A DNA stretch of 64,000 nt from Amphiscolops sp. MND2022 (taxonomy: Eukaryota). Both the position numbers and the translations under genes were made by a program. The stretch's first letter is position 1, and each line of letters begins with the position of its first letter. This document shows, one piece after another, positions 1-64,000 of this stretch. The stretch is from the NCBI GenBank assembly GCA_964187785.1, contig OZ076411.1, positions 66,588,001 through 66,652,000 on the forward strand, in the 5' to 3' direction. The notes beneath the pieces are model-generated. The model worked only from the letters and a program-made list of their open reading frames with translations, was not told where the DNA came from and made no database searches.

Positions 1-830
1 TCGCTATATCGTTGATGTAAAGTAAAAACAATAATGGCCCTAGAATTGACCCTTGAGGTACGCCAGTTTCAATTTTTTGACAGCTGGTAGTTTTACCTGA
101 TATACTTATGTATTGAACCCGGTCACTTAAATAGCTTCTCAAAAGGATATTGACTTCACCTCTAAAACCATATTCATACAATTTCATCAGTAAGATATCA
201 TGATCAAGTGTATCAAACGCTTTCTGTAGATCTATAAAACAAGCCTGACTGCTAGATTTTTTATCAATCTCATCCCTCATGTACTCAGTGACTAACATTA
301 TTGCGTCAGCACAAGATTTTTTTGATCGGAAACCAAACTGTGCAGATGTGAACAATTGATTTTTTTTCGCAGAAATTAATCATTCGTTGATACAAAAGTT
401 TTTCAAAAACTTTGCTTAGGGAACTTAATAAACTAATCGGGCGGTAATTTTCCAATTTAGCTCTATCACCTTTTATTTAAAGGTATTTATAAAGGAAAGT
501 ATTTATTTTAATGTATGCTGCACTAGCGGTTTTTTCAACTTGCTAGATTACACTGTCGTTGATTGTGCTTTTTGTGAGTCTGTGGTCTGTGGATCTGTAT
601 ATTAAATGTCCTTTCATTTTTTCCATTTTAGTATTGATCTCCTCTGTCAGGTTTTCCAATATTTTCTAATAACCTGTTCGTCTCTTAAGAACTTCTATCA
701 TCTTGATTGTTTCTTAAACAGCGCTTTTTGTTTTTGTATTATTTTTAATAGAACAATTTTCACAAGAAATGTCCACGTTTTACAATTTTCTAGTCTAAAA
801 ACTAAAGAGCACTAACCGGTGCTAAACGGT
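1..830 (-). mobile_element. Degraded non-LTR retrotransposon (CR1/L2-type) reverse transcriptase fragment, running off the left edge
   Basis: The minus strand translates to ENYRPISLLSSLSKVFEKLL (about 380-460), AQFGFRSKKSCADA, CFIDLQKAFDTLDHD (about 200-250) and GVPQGSILGPLLFLLYINDI (about 1-65). The frame is broken upstream. Confidence 0.85.
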
Positions 831-869
831 CTTTCCTTTAAACTTTCCTCACTTTTAAATCAACTACGA

Positions 870-1100
870 AAGTGAAAAAAGTACAAAGGGATTTGGATTT
901 TTTTGGCACTTTGCGCTTTTTTTCAAAAAAAAAATATTTCACCAAAGGGTCCCTTCTTTTGGTGGTTTCGGTGAGGAGCGACTTTTTCTGGGAAAACTAT
1001 TATTTGAAAAAAATACCTCCATCAAATTGTTTTTATTCGATGTTTTCAAGGAAAAGCCGTTTCTCGTGGCCACAGGGCGCCCTTTCGGATTTTTTGGATC
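870..1100. repeat. Copy of a dispersed AT-rich repeat family; related copies at about 12240-12460, 14300-14610 and 58760-59090
   Basis: The copies share motifs of the type cagtgccgaaaa, ttttcggcact and aaagggtccc, recognised by eye. Boundaries are approximate. Confidence 0.45.
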
Positions 1101-2939
1101 TCTGGAATGTTTGAGAATCTACAGAAAGCCACTTTAAGCATGTTTGTTTATGAATCGTTGCACTTTTTGAGCCAACTTGAGATGTTCTCGTTTTGTTCTA
1201 TTTTGCTCAATTTCATTTTTCTATCATATATTTTGGCCTATACTTATAGGTCATGTTTTCCAATTTTTGTTCGGTTCTGTCTGAAAATTTGACACATTTC
1301 GGATATTCATGTTCTCGATATCTACATTTTAGATTCGAAAGACTTTTTGCTCGCTGCTTTGATGGAAAGCTCTTAATTTTAAAAGATTCATGACTAGGTT
1401 TCTATTTTTAGGCTTTGTATATTGAGTTATCGGTGTTCACTAGAAGTGTTGCAAAAGTTAAAATCATCAGTAATCAAACTCATCTTAAGATGACAACATT
1501 CAATAATTCGGTTTTCACGGTCTTTTGTCATCTCGAAACGTTACTAAAACGATCACCGCTAAATATAGATGTGGCCTCGCAAGTTACGTAAACACATCTC
1601 ATCAATTGTTCGTATGAAAGTTCTGCATGACTTGAATATCATTCAACATCGAAACACTTCAAGTCTAGTTATTTAAAGGGTTAATTAATCGAATTATTAC
1701 CAAATCGTCCCTTAACGATTTTCCGCCAGCGTTTCATGTTGCAATTTTGATTTGTTAGTAGGAGGCATGTTGAAATAGAAGGGAGACGGAATTTAGAATG
1801 TAATGGATAGGATTATGTCGACGTCAATTATTTTAGTAACCAAATTTTCAACGCAAATGACGTCGACATATGGTATTTAAACCTTGTGTATTTCCCCCTG
1901 CGGCCGCTTGTGGGGGGGTACGACACATGGTCCCAATATAGTCATTTTTTGCTCCAATGAAATTGTGTAGGGACAAAATAGGACAAATTTTGATATTCAT
2001 TGGCAAGATTGGCAAGTATTAACGCAAATGTATAATTATATTCGTACGCGAACAACACGAAACTCAACTCAATCCTTCGGCCAAATATTGAAGAAAAATT
2101 GGCTTTATTTTTCTAGAAGTGACAAAAAATCCATTCAAGAAATGTTATTTCGACAATTTAAAATTTTTATTGATGGATGTTAATACAGTCGAAGAAGTGT
2201 ACAAAGGAGCTTTGCGTTCGAACCATATATTTTTTCTTCACAAAGTATCGCACAATCAAATACAGTACCGGAAAACTTGTTTGGCCATAAAGTTTGGAAT
2301 GCCTAATAATTTTCTCAAAAACTATCAGAATTTCCAAAAATTTTTTGACATTATTGTTTTTGGGGTTTCAACTAGTTACCAATCTTTTAATTGTGAGACT
2401 TTTGCCACCATTATGAGACACGTTTGTAAATAGTACTTGTTACATGTATTATTTTAGGAATCCACTTTGAAAGTCAAAATTGACAAAAAACTAGTCATTC
2501 ATAACTTTTTCACAATGTTCAAAATGCCCATCAATTTTTATTTGCACTTAGAACTTTTGAGATATCTAGTGTTTACATGAAAAGAGATAATCACAACTTC
2601 GAGGTCCCGATTCTATACCTAATCTCAATATGTGTACCAGATAAGTTTCATTGGAGTATGTTACCTAGGGCCTCAAAGCTTGTCAGTGCAATCAATGGAC
2701 AAATAAAAAAATAAAAACAGGCTGATAATTAAAAACTTATTTGGCAAGGTCGCTGCAAAAAATTTTCTCGATAATTTTTTTTCAATCCAACCTGTGACTC
2801 AATGCCGCATTGTCCGTATCGTTCGATATTTCCGAGCTCACTGTGTTAAAGATTGCTTAGTCTCAACGAAATTTCAGAATAGTTTCAGAGGAGCAGAACA
2901 AATCGAGCGGAAAGGTATTGGAATCCAGCACATAACCGG

Positions 2940-3472
2940 AGCATGATAATCCACCGTTTGGTAGAGTTAGCGAAAAACAAGTGAAAGCGGCAAATTTTAG
3001 GTCGTTGTCAGGGTGAGAATGGCTGGAAACAGTTGTCGGTTGAGCTTTTTCTTTGCTTTGGCTGCGGCTGGAGTGCATACGACGATGACTAGGATTGCTG
3101 TGTAGCGTAAACGTGCGGGATTTCCTGAAATGTGTACTTCGAGTTGCTGTTTATGGTGTCTGCTAGTTTGGCGAAGTTGTCAGGTGGCAGGTACAAATGT
3201 GCGGTAATTGAGGAACGCGTTGAGATAGGCAAGGCTTGCATAAGGTTTTCTGGAATTGCCTCGAGGTTGTGGTGATATTTGGTGGTGTCATGTCCTTGGC
3301 AATTCCAGATGAATTGGGACTCCAATTGTCGAAACCAAACAGTTGGGTTTGTCCGGTAGAATGGAGGTGGCTTCATTGTGACTCTGTTGACAGGTGCGTG
3401 TTGTAGTTTTTGGTGAAATGATGTTGAATTTGTAGTGTTGTCTCCGGATCCAACTTCGATGCTGTTCGGCAT
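2940..3472 (-). pseudogene. gag: gag of copy 3 (5' portion of element only)
   Basis: KPPPFYRTNPTVWFRQLESQF motif and a degenerate CX2HX9CX3C knuckle start (ICRFHLFFANSTKRW). Homology stops near 2940. Confidence 0.85.
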
Positions 3473-3739
3473 TCTAGTGGTATGGATATTTGGGTATGGA
3501 TTTTTTTCAGGTGATCATTCTGGTTTTCTTTATACGATATTGTGGTATCGATCTTCGGGTTTCGATACAGTCTCGTTTGCGTCTTGTTGCGTTACTGTAA
3601 CTTATTTTTTGGCTCTCTCTCTCTCTTGTCCTTTTTCATACACTTTTTTCATTGTTCCGGGGAGTAGAAAAGAAAAAGATTTACGAGACAATGATATAAA
3701 ATTGGCGAAATTTCTTTGTTTTCTTATTGGGTATTTTGA

Positions 3740-3757
3740 ATCACGTCGGGGTCACCA
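3740..3757 (-). promoter_or_regulatory. Primer-binding site complementary to the tRNA-Trp 3' end
   Basis: Plus-strand atcacgtcggggtcacca matches the 3' end of metazoan tRNA-Trp(CCA) including CCA. A degenerate copy lies at 7979-7996. Confidence 0.85.
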
Positions 3758-3930
3758 TTTTAAGTTTCAAAGAATTCCCTACTGAATTGACTATACCTAA
3801 ATAAAAATCCCAGCAGTGACAACGTCTGAATGAGGCAGCTGTATTATTTAGATCAAAAAATAAAAACTAAACAAACTGAACAAGATTACATAATAGCGTA
3901 ACACTAAGTTTCTATGAGAAAAAATAAACA
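3758..3930 (-). repeat. Probable short LTR (about 170 bp) shared between tandem copies; second copy about 7997-8169
   Basis: Lies between the PBS and a purine-rich tract on the minus strand (ggctggggggatgagagcca before tgttgac at 8169). Edges are inferred, because homology extends past them on both sides. Confidence 0.55.
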
Positions 3931-4103
3931 TGGGTTCCATCCTCCAAAACGGGGTCCAAATGAAAAGCTGTGTGATCATCTATTTTACACTAGCTTACAA
4001 CTGCGATTTAAATGGTTACAAAGAATTTTTAACGAAAAAAATAAAGAAGGAAAGTTCAAAAGGTTCAAACTTTTTCGTGTCGTCGGCATCTGCTGTGATT
4101 TGG

Positions 4104-4535
4104 TTATGCATCTGCGGGTTCCACGATTGTGACTCTTTTACTTGTTGACGTTCTGCAGCTTGGACAAAACCATGTAGTTAGTGGATGTTTTCTGACTGAT
4201 ACGCAGTCATAAGGATACAATGCAATTTTGCAGTTTTTGTTGCAACCTTTGGTCAATTCCCTGTTGTATGGTTGTTGGCAATAGCAATAAACTTCTGTGG
4301 ATAATGTGGGTGATTGCAGGTGATGAGGTTCAATTTTTTGCGACCAAATGAAATTTTGCATGGTTTGAGGCGTTGAATGATGACAATGGTATGATCGTTT
4401 TTTCTCAATTGTTGCTGTAGATGAATCTTTGTTGACTTTGATGAACTCGTGCAGTCCAGTGGAAGGTCTTCCAAGGGTTGCTTTACTCGGTCCGGTCCAC
4501 GCAGAACCAAACGCATTTACAGTTGTGGTCTGCAC
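4104..4535 (-). pseudogene. Integrase C-terminal extension: GPY/F-like segment followed by an ING-like PHD finger (about 4150-4296)
   Basis: EVYCYCQQPYNRELTKGCNKNCKIALYPYDCVSVRKHPLTTWFCPSC has C4HC3 spacing, with P at the His position one base from His. A partly deleted second copy lies at 8545-8760. Confidence 0.8.
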
Positions 4536-4539
4536 GTGG

Positions 4540-7100
4540 GATTAAGGTCTTTTGTGTTGAATGTTGACTGATATTTTTCGTGAAGTGTTTTGACTAAGGC
4601 AAGAGCAATTGGTGCTGTCTTTTTTGCAACTGTTGTCGTGTATAGTACACCAAGTCCTGATGTGGCTGCTAGCGATGTAATGGAATTGCTGTCCGGTTTT
4701 GATCTCATTTCGAAAAAAAACTACGGGTAGTGCTGCTATCCAATCGGTCTTTGAAGACATTACCGCTGCTGTGAGGGTTCGATGAAAACGTTCGACCTTT
4801 CCATTGCGGTATGGGTGAAATGAATTTGTACGGAGTCTGCAAAATCCAAGAGTTCGAAAAAAGTGAGCTAATAATTGACATTCAAATTGGGTTCCACGGT
4901 CAGTCGTGATGTACAATGATACTCCGAAGCGAGAAAACGAAGATATCAGAAATGGGTGACAAACGTTTTCGGCAGTGATGGAATGGACTGGGTGGGCTTC
5001 AATCCAATTTGTGCTGCGGTCGATGAAGGTAACGACGTATCAGAATGGAGAATTGTTGATGGCAGGCGGTGGTTCTACACTATACATGTGAACGAGGATG
5101 AAACCGGCAATGGCTACATTGACTTGACGTGTTGGAGGATGTACAAGGCGGGTGATTTTTATCTATTGGCAAGTGAGGCAATTGTGGCGCCTTTTTTTGA
5201 TAATGGGTTGGGCATTTGGCCACGTGAAGCGGGCAAGGATCATCCGTGACGTTGATTTCCAGTTGCTGTGGCAAAAGTTGGGAAATTACGCGAAGATTGG
5301 ATAACGGCATTGTTCGGTCAGGTTAGGGTGCGGAAGATTGCTTTTATCACAAGTGAGAGTTGTGGATCCAATGCTGATCATCTTCGTTCCATGTGGGTTT
5401 TGTTCTGACATCTGCTGTTGAAATGACCTGAAGTGTCCTGAAGGCTGGCAATTCTTTGTAGATCGTAGGTGTCGATGAAAACTGTTGACGTTAATGCTAC
5501 GAATAATGATGTTTAGCCGGTTCCTGGTCACGAAAGGCAGTCGGCTACACATTTGTTGATCCTGAGATATGTTGAATTTCGTCAATGTCTTCTGCTAGTT
5601 GACAAATTGTCGGGGGTTGATGGTGTTGTTCTGGCTTCGTTGAAGTGAACTGGTGATTGGTTTGTGTGGTTTGTGGTCTGCGAAAACTACGGTATTGCGT
5701 CCATCAACCAGATGTTTGAACTTTGTTGCTGCTGCGAAGATAGGAAAGCGTTCCTTATCTTATGTGCTGAAAAAAAATGCAATAGGGCGACTAATGCTGT
5801 CTGTTGTCTCGTGTAGATGCTAATGAGAAGCATCTGTAGTGAGGGAGAGTGTTAAACTCTTTGTGGGGTGATGAAGAAGTGTTGCATTAGCGAGTGCAGT
5901 CTTCAAAGAAGCGAAGGCTTTGCGGTGATTTGGTTGGTTCTGGTAGTTCTGAGAGGGTCTTGGTCCTTGCTGTCTGCGGTTTTATTCCTTCGGATGTGGT
6001 CGTGTAATCTAAAACGTCTATTTCGTGTTGTATCCATAAGCATTTTCGAAATTAATGCATAGTCCAAACTTCTCGAAGCGGGTGAAGAACTCTACTAGTG
6101 CGTTGATGTGATCAACCGAAGTGTTGCTGGCGACGAGTAAATCATCAGCGTTGGCGAATACATCTGGCAAGCCGCTGATGACTTCGTTGATGAATGATTG
6201 AAATGTTTTACCGGCGTTCTTCAGTCCGAAATACATGCGATGAAACTCAAAGAATCCGAAAGGAGTCGTAATGGCTGTCTTCTCAAAGTCGTCGAGATGC
6301 ATGGGAATTTGGCCACAAGCTTTGACCAAGTCTAGTTTGCTGAAGACATGTTTGTCGTGGAGTGCGAACAATGAAGGCTGTGGGAGTGAGTAAGAATCGC
6401 AAACTGTGATTTGGTTGAGGGCGCGGTAGTCTCCACACGGTCGCTAGTCTCCGGTTTCCTGTTCCGGTACCATATGCAGAGGCTATACGTCTGAGTTTGT
6501 TACTGGTCGGATGATTCCTAAGCGTTGCATTTTGACGAAAGATGATTTTGCGATCGATACTTTTCCAGGGCAAAGCTTTTTAGGCGTACAAAAATTAGGT
6601 TGATTCGAAACGGCGATGCGATGAGTGGCATTGTGAGTACATGGCGTGTTGAAGTAGACGTCTCCGGAAATTGATGCATGCTGTTCCTTTAACTTTCTGA
6701 GAGCTGTGTCGGTTGTTTAAGACAGGTCCAAAGGAACGACTAAACTCGGGCTATGACTTGGTGGTGCCGGTGAATTGTTGCGTGTTAAAGTGAAATTGGT
6801 GACGTTGTCGGTAACTGTTAAGTTGAGCCAGTTGATGTTTATGTCTTTGTCTCTTCAGATATCCAATCCTAAAATGTTGTCGTTAACGTCGGCGATGTAG
6901 AAGGTGAAATTGTGGTTGCGTCGGAGGCAAGGTATGGCGATTGTGAGCGTCATTTTTGATAGGCCTCCGTTTAATGTTTTAAAATTCGTTGTTGACGAGT
7001 GGTAATTTGATGATTGATTTCATTGAATCATTGATCCAGTGTCGGCGATGGAACTTGTTTTCTGTGAGTCGATTTTGTCGGCAAGGCGGATGCATATGGG
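4540..7100 (-). pseudogene. pol: pol of copy 2 (protease, RT, RNase H, integrase), disrupted
   Basis: DTGS at 7032-7043; RT motifs in ORFs 6018-6371 and 6283-6573; RNase H about 5640-5840; integrase core 4542-5100 (FIDRSTNWIEAHP, FGVSLYITTDRG). Confidence 0.9.
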
Positions 7101-7149
7101 ATCACCAGTCGTTGCTGCCACATGACGGTTCGATGTGTGTGGTCATCGG

Positions 7150-7710
7150 TCCAGTCGACTTACACAAGGGCTTCCACCGTTTCGCAGAGTTATCGAAAAA
7201 CAAGTCAAAGCGGCAAGTTTTAGGTAGTTGTCCGGGTTAGAATGGCTGGAAATAGTTGTCGGTTGACCAGTTTCTTTGCTTTGGCTGTGGCTGGTGTGCA
7301 TACGACGATGACGAGGATTGCCGTGTAGCGTACACGTGCGGGATTTCCTGAAATGTGTCTTTCGAGTTGCTGTTTATGGTGTCGGCTAGTTTGGCGAATT
7401 TGTTGGGTGGCAGGTCCAAATGTTCGGTAATTGAGGAACGCGTTGAGATAGGCAAGACTTGCATAAGGTTTTCTGGAATTTCCTCGAGGTTGTGGTGATA
7501 TTTGGTGGTGTCCTTGGCAATTCCAGCTAAGATGAATTGGGACTCCAAGTGTCGAAACCAAACAGTTGGGTTTGTCCGGTAGAATGGAGGTGGCTTCATT
7601 GTGACACTGTTGACAGGTGCGTGTTGCATTTCTGGGTGAGATGATGTTGAAGTTGTAGTGTTGTCTCCGGATCCAAATTCGATGGTGTTAGGCATTCTAG
7701 TGGTATGCAT
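7150..7710 (-). pseudogene. gag: gag of copy 2
   Basis: ORF 7237-7710 MKPPPFYRTNPTVWFRHLESQFILAGIAKDTTKYHH, followed by CRFDLFFDNSAKRWKPLC (eroded CX2HX9CX3C). Confidence 0.85.
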
Positions 7711-8319
7711 ATTTGGGTATGGGTTTTATTTCTGGTGATCATTCTGAATTTATTTATACGCTATTCTTGTATCGATCTTCGGGTTTCGATACAATCTCGT
7801 TTTCTTCTTAATGCGTTACTGTAATTTATTTTGTATCTCTCTCTCTCTCTTGTCTTTTTTCATACACTTTTTTTTACTGTTACGGGGAGGAGAAAAGAAA
7901 AAGATTTACGAGACAATGATTTAAAATTGGAGAATTATTTGTTTGGAGAAAAATATGTTTTCATATTGGATATTTTGAATCACGTCGGATTCATCAATTT
8001 ATGTTTCATAGAATTCCCTACTGAATTGACTAAACCTAAATGAAAATCGCAGCTGTAACAACGTCTGAATGAGGCAGCTGTGTTATTCAGTTCAAACAAT
8101 AAAAACTAAACAAGCTGAACAAGTTTACACAATAGCGTAGTACTAAGCTTCCATACGAAAATGTCAACATGGCTCTCATCCCCCCAGCCTCATCAGATTA
8201 CACTAGCTTACAACTGCGATTGTCATGGGTTCAAAGAAATTTCAACAAAAACTTTTAAAGAAGGAGAGTTCAAAATGTTTAAGGTTTTTCGTGTCGTCGG
8301 CATCTGCTGTGATTTGGTA

Positions 8320-8545
8320 CATAGCATACAGCGGAAATAATATCTAAAGTCAAAAAAGGGAATAAGATCTAAAGGGAACAAGATCTAAGTTTTCAGGGCC
8401 TGAATAAGATCTAAAAGGTATAAGATCTAAAATCACTAAAATTTAGATCTTATTTTTTAGATTCTATTCCCCTCCACAAATAGCTATGGCTCAGTTGGTG
8501 AAGGCGAGCAGGGTGGAAAATATCCCGGTGCTTAACGGGCGTCTT
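8320..8545. repeat. Insertion in the Gypsy 3' region: about 6 copies of (t)aagatctaa plus a tRNA-like (SINE) head at about 8480-8540
   Basis: Absent from the homologous position near 4105-4130. It contains gctatggctcagttggt, resembling a Pol III A-box. Confidence 0.55.
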
Positions 8546-10035
8546 GTTACTCTTTTACTTGTTGACGTTCTGCAGCTTGGACAAAACCATGTAGTTAGTG
8601 GATGTTTTCTGAGTGATACGCAATTCATAGCAAAAAACTTCTGTGGATACTGTGGGTGATTGCATGTGATGAGGTTTAATTTTTTGCGACCAAATGAAAT
8701 TGTGCATGGTTTGAGGCGTTGAATGCTGACGATGATATGATCGTTGTGTTTCTTATTTGGTGCTGCTTAAACCTTTGTTGATTTTGATGAGCTCGTGTGG
8801 TCCAGTCGAAGGTCTTCCAAGCGTTGCTTTACTCGGTCCGCGCGCAACCAAACGAATTTACAGTTGTGGAGTGCACGTGGGATGAAGGTGTTTTGTGTTG
8901 AATGTTGTCTGATATTTTTGGTGAAATGTTTTGACGAAGGCAAGAGCAATTTGTGCTGTCTTTTCTAATACCACAGATCTTGGAAACCAAAAGTAACTGG
9001 CAGCAAAAGCTCGTTTCGAAACACCGAAACAAGCTAAAACAACTAATCTCTCCGGTTTTCCGAGTTTTATATTTTATCCGATTTGAATATGCCCAATAGT
9101 GGAATATATCCGCTGATATTTGAAACATTTCCGCCCGAGTGGCGGATATATTCGCGATCCCACTGTTTAAATGGGAAATTTAGGGTGACTAAAGTATTAA
9201 AAACTAACACATCTTTTATTGTGTTTAAACGGAATCTTTTTGCTGTGTTTTTGAGGCAGTTTTTTATTCGTTCTCACTTCAATTCAGTCAATCTACGTGG
9301 TAGGTGTACAAGTTGTTGGTCCACCGAGCAAGTTGAAAGATTTTCAGGGCCGCTCAAGCCACTAAGGAGTAACAGTTTTCAAGCCAAGGTGCCCGACAAA
9401 AGTTACCTACCATCTGACGCAGTTTTGACGTAGTATCTTTTTTCAAAAATAACTTTTGAAATCAAACTTTCAACTTGTAGTTTTTCATTTCTTTCGCTTT
9501 ATATCCTAGATGCCAGATTAGCTTTTTATCTCTCGAGTGTGATAGATAGATAATATGGCAGTGCCACTGATTATCACGCACTTCAATTTTCAATTTTCTT
9601 TCTTTGAAGGAAGTTTTTTATCTTTCAGATCTAGTTCGAACCCTGTGTAAGACTATGGCAAAACTCAATTGCAATTCATCTATTTCATTCAGATTTTCCG
9701 ACAATGTTCGCATTTTTGTTTCAATTTAAAGACTGACCCACTGGTAATTTATACATTTTCAATCGAGCTTTCACCTTTTCGGCTTTGAAATTGAAACTGA
9801 ATTCTTGGAGGGTTTAACAGTTATGTGCAGCGCAGTTCTTTGTAAGTGTACCCATGGGTGTCTATGATAAAGCATGATTCTTCAACCTGCCTTCAAATGC
9901 ACAAATTGACGAACTTTGGACATACAAATAAATGTCGTTTCCAGATTTTTTTGGAGAAAACAAGAAAATTGGTGTTGATTGACCGCTGTCACTTCTCGAG
10001 GCCTTAGCTCGCACAGGTAGAAAGAGACTTTGTAA

Positions 10036-13000
10036 TCACGTCTGAAATGCTGAATTGCCATGCTGGTATGTTGGTGACCTACGTATGCAAAAATTGAAAC
10101 CACGTGAGCCGAACTTTGCGCTTTCTCCTCCCGCCAAAACAATGAGACACGTCCGAAAGATTAACAACATACACCATGGTGTAAAAATAATTGAACTTTA
10201 TGCTAAAGTTGCTTTCACGTAAAAATCAAGCTAGTACATGTATGTTTAATGATGACTTCATTTTTCAATAACTTGGTTATCATAATTGCACAGTTTTCAT
10301 ACCATGTGAACAAAAAAACAATTTTCACTGTTTAAAATTGTAAAATTCGTTAATAAGGCACTTGAAACCTTACAAATTTTCTGTCAATCTTATATAGTAG
10401 AGCTCTTATTACGTAATCAAACTTCAATTAAGGACGGTTCGAGTCTTCGGAAAATGTCTAGACGTCTCTACATTATCACTTTTGACGAGTAAACTTATAT
10501 CGCTGCAAAGAAAAGTCGTCAATTCATTTTGAAAAGACAAGTGACATCATTTTGAAAAGACAAGACATTTTGAAATCACTTTGAAAAGACCAGTGGTTTG
10601 TTTGACTTTCAAATCTTTTAGTCTGAGTTGATTAAGCTTTTCAATCATTCAAATGATTAAAAGTTTTCAAGGTCAAACAAACCACTTGTCTTTTCAAAGT
10701 GAGCTACACTGATAACGTTTTCTTATTAAGAGATATAGGGTGAAGTGTTTTCAGTCCTATAGGAATCAATATATTGATTCTTGGTTCAATCCTGTTATGT
10801 CAAAACTCAGTGCACACGATTTATTTTAAACTATTTCCCACCATTCTAGATTTCAATTCCAAAAAGTTCTGGTCGTTCAAGCTGTAGAGTTAAACTAAAG
10901 ATTTGGGCCAAGAACTAAAAAAATCAGGTTTTGTCTCGATTTATGTTCTGCGTTTGGCCAAGAGACAAAAAATAATGCTTCAACAATAATCCGTAGATTT
11001 CTTCTGATTGTTCAGTTTATTAGAACATACTGCATATGTGGATGTTGGAGAGTACTGAGAACAAAAGACGACTGACCTTTTTCGGAGGAGGTCAAAAATG
11101 GCCAGCACCAGTGCCAGGAAGAGGATGATGCCGGTGATGGGCAGAATTCTGTTGGCCAGCGGGATGTCCGACACTGTTCTGTGGTCTGAAAAACGTCACA
11201 ATTGTTTCTATCGAATTATCCCGGATGTTACAAACAAATAATTCAACTGTTTTAGCATTTTCAAAAGCAGCGTTGCTTCGCAAGAGGCCAATTATTTGGA
11301 ATCGAAAAGTGCACCTAAGTTATTTAGAGTCAACATATTCAGCATCAAATTATCCTGGATTCAGCTCAATAAAAGTGGGAGAAAGCCCGCAGCTCAGCAA
11401 GGGTGACAAAGAAGCCCGACAGATGGGGCAATAACGTGATGATTTCAAAAATTGAGCAGGAATCGGCCACCGAAGAAGCTAGCCTCCCCAGTGTGATTGA
11501 AATCCCAGCACCAAAGGCAATGTAGACAAAACTGCCGCTGGAAACTTTTAAACTAACATTAATCAAGTGTTTTGTGTTAAACTTAACTGGATACAAAAAT
11601 CCGAACAATGTAAAGTTCTTTTTAGTTAACTAGCCAGTATGTATCTTTTGGAGCTAGTTGTTATCATTGAATTTAACATGTTAAATTGTGTGAGTACCAA
11701 TACCCCTATGGCGCTATTTTGAATTCATTGAAGTACATTTGTAAATCGTTCCCCCTTCACCTCCAATCCTAGAGAGGGGAGTGTGCTAGAGCACTTGTTG
11801 TACACTAGATAAAACAAGAGTGTGAAAATAATTAAATACACTATTTGTTAAAAACCTGTCAAAATAAGCAGAAGTGGCAAAAGAAAACAATCTGCCAATC
11901 CAGACAGTTACGCCATACAATACAGTTTCTCACACTACATCTCTCTTCTTACTAGCTTCATTCTCCAGTTCAGCTAGACTATAACACTCCCCTTCAATTT
12001 TTTTGATGATTTGCGACAGAATGGATGGAAAATCTCAGAGTGTCCCTCGGTTGAACTTTTGGGTTTTTCGGGTACTGTAGAAGAGAATAAATTGATACTT
12101 CGAAGTCCTTTCGCTATTTTTGAGCCTTAGATATGGCGCTGACGTAGGCCGTTCCCGGCTTGTTAGGCAGAACTTTTCTTGTTTTTCTCAAGACTCACAG
12201 TGAAATGGACACTTTTTTGTTCAGTTGATGCAACGAAACGAACGCCTCAGAAACGCATTTAAATTGGTAAAAGAGCGCCCCTCTCATTTTTCTGTTTTAA
12301 CGTAACATACAAAACAGTACGAGACAAAAGGGTGCCTCTTCCAATTTTTTGTGCACTGTAGACTTTCTTTTTGAAAAATGTATCCCATTTTTTGATATTT
12401 TGCGAATTAGTTCTGAAATTAGGTTTTCTAAAAAAACATCCACAAAATTTTTTCAAATACTCTCGGCGTTATATCTGAAGTAAGTTGCTGAAAATATCAC
12501 TCAAGAGGTTCGAAAATATTGGGCTATATCCGAATTTTTGAGGCTATATCCGAACTTAATTGCGTTCTACAACGGAGGAGGCGGATGTTCCAAAAAGTGC
12601 TCCCATTTGTCCCAGCACACTATATCCGAACTTTTGAACCGTTTTCCGAGCAGGAACGCACCCTTTGGGTGTTTCGACATTTTTGGTGAGTTTTTCGTTG
12701 ATGGTCCTAAGCATAATTTTGCGCTTTTCGAGCCTTAAGTGTAGCGTCGACTTGAGACGTTCCCGTCTAATTAGAAGTTGAATAAGTTTCAACAAAATAT
12801 GCTTAGCAGAAGACTCCCTGGTATCACCTTACTCGTCAAAGTTATAAGAAACTGTTAGCAAGATGTTATGATACGCAACACGCAAGACTTCAGTCTTAGC
12901 AATGCCAACTTTTTCCTCCTAATTTCTAGTGAGCATGAAACTGAAAACAGATTAGAACGCTCTTTGATTACAAAGAACCAATTCATTCCGAAATAACATG

Positions 13001-13407
13001 GCTACTTCTTATCACAGAGCGTTCTAATCTATTTTCATCTATTGAAAACAAGCACGAGCAAAATTTGAACTTTCAGGTTATTTTTCAACGTCTTGTATCT
13101 TTAACTGGCACAACTTGGAGGGATTTGCTAACAATATCTTGCAACATCTTGATGCATAACGTATGATTTTGAAAGAAAATCCTGATTCCTTCAATCAGTT
13201 TGTTGCTAAATGTAAAAAAAAACTTGCAAGATTTTTACACAAAATGAATCGCGGTACGATTAAAGTTTTTCATAAAATGATAAAACTTTACAAAAAGTGA
13301 AACTAACGTAAGGGTTCGCTGCTGTTGCATGGGCTAGGGGGAAGCACCTGGGTGGATTCTAGGGAGAGGTTAGCAGGTACTATTTGTTCAGCTTGCTGGA
13401 TGTTCAT
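10036..13407 (-). CDS. Candidate spliced gene for a single-pass membrane protein, or the N-terminus of a larger multi-pass protein
   Basis: Exons 13407-13308 (ATG, gttagt donor) and 11185-11077 (tttcag acceptor, gtcagt donor) join in phase: MNIQQAEQIVPANLSLESTQVLPPSPCNSSEPLHHRTVSDIPLANRILPITGIILFLALVLAIFDLLRK. A possible third exon 10078-10036 adds RSPTYQHGNSAFQT*. Confidence 0.55.
11360..11986 (+). mobile_element. 3' remnant of an LTR retrotransposon: integrase tail, 3' UTR, polypurine tract (PPT) and LTR (about 11782-11986)
   Basis: Plus frame SARVTKKPDRWGNNVMISKIEQ resembles the integrase-tail RxxRxxKxPDRY motif. It is followed by the purine tract agagaggggag and a TG...ataaCA segment. 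Confidence 0.6.
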
Positions 13408-14613
13408 CCGTCCCGGTTCAATTGTTATATGGCTTTTAAAATAGCTTCTTACTTACAAAACTGACGGCGCTTGTTTCAGATCATAAACTCTTTTCACCTG
13501 TTCGTCATTTTGATGTTAACATGCAATTTCTGGTAGAGTTGAAAGTGATTGAATCTGCGGGAGAACATTGAGACAAAATCGTTCAAACTAACAATTATCT
13601 CATCACCTTCAAAAACCGATTGAGGCCAAAAAATTGTTCCATCAAATCATCAAATTGTTTAATTTCTTGTCAAGTTTTAAAAGAGCAGAAGACACTTCAT
13701 TGTATGCTTTACTTTGATGAATAAAAAACAAGCTAACTAGCATGATTCGCTGTCCTGTTTATAATAAGTTCATTCGTTTCGACCGAGCTAGTTTTGCATC
13801 GAAGAGTTCGAATAACTTTTTACGAGGCATTGGTTTGTTAGTTTTGCGACGCTCTCTGACAAAGTAACTAAACTTTCACTTCTCAAAAAATTAACTTTAT
13901 CGGCTGGAGGCTCTCCAAAATGCAATGAGTGTGATACTTAAGAACAAATGAGTTCACTTCAGTAGTTTCATACACAAAACTTGCGGAGTTTTGAATGTAA
14001 GAAAAATCAGATCTGTTTTTCAAACGACCGTATGCAGACAAGCAACAGTCTAGTCGAAACATTCATTTCATCATAATTGCCAATGTTGACCCAACATGCT
14101 CACCATAACATGATCATAGGTTTTTCATGATCATGATCAAGCGTTGTCATGAGAGGACCTTACCATTGCGACCATGTTTCAAGGTATTATCAAACTACGA
14201 TTATCATGTTTCATAACATGAGTATAGTATCAGGAACAATGAAATGTAGATAACAAACCGCAAACAGCCCGAGTCGGCGCCCCCCTCAAGTTTGATAAAA
14301 CCAAGTTCCTTAAATTTGCAAAGAATACTTTTGTTAATTTTCATCAACTTTACAGTGCCGAAAAATACCTGAAAGGATGCACATAAGACTCGAAAACCAC
14401 TTTTTCCCCACTTGGAAACAACAACAAACCCATTCTTGAAAATTATTTTTCTTTTCGAAAAACTTTTCTTTTCAGAAAAAGCCATAGTGCCGAAAATGGA
14501 GCTCGCAAGACGCTTTTTTTATCAAGCCAAAAACATTTATGAAAGCGAAACTTTGACCAAACAAGAAAAAGCCGCACAATGCCGAAAATACCGTCGGTCT
14601 ATTCCATAATCAT

Positions 14614-15889
14614 TGAGAAAACCCTCATCAGTTCAGTTCCACAGGACCAAAAAATAATCAATGAGGTTCTTGTATTTCTAACTAATTCTATGAAAGAACA
14701 AGTTTTGTAAAATAGTATCTTTAACTCAAGTGTAGTATAAGGCTTTTTCAACCATAAAACACACCAGTTCTATATCGAATGTTTATGTTTGGAAACACTA
14801 GGTATGTCTGCAATCGAAACTCGTAGAGGTTAAATGTTTTTGATTGACGGATGAACCGTATAACATTCCCCCTTCTCTCTCCGGGGTTCTTCTAGACGCT
14901 GGATGAGGGGCCGGGTTGCATTGTGTTGTCCGGCAGAAAGTCTTGTGGCTTTTGTACACGTCCTGGTAGTGGTTGAGGTGTACTTTTTGTTCGGCTCCAT
15001 GGTTGGCCTGTAACATAAACTTGTTGGCCTGTCATATCCAAAAATTTCCTCTGTAAGGTATACTACCGTACCTATTCGGTTTGTTAGTATCTCGGTTTGA
15101 CCGTCTATTTTTATTTTCAGAATTCTCACCCTGAGGCATTTCTCCATCTGTATGTATTTGTATTACGTCGTTTTCGGGATCTGTCGTATCGGCGCATACC
15201 GTCTATCTCTGTGCGATGTGTCGTATGTTTTCCCGACTTCTTCCGTCATTTCTTCTTCATCATCATCCTCGTCGACTTCGTCTTCCGTCTCAGGCTCGGA
15301 TTGTTTTTTGTTTTGTACTATTTGCAGTTTTCTATTTAGGATGTCCCTCAGGATTTCATCCCATTTCCCGTATTTGCCGTTGAGTCCTCGTAGGCAACGT
15401 CAGTTTTTTGTGTAATTTCGGAAGAAACTGTAGGTGCCGACTCTTTTCGGTGTCTCCTCTCGTTCTGAAATAATGGGCAATAATATTTCAGTGTATACTT
15501 TTCCCCGTATCTGTTTATACGGTGTTCTCAGTTCCGCTTATTGCGGTTTGTATTTTTGATTGAAATCTTCCTTCTAAAGGTTTTCGGTGGTGTCTTTTTT
15601 CTACAAATTTAAATGGATACTTAACCGGGTGCTTTTCTTTGTTGATTTTGAATCCGAAGCCAATTGCCGTTCTTCGGTTTTTGTTCGGGCCATCACAATG
15701 TGATTGGTGATTTCCCCGTTAGCGTCTCGTCCGACATATATCGGTATCTTGGGTCGACTTGGAGCTAAAATAGACTATTCTGACCAATCTGACAGAAAAT
15801 TTTTCATTTTATTAGTTAGTTCCGTTCTCGTTTTTCTACCGTGATGTAATTCAACTGCTGTTTTTAGTCCCGTGTGTATTGTGAATCGC
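14614..15889 (-). mobile_element. Gypsy element, 3' half (integrase C-terminus, PPT 14866-14881, probable 3' LTR 14614-14865), separated from its 5' half by the 16.85-kb insertion
   Basis: The minus strand from 15887 reads RFTIHTGLKTAVELHHGRKTRTELTN, continuing the integrase broken at 32744. PPT gagagagaagggggaa precedes tgttatacgg. The LTR left edge is tentative. Confidence 0.8.
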
Positions 15890-15911
15890 CATTACAGTGC
15901 CAAAAGTGGGT
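15890..15911 (+). repeat. Left TIR
   Basis: cattacagtgccaaaagtgggt, exact reverse complement of 32720-32741. Confidence 0.95.
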
Positions 15912-15949
15912 AATTTGAATTTTTGCAGCGGATTTCTCTGGACGGCAGT

Positions 15950-16240
15950 TTTGGAAAGCGTGCAGCGTAATCCACTAACAAATGCTATTACGTTGCAGTC
16001 GATTCCACTCTTTTGGCGATTTTTCTGCAGCGAATTACGCTGCAAAGCATTAGATTCCACTATCAAATACCTTAAACATTCGGATCTCGCAGTGGATTCC
16101 AATAAACACTGCCGTGGATTCCACTGAACGCTGCAGTGGACTCCACCGATGGCCGCAGTGGACTCCGCCGATTTCCGCAGAGGAATCCACTATCGGCTGC
16201 AGTGGACTCCACTGCAGTGTTTTGGTGGAATTCAGTGAAT
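15950..16240. repeat. Left subterminal array of GTGGA(A/T/C)TCCAC palindromes
   Basis: About 8 copies, for example ccgtggattccactg, gcagtggactccaccg and gcagtggactccactgcag. Confidence 0.9.
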
Positions 16241-17014
16241 TGTTTCACTGAATTATTTCATTGAATTATTTCAATACCAACCTACAAAAACTATCAACCA
16301 TCGAAAAAAAAGTGGAGTTCATGTAGTTCCGTGCCTGAAAGTTCTTCCTTCACGAGTTCAGTTTTGAGAATGAGAAATTTTTTCAGAATCAGCAGGTGTC
16401 ACAAAAAGAAGGATTCAGAATTTCGTCATTCGGCAAACCATTCCCAGTGAGTTTTTACCGCAATCAAGCACCGTTTTAACGCTTTTGTTTAACTGTTATT
16501 TTTTCATACATTGATTGAATCATAGTGGGCATCAAAATTTCACACACAATTCATGCTAGTTACCTAGATATACACACATACCTTTAGGTATAACTAGCTT
16601 TTATTTTTCATTTACCTCATGGTGAATACTAAAGTTTGGTTCCGGAAAACTCACTTTAGGCATACTGCTGACTGCAACGGAGACCTTATCAATTCTACAT
16701 CAAATTTCACACACACCTCTTTCGTGTATTTTAGGTACAACTAGTTTCCACTTTTCAAGTACCTCAGGGCGGAATCCAAAATTTCAAATTGAAATACAAG
16801 CCGAAAGATGAATGGAAATCTAAATTCAGGTGAAGAAGACGTTGCAAGGGAAAATGTTATTCACGGTGTTTTGTTTCGATATTACGAAAAACAAATATTT
16901 GTACTTGTAGCAATCAGTGTTACAAAATGCAAGTGAAATTAAAACGAAAGTAGTGAAAAATCGAATACACAACAACGGAAAGTGTTTTGTAAACGGAGTT
17001 TTCTGACGATTCCA

Positions 17015-17948
17015 TCAGTCAAATATCGGTTGAGAATCTTCCTGGAAAAGTTGATTGGCAATGGGGTCATTGTAATCAAAACGGAGCTGCTCAAATGGTA
17101 GAATATCACGTGTAGCTCGGAACACTACAATCGTTTTGCCATTTTGGAACAATTCGATCACTGTGGGCTTCATGTTGGCGCCGTTTGATTTCAACTGCGA
17201 GTGGTTGGCAAGGCGAACAGGGCAGCGAATATTTGTGTGAAGGGGGCAAACTCTTTGGAGGCATCAATAATTCTTCTAGAGGCGCCTCTTTTAACCTCCA
17301 GAACGAACTCTTGCTCCACACCTTCTTTCTCGAGGACTTGGCTCAATGACATGTTCAAATACACCTCGCCATGGTAATCCATTAAAATGTCGTCCTTTGA
17401 AAATTTCTGTATGGCAATCACACATCTCCCAAATTTTGACATTTTGGCTAAACAGATTCCAGGCCACAGCTGCGTCTCACATCGCTGCGACAACCAAATT
17501 TTTCTTCATATGGCAAATTATGAGCAAATCGAGCATACCGAATTCCACTGCTCCCAGGTACCTGCGAGGATTTCCTATTTGACTGGTTGTTAGAGAGAAT
17601 CAATATCTGCGCTGTCATATTTTTCACGTCCTGGTTCGTATCCTCCAGCGAAGTCCACTTTTGTCGCTGAAAAAATGCCGCCACTCTTGACTCAAAATAG
17701 TTAATAGCAACTTTCGCAGAAACTTGTTCAAAGTAGAGCAAGGACCTGGCTGACTGGCGAGTGTACCTTTGCTGGTCTTGGCGGGCGCAAACAGCGTTTC
17801 TCACATCGTCTTTGTCGAAACCTTCAACATTCGAAAGAACCAAATTCATTGCATGTTTCAGCTTGGCGATTTTGAAGCATGGGTCATTGGAAAGGGGCAT
17901 CAGTTCCGCGACTTTACCTTTCAATATATATTGATCTTTTGCGGTCAT
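17015..17948 (-). CDS. SET-domain lysine methyltransferase (SETD8/PR-Set7-like signature), about 310 aa after two single-base frame corrections
   Basis: KFGRCVIAIQKFSKDDILMDYHG...IIDAS...RLANHS...VVFRATRDILPFEQLRFDYND. The frameshifts sit in short homopolymers (17499-17503 and 17248-17250). No introns seen. Confidence 0.88.
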
Positions 17949-19220
17949 TCAGCGTAAGTTAGTCAAGACGGTCTATGCTTCAACGGTGTAGCTGTGTCTA
18001 CGCGCGTAATGGAAAATAGTGTAAACTAGTCAAAGCACGTAGTTAGTGAAAAGTGGAAGTTAGTCCAAAAATTCTCGTTTTCGTAATTCAGTCAAAACTT
18101 TGACTAACTTCCACTTTTTGCAAATTGCAGATCGCTATACTTGCAATAAGTGGAAGTTAGTCGAAGTTTTGACTAACTTACACCATGTTTATATGCATTC
18201 AACACTCAGTGTTCATTTCAATTCCAATTCATACCACAGCATCGTAAACCAGTCAAAGTAAACAATGATTCGATAAATAATTAGTTATCATTACTAAGCT
18301 CTACCGTGCATAGTAGGTATAAACTGCATTCAATGCAAGTTGCACACGTGAACACGTGTGTTTCATCCACGCATTTACGTGCAAATAAAATACCTTGCAG
18401 CTTCTAATTAGTACAATTATAACAATTGATTGATCTGTCAACGGGTTTCCTATTTCAAGAAAATATATTTTCAAAGCAGCCTTCATTAATAGTTGCCTAA
18501 CTAAATTTAATTTTGGTCCCTGTCGTGAGCACGGTCACCGGAATGATTGGATAACTTGTTATTTTGGTCCGGGTATTTTGAGCCAGGGTATTGACAAGGA
18601 TCTATTTAAATCCCTGTCGTGAGCAACATCAAGAAAAGTTGTAACAAATAATCTATACAAAGTTGACACTTTATCAAACCGAAAACAGTAGTTTATGGAA
18701 TACCGATCTTGAATTATTGAACTAAAAACGAAGTTTGGACCATGTGCCTTATCCTCCCTCAGATAAATACTGTTTCTTATCCAACAACATCCCCCCCGTC
18801 CAAGTCTTCCCAAAGAAATGAAAGTAGGTCTCATAAAGAAGGGGCGATTGTTTCATTGAACTTGGTAATTTTGGTCCCTGTCGTGAGCACTTCCATTAGT
18901 AGTCAGATTGACTGTTTATGCGATTTGATACTGTGTATGCGATTCAAGCAGTGTAGTTATGAGTCGGCGTGTGTAGCTCACCAGTAACAACCCGTAATTA
19001 CCAGAAATATGTGTAAATATGAGATGCACAGTGTAGTTAGTCAAATTGCTTAAACTAGTCAATTGGTGTAAACTAGTCAATTACTGTACTATCCAATGGT
19101 GTAAACTAGTCAACGTTCGAAGCTGTGTCAACTAGTGTAACGTCCTATCAATGCGCACAATGTGTGACAAGTGTAAAACTTCAAAAAAAATATTCGCGCT
19201 CTGATTGGACAAAAATTGAA

Positions 19221-20079
19221 CTAGCAGGATCCTGCTAGTTCGTTACCGGGATGTGTATCGTAATGGTGAACTGTTAGTTCCGATGATCCAATTGTGTGTT
19301 CCACACAGAGATTGAAGGCGTCGCTCAGTGAATCTTCTTCGTGATCCATCACGATTTGCACAACTGAGTGTACCGAGACTTTCCGGATGGAATTTTCAAG
19401 CGTAGCTGGTACCGCATAATTGAACAGGGTTGTAGTTATGCATCAAAAGAGTTCCAACTTAGCTTTTTGTACTAGTCCCACATTTTCTTTCGATGCCTGC
19501 ACATGTTTAGCCAACGTTCTTTTGTACATGTTGTTGTCAAAGTAAGTAACTTTCGCACATATCCTCACTGCACTGGGAGTCAAATGGACGCTTCTCGGGT
19601 GGCTCATTGAGCTGGGGTGACACATTGGTCCCGGGCACATTGCTCTGGGGTGGCAAGTTCTGGTGAGGCAGTGAATTCTGTGACGGGGGGTCCTGTTGTA
19701 GTGGGTTCTCAGGCGGCAAAGGAATATGAGTCAGATTGTGAGCATTCTGCAGTAAATGTTCTAGAGCTTCTGTGGGCGTATGTTCAATCAAGTGCTCGAT
19801 CCCATCGGAGTTCATCATTCTAGTTGCACTGAAGAAACCTTCCTCGGGGGCCGATGGAATTGGCGAATAAGCTGGCGGACAAAACATGGATGCATTACTC
19901 AGGAAATCAGGCGGCACATTCCAGTCGGTAGATAGTCGATGTGACTGTTGCACAGGTGTAGAAGTCTGGGATGGACACAAGCGTGTTGATTCGAGATTTG
20001 AAATTTTGTCAGGCATGCTAGAATTATTCATGAACCTAGGAGCACAAATTTTGACAGCGGATTCCGCTGAATGAATCAA
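19221..20079 (-). pseudogene. Cargo ORF of unknown function (Pro/Gln/Ser-rich N-half)
   Basis: ORFs 19537-20079 and 19443-19640 overlap, and the latter frame continues past a TGA to a TAG at 19221-19223 (CITTTLFNYAVPATLENSIRKVSVHSVVQIVMDH...). No domain recognised. Confidence 0.45.
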
Positions 20080-20477
20080 AATTATGATGTAAAAAGAAAT
20101 GACAATTTTGTAATTAATTTTTTTGATAAAGCGTCGTTTTCCTGATTAGCAGAGACTCGATTTCACCTATTGCACTTCACAGTGACAAAATTAATAATTT
20201 CAACCAGTAAGTGTTATCAAGTTTATTACGGTGGTTGAGTCCTTCCGGGACTCAAATGCCTGTTCAAATATATTAACACTCACGAGATGAGTTTAAAAAC
20301 TAAATGCTAGTAATATTTTCCTTTTATTGATCACTCAAAATGGAATGAAACCTTCTTTTAGGATCATCACCGTAAAATTAGCCTCTTTTTCGCGCAGTTT
20401 TTGTGTTGACACCTGGTAATCACTTTGCACAAACTTGAACAGTTTGTGCTCAAAGGAAGCTCAAGTGTTTCTTTCTG

Positions 20478-21727
20478 TTGAAGTCAACTTTAAACTCCAC
20501 TACAATGCTTCTGCAAACTTTTAAAATATATGAAATAGTCCAAATCCTCGACCCTGAAACCTATATTCGGGAGTCTGCAAAAATAATAGCGTTCATAAGT
20601 GATTGGTCTCTGAAAATCCAATGGATCGACTGGAACAATCGTCTGCAGAAAATTGAAATTCCCCTCGAATTGCGTCTTGACCCAAACAGGTGGAACATTA
20701 GAAAAGCACGACATTCGCAACCAGTCAGGTCGAAAAAGCGTTCTTAACCCCTGTCGTATAACCCAAACCGACTGCAAAAAACGAGCCTGTGACATTCTGG
20801 CTACCCCATGGTGAGTGTGAGGGGCATTGATTTATTGATTCCCATGGAAAATTCAAAACGGGAACTATTTCGACGAATGACCCATCTACCCATGAGTGTG
20901 TCGTGTTTACATTTATCCCCTATTGCTATTTGAAGAACTCTCAGTGGAAGACACCCATGTTCACGATGAGAAAGCAGAAGACGACGAGGAAGCTGAAGAG
21001 ACGAGGCAGCAACATCGGGAAGAACCAAAACAGAAAAGACCTAAAACACAAATACCAGAAATAGACTTTTCAACATTGATACCGCAAACCGATGTTGATG
21101 TCAAATTAAGCTATGTACCTCGTGTCAATGGTATTTGTCGAAAAGGATCCATTATTACTTTGTCTGGAATAGAGTTCAAAGTGGAGGATTTGTACTACAG
21201 TGCACAGAAGTTGAAACAATTTGCAATAATGGTATCCATGGACGACGAAGACTGCGAACTTAGGATGCCAGTAAACAATTGTTCGTTAAAGACCTCGGAC
21301 TATTTAAAAAAACGTGGAAATCAAAATTTTCGCTCTTGATAATGATGTTGATAGAACGTTTGCAGTCTTTTCTGCAAATAAGAGATGTGTTGGTTTGTCG
21401 TTCAAGAAATCATCAACTGTGACAAACATGATACCTGCAACAGAGCTCACAAAACGTGTCTGTGGGTTCAAGTCGGACTCAAGCAGAGAAAACGTGAAAA
21501 TTTCAATAGAAGTTGAAACGGGAAACTTGGGAGGCTACAACAGCTTAGATTTTATATTGGGCCAGAACTGGGACATCATACCAGATACGCTTGAAGATGA
21601 GCCTGCAACATTGATCAAGACATTGAAATTGACGGAACATCGCGACTTTATGATGTTCTCACTCAGGTGCCACATAACTACAACTGAAGGCCACTACAAA
21701 AAATGGAGACTATCGACAAAGCTTTAG
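20478..21727 (+). pseudogene. Cargo ORF with an N-terminal Tudor/chromo-barrel-like domain and an acidic/basic linker, frameshifted
   Basis: FKIYEIVQILDPETYIRESAKIIAFISDWSLKIQWIDW resembles a Royal-family barrel. ORFs 20478-20747, 20896-21339 and 21314-21727 are collinear, and the last two join by removing one A from the A7 run near 21306-21312. Confidence 0.5.
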
Positions 21728-22125
21728 GCAAAACATTCAACATGCTTATTGAATACTTTGTTGACCAATAGGGGTAGCAATTTTGGTATCCACCGTGAGT
21801 AAATGTGCAAATACATCTTCAAAAAACGTCTGTTTTGTTACCCTAAACAAACTGAATGGTATTTTTGTTGGTATTGCACTGATAAAGTTCTTTTTCTTAA
21901 TTCGATTGTTACAGTAATATTGTCCTTGTTACAATAAATGATGTCAAAAAACTTCTTTCATTTGCGACTACTTTCTTGAAAAACTCTCCGCAGAAGATAA
22001 TTTCAAATTATTAATCAGAACTGCTCCCGATATGTAATAATGCTTTGTTACTTTGGTTTTTGCACATGCAAATTTTTGGTACAAACGTTCTACTAAACCT
22101 ACTAAATGCATCTAGCCAGAAACAG

Positions 22126-22400
22126 TAAGTGGATTTCACTAACGTATACCACTACATTGACAGTGGATTCCACAAACAATTTCTTAAACGTTTGCAAACC
22201 AATCCAAAAGGGGTACATTCAGTTAATTATTAGTTCTAAATAGACTCAAGTTTCTATTGTAGTGGATTCCACTATTCTGGAAAAAATTCTTCATCCTGCA
22301 AAAAGCGATATGCGGAATCGACAGACGTATTTCAATACACTAAAAGTGAGTTCCACAAACAAATGCTCGAACATTTGCAAACCAATATAAAAGAGTAAAT
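22126..22400. repeat. Internal repeat with GTGGATTCCAC motifs; inverted, rearranged partner at about 26400-26660
   Basis: The reverse complement of about 22150-22260 matches about 26408-26530, and that of about 22255-22320 matches about 26530-26600. Confidence 0.85.
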
Positions 22401-22792
22401 TCTAATCTAAATTCTGTTCAATTCTAAACTAAAGAGTTTGATAAAAAACAATAAACTATAAAAGTTTGCTCAGGCAGCTTGTTTGTTCACCATAGTGAAT
22501 TTTTCTCGAGGCTTTTTTTTGCAATGTAGGCTCGTTGCGAAGGCCAGATGGTAGAGAGCAATTTTCTTGCTCAAAAATATTTCGAAAGTGTCGCGGCTTG
22601 CAATGAGAGGCGGCAGGGTGTCTAAACAGATCATAATGATGGGATTTGTGATTTTTTTTCAACAGAGTCAATTTCAAGGTTTTCCGATAGACTAGTGGTC
22701 AAATATCTATGTAAAGTTTAACATCAAGACTTTGAAAACTATGACATCCACAATTGCGGCTCCTAACCTATATCGAAGACGTCCTTCTCTTT

Positions 22793-25351
22793 TTAAAGGA
22801 TGCTACGGTCACGTGTGCTGGTATTCTGCATTGCTTCGGGGATTTCGGCCTGGTGCAATGGTCCAATTCGCACTTCTTTGACAGTCCCTGTGAAGGCGTA
22901 GACTGACCATTTTGGGTCGCGATAGGGCTTCTCCGGACCCCTGAATCCCAGTTGAGTTAAGTTGAAAGCTGGATACACCTGGTAACAAAAGGCACTGACA
23001 ATGATGAATAGAGCGAATTCAATGAGAAATGTGCAAAATTACAATTACGTTTGAAGAAAATACGTTTAAATTGTTAGGCAGTTAGAAACGAGAACCATTA
23101 AAATCCGTAGTTCACAACCCAGTCCGTGGAAGAGATTAGTTTTTTTTCTACATTATCAGTTACCATTCATAATCAACAAACATTGATTACCATTTTGATG
23201 GCGTCGAGCTCACTGCTGATCTGCTCTTTCAGAAGAGTCAGTTGTGGGCTGGAGAAGAGGGGGCTCCATGATCCTCTCAGGGAATTGAGTTTCCGCTGGA
23301 GTTGTCGTATTTTAAACTGTAGCACAGCATAAACACGAACAACTCCGGGAAAAACCTCTTCGTCGTCTATTTCCTGCTGACTGGCGTTGAGGTGACTGTC
23401 CACAATTAGAGGGAATTGTGTGACAGCGAGGAAGTTGGAGGCAAAAGCAATGGCGTCTCCCTTTGTTGCCACTATATGTGGCCAGCGTGCAGGCACAACG
23501 AGGATGAAGACTAAATAAAAACAAAATAGTATACATTTAAACGAAACAACTGGTTCAATGACTTTGAATCATGTGCATGATTGATAATGTGCTCTTCGCA
23601 AAATGATGATCTGAGTACAAGTATGTACATGATCAGAGTACATTTACCTTTTTGTGGGGATATTGCTCCACTCCTCAAAGAGCTGCAAGTTTGATCTTGT
23701 CGGCTCCACCAGCCAGAAGATATTCTGCCCTCGAGCGACAGTATAAAAGGCAGTCGTGCTTGGAAAATCGACTTGCCACGGTGTGAGACACTGATCATTT
23801 GAGACCAGCAAATATTTTGAAGTAGCCTCAGTCAAGTGCACTGCTACATCCACACACTCATCTGCAAGTTGGTCAACCGCACAGTAACGGACAAAGTCTG
23901 GTACTTGGAAAAACTAAACGAAAACGACAAGACATCAGCAACCGGTTTCAGAACAAAGACTCCCTACAGTGGTCGCCATTTTCAACATCCAATTAGTTGC
24001 TAAAAATTTGAACAAAAGAAGGGTGCATCATGTATTTCACTGACTTTTGGCACTGTAAAGACACCAAATTCAAACAGATATTTTTTCCAATGAGAGCCCT
24101 TCCAAGATATGATAAAAAAAACTTACATTCTGTTCGAGTGCAATGTCAACGACATTGACAGGAATTGTCCCCGTGGGTGCTGCTGAGGGCCCCGCTCGCT
24201 GCTCGTCCAGGTACTCGCTCACTGTTAAAGACCTGACCTAAAATTCGAAAAAAAATATTTCAAGCATACTCCTTTGAAATTACTTTACCAATGTTTAGAT
24301 AAGTTACAGTGAAATCCACTGCCAACGATGACTTAGTGGATACTAAATCTCAATATGTTTTGATTCAACGTATACAATAATTTTTATCACTATTGGTAAA
24401 ACGCTAAACTTGAATGAATTTTGTGAAGTTCGAAAAATACAAAGATTGGCGGGATATGTTCACCTGTTGGTCATGTGGCAGCCGTGATGACTTTGCAGCA
24501 AGCTTTGCTGCAGGATTAGCCAAGTGCTGCAGCAAGAACTCCACTTGGTGGACGAAGTCCTCAGCGGGCAAAACTGGGAGCTTCAAACCTCGCGAGTTCA
24601 AAGCCCCGTTCTTCCACAATATCGGCTGGCCACGAGAGAGTGCTTTCAGGACCATGCCGTTTTCGTCTTCTTGCTGATTTTCCCACCTGCAGCAGTTCTA
24701 GGGCTCCTCTGAAAGCGGCATGTCCTCTAAGTTCTTTACGAAAAGACTTGATCCTTCGTACGCCCGTCGACTAGGCTCGCTCGACATTGCCATGTCGCTT
24801 TCTTTGTGGAGGGGAAATCGTTCCAGGTGTCTCTGTAGGGAGTCACTCCGGACAAATTTCTCACCACAGTATGTGCAAGGATATTTTTTGCTGGGGTTGT
24901 CAGTTTCTAGAAAAATTTATTGAATAGAATTTAAACTAATAACCTTGTTCGCACATTTTGACTATACTTATGTTCGTATTATGTTCGTATTATGTTCGTA
25001 TTTATTTGTATCTAAATCCTAAACTGTCACACTAAGAATAAATATATGTTTGAGGCTTTCTGGTTTGTATTCACGTCTTTGTGATAAAAGTTTTACACAG
25101 TTTTTTCAAGAAAAAAGTGGTAGGGGGAACGAAAAGAGCCGCAAATCGTTGACATAGTTGATCTACTTACTATACTTTCTTTCATTTTGGGGTATGTCTG
25201 TTGTGCAGTACCTCGCTTTCTCGATGTTCCGCTTGAGCGTTACAAGGGTGGCGAAGACCCTCTTGCAACGGGGACAGGCTTTGTTTTGCGGCTGCTTTGT
25301 ACCGCGGCGGCGGTTCGACTTGTACGAACAGTTGGGGCAGCTGTATTCAGT
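22793..25351 (-). pseudogene. Spliced C2H2 zinc finger plus JmjC (KDM7/PHF8-KDM2-like) gene with an ELM2-like C-terminal motif; one in-frame TAG
   Basis: GT-AG exons 25351-25171, 24906-24464, 24237-24127, 23913-23648, (uncertain mini-exon about 23610-23550), 23510-23191 and 22978-22793. Motifs: YPCTYCGEKFVRSDSLQRHLERFPLH; QPILWKNGALNSRGLKLP; SKYLLVSNDQCLTPWQVDFPSTTAFYTVARGQNIFWLVEPTRSNLQLFEEWS; VVPARWPHIVATKGDAIAFASNFL; VRIGPLHQAEIPE. The stop is at 24698-24700 and the start exon was not found. Confidence 0.85.
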
Positions 25352-25621
25352 CTGTAGAAGCAAAACAACATTATAGTTTATCCTCGAAGCGTCTTACATG
25401 TAAACGCCAAATATTCGAACCGCTAAGAGATATTACAACCTCCCATTTCAAATAAAGACCTGTTTTTCCAATCAGTAAAAGGAGGAAACGAACAAGCAAA
25501 AAAACAGAACATGCCAAAATTGCTAAACCACAAATGAATTTAGAACTCCACCATTTTAAAATGGAGATAAATATCTCGGTTGTTTAACAATATGAATAAA
25601 TAAAAACAAACAAATAACAAA

Positions 25622-25700
25622 GCGCTATGGCCGAGTGGTAAGCAACTAAACTATGAAGCCATAGATCGTGGACTCGAATCTCTATCGTGTCGATCCTATG
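25622..25700 (+). repeat. tRNA-derived (SINE-like) head
   Basis: gcgctatggccgagtggtaag (A-box) and gactcgaatctc (B-box-like), without a complete acceptor stem. Confidence 0.55.
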
Positions 25701-26790
25701 TTATCTCAGAAAAACTGAGTTTACCTAATTTTTCAATTAATATGTAAAAACTTTGATCTTGCTATCGCGAAATTTAGTTTGATTGTCTATGTTAACAAAA
25801 ACTTTTAATCTTTTCTTCATATCGTATCATTGCTTTCTGATTTCATCTGCCAACAGTTGAGTATCAAAAAGAAATGGTCTTTGACATGAGTATTGCATTG
25901 CTTTCCCTTAAAACGAGATAGATCGAAATCGGGTCTTTTCTGTTATTCCCTCCACTCTATTCTTTAAAAATTACCCCCAATATTTCTTTTGTCAGGATAA
26001 GAATCGAGGTATTTGACTCACTCCCTAATGATTCACTTCTCAATGATGAACACCTACCAACATTTCAAAAATTAGGACAAGAATTGTTGTATAGGACTGA
26101 CTTCATATTGATTCGCTTCTTAGTGAATTGAGTGGGATGGGAGTAAATTTGCTGGGAGGGGGGGGCTTTTAAAAGAAAAGACCCACGAAATCGATAACAA
26201 TTTTTTACTCAACGATTTCTCTGCAAATAGTGATCAGTTTTTCACTCAGGCCTGTTCAAAGAAGATGGCAGTTCAAACTCAGATTTGTTTTTACTACTCG
26301 GGAAAACCAAAAATTTCGTATGAAAATTCAAGAGCAGTTTTGCTGACAGTGTGTACATTTTCTTGCTAACTCAGGTTTTTCCACTACTCACAATAGATAC
26401 AAAAAATACAAATAGAAACTTGAGTCTATTTAGAACTAATAATTCACTGAATGTACCCCTTTTGAATTGGTTTGCAAATGTTTAAGCATTTGTTTGTGGA
26501 ATCCACTGTCAATGTATAGGTATATGTTAGTCAATTCCGCATATCGCTTTTCGCAGGAAGAAAAACACTTTCCAGAATAGTGGAATCCACTGCAATAAAG
26601 TCTATTTAGAACTAATGCTTTACTGATTGTACCCCTTTTAAATTGGTTTAAAATGTTTAAGATTTCTTGTCTAAGTTTCCGAGAAAAAAATGTTCAAAAG
26701 GTAAATTAGTACCACAAGCAAAGATTAAAACATATGTCTTCGAAATCATTTATTGTAACAAGCATTTGCAGAAATCAGAGTAGAAATCGA

Positions 26791-29700
26791 TCATCTGCTG
26801 GAGTTTTGTTGCTTGACTAGGCCGTTTCGGTATCTTTTCAAGGCCACAATGGCTGACGTGTTCGCTATTGATTTGTTATCATCTATTTGATCCATCAAGA
26901 GTCGTCGCATGTCAATAATTTTCATCGGGTTGATCAAGAGTCCAGGCCTTATAATATAATTTTCAGGGTCCAGTATGACGTTACTTTTCATCATTTCGAG
27001 TACGTATTCAACAGTGATGAACATGAGACCCGCCGAGGCAAATCTTTTGCAGGCCAAAGCTGCAGGAGACAACTTCTTTTTTGTTGAACACTTTTCATCT
27101 TCTCTGCTTTCGGCGTCTGTTGACAACTCGCTTGCGGTACAATGTCTATGGAGCTTCAGTTTTCTTCTCATGGCTTCCAATTGATGTTTATCGCCATTCG
27201 CGTTTATTAGGTCCTCTTCGTTTTTGACAATAACGTAAAAATTCAAGATATTTGAATGGGATTTCATTATGTTCTCCGCGTTTTCTTTCTCATAAACGAC
27301 ACCTCCCATTTCGGAAATTCTATCTTTGAGGAAATCCTGTGTGAGCCCACGCTTGAAGCTACCTACAATTGTAAATCTCAATCCTCGTAGAAGGTCGCAA
27401 AATTCTCTCTTTTCGCCAACGGCAAGGCAGGGTAGCGCCAAGGGAGTTCTGCAAATGTCTAGATAGGTTTTGGCACCCTCTAAAGTCTTTTCAGTCGTGA
27501 GTGTTTTTCTAACATGTTCAATTACATTGTATTTTTTTCGAAACTTGTTGAAGAAAAATCCAGGAACCGGCAAAACGAAAATGCAGTATCAAGAAATAAT
27601 GGATCTTGATGGTAAGTGGAGCCACCGCCTCTTATGGTTCGGGATTGAAAATTTCTGTTCGCATTGTGGTTCGATTTTTCCAAGCCTTCCCAGAGGTGAT
27701 TCCATGGCTTCTCGATGTGTCCGCTCTCCACTATTTGGGCTATCAATGGAAGCTTGAGCTTGTATGGTGACAGCCCCTTTCGCCCGAAGAGGAGCAAATT
27801 GATTTGAAAGTATGTTTCAGCCCATCGTTTGTAAGTGTCGACATCAAATGTTCCCTGAGTTCTCAACAGAATAGCACACTGGTTTAAACTTTGTCGTAGA
27901 AGCTCACAAGCGTCATAAATTGATATATATCTTTCTTCGTTTCATATCATTCTCAGTGCAACGCGTTATCATGTGTGTAGCGTCTGGCAGATTGTTCTGA
28001 CATCGATTATGCTTGCTAATGCTTCTCTAGGAACATGTTGTCCGAATGGGATCTTCGAAGATGTTCGTCTTCCATCAACATCTGAGCAGCGGGTGGGGAG
28101 GAAATTTTCATCGCATACATATATCGGAAGTTGTGACGCTTGGGAACTTGAACGTTCAGTTGAAGTTCCCAGGACCAAACGCGTCAAGAACGGGCTGTCA
28201 CCACTGTATGTAATTTCAACGCCCAACGCTTGTAGTTCTTTTGTCTGGCGGTATAGCCATCCAGATTCTTGCTTACCCAGGATAGACGGGCCAAAGTTTT
28301 GTTCCATTGCATATCGGCGATTTTTGTGCCACGATATGATGCAAAACAGAAGACAGCTTTCGATGATTGGCTGCTAACTGTGGTGTTCAAAATTCTGAAT
28401 GCTAGACACGTTACCTCAACCCCCCTATTTCGCAACCGTCACCCCAAACATCAATTGTAAGGCCTACAAGATTGGTTTTTTGCAGTAAAACTAATGACGC
28501 AAACGTCACTGCTTTCAGTAAACTGACTCGAAATCCAGAATAGGTTCGCTCAGGCTCGCAAATTGTAACAAACAATTTCATTATGAGGCGAGTAGCTCTT
28601 TTGATGTGACGAATTGACGGTACTAGGCTGCCACCTCCTAAACCAACCGGAACTAGCCTTTGTCGAATTGCATTGAGGATATATTCCATGTTGCTAGTTT
28701 TCATTTTGATTGAAAGTTCGTACCTAAAGCACTCGGGGGAGCCCCTGTCCTCCAAAAGACCCGTGAACAAGTCTCGAATGTGATTACCGCTTGCGCTTCT
28801 TTTTCGCCACGTGCTACGTTTCTGATGCTGTTCTTTGAGAATTGTGGCTATGGGTAATCCGTGAATAGGTAAACCATGCACTCTAGCAAAATTCAGGACT
28901 TTGGTCCAAAAAGTTTTCTTATTAGTTCTGTGCCACCTTTTGGGTTGTAATTGCGTAATATTCATATCTGATCGTTGCTGGTCTTTGGAATTATTAACTT
29001 CTGATGTCATCTGTAGCACTGCCTTTTCTTGGAATGTTACTTCAAGGGGTGTTTCTCCAACCATCTCATGTTGAGAAGAAAATTTATCATTTGTAAAAGT
29101 ACCGACATCGGGGCAAAATCTGGTGTTGGAATATTTTGAAACGAATTTTCTTCTTTTCTCGTTTCAAGGTAGTTCTTTATAGCCCCGCAGAAATAAAAGT
29201 TTCAATCCAGGAACCGGCAAAACGAAAATGCAGTATCAAGAAATAATGGATCTTGATGGTAAGTGGAGTCACCGCCTCTTATGGTTCGGGATTGAAAATT
29301 TCTGTTCGCATTGTGGTTCGATTTTTCCAAGCCTTCCCAGAGGTGATTCCATGGCTTCTCGATGTGTCCGCTCTCCACTAGTTGGGCTATCAATGGAAGC
29401 TTGAGCTTGTATGGTGACAGCCCCTTTCGCCCGAAGAGGAGCAAATTGATTTGAAAGTATGTTTCAGCCCATCGTTTGTAAGTGTCGACATCAAATGTTC
29501 CCTGAGTTCTCAACAGAATAGCACACTGGTTTAAACTTTGTCGTAGAAGCTCACAAGCGTCATAAATTGATATATATCTTTCTTCGTTTCATATCATTCT
29601 CAGTGCAACGCGTTATCATGTGTGTAGCGTCTGGCAGATTGTTCTGACATCGAATATGCTTGCTAATGCTTCTCTAGGAACATGTTGTCCGAATGGGATC

Positions 29701-31520
29701 TTCGAAGATGTTCGTCTTCCATCGACATCTGAGCAGCGGGTGGGGAGGAAATTTTCATCGCATACATATATCGGAAGTTGTGACGCTTGGGAACTTGAAC
29801 GTTCAGTTGAAGTTCCCAGGACCAAACGCGTCAAGAACGGGCTGTCACCGCTGTATGTAATTTCAACGCCCAACGCTTGTAGTTCTTTTGTCTGGCGGTA
29901 TAGCCATCCAGATTCTTGCTTACCCAGGATAGACGGGCCAAAGTTTTGTTCCGTTGCATATCGGCGATTTTTGTGCCACGATATGATGCAAAACAGAAGA
30001 CAGCTTTCGATGATTGGCTGCTAACTGTGGTGTTCAAAATTCTGAATGCTAGACACGTTACCTCAACCCCCCTATTTCGCAACCGTCACCCCAAACATCA
30101 ATTGTAAGGCCTACAAGATTGGTTTTTTGCAGTAAAACTAATGACGCAAACGTCACTGCTTTCAGTAAACTGACTCGAAATCCAGAATAGGTTCGCTCAG
30201 GCTCGCAAATTGTAACAAACAATTTCATTATGAGGCGAGTAGCTCTTTTGATGTGACGAATTGACGGTACTAGGCTGCCACCTCCTAAACCAACCGGAAC
30301 TAGCCTTTGTCGAATTGCATTGAGGATATCTTCCATGTTGCTAGTTTTCATTTTGATTGAAAGTTCGTACCTAAAGCACTCGGGGGAGCCCCTGTCCTCC
30401 AAAAGACCCGTGAACAAGTCTCGAATGTGATTACCGCTTGCGCTTCTTTTTCGCCACGTGCTACGTTTCTGATGCTGTTCTTTGAGAATTGTGGCTATGG
30501 GTAATCCGTGAATAGGTAAACCATGCACTCTAGCAAAATTCAGGACTTTGGTCCAAAAAGTTTTCTTATTAGTTCTGTGCCACCTTTTGGGTTGTAATTG
30601 CGTAATATTCATATCTGATCGTTGCTGGTCTTTGGAATTATTAACTTCTGATGTCATCTGTAGCACTGCCTCTTCTTGGAATGTTACTTCAAGGGGTGTT
30701 TCTCCAACCATCTCATGTTGAGAAGAAAATTTATCATTTGTAAAAGTACCGACATCGGGGAAAAATCTGGTGTTGGAATATTTTGAAACGAATTTTCTTC
30801 TTTTCTCGTTTCAAGGTAGTCCTTTATAGCCCCGCAGAAATAAAAGTTTCATTATTTTCGATGCAACAAAAACAGATCCCTGGGGCTGCCCTTTAATTGG
30901 TAGGTTTTGAATAAGATCGTCTATCTTCAGAGTCGTCCCTACGACCATTTCAGCAACGATTGAAGTAAGTTTCCGTTGACGATTTTGTAACGTGTTTCCT
31001 GATATAAAGTCTAGTATTTTGGAATCTATGAATTCTTTCCCATCATCCAGTGATAGATTGAACTTTTCGAATTCTGACATTTCTGAACTTTTAGACAAAG
31101 AAATTGAGCGTGTCAATGGTGTATCAAATCGTCGATAATGATGAAGCCGAAAAATTATCAAAATCCATTTCTTTGTGTTTCAGTTTCCCTCCTTTTGCGT
31201 CTTCTGATACGCCGTGTTTTTGCCTCAACTTCAAATAAATTTATTCTTGCAACATTTTTTTCACGGTATTACCGTACGCTGTTTAAATATTTCTTCAACA
31301 CCTGTTTGAAACTATTTCATTGCACGCGTTGAACTAAAACTACAAGGTCATACGTGCGATCACTAGTAGGTGATAAAATTAGGTGCAATTGTTCCCAAAA
31401 AATCATGTGGAAGGATTTTTCAGTGATGTTTTTTCTCCACCGTGAGTTGGTTGACATTGTATAGAAGATTTGCCAGCGAATGATTCTGTTGTTTTTCGAA
31501 CGTGAGTTGACCGTGAACAC
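26791..31520 (-). CDS. Divergent RAG1/Transib/Chapaev-like DDE transposase with C-terminal BRCT domain (about 1000 aa reconstructed with the duplication removed; several frameshifts)
   Basis: Ordered motifs LTIDVWGDG (D at 28438-40), TYSGDSPFL (D at 28197-99), PDATHMITRCTE, GLSPYKLKL and WEGLEKSNHNANRNF (E about 27678-80). BRCT about 26950-27400: LRGLRFTIVGSF...LKDRISEMGGVV...ITVEYVLEMMKSNVILDPENY. The N-terminal start is approximate. Confidence 0.75.
27558..30851. repeat. Near-identical tandem duplication, 2 x 1647 bp (27558-29204 and 29205-30851), covering the transposase catalytic core
   Basis: All ORFs recur at +1647 (27866 to 29513; 28411 to 30058; 29064 to 30711) with only scattered substitutions. 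Confidence 0.95.
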
Positions 31521-32289
31521 ATTTCAAGCACTACAACTTCTTGACCAAAAATGGTGAAAAAATTTTTTTTCAATTGAAGAAACTACACTTTATCATGACA
31601 AAAAGAAAGACGTAAACAAAACTTTTAACAAAATTTTTATAATAAGGAGAGAATTTTAGAATAATAGAGAAGAGAGGAACGCATCAGGTGTGAGTTGTAA
31701 CCATTGAAGTTGTAAACATTGCAACCATAAAGAGTGATTTTGAAGTTCCCACCATTCGCCGATTGCTTCACAGAATTTGTATGATTTTGACCTGAAACAA
31801 ACAAAAAAGAAAAAAATCTGGAACTTTTTCCTTTTCCCTACACTTTTCAAGATGTTGTTTTTGCAATTACAGTAGACTTCGGATAATGGAATATCGGCTA
31901 AATATCGAAATCAAAACTTCGGGTAAACGAAAAAAAATCCTCGGCAGTATAGATCATAGTAGCATGTTTTCGTTTTATCGAATATTTCACTGAATCGAAA
32001 ATTTTTCGCCGTTCCTGCATAATTTGAGCCGAACCTAAGTAAGTGCTGTATTGCGAGATAACTTCATCAACACAGGTATATTTGTAATCCTCCGTGATAG
32101 AGTGTTTTATCGAAAACATCAAAAGCTGTTAGAAGTAGCAAAGACTGAATTTATTTATCTAATAATAATAAATTAATAATAATAATAATTTTATATAATT
32201 TTCTATAACAGGTGTGGACGGTCAAAACAAAAGGGCCAAATGTTTTGTTTCAGCATGAAAAATTGCAAGAAGATTATTTCAAAGTTATT

Positions 32290-32700
32290 AATTATGTTTC
32301 ATTGATCTGTCCTTTCGAAGAAACTTGGAGTGGATTCCACTTCAGCTTACAGTGAATTGAACTTTGGCTCACAGTCAATTCCACTCGTTTTGCAGTCAAT
32401 TCCACAAGTTGAAAAGTGGAATCGACTGTAGGCCAAAGTGGAATCGACTGTAAGCCAAAGTGGAATCCACTGTAATCTGAAGTGGAATCCACTGCAAGTT
32501 TCAGCAAATTTCGCTGAAAGTTGAAATAAGCTGACGCGCTTGGTTCAGTCAGTTGGCAGTGAAAAGCAGTGGATTTCGGTGCACACATTTTTGTACATTA
32601 GCTAGATATGTTAGTGGAATCCAAAACAGGCTACCGCGGAACCCAATGAAAATCAGTGAAATACATGTTTAAATGTATGTCAGTGGATTTCGGTGACTTA
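32290..32700. repeat. Right subterminal array of GTGGAATCCAC-type palindromes
   Basis: About 10 copies (gagtggattccactt, gtggaatcgact twice, gtggaatccact twice, and others). Confidence 0.9.
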
Positions 32701-32719
32701 ATAGCAGAAAAGTGTGTTA

Positions 32720-32741
32720 ACCCACTTTTGGCACTGTAATG
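32720..32741 (-). repeat. Right TIR
   Basis: acccacttttggcactgtaatg. Confidence 0.95.
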
Positions 32742-33870
32742 GCATTACTTTTAGTGCTGGGTTTACGCTTTCGGTTGAGTTATTACCGTCTTCCATATTA
32801 GCTAAGACTAAGTTTTTCATTGTTTGTACTGCTCTTTCAACTGATCCTTTTCCGGTATGCATTCGGGGGGTGGGCAATACAGGATTTCTATATTTTGGGC
32901 ATTTACAATATTCTTTGTATTCAGTCGAAATGAATGCCCCCTTTATAAGATTCAATTTTTTCTGGAATACCGTATTATTTAAACTGATTTGATAAGAAAC
33001 TTATGACTTTTCCGGTAAAATCTATTTGTAATTCTTGTCCGGGTTCGGATAGTTTCCCTAATATTCCGTATTGCTTTTTGGAATTTGATATTTAAGGTTC
33101 TTACCTGTGGCTGAGCAGGCCGTGCAGTCCTATACTTTCTGTTCAATGTCCTTCCGCATTTCCGACCACCAGAAGATCTTTGCCTCGGATAGCATTTTGG
33201 TTGTCCCAGAGTGAGCGAAATGTAGAATTTCATTTAATTTTTTTCGTCGATGGGGACGCCACTATGATCGTCTACAAAGACTGAACCCCACCGAATTGAA
33301 AGCTTGTCGAAGACCGCTCTATATCCTTCCGGAGCGGTATCTCTTTCTTCTCTCCTCATGCTGGCTCTTACTTGTGTCATTTCCGGATCAATAGCCGTTT
33401 TTGAGGTAAGAATTTTCAAGTCTAGCATGAAGTTGAATTCCGCTTTCTTTATGTTCTCCTCCGTTATCTTTTTGTTTTCGATGAGGTTTCCCACTATGTG
33501 GATTATTTGGATATAGTGAGCTTCCTTGCCTTCTGTGTGATATTTGCTGAGATCGACGATCGGCAGATTATCGCCCCGCATTATCACGCTGTCTTCTTCG
33601 GTGTCTACCGTATTTTGTTCAGTGTGTGATTCTCCTTCTTCCGGTGTTTCCGGTTCTTCCTCTTCTTCGTCTTGTATTGGGCTGTATCCCCCGCCTATCC
33701 GGTTTGCTCTTTGTGTGAGCTCGGCGTCTATTTCCGCAATTTCTTCCAGGTTTCTTTTGTTTGGTCATGACGGGGCAAAAATTGACCTTTGTGATTGCGA
33801 ATCGTATCGTCTCCGCATTGTTCCGGGTCTTGCTAGAGCTTCTCTCGTTGTCTGATATCTTTTCGAAACA
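32742..33870 (-). mobile_element. pol: Gypsy pol fragment (RNase H-integrase linker, HHCC, integrase core), the 5' half of the interrupted element
   Basis: TAIDPEMTQVRASM...FDKLSIRWGSVFVDD; LHFAHSGTTKMLSEAKIFWW...DCTAC; GAFISTEY; GKGSVERAVQTMKNL...SVNPALKVM ending at the TIR. Confidence 0.88.
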
Positions 33871-34699
33871 CTACCGGTAGCTACACAATGGTATTTCTGA
33901 TTGAAGTATATTTTCGGAAAGGGTCGAAAATTGGGACTAGGTTGTCGAAAATAAAGAAAGTTCGGAAATTTTGACACCTTTGTTGTAAACTCGATGAACT
34001 TCGTCCCATTTTTCCCCATTTGCAGTATGAATATCTTATTGTTTCAACGTTCAGGTCAATTGAAGTTCTATTCTTCAAAAACTTTTGTGGTATGATCAAA
34101 AATTGGGATTAGTTGGTCAAACAACCTGCTTTTTTGTTGTTTCACGGATTTTTGGGAATTTTCAAGTCATTTCCATAAAACAAAATGCAAGCGTCGCTCC
34201 AAAAATGCCCACTGGAGATAACCAAATTAGTCATTGTGAAGTTTTTCAAACCGTATTATGCAAGGAAATAGCTCAAAAATTGTACAGAAAACTGCCTAAA
34301 ATAGTTTTAGAACTTGAAAATTCTGTTTTTCCAAAATTTGGGTCTTTCCAAGGAAACTTTGACCAAGCTATTTTTTGAAAAACGTGTGTCGGACCTAGTT
34401 GTATCATCTGGAGCTTTTGGAAGCTTTTACTTTACTGAAATCTTTCAAGCTCAACTAAAATTTCACAGAAAATGACGGAAGTCGACAAACTTTTCAACAT
34501 TTTTCACTTTTAGCGGTCAATTTTGTGTCATTTTCCAACAGAAGTCTGCAAATATTCCTTTAAAAGCATACTGGGTTATGAATTCATGCTTCGTTGAAAG
34601 CTTGCTAACATTCTGACTCCAAAACGACTCAAAAAATAAACAATTTGCACAAAAAGGAAGATGTTGATATTTTTCGACTGCTTTCGAGTCATTCTGAAT

Positions 34700-35860
34700 T
34701 GTTTTTGCAGCAAAACGCTACAACTTTCTTTTCAAAACATGTAAAGCAAAGCTCGCTTTTTCGTTATTGAGTTGATTGTGTTGGAACTTAGAACGAAATC
34801 TTTCGGAAAATGGACAGAAAAGACATCGAAAACGACAAAAACTTATAACGAAAGCTCAATGAAACAACACTTTTGCCCATGCCTTAGGCTTTTTACCATT
34901 CTAGTCGACGAAGTCTATCTATATTTTGACAAAAATTGAACAAAAATAGTGAAAATCAGAAACTTTTCGAAAATTTTTCTTTTCCGATGTCAATTCCAGA
35001 GAATTTTCGTTTGAAAGACTGAATTTGTCTCCTTTTCTAAGCATACTTGATAACGTATTCTTCCCTTGTTGACCCTTTTTACTGTTCCAGTTGACGAAGT
35101 CTGTCAAAAATAAAAAAAAAGATAAAACCTTTGAAAAATGGAAAATTTTGGGATTCTTGTCTTTTTCGGTGCCAATTTCAGACATTTTCATTAAAACATT
35201 GCAATTACCTCGTCGAAAAGAACTACTGGTCAACCAACTTTTCCTTTGTTGACCCTTTAAATCTTTCCAATCCACGAAGTCTGTCGCAACCTTAACAAAA
35301 AATGCAAAAACTTTGACAATTCAAACTTTTCTTAGATTTTTGTCATTTTTGGTGTCAATTTGAAACATATTCACAGAGAAAATTGCAATTAAGTCTTCGG
35401 AAAAGCCTACTTGACAACATATTCTTTCCAGGTTGACCTTTTTCAACGTTCGAATCCACAAAGCCCGTCGAATATTTTGGGAGAACTGCATAAAACCTTT
35501 GAAAATTGGAAAGTTTTGGGAATTTTGTCATTTTCAGTGTCAACTTGAGACATTTTCATTTCGAAAACAGCAACTGTCTCTTCCGGGAAGCCTTCTGGAC
35601 AACGAATTAGTGCCATGTTGAGCATTTTCAGCATTCTAATCCAAGAAGTCTTTCGAAAATATGACAAAAATTGCATAAAAACGTTAAAAATCGGGAATTT
35701 TTTGGTTTGTCATTTTTGGGTCTTTTTCTCTCCTAATGAACGCACTCATATCTTCACGAACGACTACTGGACAACAACGCCTTGCGTTTTTGAACCTTTT
35801 CATCATGCTAATCCATTACATTTATCGAAAAAAATGACAAAAATTGAAATAAAACGTTAA
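34700..35860. repeat. Degenerate tandem repeat, period about 185 bp, about 6 units
   Basis: The anchor (a/g)tc(c/g)acgaagtct...aaaa recurs near 34900, 35090, 35270, 35455, 35635 and 35810. Confidence 0.65.
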
Positions 35861-38800
35861 AAAAATTTGGGGTCAATTTTGGGTCCTTGGGGTCAACTAA
35901 AAAAGTCCAGAAATCTCCACAAATACAAATCGCACGAAGCTAAATTGATGTGAGTTGAATTCTTTGGGTAACACCCTTAGAGTTAAATATAAATTTGGTG
36001 CTTGGCAAATTTTGTAAAAAAAAACAGTTTCAGTTAAATATTTTTCTTTCCCATATGAAATATGGGCGGAAAATAAAAACTTTCAGATCAGTAGAGCTAC
36101 TTTTATTTGACATCATTCCTTGATTTTTCAAACTATGGTTTCTTGAATTGTTTTTTGTCTTCTTCAAAGTGTCTGGTTACACTCTACGAAAATAATCGAA
36201 ATACCACTTTTCCTTTTGTATTTGATCATCCACAGTAGAAAGTCTCACAGAAATGCGTGTTTTTACACATTCCTTTTTGTCCACTGGCTACTAGTGACTT
36301 CTCAGATTTTGTTGTCAAACATTAGAAGGGATGTTATTTTTTCCACCATCACCTTCAAAACTTTTAATCGTTTCTTGCAAATTGGGACGTTTTGATTGGA
36401 GGTACCTGATTTCAGAAGGAAAAAAACATGAAAACTTTTTACCACTTCAACTTTGTCACCGTGTCTCTCAAGTTTCGGTTCCCAAAAAAACAAGCATTTG
36501 AGTTGAGTTGTAAATTCTTCAATCCAGCAAAGCGAAGATTGGTTAACAAACCCGCCAGATGACAACGAACGTTTTACAACTAATCGACAACGAACGTTTT
36601 ACATTATTCGGGAAACTATTTTGTTTTAGGATTTCGAGAGTGTCGGGAAATCCTCTAGCAAATACAGCCAATTGAGAATTTCCAAACAAACTTCGCAGGT
36701 CAACCTGCACACTTGCGAAGCGGTTTTTTCAAAGCAATGGAGCTGAGAAAGAACGCAAGGCTTATAACCTCGAGTGCGTAGTTTCTGAACCACTATTCCA
36801 TTTCAGCCACTGATTGGCTTTGTTTGGAAATTCGTTGCTTCGAAGTGTTCTAAATTTAAAACGCAGAAATGTTCATCAGGCGTACACTCCATGCAATTAT
36901 TTTTTTCAGAACCACTTTCAAAGCCACCGAAAAAACGGAGATTTTTGTTCTCTCCATTTTTGCTTACGTGCGGCAGACGTGTAGCTCAGGTTTCTCGAAG
37001 TGAGCAAAATTTGATTACTTTGTTGACTAATTTTTCAGTAAACGTACGTGCGTTTGAACTGAGAGAAAAAATTCCGAAGGAAGCAGATATAAAAGACTTG
37101 AAAAGATGCGCAATTAGTTTCTCCGCCAAATTATTGAACTGGCTGTTTTCTGTATCAGATTTCTCTCTAAACGTCCGATATTTTTTGTAATGGAACACTT
37201 GCGTTATTGTAGTAGATGTTCAAAAGCGCTCATATTGGTGAACAATGTCCGGAAAAGGTTTCCTCTACGACAAAATGACCAGTCTCTGTAGACTTCAGAA
37301 AAACGTTCACAAACAGAACTTGTCGGCCTTACCACGACCACCTTCAAGCAAGCATAGTATAACTGCATGACAAATAGGAAATCTGTCTGAAAAGATGACG
37401 ACCTGTCTATTCAGAGTGAAAATACAGAAATACTTTACATCTCCAAAAAATAAATGGTCTAACTGAAGAAAAACAAGATCCAGGTTATGCGTTGCATTTT
37501 CGTTTTGACTTGCATTTGACTTGAATGTGTCGTTTTCACTCGGTTTTTGTCTTTTGTACCTGATAAATCTTTTACGTTGTCGAATTCACTTTTTCAAGGA
37601 AGCTGATTTAAGTAAATAAAGCTCAGAAACTGATTCCAAGTTATTGGTGTCTGAAGCACCTATGGCAGCATTACTAGAGAAGGCAAAATGTTTGATTTCC
37701 CAACTATTGGTCAATTTTACCAGAATGTTTTTGAACAGAAGGTACGAAACCTTTTAAAGTTAACCGAAAATTCTTTTTTGTATAGTTTTACTCGTTAGTT
37801 CCGAAGAAAAACAACATTAACACCTGCAAAGTTTGTGAAAAGTGATTCAGCGTGACACTGGAAAAAAATCAAGTCAATGTCTCGGTACATGGGTGCTTGG
37901 GAGCAATAAGATGATCAAAAGCGAGACATTTTTCAATCGTTTCACTGAAAAAGTTCGCCTACTTATAGATAAAAGTCCTTAAAATGCGAATGGTAAATAC
38001 ACATTATGTATTGAATTGAGAGACGGAATTGACAATATGATGAGATGGCGAGCAAAGATAAAAATATGAAGAGGAAGCGACGTCTTCGGCTTTTTATCTA
38101 GGTGTATGTTAGGTAACCCGGATGGAGGAAATTTCCATAGTTTCGTAGTTATAATTATCAAACGATGTCATGATAAAATGTGACGGTATTTTTATTTCAA
38201 AGATTTTTCAAAACAGTAGCTAATACATGAATATTCAGGTGCAACATCTGAGCCCGTTGAATAAGAACTCAATAAAGATAAACTCATGTCAGCAGTATCT
38301 ACCACGAAGTCTCTTCCATAGATCTCGAATCTCCTCTGAGCGCATGCTGTTTACTGTTTCTTAGGTTGCGAAAATTTAGTTTTGGACCGTACATGTTGAA
38401 ATTTATGGCAATTTCCACAAGCATAGGAATTCGATTCGCGAATCTTTCTGAATGTCTGTAGAAAATTTTTCAGGATACGAGATAGGCGAATTATCATACA
38501 TTGTTTCAAAAACATCATAAACCGAATTGAAAACCTGGACGGCAAAGACATTTCATGTAATGGATTTAAAAAATCGGTTCTAGCTGTTGACCTCCGTTTC
38601 GATACTTTGGGAACCTGGTATGCATTTTCATTTCGCAGGGTTCGGTCGTTGGACCTGTGATGTTATTATCTACATTCTTAAAGATCTTTCTCGATAAGTT
38701 ATGTGAAACTGCGTCAGTTAATCGCTAAGAGTTCAGTAAAAGAGACTTAATGTCCTCTGGGTGTTTTTCATGGTAACCTGCATGCAATTTTTTCCGCCAG

Positions 38801-38986
38801 TGGGTCTCTAGGCTGTCGAAGTTTCAAAAGTTTAAACAGGAGCTTTCTATTTAAAATAAAATGCAAAGAGCATTTTGGTCATGGATAAGATACAAAATTA
38901 GCACCTTTACGACTAAGTAAGTGGCAGGTATCTTGACTCAAACTAGCTCATCAGACTATGAAGCTTTTCGGTGGTCGGCGACCTGT

Positions 38987-41900
38987 TCAGTAGGGGGCAT
39001 TAGGACTGCTGAACTTGCTCTTCTTAAATTTACCAGGCCCGCTGTTATGATTGTTGTTACCATGGTTGGAGTAGTTATGTGGTCTGCCCCTGTTATTGTT
39101 GGACCATTTGTTCTGCCCCATGGGGTATCTTGGCGTATTTCTCGGGTTATTACCCGACTGTGACCCGAAATTTGGGTCATTGTGGTTGTTTTTCATTTGC
39201 TTATAATTATTGCCGTAATTATTGTTTTGGTAGATGTTGTTATTATTGTGGAAAGTCGACGTTCTTTGCATCGTTTTTTGATACTGAGGCCCTGATAAGT
39301 TTTTATGCATTTCATGATTGTTTGGCAAAGGGTGATAGTCTGAGCTAGCTGTGTTCCCATTGGCTGACGAGTAATGACGCGATGACGTCATGTTTTTGTC
39401 TTGATGATCCTGATATGATGAGTGATGATGACTGCCGCTGAATGAAGACAAGTTGTCGTGATCCGACGACGAGATGTTGTAGTCGTGAGACATTGCACGG
39501 GCAGCTGCGTCGGAGCCAGTGATGGGAGGATGACCGCTGTTGAGCTGATGAGGTGTGTGGGGGTTGAATAAATGGGAATTGCCACCGGTAGCACCTCTGT
39601 GTGAGTTGGAAAAATCCTGTTTCATGATATGCGACTGGCTTCCCTGCAACATCAAGAAACCAACATATTAAAAAAAACTAAGAGAAAACTATCTGCCAAA
39701 CAAGCAGACAATAAAAAGTAAATGATAGAAAATTTCAACAGGCTAATGTCCGGCGCGGAGATTCACGGAACATTTGAAGTTTTCATGAAATTTAAAAACC
39801 TCATCGGTGTCCATATTTTGTCAGGAGAAAAGTATACTTTGTTTTCAAACATGCAGAAGAGCTTCTATTATGAGCTAAAGTGAATTGCATAAATTATCGT
39901 TGAAAACCACGATTAGTATTATAACAAATGATAATTTACCCTGGAACTTCAGGGATTGGCCATAACTAGATCATGTATAACCTAAGAGCCATGGTCATCC
40001 ATGATTGTTAATTAAACTAGAAGTAATAGGCGGAAAGATTCATGATGATTCACGGCATTCTACGAACAATGCATGACAACCGTTGACATTTTTAGAAAGG
40101 TTCATTGAACTCTAACTCCGTTCATTTTTAGATTAGAGGTAATTGAAAAAACTAGATTCAAAGGTACAGGTACTTGATTCCAATTTTGTTCCATTTTCAT
40201 CTACAATTTTTCAACGGAGTCTTCAAAATTAGTTTACTTCAAGCGTTGTCTTCCTCAAAGCAGATACCGAATAAGTAACACGTCATAAAGAGCTGCATAG
40301 TACGACAAATATATTTTTTGCTTAAAATCAGAAATCTATTTTGTGATACATTGATATGTGGGAAAAAAGCCTCCACCTTGATGATTTTGCTGAAAAGTTC
40401 AGAAATTGACACCTATAAAAATAAAAACTAACTAACTCAATTGATGAGAAAAAAGAATACAATGAAATTTTTTATCTAAACTTGTATACACATATGCTGT
40501 TAAAGCAAGTATGCACGAGTGGACCTTGTTGCTTTATCATTCAAAATGTCTCACACAAAAAGGAACCTAGCAGCAGTATAGAAAAGAGAAGATAATAAAA
40601 GGTCGGTGAGCGGAAACAGTATAGATTCTTTCCTTCAGTGTCCGGGCATATCAAACAAATTTTGTTTTCCTATATTGATGAAAAAATTGACCAAATGAGC
40701 TTCCTATTCTAATAAATATTTTCGGCAAAAACAAAAAATAATCGTAAAGCTGAACAAAAGTAAAATACTAACAAGTCTCTATCAAGAGAAAAATTCAAAT
40801 CGTGGGGCCTTAATCGAACTCGAAATCTATTGGGAACTCTCTACTGGAAAACTAATTGATCTATTGTCCATTTTTTGTAAAGCGTGAAATTAAAAAAGGC
40901 TAGAAATATTTAAAATGCCTTCAAGATTAAATCAATCTGAACCCTCATCGGTAATGAAATGTTCTCATTTCTATTGATCCCCTGATACAAAGGGTGTACT
41001 AATGGATGATTCATCGGTTACAGGATTTTTATAATGTTTCCTCTCAACGAAATCTTTGAGTGAATAGAGCGCCTCTCATGTGTAAATTCAATCTTTTCAT
41101 GCAACAACTTCAACATTTAACTTGGTTTCAAAAGTGATAAGAATTTCAGAAAATTTCTGTGTGTTGCATGATTTTCATAGTAGTGATCTCCGAAGTGTTT
41201 TCTGGACTCATTCAATGGCACTTTACGGTATCGATCGGAATCTCAGAACAGAATATTTACCATCAAATGGACATTTCTCAATGTAAACAATGAACTTCAG
41301 GTTTTCCTCCATCCATTTGTTAGCATTCCCTGTGCCAGTTAAAACTGTTCAAGGAGTCGAGAAAAGATTGAAAAATTCGTTTTTACTTTTTTTCACTTTT
41401 TAACCTCATCATTGCTCCTACAGTCTTTTGATCAAACTTTGACTTTTTCAGAATAAAAAAGATTGAAAACCGACAACTTTGATAAACGAGGTTTCAAACT
41501 TTATGCCAAATTTTGAGCTAAAAATATGGAAAAATCATTGCAGTGTCTTGCAAGGTTTCCACCGTAAAAAATGTAGCATATCATTAATGCTGCAATATTT
41601 TTTCTTCAGTATCATTTTCAGTGAGCGTTATACTACGAGAGAAAAGGTTTAACTTTTAATCGCGTCTAATTCTAGGTTTGCATTCAAACTAACTTTTCCT
41701 GTATCGATTTGACTACAAATCGTATAGTAAAAATGTTAGAAGTAAAAATACCCACAACACGCAATTTCATCTTGAAATTCAAGTACACAGGGTTCTCATT
41801 AGAATTAATCGAGGTACATGGTATCTACTGGAGAAAGGAAATTTGACAGAAAAATACCATGTGCACTAAAATGCAACTGAACGGATTTACTTTTAATACA

Positions 41901-44900
41901 AAACTTCTTGCTCTGAACAGCTGACTCGTCTCTACCGTCTCATTCTAATTGCGAATTCGACGAAAACAAGCGATAAGCATGCGAGCAAGCCTGCCTATTC
42001 GGACGCTTTCTGGAACATTTGACTGAAAGAGTATGCACCGGCCTTGAATATTCACGCAGTGATCTACGCAGTCTGACAGACAACTGAAAACCGGAGATCC
42101 TGTTTGGATCGTAGAAGCCATAAGTCCGAGAGGCTACTACCCTCTTACACGTGCTGTCAAACTTAACTTCGGCAGCGATGCCGTCGCCCTCTCTGCTGAA
42201 GTTAGAACCACGTACCGAAATTGTCCACCCGGTCGTGAAATTAACCCCCGTTCTTCCTTCTCCCGATTCAAATGATTTAAATGTACCCGTATCATTTGTA
42301 CTTTGACAGTTCAGCCACTTGTATCTTCAAGAAACATCTATCATGCAATCCGTGCTTAAGGTTGATGCCCATCAAAAAAACTTTTAAAAAAAACGAGAAA
42401 AGTGTTTTGTTTCGACAATGAAACCTTCATATTCGTGATCCCGGGGGATGTTGCGATAGAAGATAAGAACAAATTAACAGGCCGCGTCAGTACAGTCGGT
42501 AGAGCGCCGGCCTTTGAATATCAAGAAACCGTTAAAACACAGTCATTTCGATGAAAAAGTATTTTTACCAAAATATATCGCTGAAAATTAATCACCCTAT
42601 TTCATCGAATACAGGCCGCGGCTTGTAAGTTTTTTCCATAGTGATTTCGCGGCCTATATTCGAAGAAATATTGTAACCTTTGGTTTTTGGGATAAAACTT
42701 TCATGCTTGATGCGACTTCTAATCGGGGGCGGCCTATATTCGGGGACGACTTCTATTCGAAGTAATACGGTACCTGATAAATAATAACTGCGAAAAAGTT
42801 CATAAAACGGTCTCGCTAGCTATTGGTGTCAGTGTTCATTTTTCCTTACTATTTGTAACTTTTCTTTTTTTGAATGGACGATTAAATTCAAATACTTTTC
42901 AAATATATTTGCCTCATTTTGTCACTGTTTACAGCCGTATTTAGATATTCGAAAGACATATATTGAACTCTTTTGCTTAGTCTCAACTGATAATCTAGCT
43001 TTTCTAAGAAAAGTACTATCCGGCTCTTTTGAATTTTTTTCGACCAACGTTTTCCCCAAAAATTTTCTATTGTTAGGAAAATTCAAAAAAAATCGAATCG
43101 TGTTCAAAAAGTCTAAGGCGGCCGAAAACACAACCTTTTTGATACAAACGTTTCGAAAATACTAATCAGAGACCTTGTATTTTATGGGAGAGTTGACAAA
43201 GTGTTCTATGAAATCTCCGCGAAAAAAAAAACAAATCCCGGCTTCAACAGGATCCCAGCCTGTGTGTTTACAGTTGTAAATCTAAACTCGCCGATAGAGC
43301 ATCACTTCACTTCATCACAAGCTGAAAGTTATAAAAAAATTTCATGGGTGATTTTTTCGTCAGTCTGTGGGGTCTTTAAAAAACTCAGACGAGTCTGCTT
43401 ATTCAAAAAACGTCGACTAAAACACAACATCTCAAATTTCTTACATGCTGCACGTTTGCATACAGGGTAACTTTCATTATCACGGAATCTTTCAGGAATC
43501 TTTCTTTGGAAACTTTTGTAAGACTACAGCAGTTTCCACTTTTGGATAGAAAATGGAAAACATTTTCCAGTATTGATCTGTTATTTTTGTTATCCAAACA
43601 GGAAGAATTTTCTCCAGGTTTAAAATTTATAACTTGACTTGAAATTCTTTCCATTGAAATTGTGATTATTTTAATGTCGCGTTTTCCGAGGCCTTCGTGT
43701 TTTTCTTGCTTTTCGAAATATTCTAACAGCTTTTTTATGGGATTTCATGAGTAGTATATGATCTCCGGAAAACTTTGAGTCACATCGATTTTTTGGCAAA
43801 AATAACACTTGAAAACTGTTCTCAATTCAATTGTTTCCGAGACATTCCCGTAATATTCGCCATTTTTCCGATTGCTTAATATCAATAGCACTTACGAAGA
43901 TCTCTGAAATAGCTTTTATGAAAACTACAGGAAATGTTTGGGCAACACAGGCTGTTTGCCCTAAATATAACAAATTTTCACAGAATCTATGTTTTTTATT
44001 GGATCTATATATGAAACGAGTACCGCCAGTATCGTTCATTTACACCGTGTACAGACAAAAGATCCCTTTTATTCAGCCATAAGCGCCCTGTCAAAAGCGG
44101 CCCAATGCGAAGCGCCTCGTTTATGTTCGAGTAGAACTATTCCGCCTTCAATTAACTGATCGGGATTGAATGCTCAGAATAAATTCAATACCTGTGGTAT
44201 AATCCAAATTGTCATTTTCACACCTAATATTTCATACTTTAAAACCATTGAAACTGTTAATTTCGGAAGTTCGGAAAAATTCTATATGGATTTCTTAATG
44301 GAGACACTTAATGCACTTAATGAGCGTGATATTGCGCTCTGAAAATATTCCTCCACCAGAATGAGTGCCTTTAGTTTTTTGATACCCTAATGTAAATTTT
44401 GTGGAGAAAAAAACGGATCAAAACTAATTTGGTGTAATTGGGTCGAAGTTCTCAAAAAACCGAGCATATTTTATCAAAATACGCAGCCTAAAACAAATTC
44501 CACGTCCTCACAATTGATTCAGAAAGCAGAAAAAATCCAAATCAAATCATTTTGGAGGAAAAAATGAAGTCAAGTAAATCAAAATCATAACCTACACTTA
44601 CCACGAGATCCGATTACGAGAATATAATCAATCACTTTGAAACTGCTTTAAGTGACGAACTGTCGCTTGAAACATGTTGTCGCTGTGTCAACATGGCGAA
44701 AACTCACCAAACTGAGAAGGTGACAACTCATATCAAGCGACAACTCATCAACTTTAACTTGAAACACAAACAATATCTCAGGAACAGTAGTGATTCTAGA
44801 AGAAGCAACATAGCAACATTGGAAAGCAAATAAACAAATATCATTGGCTGATCAAGGTCTCACGCGCTCATTTCATTGGTCGAGAGCGATTTCCAATACA

Positions 44901-47900
44901 TCATTTTTTAGTTTTTTGAATTTTTGACCCACTTACAATTTTTTGATTTCAAAATAATTTTGACAGAAAAATTCTCCCAAACATTTCGAATCTGACAATG
45001 TAATTTTTTCTCGAGAATATTCTAAATTGCATTAGTATGAGCTTGTTTCAAGTTGTTAAACTTCGAAATCGTACCTTAATACGTGTACACGTTTTTTCGA
45101 AAAGGTCTAATTTTACAGCGTATTTTTTCGAGGCTCTTTTTCCTTTTCCCCCACACTTTTTAAAGAAAACAAACTCAACATAAAAGATTATATTTGACTA
45201 TATCATTCAATATTTCTTCGAATAAATCTTTTCCTTTGTTTTGTTGTCTCCACACTGTTAGAGTAGTTTTCCGCTTGAACAAAACATTGTTCACACAATT
45301 TGACTAATTATGTTCGTATTGAGTGTTTATTGATGACTCAAAACAGGAAGCTGTTGATTTCTTCATCAAAAATGCGTAACTACATAGGGAAAAAGTGTGA
45401 ACAAAGTTTGTATCTCAATCCTAAACTATCACCTTGAGAATAAATTTAAAACTGAACTGTTTCATTGGAAACGCAATTGAGATATAATTAATTGCAAAAA
45501 CATCATCTTGAAAAGTGTGGGGGGGAAAAGGATAAAGTTCCTTTTTCGACTATTTTAGGATGATTTCTAAATCAAAACATATCTATCAAGGGCCTCAGTT
45601 AAATCAGAGGAGTCGATTGCACATAAAATTTCTCTAAAATTTCAAGGAAAAGTTGACTAAAAGTGAGAAAAACCTCAATTTTGACCTAAATTTGGTTTAA
45701 AATGGCATATCGTAACTTCTACAATTTTCATCGCATAACTTTCAAATAAACATATTTGTAAACTAGATAAAAATCTAAGAAACTTTCACTTTTATCATTT
45801 TTCAAAAATCGCTGCTGTTTTAGAGATATTCGATTTTGAGATTTGCATTTTGTTGCTTTTAGAAATATCACTACTGTAGTTTTTAAGAACAGAGGTAGTT
45901 TAAAATTCAACATTGTTTGCTAGACCTTTTAGCAACGAGAGGCAGTGGTTTTGATAATTGCTCAAGATGGCTTTGAAGAGCTCGTTGGTTTCAACATACA
46001 GTACTGTGATTAAGAAAACATCTATGCGCTGAGCCAATTAAAACTGCCTATTTGCTCTAACTTTCAATTTTCATTGGCGCATTAAGTGAAATCGCACGCG
46101 CAGAAAAAACACTTGTTATTTCCCAATTTTGGGCAAGATTCTGAATTTTTTCAAAAAATTTCAGTCCATCTGATTCTACAGATTGTCTAGAATTCAATGA
46201 TATATTTTTTGTTTCAAAGACATTCTAAATGAAATATTAATAGCACTTTTGCACCGCGAAAAAGTAATTTCCTATTTCAATCCATGCAAATCGACGAAAC
46301 TTTACCTTTTGATCATGATATTTCGAAAACAGTTGATCATTTCTGAAATCAAATCCATAGATCCAGATTCGTGGGAGTTAATTGAGCATAAAACTTGTAA
46401 AAAACTGCGGATAAAACTGTCAAATTTAAAAAACCGCAAAAAGTTCCATTTTGCACCAAATCAGCTATTTTAACTTCCTCAATTTTTGGCTCAGGAATTT
46501 TAAGAAATACTTGTGAAAACTAGATGAAATTCTAAGAAAAGAAACTTTCTGATGCTTTTCAAAATTTTCAACAAATTTCGAACTGTTTACTTGACAACTA
46601 ACTGCTTGTCAAAAGAATCGACTTTACTGGTGGCCAAAAAACGGGTTGGCTCCAGAAAAGGCATTTTTTAAAAAACTTCATTTCTCAATTTTTATTTGAA
46701 CGATATTTTTCGAGAAACTAAACATGATAACGTGAGAAAAAAAACATGAAAAAAGCGCAGAATTGGTTCACTTCGTTCAATCTACAGTTTAGGCTTCGGT
46801 TAAGCTGTATTGGAACGAAAATTCACAAAACAGTTTGGGGAAAAAGGATCTTTCAATTAGTCAAAAAATGGCACTTTTAGCTACTTTCATTTGAGGATTC
46901 CTCAAAAATTATCCTGAGATTCGGAAAACAGCTCCACTTAAACCAATCTGAGGATCGTAAAGAACAATTCGTCACAAGCGGCAATTCGCCCCATTTCGAA
47001 AAGGCGACAATTCGTCCCAATTATTAAAAGCTGCAATTCGTCCCCACTTTAATTGCCAGTTTATAACTTTGTAACAATGAATGCGGAAATATTAGATTTA
47101 GAAACATGTGTCAACAATTAACACCATTTAGTATGACCTCATTTTGGCAAACTGGATAATCTTTTTCAGTATTTCAAGACTAGAACGTAAAATGCAATAC
47201 TCAATCATTTCTAATTTTAGAACTATTTGTTCGATTTATTAATTTCAATCTTCAAAAGGTTGTTAACTAGCTGATCGATTAAACAATTTGGGACGAATTG
47301 TCGCTTTTTACAAATGGGACGAATTGTCGCCTTTTCAAAATGGGACGAACTGCCGCTTGGGACGAATTGTCGCTTTTTGTAATTTGGGACGAATTGTCGC
47401 GTGGGACGAATCATCGCTTGGGACGAATTTTCGCCCAACCTCTGAGGATAGCTAACTCAGGAATGACACCAAAACCAAAGAATTTCACTGCAAAAATATT
47501 GAAACCTTCAATAAATGTCAGAAAATTAATCATAGACTTAAGCATAATTTTTCAGGAAGAACTTCTATGAAAGTCAGAAAATTAGCTTTAGAGAAACAGA
47601 TTTTTCAAGAGTAGGAAGTTCTCAAAACTTTGATGGTAAAAAAATATGGCAAAAAGGTCGGCAAAAAGGAGGCAATTCTCCTTCGGAAAAGTCCCCGGTC
47701 GTGATAAACAAATGTTCATCAATTATTAGCTGACAGCTTGTGTAAGCATTTCAAATTTAGAACTGCTGTTCGGAGGGAAACGCATATAGTCATGTCCACA
47801 GCATGAAAGAAAAATCAAGGCATGAACGAACTTGACATCTCTTATTCTGGTTATAAATTCATGAACAGTGGTCATTGATTAATTTAGTCATGACTAAATA

Positions 47901-50834
47901 GTGACATCTCAGTACAAAGAAACTTACATGAAAAATATAGTTATAACTATATTTTTCATGTAAGTTTCTTTGTACTGAGATATCACTATTTGGACGGGTT
48001 GAAATGAGCTCACTGGGAAGTTTATTGTCATCTCAATCCAACCAAGTCAAATAGTGAATCAACACCTGAACCTCCCATGGCGCATTTTTTAGCTCTCTTC
48101 AGATGAAATGAATAATTAGCGGCGACGGCTCCAGTCGTCAGTTACAAGACAATTCCTTTCAGATTATCTGGGAGAGTGGAGCTGGGGGGGGGGGTTGGTG
48201 GCTTGGGAGATGAGGGATGGGTAGGTTTTGTTGTTAAACAACAGACTCCAAAAAAAACGGAGCTTTTTCGAATATATGGTGACCTCACTTGCATCTGATC
48301 AAGAGTCAAGCAAAAAATTGAATGTTTTAAGTAAGGGCTTCAGAAAGATGAGTGAAATTAGCATTGATTAGAATTTACATTAACATTTTCGATAGAGGTA
48401 GATCCTAAAATGAATACCAAATTTGTAATTATTTCTGTAACTTGAATTAAACTTGAATGTCAATTAGACTTGAATTAAACGGAACAAAAACTGCCTCAGC
48501 CAATCAAATTCCAGAGAATTGGGCGGACCGGAACGAAAGCATCAGATGAAACTTCCATCAAGAAATGAAAGAAAACTCGCGGTATTTGCAAAAAGGCAAA
48601 ATTCTCGGGAATTTCGCGGAATTCACACCCGCGAATCAGCCCATCCCTGATTCGGTTGTGCCGACATGTATGGGTCGAAGATAAAAAGAACTTGCTGTAT
48701 CTTGTTTGCAATTGTATATTTTGTGGGGAAGCTAAACTATTTAAATATTGCTCGAAACGGAAGATAATTGTAAGCTTTACGAACACATTAAATAATATTT
48801 ATTATCTTAACTCATGATTCCAATTGAACGCTCAATGTACGTTTGTCTCAGAATATATACAATATGTATACCTTGAAAAAACGGGTTTTAAAAAATTATA
48901 ATCCTGATTGAATCTTTTAGTCGAACATCTTTGATTTGATAGTATTTTTTAAACATATATATTTTTTTCACTACCCAGTGCATCATTTATGAAATTTCTC
49001 TGAAAACTTCTACTTATAAGTTTTATAAATTTCATATGGATGGTAATAGTCATTTTTTGAGTAATCGCAGTAAATGTGAAATAATGATTTCAAGAATGAG
49101 TGAACGTGGTTGATCAGTTGCGAATAAATAATTGGCAGACACTCGAAAGGAGTGTTTGATTGATGAATCCAGTGAAGATGGCTGATAATCGCCCAGAAAT
49201 TTGAAGATGACTGAAGTATTTCATTTCCATAAATAGTTTGAGTTGTTTGGAGCAACGGAGAAGTCAAATAATTCAGATAATTTCCAAAACAAATAGAAAT
49301 TGGAGGTGGCCAAATAATCAAGGCATTAGCAAACAAAATGATCTTCGAATTTTCTAACAATCTTTTAATTCACGATATGCGAATATGCGTTCTCGTTACT
49401 TTCTCCGCAACAGACTTACTTTCTTTAAAACAGCGTAGTCAACTGTAGAATAGTAAGTTGAGCCATATTAGGCCCGGAAATATAAGGTCAAGAGAAAACA
49501 TTTTTTCAGTTGACGATGCTTCAGTAAACTGGTCATTTGCCGCAGCTGCAAATTTTTCGGAGTTGTGGTAAAAAACATTTGAATCAAATTCGAGACCATT
49601 CTTAAGTTTCCGGAAAACTGATCAATGATCATTAATTTTAAAAACTAAAACATGAACATGTTAAACATCTTGTTTTACACTGTCAAAAATCAAAAATGTG
49701 TCAAGGGCGATCGCTGTGATCAAAAAAGAACGACTAACGTTTTGCGCACTTTCGACGGTCGGTTCAACCTTGAGTTTTTCCAATTCGGGATTGTAGGCGC
49801 TGAAGAAAGGCATCTCTAAGAAGAGCATACAATACTCTCCTCTTTTTGTGACACTACCTCCTTTCATCAAATTTAGTTGTAAGCATCCTCTGAATATTAT
49901 GGTTTGGCTGCAAAAACAAAGCAATAAGGTACTTTCCACATTATTTTTTTCAAAAAAACTGCCAAATTGGGCTAAATCCTCCACATACATAGTACATCAA
50001 ACAAAATTCCAAGATCATATTGGTCTGTGCAATGCGGAGGAATTAGTCAATCTGGGCTTGAAAATAAAAAGTTCTTACGCTTTCTGGAGTGCGATTATTT
50101 CGCCGCCTGTGAGTGTTCCGATTTGGTCATCCCATAAGGAAAGGGTCATTGATCCTGTTCGGTCGGCTATTCTGAAGTTTTTTATTAAATTGCCATCTTT
50201 TGTTGTCACAGTTTGTTCTAAAAGTTTCAAAAACCTTTCAACTTAGAGGAAATTTGTGTTGAAAAAGATGTGAATAACAGATGAAAATGAATGCTGCTTG
50301 AAATCTCAGCATGATTGAAAGGGTGAAGTTCACAACTTGAATTATTGCAAGAGGAACATTACACTAGCTTCATCTCGAAAAGTGGGTTTGAGTAGTCAAA
50401 ATACCAAAAAAACGACTGACTCTATGGTTTAGGATTCACTCAATTAGAATGAATTCATAAATTTCAAGTAAATTCAAAATGTAGACATGCAAACTGGTGT
50501 TTCGTGCTTTAAGCCAGGTAGTTCTCGAGCCTTTCAATCATTCAAGGAATCGAGACAAATTAAGAGCATCGATGTCATATATCTCATGAGCAATGAGTAA
50601 TCTTTTAAAATGTTAAAAGAATGCCAAGATTCATATTGCATCTTGTTTAGTTTCTCTGATTTTTTTACCATAAGCTTCGCTTTAACCAGCAAGCTCGATT
50701 AACTTCAAGCAGCATTTTGTATTATTTATTATCTTACCGTTTTCCAAAACGATGCAATTTATATTCAAGTTTCTATCTCCAACTTTCACCTCTCTAAGAA
50801 CTACCGAATTTTGTTCTATCAAACTCGAGCTCAT
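38987..50834 (-). CDS. NABP1/2-like: SOSS complex subunit B / hSSB1-like single-stranded DNA-binding protein (OB-fold plus long Asn/His/Ser-rich tail)
   Basis: In-phase GT-AG exons 50834-50738, 50217-50079, 49907-49739 and probably 39643-38987. They give MSSSLIEQNSVVLREVKVGDRNLNINCIVLENEQTVTTKDGNLIKNFRIADRTGSMTLSLWDDQIGTLTGGEIIALQKAQTIIFRGCLQLNLMKGGSVTKRGEYCMLFLEMPFFS, which follows the hSSB1 OB-fold motif by motif. Linking the last exon is inferred from phase. Confidence 0.88.
41940..42480 (+). mobile_element. BEL/Pao integrase C-terminal remnant with PPT and LTR start (about 42449), inside the NABP intron
   Basis: KEYAPAL...QLKTGDPVWIVEAISPRGYYPLTRAVKLNFGSDAVALSAEVRTT...VVKLTPV, then ccgggggaTGTTGC. 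Confidence 0.75.
46960..47440. mobile_element. Foldback/MITE-like element with inverted arrays of tgggacgaattgtcgc
   Basis: About 4 copies of gcgacaattcgtccca-like units at 46965-47045 and about 7 copies of the reverse complement at 47287-47432. Confidence 0.75.
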
Positions 50835-51374
50835 CGTTTTCAGATTTTTCTCGATTCGATTTCCTTATCTGGAAATCTGCGAGATTTCTGATTCTACTTT
50901 TGAAGCCCTGATTAGTGAAATGCGTGATGTTCTTCTGGAACACTTCGGGTGGATAGCAAATAAGTTGCCTAGAAATGACGGAGTGACTAGTCGAATGTAC
51001 GTTTTTAGTTGTTCAATACTGAACGCTGCTTAGCTAGTTGCTTACACTCTATATGAACGAACACAGTGAAGAAATGAATTCTCAAAATGAGTAATATTTT
51101 ACGCAATCTGATTGGCTGATTCAAGAATTTCAACAGTAAACACATGCCAACAAATCGAAATTTTGAAAACTTTCCGTTCGATGATATTTCTACTATATAG
51201 CTATTACAATGTCCCTACTTTGAGCATCGAGGTGCCTCGCAATCAAACTAGCATGTTCAATACAGCTCTGGAAGTTGTTCGAAGAGCTGGGGAGATGTTG
51301 AAACCCGATGTTGAAACTAGCAATACGAAAAGACCCAAAAAAGTACCGGATAAGTGGCAATAATATTCAGGGTA

Positions 51375-52145
51375 AAAAGTTCGGCGGGCGGGAATAACGT
51401 CTAATTTAAAAACGGGAATAACATCTAAATTCAAATCATTTTTGGGGAATAACGTCTAAAGGTTTAAACGTTATTCCCGTTTTTTAGACGTTATTCCCGA
51501 AAGTGAACACCTCTATAAATTGATTTAAAAATTTTCTGAATATTAATTATTAAACAAAATCGGGAATAGCTGAAAGAATACTATCTAAAGTCGCAAAATT
51601 GGTTAGAGCAGCCTCATCCATGTCAATTGGAGTGATTGGATTAGTTTAGAATTTATTCCTTTAGATACTATAATGCTTTAACATATTATGCTTTCCCCAC
51701 CTAATGAGCATATCCTGTGTATGCACGCTCGCCCTCTCCGTTTCGCGATCTCCGTTCCCGCTAGGTCTTAGCTCCTGTTCCACCTCGCTTAGTAAGATTT
51801 TGCATAAGCGGCTGGATCTCGAGTGGCTGGAATTTTTCCAGATTTCAGACGTTATTCCCGTTTTTATGAATTTTGGATATTTTGGACGTTTTTCCGATTT
51901 TAGACACCCTGATTTTAGACGTTATTCCACTTTTTAGACGTTATTCCACTTTTTAGAGGTTATTCCACTTTTTAGACGTTATTCCACTTTTTAGACGTTA
52001 TTCCACTTTTTAGACGTTATTCCTGAATTTTTAGACGTTATTTCCGAATTTTTAGACGTCATTCCTCTTTTCAGTTTAGATGTTATTTCTTTAAACGTTA
52101 TTCCCGGTGGACCTTTAAACGTTATTCCTTAGACGTTATTCCCTC
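51375..52145. mobile_element. Foldback/MITE-like element with inverted arrays of ggaataacgtctaa / ttagacgttattcc (19-bp tandem at 51910-52060)
   Basis: Left copies at 51390-51460 face more than 10 reverse-complement copies at 51470-52143. Confidence 0.75.
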
Positions 52146-52713
52146 CTCTAAAAAAGTTCTTAGTCTCAAAAATACTTGGACAAATGAGACCCCTTGGTAC
52201 CATAAGCTTGGAAAGCGAATTGTCGGTGAAACCGTCACCGGCTTAGCACCTACTGGAAATATTGTTCATCACTTTCAGGTCTAAAGAAGTATTAAAATTT
52301 GAGTTTTATAACGTCTTTGTTGCTTGGAAAATTGTTTTTGAAACCATGAAAACCATGTAAATTTTCAAGTGTTCAGTGCTAAAAAATTTAGTCACTTACG
52401 TCGAGTTTGATCAGTTTTCTTGATTGGCAAAATAACTTTATTGTTCTACTTTTTAGATCTGGCGAGCAGGAATGATGTGCGTCCCTATTTAGATCGTTCA
52501 GTACTTTGATTTTGAATGTTTTTCAACGCAGTTTTCTACAGTTTCTCTAATTTTTTTTTGCATCGTCAATTGCAATGATTGAATTGCTCAGGATATTCAT
52601 GTACAACTAAAAAGCCGCTATGTCACTTCTCAATCTCATCGAACAACATGCCACATTTCTCGACTCTTGTGATAGTCGAAGCTCTGTGTAGTGAGGAAAG
52701 TATCCTGTTTCAG

Positions 52714-55700
52714 GTTTTCTGTATGAGTTTGTTTCACTGAAAGCAAGCAATGGACAACGGACTGAGAAATGAGAAAGCTTTGAATGAGACAGAAAATCCC
52801 GTTGAATGTCTTTGTGACCCAGTTACTTGTCGAGATATTCAGCATTGCTTTGCTGCTGAACAGTGTTATTATGCTGTTGGTGAGTCAGATTATATTCTGC
52901 CTTTTTTTGCTTTCCTTTCGGCGAATAAAATTTTTTGGCCCATGCCAAAGAGAAAGGCATGTCTGGTTAGTATTGATGTTGCATTTACGCTGCGAGTTGC
53001 AATAAAGTTTTGAAAACCTCGTCAAGTGGAGGACTAAGTTATGGAACATACTACTAAATAACAAATTTGATGTTCGTCTGTTTTACAATTGAAGGAGAGC
53101 CTCGCTCAGAATTACTCCCTCAGAAATGCGAAACTGCTATTTGCATACAAATTATTTCATGCCATTTATGAATCGTCCAATTTTGGGATATTTGTTCCAT
53201 CTGAATGAGGAAAAGTTATTCAAATTCTTTCTTAGCTACACGTCGCTTTTTTTTAATACGGAGCGCCTGTTTTTGCGATCTTCATCTTCATGTATTGTGT
53301 AAGCTTTTGAAAAAACTTCGGTATAGAATAGTTGTGCTTTTTAGTTGTGGAGCATAATCACCTAGCCCATAAGATGGGGTGCATATCTGTGGATTCTCCG
53401 TTGCAATGTAACACTCCTCCCACACGAAACATAGCAATTTCATGTTGTAATGATTACGATGGCTGTAATGGAAACTTGCAGCCACAGATTCTCGGAGGTT
53501 AGTTGGCACTGATAATCTGTTCGTAAGAGTAGTAAATCAGGCTCAATCGTGAATAGAAATTTAGGTTATCGCTTTCAAATGTTGTTTTTGATTTCTGCTT
53601 GTTTCGAGAACCCGAAATTATTGTATGAACTGAAAACTCTGCTCTTTCAATTTGGAGATGTCTTTTGCTGAAATCAAGAAAAAAATGGATTATAATTTCG
53701 AGTTGAAATTTTTTTCTGATGCAGATTTGGAAAATAGTCGTTAGGCATTGACAGGCGATTGCTTGCCCAAACATAGTATAACGAGTGGAACTTCTCGAAA
53801 TTTCGCCCGAAATTAGCTGGAAATGTTCAACGTTGTCTGTAAATGTCTGGATAGAAAGATTTGTCAGTTTTCATGTGTGGAAAAGTTAAAGAATGGAAAA
53901 GGTTTATATTTTCCCCAATCGCACGCCAAAACGTAGAAACCCAAATATTTTGAATTACATTGTGAATTAACCATTTCGCTTATTGACAACTAACTTCAAA
54001 CTAGCTTTTAGGAATTATCACTTAATAGCAAATCACTTAACTTTTTCTCCGGTCCCATCGAGTTATTTAGTAAGTTTTACAGTAATTCGTTCAAACAACA
54101 TGATAGATCAGCAGTGTGTCAAAGTTGAGTTTTCTGATAATTTAAGTTTAATGGTGATAAAGTTTGGCGTTTGGTTCAGGAAACGACAACTTTCGGAGAG
54201 AAGTTGACAAAGACTCGAGTATATTGCCACTTGTGCTTTCCGTTGTGATACCCTTGATAATCGGAGTGTCGTTTCTCTTACTGCTTCTGTTTCTATATCG
54301 TTTCTACAAGAGACATCTGTGGAAATCGCCCAAGTATGAACGGGCCGCAGCTCCTTCCGAGGTCACCACTGACAAAACAGTCACCAACAAGCTTCTTCTG
54401 TCTCATCCCAACCAAATGCTTGACCCTTCTCTGTCTCCAGTCACTCCTGGTGACAGTACTTTACAGGTAAGAATGACGTCATTCTCGTCTTAGTTTGAGT
54501 TGTTTTTCCTTTTCCTTGTGAATAATAAATTAGAGAAGGGAGTGTGTCAAACCATAATTCGGTTCGATACTAACAAGTCTTTGTTGTGCCCATATGTCTG
54601 GTGATGAGGCGTCTGTGTAAAAGTTTTTGTTGCTGATTTTGAAGATACGTTTTTGGAAACTTCATTCTGTTTTTGTGAAACCAACCAAGTGAGTTGAAAT
54701 CATTGTAGCAAAAGTACAAGAATACTTTTTTCATGGGCAAATATCAAGAACGAGTCTTGTGACATATGTTTACCTACAGTTCGCATGGGCCTATAGTTGT
54801 CATTGTTTATGAATTGTTTGTAGGATTTGCTTGGTCAGTCATACAGCTCTGGTAGCGGCAGTGGGTTGCCTTTCTTGGTACAGCGCACAGTAGCTCGTCA
54901 AATCACCCTTATGAGCAGGGTGGGCACTGGCAGATATGGAGAAGTGTGGAAGGGCAGTTGGCAGGGCGAAATGGTGGCTGTCAAAATATTCTCTTCCAGA
55001 GACGAACAGTCTTGGTTCAGAGAAACTGAAATATACAACACTGTTTTATTGCGACATGAAAACATTCTGGGCTTCGTAGCCAGCGACATGATATCGCGCA
55101 ATTCCTGGACTCAGATGTGGCTCATTACCCATTATCATGACTATGGGTCTCTGTACGACTACCTCAACAACTACACTGTCGACAGAGACTTGCTTCTGAG
55201 GTTCGCCCAGTCCATTGCAAATGGGTTGGTGCACCTGCACGTTGAGATATCCGGTACCCAAGGCAAGCCGGCCATCGCTCATAGAGATCTGAAGACAAGG
55301 AACATTCTGGTGAAGAGGAATTTGTCCTGTTGCATCGGTGATTTGGGATTGGCTGTCACCCACAGACGAGACACCAATATGGTAGATAGAGGCCAAAATA
55401 CCAAAGTGAGCTCCCGCGTCATCCCTCCTTATTCAACTGTTTCATTCGTGTACAGACAAAAGCGCCCATTTTATACAGTCATAAGCGCCCAAATATAAAA
55501 TGCCTCGCTAATTTTCGATCTAATTTACAAAATTAAATGTGTATAGATCTAATATAAAATTTCACTTGTATTGCCAGGTTTGACATTTCCACACCCAACC
55601 AAATTCAATTGAAAACAACCAAAGTTCCTAATTTCGACATTTCTGAACAAATTATATTAATTTTCTAATGAACTTAAAGTTGATGTAAAAGATTCAGCAA

Positions 55701-57329
55701 ATTCTCTGCAGTCTTTGATTGTGGCGCTTTTGTCTGGTAACCGTTTCACTACACAGCCTGAAAATTCCATCTAGTTTTTTAAATCTTGTTTTCAAACCAC
55801 CTGTTTTTCCAACTTTCGTGATTTTTCTCCACGCTTTAAAACGTTTGTTGCATTTGCTTTAAATTGCTTAGTCGAAGTTTTATACAAAGGAAATTCGTTT
55901 TTTTCGATATATTGTTTCGTTACACAAAAATTACAATGCTTTTGTTAACCATGATAAAATTTTTGAATTATATTGAAAAATTCAAATTATTCGAATTACT
56001 CATGAATTATTCGGAATCAAACTTGAAAGTATGAATTTACTATATTTGCAAGTTCAACTCCGCCTTAGCTCAAAAAGTACCTCAATGTGAACTTTTCTTC
56101 AGCCAAATGATGTTTTTTTTGAGGTTTTCCATTAAATTAGAATTCAAAAAGTAGGTTGTTTACATCTCAACTAGGGAGCTATTCCTCCCAAATCGACTAA
56201 AAGTTTTCCAAGACAACCTAGTTAATTGAGAACTTGGTATATGATGACGCGTTGGAATTTTATTGAATTTAATCATCGAATAGTTCGTGAATAATTCAGG
56301 CATGATTTGTTCCCTAAAACAGAATTCTTGTTGTTAACAGAATCAATGTTGTTGTTTAAAAGGTCGGCACCAAGAGATACATGGCACCTGAGATTCTTGA
56401 CGACAGACTGAACGTGGATTCATTCGAGGAGTTCAAGCAGGCAGATGTTTATGCTCTGGGCCTGGTGTTCTGGGAGATCACCCGCAGATGCGAGAGTGTG
56501 CCCGGGGCTCGAGTAGTGGAGTACCAGCCTCCGTTCTACGACCTCGTGCCCAGCGACCCCTCCTTTGACGAGATGAAGAGTGTCGTCTGCACAAACAAGT
56601 ACAGACCATCCATCCCCGCTTGCTGGATCAACGATCGAGTAAGAAGACTCTTTCTCACTTAATAATATCTAAACTAACTAATGAAATTACATAGTTAGCT
56701 TTCTGTCACAAGAAATTATGAAGTCAGAAGTTATGATATTGGCTGTATAATACCATCTCTTTGCTTTTATATGTACTAGTTTCGGCATCTAACCACGAAC
56801 ACGAAACAAAAGCTCATGATTAAAAATTGAGAGTAATGTGGCCTATTCAATAAACTCGATGACTTTTCAATTGGACGCCCAATTCTCTTGGATCACCAAA
56901 TGAGACTTGCTATGTTTAACAATTGCTTAGGAATGATGTAGTCAACTCAGCTTAATTTGTATCCGTATAATTGGGGTCTTCGTTTAATTCGTATGTATAT
57001 TAAACCCTCATTTCGCGAGGACCAAAATAATATCCGGTTAATTCGTATTTCTCCCTACTCATACTATTTTTTTTCGGTCCCTGGATTCAAATTAGGCGTA
57101 TTCAACTGTACTAGAATAGTTTTTCTCGTTTTTGGTCTGGTAATTGCTTGTATTGGATCCCTGATTGTAACCGGACCTGTTTCAGATTCTAACCCAGATG
57201 GGGCGCATAATGAGCGAGTGCTGGTATGAGAACGGTTCCGCCAGACTCACTTCGCTTAGAGTGAAGAAGTCTCTTCAAAGCATACCCCCTGTGTGTCCTG
57301 AACTCAAGATGAAGTTGGACCTCATCTGA
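52714..57329 (+). CDS. ACVR1/ACVRL1-like: TGF-beta family type I receptor kinase, ALK1/ALK2 (ACVR1/saxophone) class
   Basis: Exons about 52714-52879 (ECLCDPVTC...CYYAV), 53345-53497 (Cys box CCNDYDGCN), 54180-54466 (TM), 54824-55405 (GS box [19 protein letters not shown], kinase, L45 loop [11 protein letters not shown]), 56363-56638 ([10 protein letters not shown]) and 57186-57329 ([18 protein letters not shown]). Phases are consistent from the Cys-rich exons onward. The start exon was not found. Confidence 0.95.
55453..55736. mobile_element. Intronic MITE (about 284 bp); a related end lies near 44050-44100
   Basis: 14-bp TIR cagacaaaagcgcc (55453-55466) and ggcgcttttgtctg (55723-55736). Confidence 0.6.
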
Positions 57330-59105
57330 CCTGTCCTGACCCGAAAGTTTCTCTAATATATTCTCCTTAACCTCCAATCGACTCTATAGATAATAGAACA
57401 AACCACAGATGGTTGCCATATCTCACTTTCATTGCATTATAGCGTGGACAAATTGCGAATGTTATGAAACACAGGAAGATTTCTAAGTTTTTGGAGATGC
57501 CGAAAATTGATATTTTCCACTGATTTCAAGACATCTGAGTTTGAATTTCCTATTTTTGAGCAATGGATTGCTTTATTTTTGAAGATCATCGTCGTCATGC
57601 TTTTCGACTCCTTTGAATTGACTTGCACAAGAATGTCGAATTTTATTTAATATTTTTAAATTGCATCTTGTTGATTGATATGAGCCATCTCTGGTAGCTA
57701 CATGCACAGATCCCCCTTGTGCTAATCAAAACTCTTCTACATTGGGTGGTAGTGTTCATTCTTCCATCAAACCTCAAATTATTTAGTTAGATGATGTAAA
57801 AACTATAAATTCAATACCCATAGTAAATTAATACCACCACGGTTTTCTCAAATTTTGTTCAAATTATTATCTTAGTATGTGTCTTAGACATGCCTTCACA
57901 TTTGTATTGAAGCTTCGTAACTTGTTTTTAGCTGAATTTATCTCCCGAATTAGACCTGGCAGTTACAATGCGTCAATGAAATTCCCTAAAACTGCTGGAG
58001 AAATTGAGACTATCAATTTCCAAGAATTTTATCCAATTTCTCCTATTTTTGTGCTGATATATCCATCTAGCAGTTTTAATATAAAATTATTCATTAAAGT
58101 TAGTGCCATCTATATGAATAAGCATTCACGATTGAGTTTTCTCGTGTATATTGAATGAGTGAAGTTTGAGACCAATTACTCCTGACAATTAAACTGGTGT
58201 TTATGGAAATCTCTATTCTTGCTTCGTTTGTAGTTTGAATTCTTTCCGGTAGTTAGTTGATGTCAATATTTTTATCATTTTGTATTTTAATATACTAATA
58301 ATGACAAATGTGTTCTCTTCCCGTCATGTGGCGGGCCGGCGGCTGGCTAATTATATCCTCCCAACTTCTTATTTTTGCCTTCAGTTGCTATTATTTCTGA
58401 CTTGAAAATATCTTTATTGACTTGGATTCTAATTAATACAAAGTGGAATTAATTTTGTGCCAACTTTTAAACACTTTTTCCCCCACTTCTATGAATTCTA
58501 GGCAACATTCATTCATGAATCAAATAGGTATCGCTGATGAACTAGTTAGTGTTTCGTGAAACGTGAGCACTTGGCTGGTTAAGTTAGAGGAATGCTGTAA
58601 AAGTTGTCCGGGGTAAGCAGTTTTTCTGTTGAAATTAGAGTAATTCTGTGGTCTTGAGAAACAAACAAGCCGGGAACGGCCAAAGTCGGCGCCATATCTA
58701 GGGCTCAATAAGACTCGAAAATCACTTTTTCTACAACTGGAGACAACAAAAGCTCTCAAAAAACTAAAAATTGAGGAAAAAGTCTCCGGTAAGTCGCATA
58801 GAGCCGAAAAATGTAAGAGGGGCCCTTTGGGATTTTTTTAACATCCATTCTGCCTCACAGTGCCGAAATACGGGGAAGTCTCATAAGTGCCGAAAAAAGT
58901 GGAAAGGGGGACCTGCTTTGGAATGGCTTTTTATCTCATGTTGGAGGCTTTGGATGCGTTGAAAATGAAGTACTAAGTACATACTTCATAAAAAATGGAC
59001 CAATCGCGTTGAACTGACGAAAAAAACCGGCCACTGTAAGCGTCAGGGTTTTCTTCGAAAACGCCGACTAAAAACATCGTAAAACTTAGCCCGCATAATT
59101 ATCAC

Positions 59106-59951
59106 TAGGGGGGACCAACAATAGCACTAACAAACGTTTTTATAGCGCTATTAAATAGCACTCAAAAAACTTTAAAATAGCACTAAAAATAGCACTTAAA
59201 ATTGATTTTTTTGTATTTTACTCGCCCAAAAACTATTGAAAAAACAATTACTTGGATGCATATTGTTAATTATTCAGATGAATTAACAAAGCCAATTACA
59301 TAATCAGGCAAATTTTCGTCTGCAAAGTTTCTATCTGATGCCAAAAGTTTTCTCAATTTTGAAAATGACCTCTCAATAACAGCATCGGACGCTGGAGATC
59401 TTTGTAACAGAGATATAATGTTTGGGTCACAATCATCAGGTGGATCAATGAGCTTTTGTAGATCAGGCATTTTCGAAAGTCGGCTTTTCAGGTAAACAAG
59501 TATATCTTTTGCAGCTTCTTCGTTTTCGATAGTTGTTACCCAAGACTGGATTTTTTGATAACCTTGTAACTGAGTGCATTCGTGGTGTTCTAACTGAAGT
59601 ATAAGTGCAGGTAATTCTGCGTACACTCGAGAAATTAATTCTCCGTTTGGTAAAACACGGAATTCCGATGGATATTTTTGAGCATAAATTGAAGATTTCT
59701 CATGCTTAGTAAATGGGTATTTTAGGCATAGTTGATCTTAAAATACAACAAAGATGAGTAGGCGTGTTATATTTATTTGCTTTATGCATTCAAGGTGTCC
59801 AACAAAATAAGTAGTAAGTAAGTGTATGTTTATTTATCGTGTGAAATAATATTGGTTTTCAGGCGACAGACAAAATAGCAATTAAGTTCAAAATGTAAGA
59901 GAAAATAGCATTTATAGCATTAATAGCATTTATAGCATTTGGTTCCCCCTA
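59106..59951 (-). mobile_element. hAT-superfamily internal-deletion derivative retaining the transposase C-terminus
   Basis: TIRs taggggggaccaa / ttggttcccccta-type with one mismatch; 8-bp TSD attatcac at 59098-59105 and 59952-59959; ORF 59270-59626 SPASDAVIERSFSKLRKLLASDRNFADENL. Confidence 0.88.
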
Positions 59952-60759
59952 ATTATCACAAACTTAAAAGTATGTGACATCCAAAAAAACTGAAACTATC
60001 ATGAAATCTCCCGATTATTCATCGTGGTCCATGTTTCAGAAGTACAGCCTTTTCGTTCCACTTTGTCGTTTCATGATAAATCAATGCCTCTCCGACGTAT
60101 TTTCTGTCTCAGCATTTCCACTAACTCAGCGCTTACCTAAGCGATAAGCGTAGGAATCAAAAAACTTTTCAAAAATCAGCATTAGAGCTGCTTATCTAAT
60201 CGCACCTAAAAATTTTGATGTTTCCATTTCAATCATGTTAACGGTAAATTGGAATGGCTAACATGAAAAAAAATCATTAAATGGAGCAAAGCAGAGTCAG
60301 CTGTTAAATGACGTTTGCTCAAACTTGCGGACGTTTGCTATATTTTACGTCTGCAAGGTATGATAACAAAATCACTTACCAAGCTTTACGACGGCCTGGT
60401 TGACAACTTGCGGGCACGTCTAAGAATTGTTTCTGCGAGAAAGGCACTTGCAAAATCCACTACTTTCAATACCTTCAAAATGTCCCTTCTTTTCAAGTTC
60501 TGGACAATACCTACTGTTTAAACAAGTTTCCGAGGTCGGTGAAGCAATTACTGCATCTGTGACCACCTTTCGACTTGTTTAGAAAACATAGAATTTACTG
60601 ACTTGAAGAGTTTTCTCATAAAACTCACTAAACCGTTGACTCGTCGATGAATTTGGGGAGTAACAAATGGTAGTCGATTAACTTTGCCAAAAGATTGAAA
60701 GTCTTCTGTCTCAAAACCTTTCCAAGCGAAAAATTGCCAGAAATGCAATAATAATATAT

Positions 60760-61496
60760 TGTTGGAATCTCGAATCCAGTATCAAAACAAGAACAACTTC
60801 GAAATAGCTCTATAATAGCCCAAGTTAACTTGAATACTCAAACGATAAAGTTCCGAACAATTACTTTCTTGGTTGCTTGAACAAGGAATATCAACCGTTT
60901 TGAATCTCACCTTTTGGGTCTCTCTTTCAAGAAGGAGTTAACTTGGGTTGGTAACAATACAGGAAATTACACAAACTGTCATGTTTACAATCAAATATGA
61001 GGGCACCATAAATGTTCTATAATGATACATAAAGTTAACAAACTGCCCACTTTCGAGGCGATAAAGTATATAAAGATATTGGTATATCAACATCTGAAGC
61101 ATACATTTACACGATTTTGTGGTCCTTTAATATATTTGTTATTTGCCCACCAAAGCTTCTATCAGGTTACAAATGCTCTACCGGCTTCCGCCTGGGCTAG
61201 ATATAACCAAATATGGCTACTTGACAGGTTAAATACACAAGCAGGACGATAAATTACCAAATTTGTACTATATTAGAAGAAAAGTCTGATTTTGCCCCAG
61301 AAAAAAAATATTTTTCAAATTTTTGCCTTCGATTTCCGGTTTTTTGCCCTAGATGGTTTAGTTAGCCAAAAATATGTCGGTTGCCGACCATCCTAGAGTG
61401 TGATTCCCAAAACTCAATCTTTTACAGCCACCAATTAGGGCTATTTTAGGGTATTTTTCGAATAGCTGACTTCAAGTTATTTTCGAGGCGCCAACA
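60760..61496 (-). repeat. Probable 3' LTR of the BEL/Pao element (about 737 bp)
   Basis: On the minus strand it starts tgttggcg right after ggggccggcat and ends ...attccaaca, with 6-bp inverted termini tgttgg/ccaaca. Confidence 0.7.
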
Positions 61497-63857
61497 ATGC
61501 CGGCCCCGTTTTCAGACTGAAAACGCTCATTGAAGACTGGCGCCAACTTTACTACAGGTCGTTTGAAGGTACCGTCATGAGTTTTGATAAGCACTGATCT
61601 CACTACACCATCTTTTGCTGGATAAATTTCTTGAATACGTGCCATCTTGTAATGAGACCTTTTCACATTGTTATCCACCAACCAAACTAAGTCGCCAACT
61701 TCAACATTGGCTTCTTGTTTACTCCATTGGTTTCTGACATGGGTTTGGGGTAGGTATTCTGCAACCCATCGTTTCCAAATCATATCGGCATAAGCCTGAC
61801 ACGATCGAAACATCTTGCGATGATTGGAATAAACTTCAGCATTGGGGATAAAGGGTATACAAATATTCGCACGACCCAGAATAAAATGATTAGGCGTAAG
61901 GGCCTCCAAATCAGCAGGATCATCACTTGCTGGGGTAATAGGACGTGCATTCAATGTTTGTTCAACCAAGCACATGGTTGTAGTCAAAGATTCATCAGTC
62001 AGAGATCGATTTCCCAGAATTGCCATCATAGCTTTCTTGCAACTTCTGACCAACCGTTCCCAAACACCCCCAAAATGAGGTGCCCCAGGAGGGTTAAATT
62101 TCCATGCAATATGCTTTTGAGCCAATTCTGATGTAATTTGATCGTGATTCCACGAGTTGATGTACTCTTTCAACTCTCTCGCGGATCCAACAAAGTTAGT
62201 ACCATTGTCACTTACGATGGTTGTTGGCTTGCCACGTCTGGCGATAAATCTGTTGATAGCTACCAAGCAAGAATCTGTGTCGAGGCTTCGAACCACTTCG
62301 ATATGCACTGCTCTGGTAGTCAAACATGTAAACAAACAGCACCAACGTTTCATGGATCGTCGTAACAATTTAACTTCGAATGGACCGAAATAATCCATTC
62401 CAACGTGGGTAAAGGGATATGACTGATAATCGAGCCTCTCGGCAGGTAAATCGGCCATGAGAGGAGATTTTATCTGCGCACGTAATTTGCGACAGTAAAC
62501 ACAATTGCTTTTAATGCTCCTCAAAGCATTTCGTAATCCCAAAATCCAAAACTTCTGTTGTATTACGCTTCTAACATACTCCACTCCCTCATGGTTGTGT
62601 TCCAGATGTAAATCACGTAACATTACACTAACCATAGCGTGTTTTGTGGATAAAAGAATTGGATGTCGCTGTTGGAAGCTCAAATTTGCATGTTTGATGC
62701 GACCTCTTATTCGAATCATACCGCATTCATCAAAAAATGGAGAAAATTTTGCCAAATCTCCACCTTTGCTTGTCTTACCAAACATTTGCTTCCATCATAC
62801 ACTTCAGGAAAGGTTTCTCGTTGAATTAGTTTCAGAATCTTTTCTTCCGCTCGTTGCAGTCCACATGGAAGTAATACCTTAGATTGACTCTTGAACTTCA
62901 AACGTAAGCAAAATGCAATAACTCGCACACATTTGGAAAAACTGCTAAACCTGCTCCAATCAACTATTGGCTCCTGAGTCATGCTTTTGTTCGCAACTAC
63001 TGCAACTGCAGCATGGTCATCAGGCACCAAGTTAATTGGTTGCAGAGACAAAGGCCAATCGTCAGGATGGTCTTTGAGCCAAATTGGTCCAGCTAACCAA
63101 TCACTTTCAGTCAATTTCTCTATAGTAATTCCACGCGTCCCAATATCAGATGGATTCATTTCACCTTTAACGTGCTTCCACTCGTCAATTGTGGAGTTTT
63201 CCAATATCTCAGCTGCTCTGTTAGCTACAAAAACATTTTGTTTTTGTCAGCTGAGTGTAACCATTGAAGCACAGTAACTGAATCAGTCCAATGAGTAACA
63301 CTGTCAATCCGTAAGTCATGTTCTTGAACAATCAAGGTTCTCAATCTGACTGAATACACTGCTGCTTGCAGCTCTAGACGAGGTATAGACAGTTGTTTGA
63401 TGGGAGCTATTCTACATTTGCCCAAAACAAAAGAGACTTCGACTCCATCTTTGACTTCTGCTCGAAAATAAGCGACGATGCACATGGCTTCTAGAGACGC
63501 ATCACTGAAGATGTGCAGTTGAACGTTTTTGGGGTTATCAGAGAAATAATTTCTAGGAAGTGAGGTGTTTTTAATTGTTTGCATTTCTGTCACCCAATCT
63601 AGGAATACCTGTTTATCATCATCCGCAATTTTTTCATCCCATGATTGGCCAAAGTTAATCCAGATACCTTTCAAAAGCATTCTCATCCGCATAGTGAAAG
63701 TTGCAAAAATTCCCATGGGATCAAAAACTGAGGAAACAAAAGATAACACTACTCGTTGAGTAATGTCTTTCGGACATTCTTTGTTAGGTCCTCTACATAC
63801 TTGTAGACAATCTTTATCGATTATCCACTCCAAACCTACATTACTGTGCATCTGCAA
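61472..63857 (-). mobile_element. pol: BEL/Pao retrotransposon pol (RT end, RNase H, integrase), 5'-truncated
   Basis: VSSVFDPMG; LHIFSDASLEAM; GKCRIAPIKQLSIPRLELQAA; open 437-aa integrase (HVGMDYFGPF, TIVSDNGTNFVG, PHFGGVWERLV). Two frameshifts lie upstream. Confidence 0.95.
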
Positions 63858-63892
63858 GCTAAATCGCTACAGACACATTTCTGTGCGTGTAG

Positions 63893-63999
63893 GCCCTCCG
63901 ATTCCGCAGACATGTCTTAAAGCGTGCAAAATTGGCAATTTAGCACTGATTTTGCGGAATCCACGCCACGAAAATCGGCGTTTTTCGGAATCCGAGGGC
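63893..63999. repeat. Small hairpin/MITE-like element at the window edge
   Basis: gccctccgattccg and cggaatccgagggc are inverted with one mismatch. Confidence 0.5.
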
Positions 64000-64000
64000 A

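What the first reader, a model, noticed from the sequence alone, without database searches (positions are those of the whole stretch)
15860..32770. Empty-site reconstruction: the element splits a Gypsy integrase and leaves a 2-bp (GC) or zero TSD
Seen: on the minus strand the right flank ends aaagtaatgc and the left flank resumes gcgattcaca. Removing 15890-32741 plus one gc gives ALKVMRFTIHTGLKTAVELHHGRKTRTELTN in one frame, so the whole 16.85 kb appears to have inserted as a unit. The junction reads equally well as CA...TG termini with a 2-bp TSD or CC...GG termini with none. Known: Transib makes 5-bp and Chapaev 4-bp TSDs, while 2-bp TSDs are typical of animal EnSpm and Mirage. The TSD therefore does not fit the transposase's closest motif relatives.
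Basis: seen in the sequence. Interest (0 to 1): 0.8.

Follow-up and report, generated by a model that had tools for sequence, protein, structure and literature searches.

The report
Giant transposon leaves two-base footprint
A 16.85-kb jumping gene landed as one piece inside the integrase gene of an older retroelement and duplicated exactly two bases (GC), which is normal for the wider RAG1/CACTA-like transposon clade its cutting enzyme belongs to.

Summary
Window 15890-32741 is one DNA transposon with perfect 22-nt inverted ends starting CATTAC. It is flanked by GC on both sides. Removing it plus one GC restores an integrase reading frame.

Fourteen of 16 uninterrupted copies of the same retroelement family carry a single GC at that spot (gtgaatcGCattac, ALKVMRFTIHTGLK). 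There is no TA and there are no extra bases.

Genome-wide the end sequence occurs about 440 times. The two bases outside CATTAC vary, and 15 of 18 left/right pairs share them (GC, CC, GA, GT, AC, TC, AT, TT, GG). The third base never matches. So the ends are CA..TG with a true 2-bp duplication, and the CC..GG zero-duplication reading is wrong.

Four sister copies of 15-19 kb have the same gene order and different duplications, so the unit moves whole.

The transposase has no sequence match in Pfam or the PDB. Its predicted fold matches RAG1, ProtoRAG and Transib (Z 17-19). A plant CACTA cluster is also among the structural neighbours listed, so fold alone does not choose between Transib and CACTA. 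The 2-bp duplication, near-CACTA ends, subterminal repeats and size look EnSpm/Mirage-like.

Published range for this clade is 2-5 bp, so the footprint is not anomalous. Other agents of this scan noted the family elsewhere in this genome.

The parts
15700..15889 (-). Host retroelement, integrase C-terminal region downstream of the insertion (RFTIHTGLKTAVELHHGRK...WSE stop)
   Evidence: Frame restored. Collinear with uninterrupted copies L032-L050. The family has Integrase_H2C2 + rve and zf-CCHC + aspartyl protease + RVT_1 upstream.
15888..15889 (.). Left copy of the 2-bp target-site duplication (GC)
   Evidence: Single GC in uninterrupted copies. The flanking dinucleotide varies between copies but matches within pairs.
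15890..15911 (+). Left terminal inverted repeat, 22 nt, CATTACAGTGCCAAAAGTGGGT
   Evidence: (I8). Contigs of other copies diverge exactly at the first TIR base of a short copy (loose ends before 1503 of L005).
15998..16212 (.). Left subterminal repeats: palindromic GTGGAWTCCAC, mostly at 22-bp spacing (6 copies)
   Evidence: D2, D3; 18 copies in the element against 0.18 expected, 6 in the first 700 bp and 6 in the last 700 bp.
17015..20079 (-). SET-domain cargo gene, split in this copy by a private 1.3-kb insert at 17942-19265
Evidence: SET domain E 5e-8 and 5e-9, above Pfam's cut-off, in the uninterrupted sister ORFs L055:1976-3769:- and L057:2241-4280:+. Insert boundaries from the copy comparison.
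22115..22402 (.). Array of about 183-bp repeats, inverted partner of 26411-26668
   Evidence: I1, I2, I5, D4. Repeat number varies between sister copies.
22793..25351 (-).
   Evidence: The sister-copy ORF L055:7422-7847:- hits the JmjC tail at E 2e-4, below Pfam's cut-off. L055:8727-9236:- hits zf-C2H2 at E 8e-4.
24039..24060 (-). Internal TIR-like pseudo-end (18 of 22 identical to the terminal repeat, starts CT not CA), oriented like the right end
   Evidence: D8. Conserved at the equivalent position in all five full-length copies.
26411..26668 (.). Second array of about 183-bp repeats, inverted relative to 22115-22402
26791..31161 (-). Transposase gene (RAG1/Transib-fold DDE core plus a C-terminal BRCT-like region), broken in this copy. 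It has a 1647-bp tandem duplication (27944-29590 / 29591-31237), and 374 bp are missing at 27943/27944 and again at 29590/29591.
   Evidence: ORFs. Duplication (D1). An uninterrupted 804-aa frame exists in L071:1363-3774:-. Fold. BRCT_2 E 4.8e-5, below Pfam's cut-off.
32330..32624 (.). Right subterminal repeats (GTGGAWTCCAC, 6 copies)
32720..32741 (-). Right terminal inverted repeat, 22 nt, perfect complement of the left one
   Evidence: I8.
32742..32743 (.). Right copy of the 2-bp target-site duplication (GC)
32744..32955 (-). Host retroelement, integrase region upstream of the insertion (...GSVERAVQTMKNL...NPALKVM)
   Evidence: The insertion lies about 40 aa after the rve core (L049 ORF: rve at aa 365-460, junction near aa 500).

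Best explanation
Window 15890-32741 is one copy, now defective, of a large autonomous cut-and-paste DNA transposon family. Its DDE transposase has the RAG1/Transib fold. Its likely catalytic residues are D326 or D330, D410 and E705, numbered on the 764-aa protein from L071. By inference, the transposase binds the 22-nt CA..TG inverted ends and probably the GTGGAWTCCAC subterminal repeats. It excises the whole 15-19 kb unit and joins the two 3' ends to target phosphates staggered by 2 bp. Gap repair then duplicates those two bases. Here the target was the GC in gtgaatcGCattac, in the C-terminal part of the integrase of an old Ty3/Gypsy-type retroelement copy. Shown here: the boundaries, the 2-bp duplication, the empty site, movement as a unit, and the fold. 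Inferred: the chemistry, the role of the subterminal repeats, and the placement in the EnSpm-Mirage-Chapaev-Transib (CMCT) clade. Within that clade the anatomy is EnSpm/Mirage-like rather than canonical Transib. A finer assignment needs a phylogeny with reference transposases.
For: Boundaries and frame restoration. Empty site: in 14 of 16 uninterrupted retroelement copies the left and right flanks overlap by exactly 2 bp and read ...gtgaatcGCattac..., ALKVMRFTIHTGLK. Duplication: 15 of 18 left/right end pairs share their outer dinucleotide, with 9 different dinucleotides seen. In all 9 concordant pairs with longer flanks the third base differs. Unit mobility: sister copies of 16,689, 15,185, 18,931 and 17,344 bp are 90-95% identical, have the same order of parts, and carry duplications CC, AC, CC and TC. 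Transposase: AF2 model with pLDDT 79.8. The top 44 Foldseek PDB hits are all RAG1, HzTransib or BbRAGL. VIA-align gives Z 19.1 to RAG1 (378 residues aligned, 3.7 A), 17.4 to BbRAGL and 17.2 to HzTransib, against 12.1 for the P element and 8.7 for Hermes. A plant CACTA cluster (Transposase_21) aligns at TM 0.46 over 424 residues. Subterminal repeats: 18 copies against 0.18 expected. Literature: CMCT lineages share CA..TG ends and 2-5 bp duplications (PMC12730594).
Against: There is no sequence-level link to any named transposase family. Pfam and PDB searches were blank, even with a 28-sequence profile. The C(2)C and H(3-4)H motifs that define the CMCT clade are not conserved in this family. Between D410 and E705 only C480, H485 and H702 are conserved Cys or His columns. 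Language-model neighbours with a Pfam name carry RAG1_RNase_H and not Transposase_21, which leans towards Transib. Three of 18 end pairs disagree. Two of these have mutated ends and one is 27 kb apart and may not be a true pair. No transposition was observed, and the short copy tested shows no empty allele in reads.
Confidence: 0.85

Rival explanations
1. The family is a true Transib-lineage element whose duplication has shrunk from 5 bp to 2 bp. This would parallel the Nozomi-related Transibs that make 3-bp or TA duplications.
For: All top PDB matches are RAG1, Transib or ProtoRAG. The nearest named language-model clusters carry RAG1_RNase_H (score 0.94, 172-174 shared features). bioRxiv 10.64898/2026.08.26.747230 reports variable duplications within Transib.
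Against: No EnSpm, Mirage or Chapaev structure was among the PDB matches returned, so PDB hits cannot discriminate. A plant CACTA cluster is among the fold neighbours listed at TM 0.46. The RAG1 Pfam models do not hit the protein. The ends start CATTACA, which is close to CACTACA and not to the Transib/RSS heptamer (heptamer and CACTA ends recalled from memory). Large size, several genes and subterminal repeats are not typical of Transib.
Confidence: 0.2
2. The ends are CC..GG and the element makes no target-site duplication.
For: In this one copy the inverted repeat extends through the palindromic GC (I8).
Against: In other copies the two outer bases are GG, GA, CC, GT, TC, AC, AT or TT, while CATTAC is constant. 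They form direct, not inverted, repeats within a copy. Uninterrupted retroelement copies keep one GC.
Confidence: 0.01
3. The ends are CAGTG..CACTG with a TA duplication in a palindromic target gccatTAatggc.
Against: Sixteen uninterrupted copies show no such extra bases at the site. The TA model puts a stop in the frame. CATTA is constant at all ends genome-wide.
Confidence: 0.01
4. The 16.85 kb is a composite built in place, for example two short elements bracketing unrelated DNA, and not one mobile unit.
For: Short non-autonomous copies of 127-705 bp with the same ends are common. This copy has private rearrangements.
Against: Four other loci on different chromosomes hold the same 15-19 kb order of parts between the same ends, each with its own matching 2-bp duplication.
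Confidence: 0.03

Closest known systems
EnSpm/CACTA and Mirage (CMC group of DDE transposons)
   Same: CA..TG ends, with CATTACA one base away from CACTACA (En/Spm end recalled from memory). Short duplication within the published 2-4 bp CMC range (bioRxiv 10.64898/2026.08.26.747230). Arrays of subterminal repeats, size above 15 kb, several genes. A plant Transposase_21 cluster aligns structurally at TM 0.46 over 424 residues.
   Different: No Transposase_21 Pfam hit. No conserved C(2)C or H(3-4)H. The transposase carries a C-terminal BRCT-like region. The cargo is a SET-domain gene and a JmjC-like gene.
Transib transposase / RAG1 / ProtoRAG (BbRAG1L)
   Same: Best structural matches, Z 17-19 over about 380-400 residues covering RAG1 residues 479-1008. 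DDE order and approximate spacing agree. The nearest named language-model clusters carry RAG1_RNase_H.
   Different: Duplication of 2 bp, not the canonical 5 bp. The ends are not heptamer-like. No sequence-level hit to RAG1 models. The zinc-ligand columns are not conserved. The element is far larger and carries several genes.
Chapaev / Chapaev3
   Same: Animal elements distantly related to Transib (PMC4411706).
   Different: The hallmark N-terminal Chapa zinc finger, with or without a RING finger (PMC4411706), is not detected by Pfam in any of 28 family members.
Plavaka and other fungal CMCT elements carrying TET/JBP dioxygenase (PMC12730594)
   Same: CMCT-clade transposons with 2-3 bp duplications that carry an epigenetic-modifier gene as conserved cargo.
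   Different: Fungal hosts, different ends (TGT..ACA or CATCA..TGATG), a DNA-demethylation cargo rather than histone-modifier cargo, and retained C(2)C / H(3-4)H motifs.

Membership tests
CMCT clade (EnSpm-Mirage-Chapaev-Transib, as defined in PMC12730594) | 5'-CA..TG-3' termini | tested here: met
   The ends are CATTAC...GTAATG in this copy and in about 440 genomic hits.
CMCT clade (EnSpm-Mirage-Chapaev-Transib, as defined in PMC12730594) | Target-site duplication of 2 to 5 bp | tested here: met
   Exactly 2 bp: empty sites and 15 of 18 concordant end pairs, with the third base never shared.
CMCT clade (EnSpm-Mirage-Chapaev-Transib, as defined in PMC12730594) | [quoted passage not shown] | tested here: not met
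   In the 28-sequence alignment, the only Cys or His columns conserved at 60% or more between D410 and E705 are C480, H485 and H702. This rests on sequence pattern only; no residue-level structural superposition was available.
CMCT clade (EnSpm-Mirage-Chapaev-Transib, as defined in PMC12730594) | RAG1-type transposase fold (RNase H core with insertion and C-terminal domains) | tested here: met
   Z 19.1 to RAG1, 17.4 to BbRAGL and 17.2 to HzTransib. The top 44 Foldseek hits are all of this family.
Transib superfamily (canonical) | 5-bp target-site duplication | tested here: not met
   2 bp.
Transib superfamily (canonical) | Significant sequence similarity of the transposase core to Transib/RAG1 | tested here: not met
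   No hit to Pfam RAG1 models or to RAG1/Transib chains in the PDB, with a single sequence or a profile, at E up to 10.
EnSpm/CACTA | Transposase_21 (Tnp2) type transposase | tested here: inconclusive
   No Pfam hit, but a Transposase_21 cluster is a structural neighbour at TM 0.46.
EnSpm/CACTA | CACTA termini with subterminal repeat arrays | tested here: inconclusive
   The ends are CATTA, one mismatch from CACTA. Subterminal 11-mer repeats are present at both ends. The canonical end sequence is recalled from memory, not from a tool.
Chapaev | N-terminal Chapa zinc-finger domain, with or without a RING finger (PMC4411706) | tested here: inconclusive
   No zinc-finger or RAG1 N-terminal Pfam hit in 28 members. 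No dedicated Chapa model was available. N-terminal exons may be missing from the ORFs used.
Ty3/Gypsy LTR retrotransposon (host of the insertion) | gag zinc knuckle, then protease, RT and integrase in that order | tested here: met
   zf-CCHC, aspartyl protease and RVT_1 in L051:5072-7228:+, followed by Integrase_H2C2 + rve in L049:2-2362:+. LTRs and an RNase H hit were not checked or found, so BEL/Pao is not formally excluded.

The most novel reading that the evidence does not exclude
The family represents a deep, so far unnamed branch of the RAG1/Transib-CACTA clade. On this reading it has lost the canonical CCHH zinc site, gained a BRCT domain, integrates with a 2-bp stagger, and carries histone-modifier genes as stable cargo. 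Because related families in this genome have uninterrupted 1017-1253-aa frames, an active enzyme may be obtainable. It could be compared directly with RAG and Transib (5-bp stagger) to find what sets the stagger.
Probability: 0.3. Interest if true: 0.6.

Novelty: new variant of a known kind. Interest (0 to 1): 0.4.

Why it matters
The finding fixes the exact boundaries, ends and integration footprint of a large, abundant and so far unannotated transposon family. That is the basic information needed to annotate its roughly 440 ends and to classify it.

It also adds a case of a RAG1-fold enzyme that integrates with a 2-bp stagger. RAG and canonical Transib use 5 bp. Duplication length reflects the spacing of the two strand-transfer sites on the bent target DNA. 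A natural series of RAG1-fold enzymes with 2, 3, 4 and 5 bp staggers could therefore help explain how that geometry is set.

The footprint alone is not a surprise to a transposon specialist, because 2-5 bp is the published range for the clade.

Tried and rejected
- **Sequence searches of the transposase:** all blank against Pfam and against PDB sequences, with a single ORF and with a 28-sequence profile.
- **Homologue searches:** 33-38 word-based hits and 368 representatives, none with a name or Pfam domain. They did not help classification.
- **Pfam RAG1 (PF12940) in this genome:** nothing found, but the control genomes gave nothing either, so this is uninformative.
- **Transposase_21 in this genome:** 19 weak hits at other loci. 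No in-genome EnSpm reference could therefore be compared.
- **Related element in another assembly (L073, via P0009):** only one TIR-like end (CATTGTTGCACCAAAAGTAGGT) was found, and that end is rare in this genome. No second-family duplication could be tabulated.
- **Reads laid on a 230-bp copy (L005):** this was meant to catch an empty allele. No joint skips the element. All four runs are from one sample and are held as contigs, so this says little about activity.
- **Target preference beyond the duplication:** none seen in 33 flanks. Positions 1-2 of that sample are biased by the search pattern.
- **Apparent end-to-end junctions in L020 and L027:** chance resemblance.
Full report
**1. The observation**

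The plus strand reads ...tgtgaatcgc | CATTACAGTGCCAAAAGTGGGT... at 15889/15890. It reads ...ACCCACTTTTGGCACTGTAATG | gcattactttt... at 32741/32742. The two arms are 100% complementary over 24 nt (15888-15911 / 32720-32743, I8). The outer two bases are the palindrome GC.

Deleting 15890-32741 plus one GC gives a single open minus-strand frame:
...GSVERAVQTMKNLVLANMEDGNNSTESVNPALKVMRFTIHTGLKTAVELHHGRKTRTELTNKMKNFLSDWSE.

Keeping both GCs shifts the frame. The TA model introduces a stop.

**2. The empty site**

A 250-bp left-flank query found 40 scored matches, out of 1034 candidates, of the same repeat family in the genome at 81-90% identity.

- In the fetched loci, the last 120 nt of the left flank and the first 120 nt of the right flank map next to each other and overlap by exactly 2 bp.
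- Fourteen of 16 uninterrupted copies read gtgaatcGCattac (or a close variant) with one GC. They translate to (A)LKVMRFTIHTGLK.
- The two exceptions carry point changes at the dinucleotide, not extra bases.

There is no gccattaatggc, and both flanks belong to one family.

The family is a Ty3/Gypsy-type retroelement.

- One well-preserved copy has zf-CCHC, aspartyl protease and RVT_1 in one ORF.
- Downstream of that ORF it has Integrase_H2C2 and rve.
- The insertion lies about 40 residues after the rve core.
- LTRs were not examined, and BEL/Pao is not formally excluded.

**3. Termini and duplications at other insertions**

The 24-mer occurs 236 + 208 times at up to 3 mismatches, against 14 + 21 for the reversed control. 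In the listed hits CATTACAGTGCCAAAAGTGGGT is constant, while the two bases in front vary freely. They are therefore flank and not part of the inverted repeat.

I could pair 18 left and right ends.

- Six short copies had both ends inside one locus.
- Five were full-length copies.
- Seven pairs were read directly.
- Fifteen of the 18 share the same dinucleotide as a direct repeat: GC three times, CC twice, GA twice, GT twice, TC twice, and AC, AT, TT and GG once each.
- The chance expectation per pair is 1 in 16.
- In all nine concordant pairs with longer flanks, the third base differs, so the duplication is exactly 2 bp.
- Of the three discordant pairs, two have mutated ends. One is 27 kb apart and may not be a true pair.

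No target consensus beyond the duplication is visible in 33 flanks.

Contigs from public runs of the same organism diverge from a short copy exactly at the first C of the TIR. This independently marks the boundary.

The element therefore ends CA..TG and makes a 2-bp duplication. The CC..GG zero-duplication reading is rejected.

**4. One unit**

Four other loci hold the same architecture between the same ends.

| Contig | Length (bp) | Duplication |
|---|---|---|
| C1 | 16,689 | CC |
| C7 | 15,185 | AC |
| C10 | 18,931 | CC |
| C2 | 17,344 | TC |

They are 90-95% identical to the window copy. The comparison also shows that the window copy is defective in three ways.

- A private 1.3-kb insert (17942-19265) splits the SET gene.
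- Inside the transposase gene, 374 bp present in all sisters are missing.
- A 1647-bp segment of the transposase gene is tandemly duplicated (27944-29590 / 29591-31237).

**5. Anatomy**

- **Subterminal repeats.** The palindromic 11-mer GTGGAWTCCAC occurs 18 times in the element, against 0.18 expected. Six copies lie in the first 700 bp and six in the last 700 bp, mostly 22 bp apart.
- **Internal repeat arrays.** Two inverted arrays of about 183-bp repeats bracket the central 4 kb.
- **Cargo.** It is conserved in the sisters. One gene has a SET domain (E 5e-9, above Pfam's cut-off). A weaker C2H2 + JmjC-like gene scores below the cut-off.
- **Internal pseudo-end.** A sequence 18 of 22 identical to the TIR sits at the same internal position in all five copies.

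**6. The transposase**

The window copy is broken, so I used an uninterrupted 804-aa frame from another copy (L071:1363-3774:-). A second frame follows it and carries a BRCT-like region.

The genome also holds related families at 54-57% identity. Their uninterrupted frames are 1017-1253 aa long, and many rows score identically.

Sequence methods find homologues: 368 representatives, all unnamed and without Pfam domains. They find no link to any named family, even with a 28-sequence profile.

The AlphaFold model has mean pLDDT 79.8. Its matches are as follows.

- Foldseek: the top 44 PDB hits are all RAG1, HzTransib or amphioxus BbRAGL.
- VIA-align: Z 19.1 to RAG1 (378 residues aligned, rmsd 3.7 A, model 271-756 on RAG1 496-1007).
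- VIA-align: Z 17.4 to BbRAGL and Z 17.2 to HzTransib.
- For comparison: Z 12.1 for the P element, 8.7 for Hermes and about 5.5 for retroviral integrases.

Conserved acidic columns D326/D330, D410 and E705 fit the DDE order. Equating them with RAG1 D600, D708 and E962 is my inference from range offsets and from RAG1 numbering recalled from memory.

The fold does not choose between Transib and CACTA.

- No EnSpm, Mirage or Chapaev structure was among the PDB matches returned.
- In the ESM Atlas, a plant cluster with Transposase_21 in 99% of members aligns at TM 0.46 over 424 residues.
- Language-model neighbours lean towards clusters carrying RAG1_RNase_H.

The clade's signature C(2)C and H(3-4)H motifs are not conserved here. 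This agrees with another first-reader note on this stretch.

**7. Comparison with what is known**

[quoted passage not shown] That paper states that they mostly share CA..TG ends and make 2 to 5 bp duplications. Plavaka families make 2 or 3 bp.
- A 2026 preprint (10.64898/2026.08.26.747230) gives 2-4 bp for CMC and 5 bp for canonical Transib. It also reports Transib-lineage elements with 3-bp and TA duplications, and concludes that duplication length is labile.
- Kapitonov and Koonin (PMC4411706) define Chapaev by an N-terminal Chapa zinc finger. Pfam detects nothing of that kind here.

It still lies inside the clade's known range. The near-CACTA ends, subterminal repeats, size and several genes all point to an EnSpm/Mirage-like element or a separate deep branch.

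**8. Verdict**

It overstates the mismatch with relatives.

The footprint itself is ordinary for the clade. The family is a notable variant: a RAG1-fold enzyme without detectable sequence similarity to named families, without the usual zinc-ligand motifs, with a BRCT-like tail, and with histone-modifier cargo.

Other agents of this scan reported the same family on other DNA of this genome (s1-151602, s1-307563, s1-178840). I re-tested the fold and the SET cargo independently.

Noticed in passing
G000 C13:39332888/39336411/39338557; C7:71071260/71076543/71078163; C9:18090144/18093467/18096609; L034:1629-1757 and 2994-3122: The integrase region of the host retroelement family recurs at 1.4-5 kb spacing on the same strand in several places. 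This suggests tandem arrays of partial copies and not dispersed full elements.
   Followed up: no
window 24039-24060 (equivalent positions in L052-L059 copies): An internal TIR-like sequence is conserved in all five full-length copies (CTTTACAGTGCCAAAAGTCAGT in the window, C1 and C2 copies; C7 and C10 read ...GTTAGT). It matches the terminal repeat at 18 of 22 positions, is oriented like the right end and lacks the terminal CA. It could be a relic of an older, shorter element or an internal transposase-binding site.
   Followed up: partly
window 22115-22402 and 26411-26668: Two inverted arrays of about 183-bp repeats bracket the JmjC-like segment. Repeat number differs between sister copies, and the repeats also contain the GTGGAWTCCAC motif.
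   Followed up: partly
G000, e.g. C11:26497013-26498149, C12:15873108-15874244, C5:13485754-13486896, C2:32341490-32342632: Related transposase families at 54-57% identity have uninterrupted frames of 1017-1253 aa, and many rows score identically. This suggests recent or current activity.
   Followed up: no
window 27944-31237: A 1647-bp tandem duplication sits inside the transposase gene, private to this copy. Each repeat unit shares the same 374-bp deletion, so the deletion came before the duplication.
   Followed up: yes
residues 1-100 of L071:1363-3654:-: The well-modelled N-terminal alpha/beta domain (pLDDT about 90) has only weak structural neighbours, which carry Bro-N domains (TM 0.12-0.14 by query). 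It may be a DNA-binding domain. It was not folded on its own.
   Followed up: no
L073:20762-20783 (ENA ERZ25074608 contig): Another assembly holds a 1119-aa homologue (51% identity). A related end, CATTGTTGCACCAAAAGTAGGT, lies 7.4 kb downstream of it. The second end was not found within 10 kb.
   Followed up: partly
window 17942-19265: A 1.3-kb insert is private to the window copy, where sisters have about 217 bp. It is rich in short palindromes (18049-18181) and interrupts the SET-domain gene. Its nature was not determined.
   Followed up: no

Follow-up and report, generated by a model that had tools for sequence, protein, structure and literature searches.

SET methyltransferase genes in DNA transposons have been described for HarbingerS and for MuDR elements of Phytophthora (Kojima and Jurka 2014, cited in PMC12730594). 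In the citing paper, the TET/JBP fungal DNA transposons (Kyakuja-Dileera-Zisupton, Plavaka, ESTA and others) and VANDAL repeatedly carry epigenetic modifiers as stable element parts, and the CMC/CMCT group (EnSpm/CACTA, Mirage, Chapaev, Plavaka, ESTA, Lanisha) has 5'-CA...TG-3' termini and TSDs of 2-5 bp (PMC12730594). Outside mobile elements, SETMAR (Metnase) pairs a SET methyltransferase with a DDE transposase and is tied to double-strand-break repair (PMC2847698).

Here, we describe an element at 15890-32741 of the window (the whole 64,000-nucleotide stretch analysed) that combines a transposase of RAG1-like fold with predicted SET, JmjC and reader genes. Its SET-domain histone methyltransferase gene has a precedent in HarbingerS and MuDR, which belong to other transposase superfamilies and for which the text of PMC12730594 mentions no JmjC, ORF417 or BRCT. 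Like the TET/JBP and VANDAL transposons, it is a cut-and-paste element encoding an enzyme or regulator of epigenetic marks; unlike these, whose products work on DNA methylation or counter silencing in a sequence-specific way, it has a predicted histone-lysine-methylation module of three genes (writer, eraser and putative reader). SETMAR is a host gene of primates in which a pre-existing SET gene and a domesticated mariner are fused, whereas the genes here are separate, lie inside a mobile element and accompany a different transposase lineage. A literature search returned no description of a RAG1-fold transposase combined with SET, JmjC and a probable reader, in agreement with the initial annotation, which knew of none.

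A dead copy of a multi-copy transposon

[quoted passage not shown]

15888..15889, no strand: left TSD copy, GC (ORF restoration and paralogous empty site)
15890..15911, + strand: left TIR, CATTACAGTGCCAAAAGTGGGT (same terminus in copies L006, L007, L008 and L002)
15993..16213, + strand: left subterminal array of GTGGAWTCCAC motifs, 22-bp period (motif scan)
32320..32514, - strand: right subterminal array of GTGGAWTCSAC motifs (motif scan)
32720..32741, - strand: right TIR, CATTACAGTGCCAAAAGTGGGT inverted (exact 22-bp match to the left TIR)
32742..32743, no strand: right TSD copy, GC (ORF restoration and paralogous empty site)

The perfect 22-bp TIRs (CATTAC...GTAATG) reported by the initial annotation are an exact pair, for which shuffles give 0 expected matches, and they extend to a 24-bp perfect inverted repeat because the GC TSD is itself palindromic. 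The host site is a Gypsy integrase whose ORF is restored by removing 15890..32743, and a paralogous uninterrupted Gypsy (L006 1718-1777) provides the empty site, with a single GC at the insertion point. The subterminal palindrome arrays are confirmed as well: with at most one mismatch allowed, the window contains 16 sites of AGTGGAWTCCACT where chance predicts 0.04, and they cluster with 22-bp spacing at 15997-16213 and 32329-32493. We presume these motifs to be transposase-binding sites.

Three further full-length copies, one deletion derivative and one partial copy were found at other loci. The family copies are collinear and 84-93% identical, and the TSDs of the five complete elements (GC in the window, then CA, CA, TT and TA) lie in flanks that are all different. 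L002 lacks the equivalent of window 17501-24232 and contains a nested Gypsy. Full-length copies share one gene order, namely the SET gene, a 417-aa ORF (ORF417), the C2H2-JmjC gene and the transposase with BRCT. The postulated large transposon uniting SET, JmjC and the 417-aa ORF is thus borne out by independent copies, with different flanks, between the same TIRs, and its cargo does not consist of single-copy host genes confined to this locus.

All copies in this genome have decayed, and in the window copy all genes are frameshifted. Within the genome, dN/dS for SET, ORF417 and transposase is 0.6-1.2, compared with 0.55-0.9 for out-of-frame and non-coding controls. These copies diverge neutrally, so selection is evident only from deep conservation between lineages.

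The four proteins of the progenitor

A majority consensus of six copies contains ORFs of 349 aa (SET), 459 aa (ORF417) and 794 plus 213 aa (transposase, BRCT). The progenitor encoded four proteins: a DDE transposase, a SET methyltransferase, the 417-aa protein and a C2H2-finger JmjC protein. In the window, their genes and the lesions private to this copy are:

17018..17948, - strand: SET-domain gene (KMT5A/SETD8-like), C-terminal two thirds, in three frames (Pfam SET, tblastn)
17941..19265, no strand: private 1.3-kb insertion splitting the SET gene (not present in copies B, C or D)
19224..20145, - strand: N-terminal part of the SET gene, P/Q-rich plus a conserved region (homologous to L030 1804-2376)
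20505..21745, + strand: ORF417, conserved beta-rich protein, putative methyl-lysine reader, with three frame changes (tblastn with P0175)
23176..25393, - strand: C2H2 zinc-finger-JmjC gene (KDM2/KDM7/PHF8-like), several exons (Fe ligand reads QVD here)
26809..31179, - strand: transposase gene, DDE core and C-terminal BRCT (~26935-27396), broken in this copy
27557..30850, no strand: private tandem duplication in the transposase gene, 2 x 1647 bp, 99% identity (window only)

The SET domain is real, with a Pfam score of 25.5 bits (cutoff 22.4) at 17018-17263(-), motifs RLANHS and LRFDY, and a tblastn match to the SET protein of the relative L030 that crosses three frames (window 17924-17027). The SET ORF originally annotated is neither intact nor of full length, as it is frameshifted and its N-terminal part lies beyond the insertion, which itself holds small inverted repeats at 17954-18181; in copy C both parts are united in one 336-aa ORF. 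A tyrosine-recombinase fold for the N-terminal part received no support in Pfam, PDB or Atlas. The PDB matches are KMT5A chains only, and no named host gene was found among the homologues. By homology, the progenitor protein is predicted to be a KMT5A-like lysine methyltransferase preceded by a long N-terminal extension. KMT5A, an H4K20 monomethyltransferase, is known for its links to break repair and chromatin compaction rather than to activation.

ORF417 was initially called Tudor-like. The gene is real and conserved: with P0175 as query, tblastn identity in the window is 88-93% in most segments and 74% in one, the frame in L006 is continuous over 376 aa (a frameshift removes only the C-terminal end), and full-length proteins of intact relatives measure 417-434 aa (P0175, P0176, P0181). 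The leads on its fold are weak. The structure model has low confidence (pLDDT 47.7); Atlas likens P0181 to the Spin/Ssty, Tudor and Agenet families, with scores of 0.72 that lie within the range of shuffled proteins; and local Foldseek matches are to BAH and PWWP methyl-lysine readers, at a non-significant E of about 0.2. A Tudor-like fold is therefore weakly supported, and we regard ORF417 as a probable but putative methyl-mark reader.

The annotated spliced C2H2-JmjC gene is confirmed by C2H2 fingers within 24701-24916 and 25166-25393, by the match of piece 23647-23913(-) to KDM2A/PHF8/KDM7 (E 9e-10) and by its several exons. Its description as eraser-like, in the sense of a pseudo-enzyme, goes back to the QVD at the first Fe-ligand motif and is not supported. 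This motif reads HVD in copy D, HVN in copies A and B and HQD in L030. The comparison indicates that QVD is a mutation private to the window copy and that the ancestral state was HVD, giving the canonical HxD...H iron ligands.

The DDE transposase with BRCT is also real. In the window, Pfam gives no match to the transposase core and a sub-threshold BRCT match at 26794-27588(-) (E 5e-5), and each 1647-bp unit of the tandem duplication lacks ~370 bp found in all other copies (breakpoints 27943/27944 and 29590/29591). The progenitor protein had ~1000 aa, and its D, D and E motifs (DVWGDG, SGDSPF, EGLEKSNH) are conserved over 31 family members. We read the fold from an AF2 model of the full-length homologue P0028 (pLDDT 76.5) rather than of the window copy. 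Best Foldseek matches were RAG1, HzTransib and BbRAGL; VIA-align superposed 410 residues on RAG1 459-1008 at Z 18.6, and gave 17.2 for HzTransib, 16.2 for BbRAGL and 11 for BRCT domains. The modelled core thus has a RAG1/Transib fold joined to a BRCT domain.

The initial RAG1/Transib-like label stands for the fold and falls for membership in Transib. With RAG1, Transib and ProtoRAG the protein shares a core of ~410 residues, the order D, D, E and a long insertion that separates the second D from the E; by eye only, SGDSPF...R.V.G resembles RAG1 GYDEKLVREVEG, and EG.EKSNH resembles EGNESGNK. In contrast, phmmer and a profile of the 31 sequences found no RAG1/Transib chain at E<=10, the TSD is 2 bp instead of 5, the termini read CATTAC instead of a CAC heptamer-like end, and the element has a C-terminal BRCT, no RAG2-like Kelch/PHD gene and no obvious C(2)C/H(3-4)H zinc pattern. 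Mirage makes 2-bp TSDs, and the AFDB fold neighbours include DUF4218 proteins, presumably a CACTA-type transposase domain. The element also fits the CMC/CMCT group in its termini and TSD length and in its subterminal repeat arrays. Unlike that group, it shows no Pfam CACTA-type domain on any family member, and no clear C(2)C or H(3-4)H motif, reportedly a shared mark of the group, can be made out. It further departs from the 3-4 bp TSD and invariable CAC..GTG that mark Chapaev (PMC4079192). Judged by these features, the element fits best as a lineage of its own close to the CMC/Transib group.

Co-inheritance in distant relatives

All four genes are kept in two diverged lineages at 27-57% amino-acid identity to the window family: L030, from another sample, and L033, from the same assembly as the window family's copies. 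L030 is a complete 13.1-kb element with a related terminus, CATTACTGTGC, and subterminal motifs CGTGGAAACC, and its four genes lie within a single TIR pair. In both relatives the genes are largely long ORFs in which the catalytic motifs can still be recognised, and the transposase and JmjC genes have exchanged places and orientation relative to the window family. SET adjoins the transposase in L009 and L010, and an ORF417 homologue does so in L009, L013, L017-L019, L028-L030 and L033; these associations extend to transposases only ~25-30% identical to the window family's. Outside the window family, JmjC was observed in L030 and L033 alone; the contigs of the remaining relatives are too short to tell. 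Given four genes in two diverged lineages and SET and/or ORF417 beside more distant transposases, we conclude that SET, ORF417 and JmjC are core element genes and not captured passengers.

Proposed role of the chromatin module

We tentatively propose, at somewhat less than even odds and from family resemblance, that the module couples transposition and double-strand break repair to histone-lysine methylation. By analogy of fold with RAG1/Transib, the transposase would bind the subterminal motifs, cut at the CATTAC ends and integrate with a 2-bp stagger. The SET and JmjC enzymes would set the nucleosome methylation state at the element or at its donor and target sites. The 417-aa protein would be a methyl-mark-reading cofactor of the transposase, as the PHD finger of RAG2 is for RAG1; as in RAG1-RAG2, a possible reader of histone methylation accompanies the transposase. 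Through its BRCT domain, finally, the complex would be tied into the phospho-dependent DNA-damage response.

Counter-silencing, already suggested by the initial annotation and compatible with this role, is the chief alternative for the module: demethylase, methyltransferase and reader would strip or overwrite host repressive marks (e.g., H3K9 methylation), so that the transposase gene stays transcribed. VANDAL anti-silencing factors, fungal TET/JBP and the SET genes of HarbingerS and MuDR are precedents (PMC12730594). The KDM2/KDM7/PHF8-type JmjC with its ancestral ligands intact, C2H2 fingers that could direct it to DNA sequences, and the conservation of all genes with the element are consistent with such a use. 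We nevertheless consider it rather unlikely, since JmjC, the enzyme that would most obviously counter silencing, has been seen in the fewest relatives, whereas the most constant partners are ORF417 and SET, the latter having solved-structure relatives only of the KMT5A type linked to repair and compaction, and since a BRCT fused to the transposase points to the DNA-damage response.

It is very unlikely that the 16.85-kb unit is a composite of at least two related nested elements, for instance an internal one bearing JmjC and bounded by the inverted repeats and the TIR-like site, and the toolkit accidental. The features that suggest it are:

22115..22405, + strand: internal repeat block with GTGGATTCCAC motif (inverted partner of 26411-26668)
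24039..24060, - strand: internal TIR-like sequence, 3 mismatches, in a JmjC intron (also in copies A and B; more degraded in D)
26411..26668, - strand: second internal repeat block (pairs in inverted orientation with 22115-22405)

The repeat pair (144 nt, 88% complementary) carries the subterminal motif and brackets the JmjC gene, and the swapped gene order of L030 and L033 and the internal gap of L002 could be read likewise. However, the repeats and the TIR-like site have identical positions wherever a copy spans them (the 22115-22405 block being tandemly amplified in copy D), which makes them ancestral parts of one mobile unit; L030 holds all four genes inside one TIR pair; and the truly nested pieces, the 1.3-kb insert of the window and the Gypsy of L002, are all private.

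Large DNA transposons do capture host fragments, and uniform degeneracy with control-like dN/dS would suit useless host gene copies acquired by transduplication, but this is highly improbable for genes that stay together in separate lineages with catalytic motifs and mostly long ORFs, that accompany far more divergent transposases, whose consensus ORFs are intact and whose SET homologues include no named host gene.

Taken as a whole, the explanation that we favour, and hold to be likely, is a dead ~16-kb transposon from a four-gene progenitor whose genes were inherited together and may have served the transposition and chromatin roles proposed above. Judging from the homologies, its transposase has long been accompanied in evolution by genes for a predicted methyltransferase, a predicted demethylase and a probable reader.

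Ends, copies and decay of the element

The element at 15890-32741 is bounded by an exact inverted repeat, CATTACAGTGCCAAAAGTGGGT, located at 15890-15911 on the left and at 32720-32741 on the right, to which shuffled sequences gave no match. Inside both ends lie arrays, spaced at 22 bp, of the near-palindromic motif GTGGAWTCCAC, which (with one mismatch allowed) occurs 16 times in the window versus 0.04 expected, nearly all of the sites falling within 15997-16213 and 32329-32493. The perfect 22-bp terminal inverted repeats (TIRs) and subterminal palindrome arrays described in the initial annotation are thereby borne out. A perfect inverted repeat of 24 bp was rejected as the TIR length, since it consists of the 22-bp TIR plus a palindromic GC target-site duplication (TSD) outside it.

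When positions 15890..32743 are excised and one GC is kept, the flanks fuse into an uninterrupted ORF on the minus strand, the C-terminal pattern of which is that of a Gypsy integrase.

Host site of the element in the window
15400-15889 and 32744-33300, minus strand: Gypsy integrase (related copy on contig L006, 1200-2700)

The uninterrupted related Gypsy (L006 1718-1777, about 65% identical) aligns across the junction and represents the empty site. Because GC is present there only once, the TSD is 2 bp long.

A search with the 250-aa transposase ORF showed that numerous contigs of the ENA assembly ERZ25074608 contain relatives with 64-88% identity, among them five further copies of the family.

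Other copies of the window family
Copy A: partial
Copy B: full-length, 16,053 bp
Copy C: full-length, 15,876 bp
Copy D: full-length, 15,584 bp
Copy E: deletion derivative on contig L002, with a nested Gypsy (RVT_1, rve) at 3135-6364, inserted near one end

The window and all other copies are collinear, with 84-93% identity, and every full-length copy has the gene order left TIR, SET (-), ORF417 (+), C2H2-JmjC (-), transposase (-), right TIR. The five complete elements are bordered by different flanks throughout, and their TSDs are GC in the window and CA, TT, TA and CA in the others. The check for other copies proposed in the initial annotation thus came out positive, with B, C and D sharing the gene order between different flanks and TSDs, and the element is a mobile unit. 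In copy B, the right end is doubled in tandem with identical flanking bases (contig L003, 5850-7225 and 7889-8585), so that roughly 2 kb, TIR included, are locally duplicated.

The majority consensus of six copies restores the SET ORF (349 aa), ORF417 (459 aa from stop to stop), and the transposase as a single ORF of 794 aa, with a BRCT part of 213 aa. Therefore, the progenitor was intact. Within the family, dN/dS is 0.6-1.2, compared with 0.55-0.9 in out-of-frame and non-coding controls, the JmjC and BRCT parts alone being somewhat lower; a comparison of dN/dS across copies, which had also been proposed, is uninformative because the values span the same range as the controls. The copies in this genome are in neutral decay.

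The window copy is dead. Its SET gene is interrupted at 17941-19265 by a 1.3-kb insertion that is missing in B, C and D and private to the window; the insert has short inverted repeats (17954-17969/18166-18181 and 18083-18123/18141-18181) and is probably another small transposable element. ORF417 and SET each contain two or three frame changes. The transposase gene carries a tandem duplication of 1647 bp (27557-30850, 99% identity between units), likewise private to the window copy, which could be either a genuine recent event or a long-read assembly artefact; each unit lacks about 370 bp that all other copies retain.

Two further structures were observed around the JmjC gene. The gene is flanked by inverted repeat blocks, each about 250 bp long (22115-22405 and 26411-26668), that carry the subterminal GTGGATTCCAC motif, and in copy D (contigs L004/L008) such a block is tandemly multiplied about six times. 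A TIR-like sequence with three mismatches lies in a JmjC intron at 24039-24060. Copies A and B share it and D retains it in a more degraded state; it may represent an alternative end or the remnant of an old nested derivative.

Diverged lineages carrying the same four genes

Contig L030 (14.2 kb), from another sample, holds a complete element of 13.1 kb with the terminus CATTACTGTGC and subterminal CGTGGAAACC motifs. All four genes are present, with long ORFs for SET, for a 424-aa counterpart of ORF417 (ORF424) and for an 848-aa transposase; BRCT is encoded apart from the transposase ORF, by an overlapping ORF in a different frame, and C2H2-JmjC is split into several exons.

Amino-acid identity between L030 and the window family
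SET: 36-57%
ORF424: 28-54%
Transposase: 33-57%
JmjC: 27-39%

An identical ORF424 was called on L030, L031 and L032, which come from three unrelated samples (ENA ERZ1742291, Logan SRR4030075 and JGI 3300000422), and L031 carries the neighbouring SET gene as well. This identity suggests a widespread small eukaryotic host that carries a near-intact element. A second family, L033, comes from the assembly that also yielded the window-family copies, is about 70% identical to L030 and contains the same four genes. Compared with the window family, L030 and L033 both have transposase and JmjC in exchanged positions and inverted orientation, an arrangement of which the repeat blocks flanking JmjC may be the source.

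At greater distance, the SET gene adjoins a transposase that is only about 25-30% identical on contigs L009 and L010, within which TIRs were not found, and a homologue of ORF417 adjoins a transposase relative on L009, L013, L017-L019, L028 and L029. The transposase and the other three genes are therefore inherited together, and SET, JmjC and ORF417 are core genes of the element rather than chance cargo.

Fold and placement of the transposase

When 1.84 billion representatives were scanned in full with HMMER, 164 relatives of the 341-aa ORF of copy B emerged, the full-length proteins being 980-1300 aa long. No Pfam transposase domain is present in these relatives, several of which show a weak C-terminal BRCT match, and Pfam finds nothing in the transposase core. 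In the PDB, no transposase was matched by phmmer (with the window pieces and the homologue P0028) or by hmmsearch with a 31-sequence profile, RAG1 and Transib chains being absent at E<=10 from both kinds of search. The language-model Atlas, queried with the 250-aa transposase piece, returned noise (best, ribosomal S3/VAR1 at 0.74). Because a sequence-level transposase match in the PDB is lacking, the classification rests on predicted structure.

We used the AlphaFold model of P0028, a full-length homologue with 28-51% identity to the window transposase pieces (pLDDT 76.5, core above 90). Foldseek places RAG1, HzTransib and BbRAGL on top, with the P element and Hermes below. In VIA-align, residues 275-797 of the model match RAG1 459-1008 with Z 18.6 (410 aligned residues, rmsd 4.0), and HzTransib is matched with Z 17.2 over about 400 residues. 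Residues 835-995 match the BRCT domains of 53BP1, BRCA1, MDC1 and XRCC1 with Z of about 11 and rmsd 2.2-3.3, and sub-threshold Pfam matches to BRCT_2/BRCT occur in the window, P0028, L030 and two further homologous proteins (P0031 and P0074). Altogether, these results identify a RAG1-fold DDE transposase with a BRCT fold at its C-terminus.

The alignment of 31 family members conserves h-D-h-W-G-D, S/T-G-D-x-P-F, C-P-D-x-x-H...R..E.D and H-x2-E-x2-E-K-S-N-H. In this sequence alignment, the C-P-D-x-x-H...R..E.D block has a single Cys, which is not invariant, and the third acidic site is H-x2-E-x2-E, with no H(3-4)H seen upstream. Transib elements have TSDs of 5 bp and TIRs that begin with 5'-CAC (RSS heptamer-like), whereas the five complete elements of the window family have 2-bp TSDs, and the termini are 5'-CATTACAGTGCC in this family and 5'-CATTACTGTGC in L030. 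The RAG1/Transib-like assignment of the initial annotation therefore holds for the core fold, but does not extend to sequence similarity, a 5-bp TSD or CAC termini, and a C(2)C/H(3-4)H pattern, which is also ascribed to the CMC/CMCT group, is not evident in the sequence alignment.

Mirage has a TSD of 2 bp, a length compatible with that of the window family. The CMC/CMCT features of 5'-CA..TG-3' termini and a TSD of 2-5 bp (PMC12730594) are matched by CATTAC...GTAATG and the 2-bp TSDs, and these features agree with the broader CMC/Transib grouping of Kojima (PMC12730594). Chapaev, with a TSD of 3-4 bp and invariable CAC...GTG termini (PMC4079192), is set apart by description from the 2-bp TSD and CAT...ATG termini seen here. 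The CACTA-type Pfam profiles (Transposase_21/24, DUF4218) were unmatched by ten full-length homologues and by the L030 transposase, DUF4218 being found solely in fold-level neighbours of the transposase.

The chromatin genes and their possible role

The SET domain scores 25.5 bits in the window (17018-17263, minus strand; Pfam cutoff 22.4) and 42-45 bits in the L030 and L009 proteins, and both the window and other copies show the cofactor and catalytic motifs RLANHS and LRFDY. Among solved structures, the element SET matches KMT5A chains alone (E 7e-5), while the element SETs are much closer matches to one another (for example, E 2e-20), and their homologues include no named host protein. By score and motifs, the gene would encode a KMT5A/SETD8-like lysine methyltransferase. 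The SET ORF noted from the sequence alone was correct as to the domain, which exceeds the Pfam gathering score, but not as to the frame, because the gene occupies three frames over 17924-17027 and contains the insertion; L030, L033 and the consensus have an unbroken frame. Pfam finds nothing in the long N-terminal extension of SET. Neither Pfam nor the PDB nor the Atlas gave a signal for a tyrosine recombinase upstream of SET, and this candidate was therefore rejected.

In the JmjC gene, Pfam finds C2H2 fingers preceding the JmjC domain. The core matches KDM2A (E 9e-10), PHF8 (2e-9) and KDM7 (5e-8), and the second half matches ceKDM7 and PHF8; by core similarity, the protein is thus KDM2/KDM7/PHF8 (JHDM1)-like. 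The first iron ligand reads QVD...H in the window, HVD in copy D, HVN in B and A, and HQD in L030. Since D keeps HVD and L030 keeps HQD, the family ancestor had the canonical HxD...H and QVD is private to the window; a reading of the family as pseudo-demethylases was rejected, because the H-to-Q change is confined to the window copy. With SET, C2H2 and sub-threshold BRCT found by Pfam and the JmjC core matched by one ORF piece between the ends, the initial description of the element is right in outline.

ORF417 is unmatched in Pfam, and its AF2 model (pLDDT 47.7) is too poor to classify; on this poor model, Foldseek gives local BAH and PWWP matches (E about 0.2), and the language-model Atlas returns Spin-Ssty, Tudor and Agenet look-alikes at 0.72, which serve as a lead only. 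These leads are mutually consistent and hint weakly at beta-barrel methyl-lysine readers.

We propose that the subterminal motifs would be bound by the transposase, that integration would proceed with a 2-bp stagger, and that the chromatin genes would work for the element. RAG1 depends on a partner that reads a histone mark, and in SETMAR, SET activity is tied to break repair. Given these precedents, and because the constant partners of the transposase are a putative reader and a KMT5A-like SET while the transposase itself bears a damage-response BRCT, we tentatively favour a model in which transposition and the repair of breaks are coupled to histone methylation. Counter-silencing, for which JmjC is the best argument, is a strong alternative that is compatible with such coupling, and we hold it to be possible rather than probable. 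That the accessory genes are passive cargo, captured host copies without function for the element, is very improbable given the co-inheritance in L030 and L033, the distant transposase neighbours, and the element SETs being closest to one another.

SET genes are known in DNA transposons, namely HarbingerS and Phytophthora MuDR, and TET/JBP genes are known in fungal transposons (PMC12730594). In the literature, with Repbase Reports and Dfam outside the search, we found no paper on a transposon that combines SET and JmjC with a reader-like gene, in agreement with the initial annotation, to which no description of the combination was known, and none on a BRCT-fused RAG1-fold transposase. A broader interpretation, which we regard as doubtful, is that the elements form an undescribed superfamily-level RAG1-fold lineage, with a core of transposase-BRCT, KMT5A-like writer, KDM2/7-like eraser and multi-barrel reader, in which the transposase would depend obligatorily on the 417-aa protein as its cofactor for reading chromatin, thus paralleling RAG1-RAG2(PHD) independently. 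If true, RAG1-type nucleases would have been coupled to histone methyl marks more than once, or ancestrally in the group.

The transposase lineage is invisible to Pfam, and public data contain about 160 of its cluster representatives, so that in many genomes its members have probably been annotated wrongly as host genes. To our knowledge, few transposons carry enzymes for epigenetic marks, and these mostly concern DNA methylation. In the window family, genes for writing, erasing and probably reading histone-lysine methylation are stably kept beside a RAG1-fold nuclease with a BRCT, and L030 and L033 are largely intact relatives, the sequences of which can be used for direct tests. If the module serves transposition, the family would provide a tractable system for chromatin-guided target choice, break repair and escape from silencing, as well as a natural comparison for the origin of RAG1's dependence on a histone-mark-reading partner.

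What the first reader, a model, noticed from the sequence alone, without database searches (positions are those of the whole stretch)
22793..25351. Transposon-borne C2H2-JmjC gene with altered catalytic ligands: possible pseudo-demethylase
Seen: the KDM7/KDM2 motif YTDFHIDF appears as LTPWQVDF (first Fe-binding His replaced by Gln). The 2-oxoglutarate Lys position (EKIF) reads QNIF, while Asp and the distal His (WPH) remain. C2H2-type fingers replace the PHD or CXXC domain of host enzymes, and an ELM2-like motif ends the protein. Most splice phases are still consistent. Inference: a DNA-targeted, catalytically dead methyl-lysine binder or decoy; simple decay is also possible given the TAG at 24698.
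Basis: partly seen in the sequence, partly recalled or inferred. Interest (0 to 1): 0.75.

Follow-up and report, generated by a model that had tools for sequence, protein, structure and literature searches.

The report
Dead copy of transposon demethylase gene
The "altered catalytic residues" are private mutations of one broken, decaying copy of a gene carried by a 17-kb jumping element; about 44 sister copies keep the normal iron- and cofactor-binding residues, so this is not a pseudo-enzyme.

Summary

- The gene lies in a 16.85-kb element (window 15890-32742) with terminal inverted repeats and at least 45 copies in this 1.07-Gb genome.
- The first Fe-binding His codon is CAT in 44 of 45 copies. 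Only the window has CAA (Gln).
- The 2-oxoglutarate Lys codon is AAG in 42 of 45 copies. Asn arose three times independently, once in the window.
- The TAG is TGG in all 27 sister copies aligned, and the terminal TAA is a sense codon in all 27 (CAA where shown, CGA in L025).

The window copy also has private 1-bp, 27-bp and 65-bp deletions, a 1-bp insertion and 39 private coding substitutions. It is a pseudogene.

The family gene has 7 exons and encodes 592 aa: three zinc fingers, a KDM7/PHF8/KDM2-like JmjC domain and an ELM2-like motif. Eight of 27 copies keep an open frame, and four of these also keep every splice site. Between the two subfamilies pN/pS is 0.20 (p = 2e-10).

The element therefore probably carries a working JmjC oxygenase, but this copy does not. 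The scan has already reported this family from other windows of the same genome.

The parts
15890..32742 (.). The whole mobile element that carries the gene. It ends in 22-nt terminal inverted repeats, CATTACAGTGCCAAAAGTGGGT. This copy also has a 1.3-kb insertion or replacement at 17942-19265 and an internal ~1.65-kb tandem duplication in the transposase region (27944-29590 repeated at 29591 to about 31240).
   Evidence: Seven other copies stop matching at exactly 15889/15890 or 32741/32742. The TIRs were read directly.
25171..25371 (-). Exon 1: the conserved ATG (25371-25369) plus zinc fingers 1 and 2. Private lesions: a 1-bp deletion in the T-run 25365-25362 (a frameshift after codon 2), a 27-bp deletion between 25308 and 25307 that removes the His and last Cys of finger 1, Cys>Arg at 25306, and finger-2 His>Asn at 25228.
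   Evidence: In the intact copy L012 this exon scores zf-C2H2 at E=8.8e-9.
24464..24906 (-). Exon 2: zinc finger 3 (YPCTYCGEKF...HLERFPLH) and the N-terminal strands of the JmjC catalytic domain. It holds a private nonsense TGG>TAG at 24700-24698.
   Evidence: zf-C2H2 at E=3.3e-6. The codon is TGG in 27 of 27 sister copies.
24127..24237 (-). Exon 3 (37 codons), in phase 0 at both ends.
23648..23913 (-). Exon 4: the first half of the JmjC core. It holds the Gln codon CAA at 23775-23773 (family: CAT, His), the Asp codon at 23769-23767, and the Asn codon AAT at 23724-23722 (family: AAG, Lys).
   Evidence: The L012 equivalent matches PHF8 at E=7.5e-11 and KDM2A at 1.3e-10.
23191..23510 (-). Exon 5: the second half of the JmjC core, with the distal His codon at 23478-23476, followed by a helical region. 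A private 65-bp frameshifting deletion lies between 23508 and 23507 and removes about 22 codons (family: ...PTSFGNLKALTGGVHKLVVEAGD...).
   Evidence: The L012 equivalent matches C. elegans KDM7 at E=7.9e-6.
22768..22978 (-). Exon 6 with the ELM2-like motif VRIGPLHQAEIPE (22873-22835). A private nonsense CAA>TAA lies at 22795-22793. In the family the frame runs on to a GT donor after 22768.
   Evidence: ELM2 at E=5.6e-4 in the window and 7.5e-5 in L012. Read-through in sister copies is shown.
22470..22621 (-). Exon 7 (family: 43 codons, stop conserved as TGA or TAA, equivalent to 22489-22487 in the window, followed by AATAAA in the young subfamily). The window copy has one extra A in the run within 22523-22510, which shifts the frame.
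22109..22393 (.). Array of a ~183-bp repeat just downstream of the gene. The same unit lies in inverted orientation at 26411-26668 upstream of it.
   Evidence: In the genome it was found only at places that are copies of this element.
26411..26668 (.). The upstream, inverted partner array of the ~183-bp repeat. Younger copies hold 3-5 units.

Best explanation
Window 25371-22470 (minus strand) is a dead, neutrally decaying copy of a seven-exon gene. That gene is standard cargo of a ~17-kb cut-and-paste DNA transposon (window 15890-32742).

The family gene encodes a 592-aa protein: three C2HC/C2H2 zinc fingers, a JmjC domain of the KDM7/PHF8/KDM2 (JHDM1) type with the full Thr/His/Asp/Tyr/Lys/His iron and 2-oxoglutarate set, and an ELM2-like N-terminal motif.

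The His>Gln and Lys>Asn changes that drew attention are two of 39 substitutions found only in this copy. This copy also lost its reading frame several times over. No protein of the proposed kind can be made from it, and no lineage of the element carries those changes.

Shown: the changes are private, the copy is broken, and the family gene is under purifying selection.

Inferred: the family protein is an active Fe(II)/2-oxoglutarate oxygenase, most likely a histone lysine demethylase. The element may use it on its own chromatin, guided by the zinc fingers, to resist silencing.
For: 1. Copy number and element limits. There are 81 matching pieces at about 90% identity, and the element ends and TIRs are shared.

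2. Key codons in 27 aligned sister copies.
- The first His is CAT in 27 of 27.
- The Lys is AAG in 27 of 27.
- The distal His is present in all 28 copies, the window included.
- The Asp is present in 24 of 27.
- The window's TAG is TGG in 27 of 27.

3. Genome-wide pattern census.
- The His codon is CAT in 44 of 45 copies. CAA occurs only at C3:66611765-66611790, which is the window.
- The Lys codon is AAG in 42 of 45 copies.
- The other two Asn copies, C5:73048819 (AAT) and C4:40263324 (AAC), differ from the window at flanking diagnostic sites, so they arose independently.

4. Window-private lesions.
- 1-bp, 27-bp and 65-bp deletions.
- TGG>TAG and CAA>TAA.
- One extra A in exon 7.
- 39 private coding substitutions, 26 non-synonymous and 13 synonymous, pN/pS 0.58.

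5. The family gene is maintained.
- Both subfamily consensus sequences are open.
- Eight of 27 copies have an open 1779-nt frame (L003 1761 nt).
- L005, L012, L013 and L014 also keep every GT/AG.
- Between-subfamily pN/pS is 0.20, Fisher p=2e-10.
- Shared variants give pN/pS 0.34 and private variants 0.80.

6. Domain identity. PDB phmmer finds PHF8 at 7.5e-11, KDM2A at 1.3e-10, KDM7A at 1.3e-8 and ceKDM7 at 7.9e-6. Pfam finds zf-C2H2, JmjC/Cupin_8 and ELM2.

7. A 61%-identical relative from a marine metagenome (P0009) keeps HVD, Lys and WPH in one uninterrupted ORF.
Against: - No RNA data exist for this organism in the run index, so the 7-exon model and its expression are inferred from conservation and splice signals only.
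- The window-specific lesions could not be checked in independent reads. The Logan contigs do not cover 23648-23855 or 24584-24791 at 98% likeness or better.
- Hitting two of about 4-6 catalytic codons with 26 non-synonymous changes is somewhat unlikely by chance (my estimate p is about 0.02-0.04). However, the window was picked because of those hits.
- Enzymatic activity of the family protein is untested.
- Pfam JmjC scores stay just under the gathering cut-off because the domain is split over two exons that could only be searched apart.
Confidence: 0.93

Rival explanations
1. One reading: a catalytically dead JmjC protein (His>Gln, Lys>Asn) kept by the transposon as a DNA-targeted methyl-lysine binder or decoy, in the manner of pseudo-enzymes.
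For: The two substitutions are real and hit exactly the metal and co-substrate ligands while Asp and the distal His remain. Most splice sites are intact.
Against: Neither change is shared by any other copy (0 of 44 for Gln; the two other Asn copies are independent and keep His). The same copy has two nonsense codons, three frameshifts and a destroyed zinc finger. Its private substitutions show no clear constraint.
Confidence: 0.02
2. The lesions of this copy are assembly or polishing errors in a repeat-rich region, and the real locus holds an ordinary intact copy.
For: The element is a 45-copy repeat, a setting where collapsed or chimeric consensus can arise. Reads could not confirm the key sites.
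Against: There are 39 private substitutions spread evenly over 2.9 kb, with a comparable divergence in the introns. There are four indels of very different sizes. The same element copy also has a 1.3-kb insertion and a 1.65-kb duplication elsewhere. This is the pattern of an old insertion, not of polishing noise. The copy groups with four other old-subfamily copies (L002, L003, L006, L008) that are equally diverged.
Confidence: 0.03
3. Family level: the conserved JmjC protein is not a histone demethylase. It could be a protein hydroxylase, or a scaffold that works mainly through its zinc fingers and its ELM2-like motif (for example by binding a deacetylase).
For: Several JmjC proteins are hydroxylases, and JMJD6 appears among the weak hits. 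KDM2 proteins have demethylase-independent roles (title and abstract of bioRxiv 10.1101/561571, seen). The ELM2 motif is conserved.
Against: The best matches are all JHDM1-type lysine demethylases (PHF8, KDM2A, KDM7A, PHF2, ceKDM7). Every ligand needed for catalysis is conserved in 42-44 of 45 copies and in a 61%-identical relative.
Confidence: 0.25

Closest known systems
KDM7A / PHF8 / PHF2 and KDM2A/B (JHDM1-type JmjC histone lysine demethylases)
   Same: These are the best sequence matches over both halves of the JmjC core. In intact family copies the Thr-x-x-His-x-Asp, Tyr, Lys and distal His sit at the aligned positions (LTPWHVDF...FYTVARGQKTFW...ARWPHIV). The N-terminal strands that precede the core are also present in exon 2.
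   Different: There is no PHD finger, CXXC domain, F-box or LRR. Instead there are three N-terminal C2HC/C2H2 fingers and a C-terminal ELM2-like motif. The gene sits inside a multi-copy DNA transposon rather than at a single host locus. The window copy itself lacks the His and Lys and is broken.
Catalytically altered JmjC proteins kept by selection (S. pombe Epe1, JARID2, PHF2 with Tyr for the distal His). Named from my own knowledge; the Epe1 paper PMC6576747 appeared.
   Different: In those proteins the altered residue is fixed in the lineage and the reading frame is conserved. Here the altered residues are private to one copy with a destroyed frame.
Transposon-encoded chromatin or anti-silencing factors: VANC of Arabidopsis VANDAL21, and TET/JBP dioxygenases carried by fungal KDZ transposons. 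Named from my own knowledge, not checked here.
   Same: A mobile element carries an accessory gene that could change the epigenetic state of the element. In the KDZ case the enzyme is also an Fe(II)/2-oxoglutarate dioxygenase.
   Different: The enzyme class and substrate differ (JmjC acting on protein lysine, against TET/JBP acting on DNA bases). The host is an animal. The transposase looks RAG1/Transib-like only by a language-model lead. No paper in the searched library joins Transib and JmjC.
ELM2 domain of MTA1, MIER and CoREST (deacetylase-recruiting)
   Same: The N-terminal signature (V/I)R(I/V)GxxxQAxIP is present and passes Pfam's cut-off in the intact copy (24.0 bits against 21.7).
   Different: Only profile positions 1-23 of 53 match. 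Exon 7, which would hold the rest, gives no ELM2 hit. No SANT domain follows.

Membership tests
JmjC Fe(II)/2-oxoglutarate oxygenase, KDM2/KDM7 (JHDM1) type - the window copy | HxD/E...H facial triad that binds iron | tested here: not met
   The window reads Q-V-D...H (CAA at 23775-23773).
JmjC Fe(II)/2-oxoglutarate oxygenase, KDM2/KDM7 (JHDM1) type - the window copy | 2-oxoglutarate-binding Lys | tested here: not met
   The window has AAT (Asn) at 23724-23722.
JmjC Fe(II)/2-oxoglutarate oxygenase, KDM2/KDM7 (JHDM1) type - the window copy | An uninterrupted reading frame across the domain | tested here: not met
   TAG at 24700-24698, a 65-bp deletion at 23508/23507, TAA at 22795-22793 and a 1-bp deletion after the ATG.
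JmjC Fe(II)/2-oxoglutarate oxygenase, KDM2/KDM7 (JHDM1) type - the element family | HxD...H triad plus the Thr, Tyr and Lys that hold 2-oxoglutarate | tested here: met
   His in 44 of 45 copies, Lys in 42 of 45, distal His in 28 of 28, Asp in 24 of 27. Thr and Tyr are visible in LTPWHVDF / AFYTV of the intact copies.
JmjC Fe(II)/2-oxoglutarate oxygenase, KDM2/KDM7 (JHDM1) type - the element family | Significant sequence similarity to solved JHDM1-type catalytic domains | tested here: met
   PHF8 at 7.5e-11, KDM2A at 1.3e-10, KDM7A at 1.3e-8 and ceKDM7 at 7.9e-6. Pfam JmjC scores 21.8 and 15.1 bits on the two separate exons, each under the 24-bit cut-off because the domain is split.
JmjC Fe(II)/2-oxoglutarate oxygenase, KDM2/KDM7 (JHDM1) type - the element family | Demethylase activity on methyl-lysine | not testable with these tools
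   This needs a biochemical assay.
Selected pseudo-demethylase (catalytically dead JmjC kept for binding) | Altered ligands fixed in a lineage, with the open frame kept under purifying selection | tested here: not met
   Gln is found in 1 of 45 copies. Asn is found in 3 of 45 copies, independently. The window frame is destroyed, and its private substitutions give pN/pS 0.58 with two nonsense changes.
C2H2/C2HC zinc finger | Cys-x2-Cys...His-x(3-7)-His/Cys ligand spacing recognised by the Pfam profile | tested here: met
   Family copy L012: 35.8 bits against a cut-off of 25.2, in two stretches in exon 1, plus a third finger in exon 2. Window: the exon 2 finger scores 27.7 bits, finger 1 is lost to the 27-bp deletion, and finger 2 has His>Asn.
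ELM2 domain | A full ~53-residue domain matching the Pfam profile | tested here: inconclusive
   Only profile positions 1-23 match (24.0 bits in L012, 21.2 in the window). Exon 7 has no hit.
Cut-and-paste DNA transposon | Terminal inverted repeats and many copies that end at the same bases | tested here: met
   A 22-nt TIR, with seven further copies ending at 15889/90 or 32741/2.
Cut-and-paste DNA transposon | Target-site duplication | tested here: inconclusive
   The flanks of the window copy (..GAATCGC / GCATTAC..) show no clear duplication.
Transib / RAG1-like superfamily | A transposase with a RAG1-type RNase H core | tested here: inconclusive
   The 347-aa and 418-aa ORFs of copy L033 give no Pfam hit and no PDB hit. 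Only the language-model neighbour search points at RAG1 families, with scores of 0.89-0.94.

The most novel reading that the evidence does not exclude
The window copy is dead, but the family it comes from may be new. It would be a recently active animal DNA transposon that carries its own zinc-finger-guided KDM7-like histone demethylase with a deacetylase-recruiting-type motif. A SET methyltransferase and a Tudor-like gene sit beside it. The element would use this kit to rewrite the chromatin marks on its own copies, for example at the 183-bp inverted arrays that bracket the gene, and so escape heterochromatic silencing. The same genome holds many further loci with a 54-57% identical JmjC exon, so TE-borne JmjC genes may be a wider phenomenon here.
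Probability: 0.35. Interest if true: 0.75.

Novelty: new variant of a known kind. Interest (0 to 1): 0.3.

Why it matters
For this window, the result removes a false lead. There is no transposon-kept pseudo-demethylase here, only a pseudogene whose mutations happened to strike two catalytic codons.

For the family, the result is more useful. It gives a genome-wide census showing that the catalytic residues, the reading frame and the splice sites are kept under selection in a young subfamily (0.4-2% from its consensus). It also gives the full 7-exon, 592-aa gene model.

If the protein is an active demethylase, this would be an animal example of a mobile element that carries its own chromatin eraser. 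That makes the idea of self-encoded anti-silencing directly testable.

The scan had already flagged the same family in other windows of this genome, so this report adds a check rather than a discovery.

Tried and rejected
- RNA evidence. The run index holds only four runs of unrecorded type from one sample and none on record as RNA, so splicing and expression could not be tested.
- Reads. Laying the Logan contigs of those runs at 98% likeness or better left the decisive bins (23648-23855, 24584-24791) uncovered. The contigs are 55-206-nt unitigs of the repeat, so they neither confirm nor contradict the lesions.
- Structure. An AlphaFold2 model of the 223-aa relative P0009 with an 11-row alignment gave mean pLDDT 40 and pTM 0.25. 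It was too poor for a fold search, so none was run.
- Full-length protein searches. The spliced protein has no reference and was not typed in, so exons were searched apart. The word search with exon 5 returned only ORF fragments from ENA assemblies. The large HMMER search was not used because the family was not in doubt.
- Transposase class. Pfam and PDB phmmer gave nothing on the two long ORFs of copy L033.
- The tRNA-like stretch at 25620-25700. ARAGORN and Rfam found nothing.
I did not try to obtain those letters another way, so no target-site duplication could be read from a young copy.
- Considered and rejected: that the Asn at the Lys position is inherited within a sub-lineage. The other AAT copy (C5:73048819) carries the ancestral bases at the window's private sites. 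It also shares a different marker (TGTG) with a Lys-bearing copy on C13.
Full report
**What is in the window**

The stretch 22793-25351 lies on the minus strand of a eukaryotic, intron-bearing genome (1.07 Gb, 1929 contigs; the window is C3:66588001-66652000).
- E1: 25351-25171
- E2: 24906-24464
- E3: 24237-24127
- E4: 23913-23648
- E5: 23510-23191
- E6: 22978-22793

- LTPWQVDF at 23787-23764.
- GQNIF at 23730-23716.
- RWPH at 23487-23476.
- The in-frame TAG at 24700-24698.

Pfam recognises a C2H2 finger in E2 (E=3.3e-6) and the first 21 positions of ELM2 in E6 (E=5.6e-4). It gives only a faint JmjC hit in this copy.

**The decisive test: other copies**

A DNA search of the same genome found 81 matching pieces from about 45 places, at 86-95% identity. 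BLAST against 29 fetched loci showed two things at once. All of them hold about 65 extra bases at window 23507/23508, and about 27 extra bases at 25307/25308. A MAFFT alignment of the window with 27 sister copies placed both as deletions private to the window.

Key codons in the sister copies:

| Site | Sister copies | Window |
|---|---|---|
| First His | CAT in 27 of 27 | CAA (Gln) |
| Lys | AAG in 27 of 27 | AAT (Asn) |
| TAG position | TGG in 27 of 27 | TAG |
| Distal His | present in all 27 | present |
| Asp | present in 24 of 27 | present |

To get beyond the fetched loci I ran two pattern censuses over the whole genome.
- The His codon is CAT in 44 of 45 hits. CAA occurs only in the window copy.
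- The Lys codon is AAG in 42 of 45 hits. Asn occurs in the window, in C5:73048819 (AAT) and in C4:40263324 (AAC).
- The C5 copy keeps the ancestral bases at the window's private sites. It also shares a different marker with a Lys-bearing copy on C13. The three Asn changes are therefore independent.

That condition is met.

**How broken the window copy is**

Its private lesions are:
- A 1-bp deletion in the T-run just after a conserved ATG at 25371-25369.
- A 27-bp deletion that removes the His and last Cys of the first zinc finger.
- Cys>Arg and His>Asn at zinc ligands of fingers 1 and 2.
- TGG>TAG in E2.
- A 65-bp frameshifting deletion at the start of E5, which explains the one out-of-phase junction.
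- CAA>TAA at 22795-22793.
- One extra A in exon 7.

In all it has 39 private coding substitutions, 26 non-synonymous and 13 synonymous (pN/pS 0.58). Its divergence in introns is about the same as in exons.

The element copy around it is also rearranged. It has a 1.3-kb insertion or replacement at 17942-19265 and a ~1.65-kb tandem duplication in the transposase region.

With 26 non-synonymous hits over about 510 remaining codons, striking two of the 4-6 catalytic codons has a chance of roughly 0.02-0.04. This is my own Poisson estimate. It carries little weight, because the window was selected for exactly that feature.

**The family gene**

In sister copies the ATG is in frame with E1 in 25 of 27. 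E6 reads through the position of the window's TAA for eight more codons to a GT donor. A seventh exon follows (window equivalent 22621-22487). Its stop is conserved in both subfamilies, as TGA or TAA, and in the young subfamily it is followed by AATAAA.

The full model is 1779 nt, or 592 aa.
- Eight of 27 copies have an open frame over all seven exons (L003 with in-frame deletions, 1761 nt).
- Four of these (L005, L012, L013, L014) also keep every GT/AG.

The copies fall into two groups:
- A young subfamily, 0.4-2% from its consensus.
- An older one at 5-6%: the window, L002, L003, L006 and L008.

Selection on the gene:
- Between the two subfamily consensus sequences there are 36 synonymous and 25 non-synonymous differences. 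This gives pN/pS 0.20, Fisher p=2e-10.
- Variants shared by two or more copies give pN/pS 0.34.
- Singleton variants give pN/pS 0.80.

This is the expected picture for a gene under purifying selection while the element is active, and decaying neutrally after each insertion.

**What the protein is**

The exons of the intact copy L012 were searched separately, because a spliced protein has no reference.
- E1 holds two fingers (zf-C2H2, E=8.8e-9) and E2 a third.
- E4 matches PHF8 (7.5e-11), KDM2A (1.3e-10), PHF2 and KDM7A (about 1e-8) across TPWHVDF...GQKTFW.
- E5 matches C. elegans KDM7 (7.9e-6), KDM7A, PHF8 and KDM2A across ...ILVLPARWPHIV....
- E6 passes the ELM2 cut-off but only for profile positions 1-23. 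E7 has no hit.

A word search with E5 returned ORF fragments from ENA assemblies. One of them is P0009, from a marine metagenome contig. It is 61% identical, has no intron at the E4/E5 position, and keeps HVD, Lys and WPH. The catalytic set is thus conserved well beyond this genome's copies.

**Is it transposon-borne?**

Yes.
- Eight 10-kb stretches around other copies stop matching the window at 15889/15890 on one side and 32741/32742 on the other.
- The ends carry the same 22-nt inverted repeat.
- The element also carries a SET-domain ORF (Pfam 4.1e-10).

The transposase class is less certain. The two long ORFs of a young copy give nothing in Pfam or the PDB. Only a language-model neighbour search points at RAG1 families. 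I could not read a target-site duplication.

**Most likely mechanism**

For the window copy there is none: it is a relic.

For the family, my best estimate is about 0.65-0.7 that it is an active Fe(II)/2-oxoglutarate oxygenase. Given that, it is most likely a lysine demethylase of the KDM7/KDM2 kind, brought to DNA by its fingers. The idea that it serves the element as an anti-silencing tool is inference only (about 0.35).

**Prior work**

Searches of the paper library found no description of a JmjC gene in a Transib-like or other animal DNA transposon.

Earlier notes of this scan describe the same family from other windows. They report a 17-kb cut-and-paste element with zinc-finger/JmjC, SET and Tudor-like genes, and dead copies with intact sisters. 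My independent results agree with them.

**Verdict**

The pseudo-demethylase interpretation is refuted, and simple decay is confirmed. The underlying family is an interesting but already-noted variant of a known enzyme kind.

Noticed in passing
window 22109-22393 and 26411-26668: Arrays of a ~183-bp repeat lie in inverted orientation on either side of the JmjC gene (88% complementary arms). Younger copies hold 3-5 units per side. In the genome the unit turns up only at copies of this element. It could be a binding-site array for the element's zinc fingers or transposase, or the trace of how the gene cassette was acquired.
   Followed up: partly
G000, for example C11:29991759-29991947, C4:77896156-77896332, C1:40166042-40166218: Besides the ~45 copies of this family, more than 60 further loci encode a 93-98-aa open frame that is 51-57% identical to the first half of the JmjC core (1668 first-look candidates). 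This suggests one or more other multi-copy families with a related JmjC exon, possibly the BEL/Pao antisense JmjC genes noted elsewhere in this scan.
   Followed up: no
window 27944-31240 and 17942-19265: The element copy in the window has an internal tandem duplication of about 1.65 kb in the transposase region. It also has 1.3 kb at 17942-19265 where other copies have about 215 bp, next to the SET-domain ORF.
   Followed up: partly
window 25617-25700 (+): A stretch resembling the 5' half and T-arm of a tRNA (GCGCTATGGCCGAGTGGTAAGC...GGACTCGAATCTC) sits between the JmjC gene and the upstream repeat array and is part of the element. ARAGORN and Rfam do not call it.
   Followed up: yes
L040 (ENA ERZ908403, marine metagenome contig, 1548 bp) 529-1200: An intron-less 223-aa ORF (P0009) is 61% identical to exons 4-5 of the family and has all catalytic residues. 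Related elements or genes therefore exist in marine plankton samples.
   Followed up: partly
L019 / L023 (G000:C529:13848-22148): Two copies of the JmjC region lie about 3.3 kb apart on one small contig. This indicates a tandem or rearranged arrangement of the element there.
   Followed up: no
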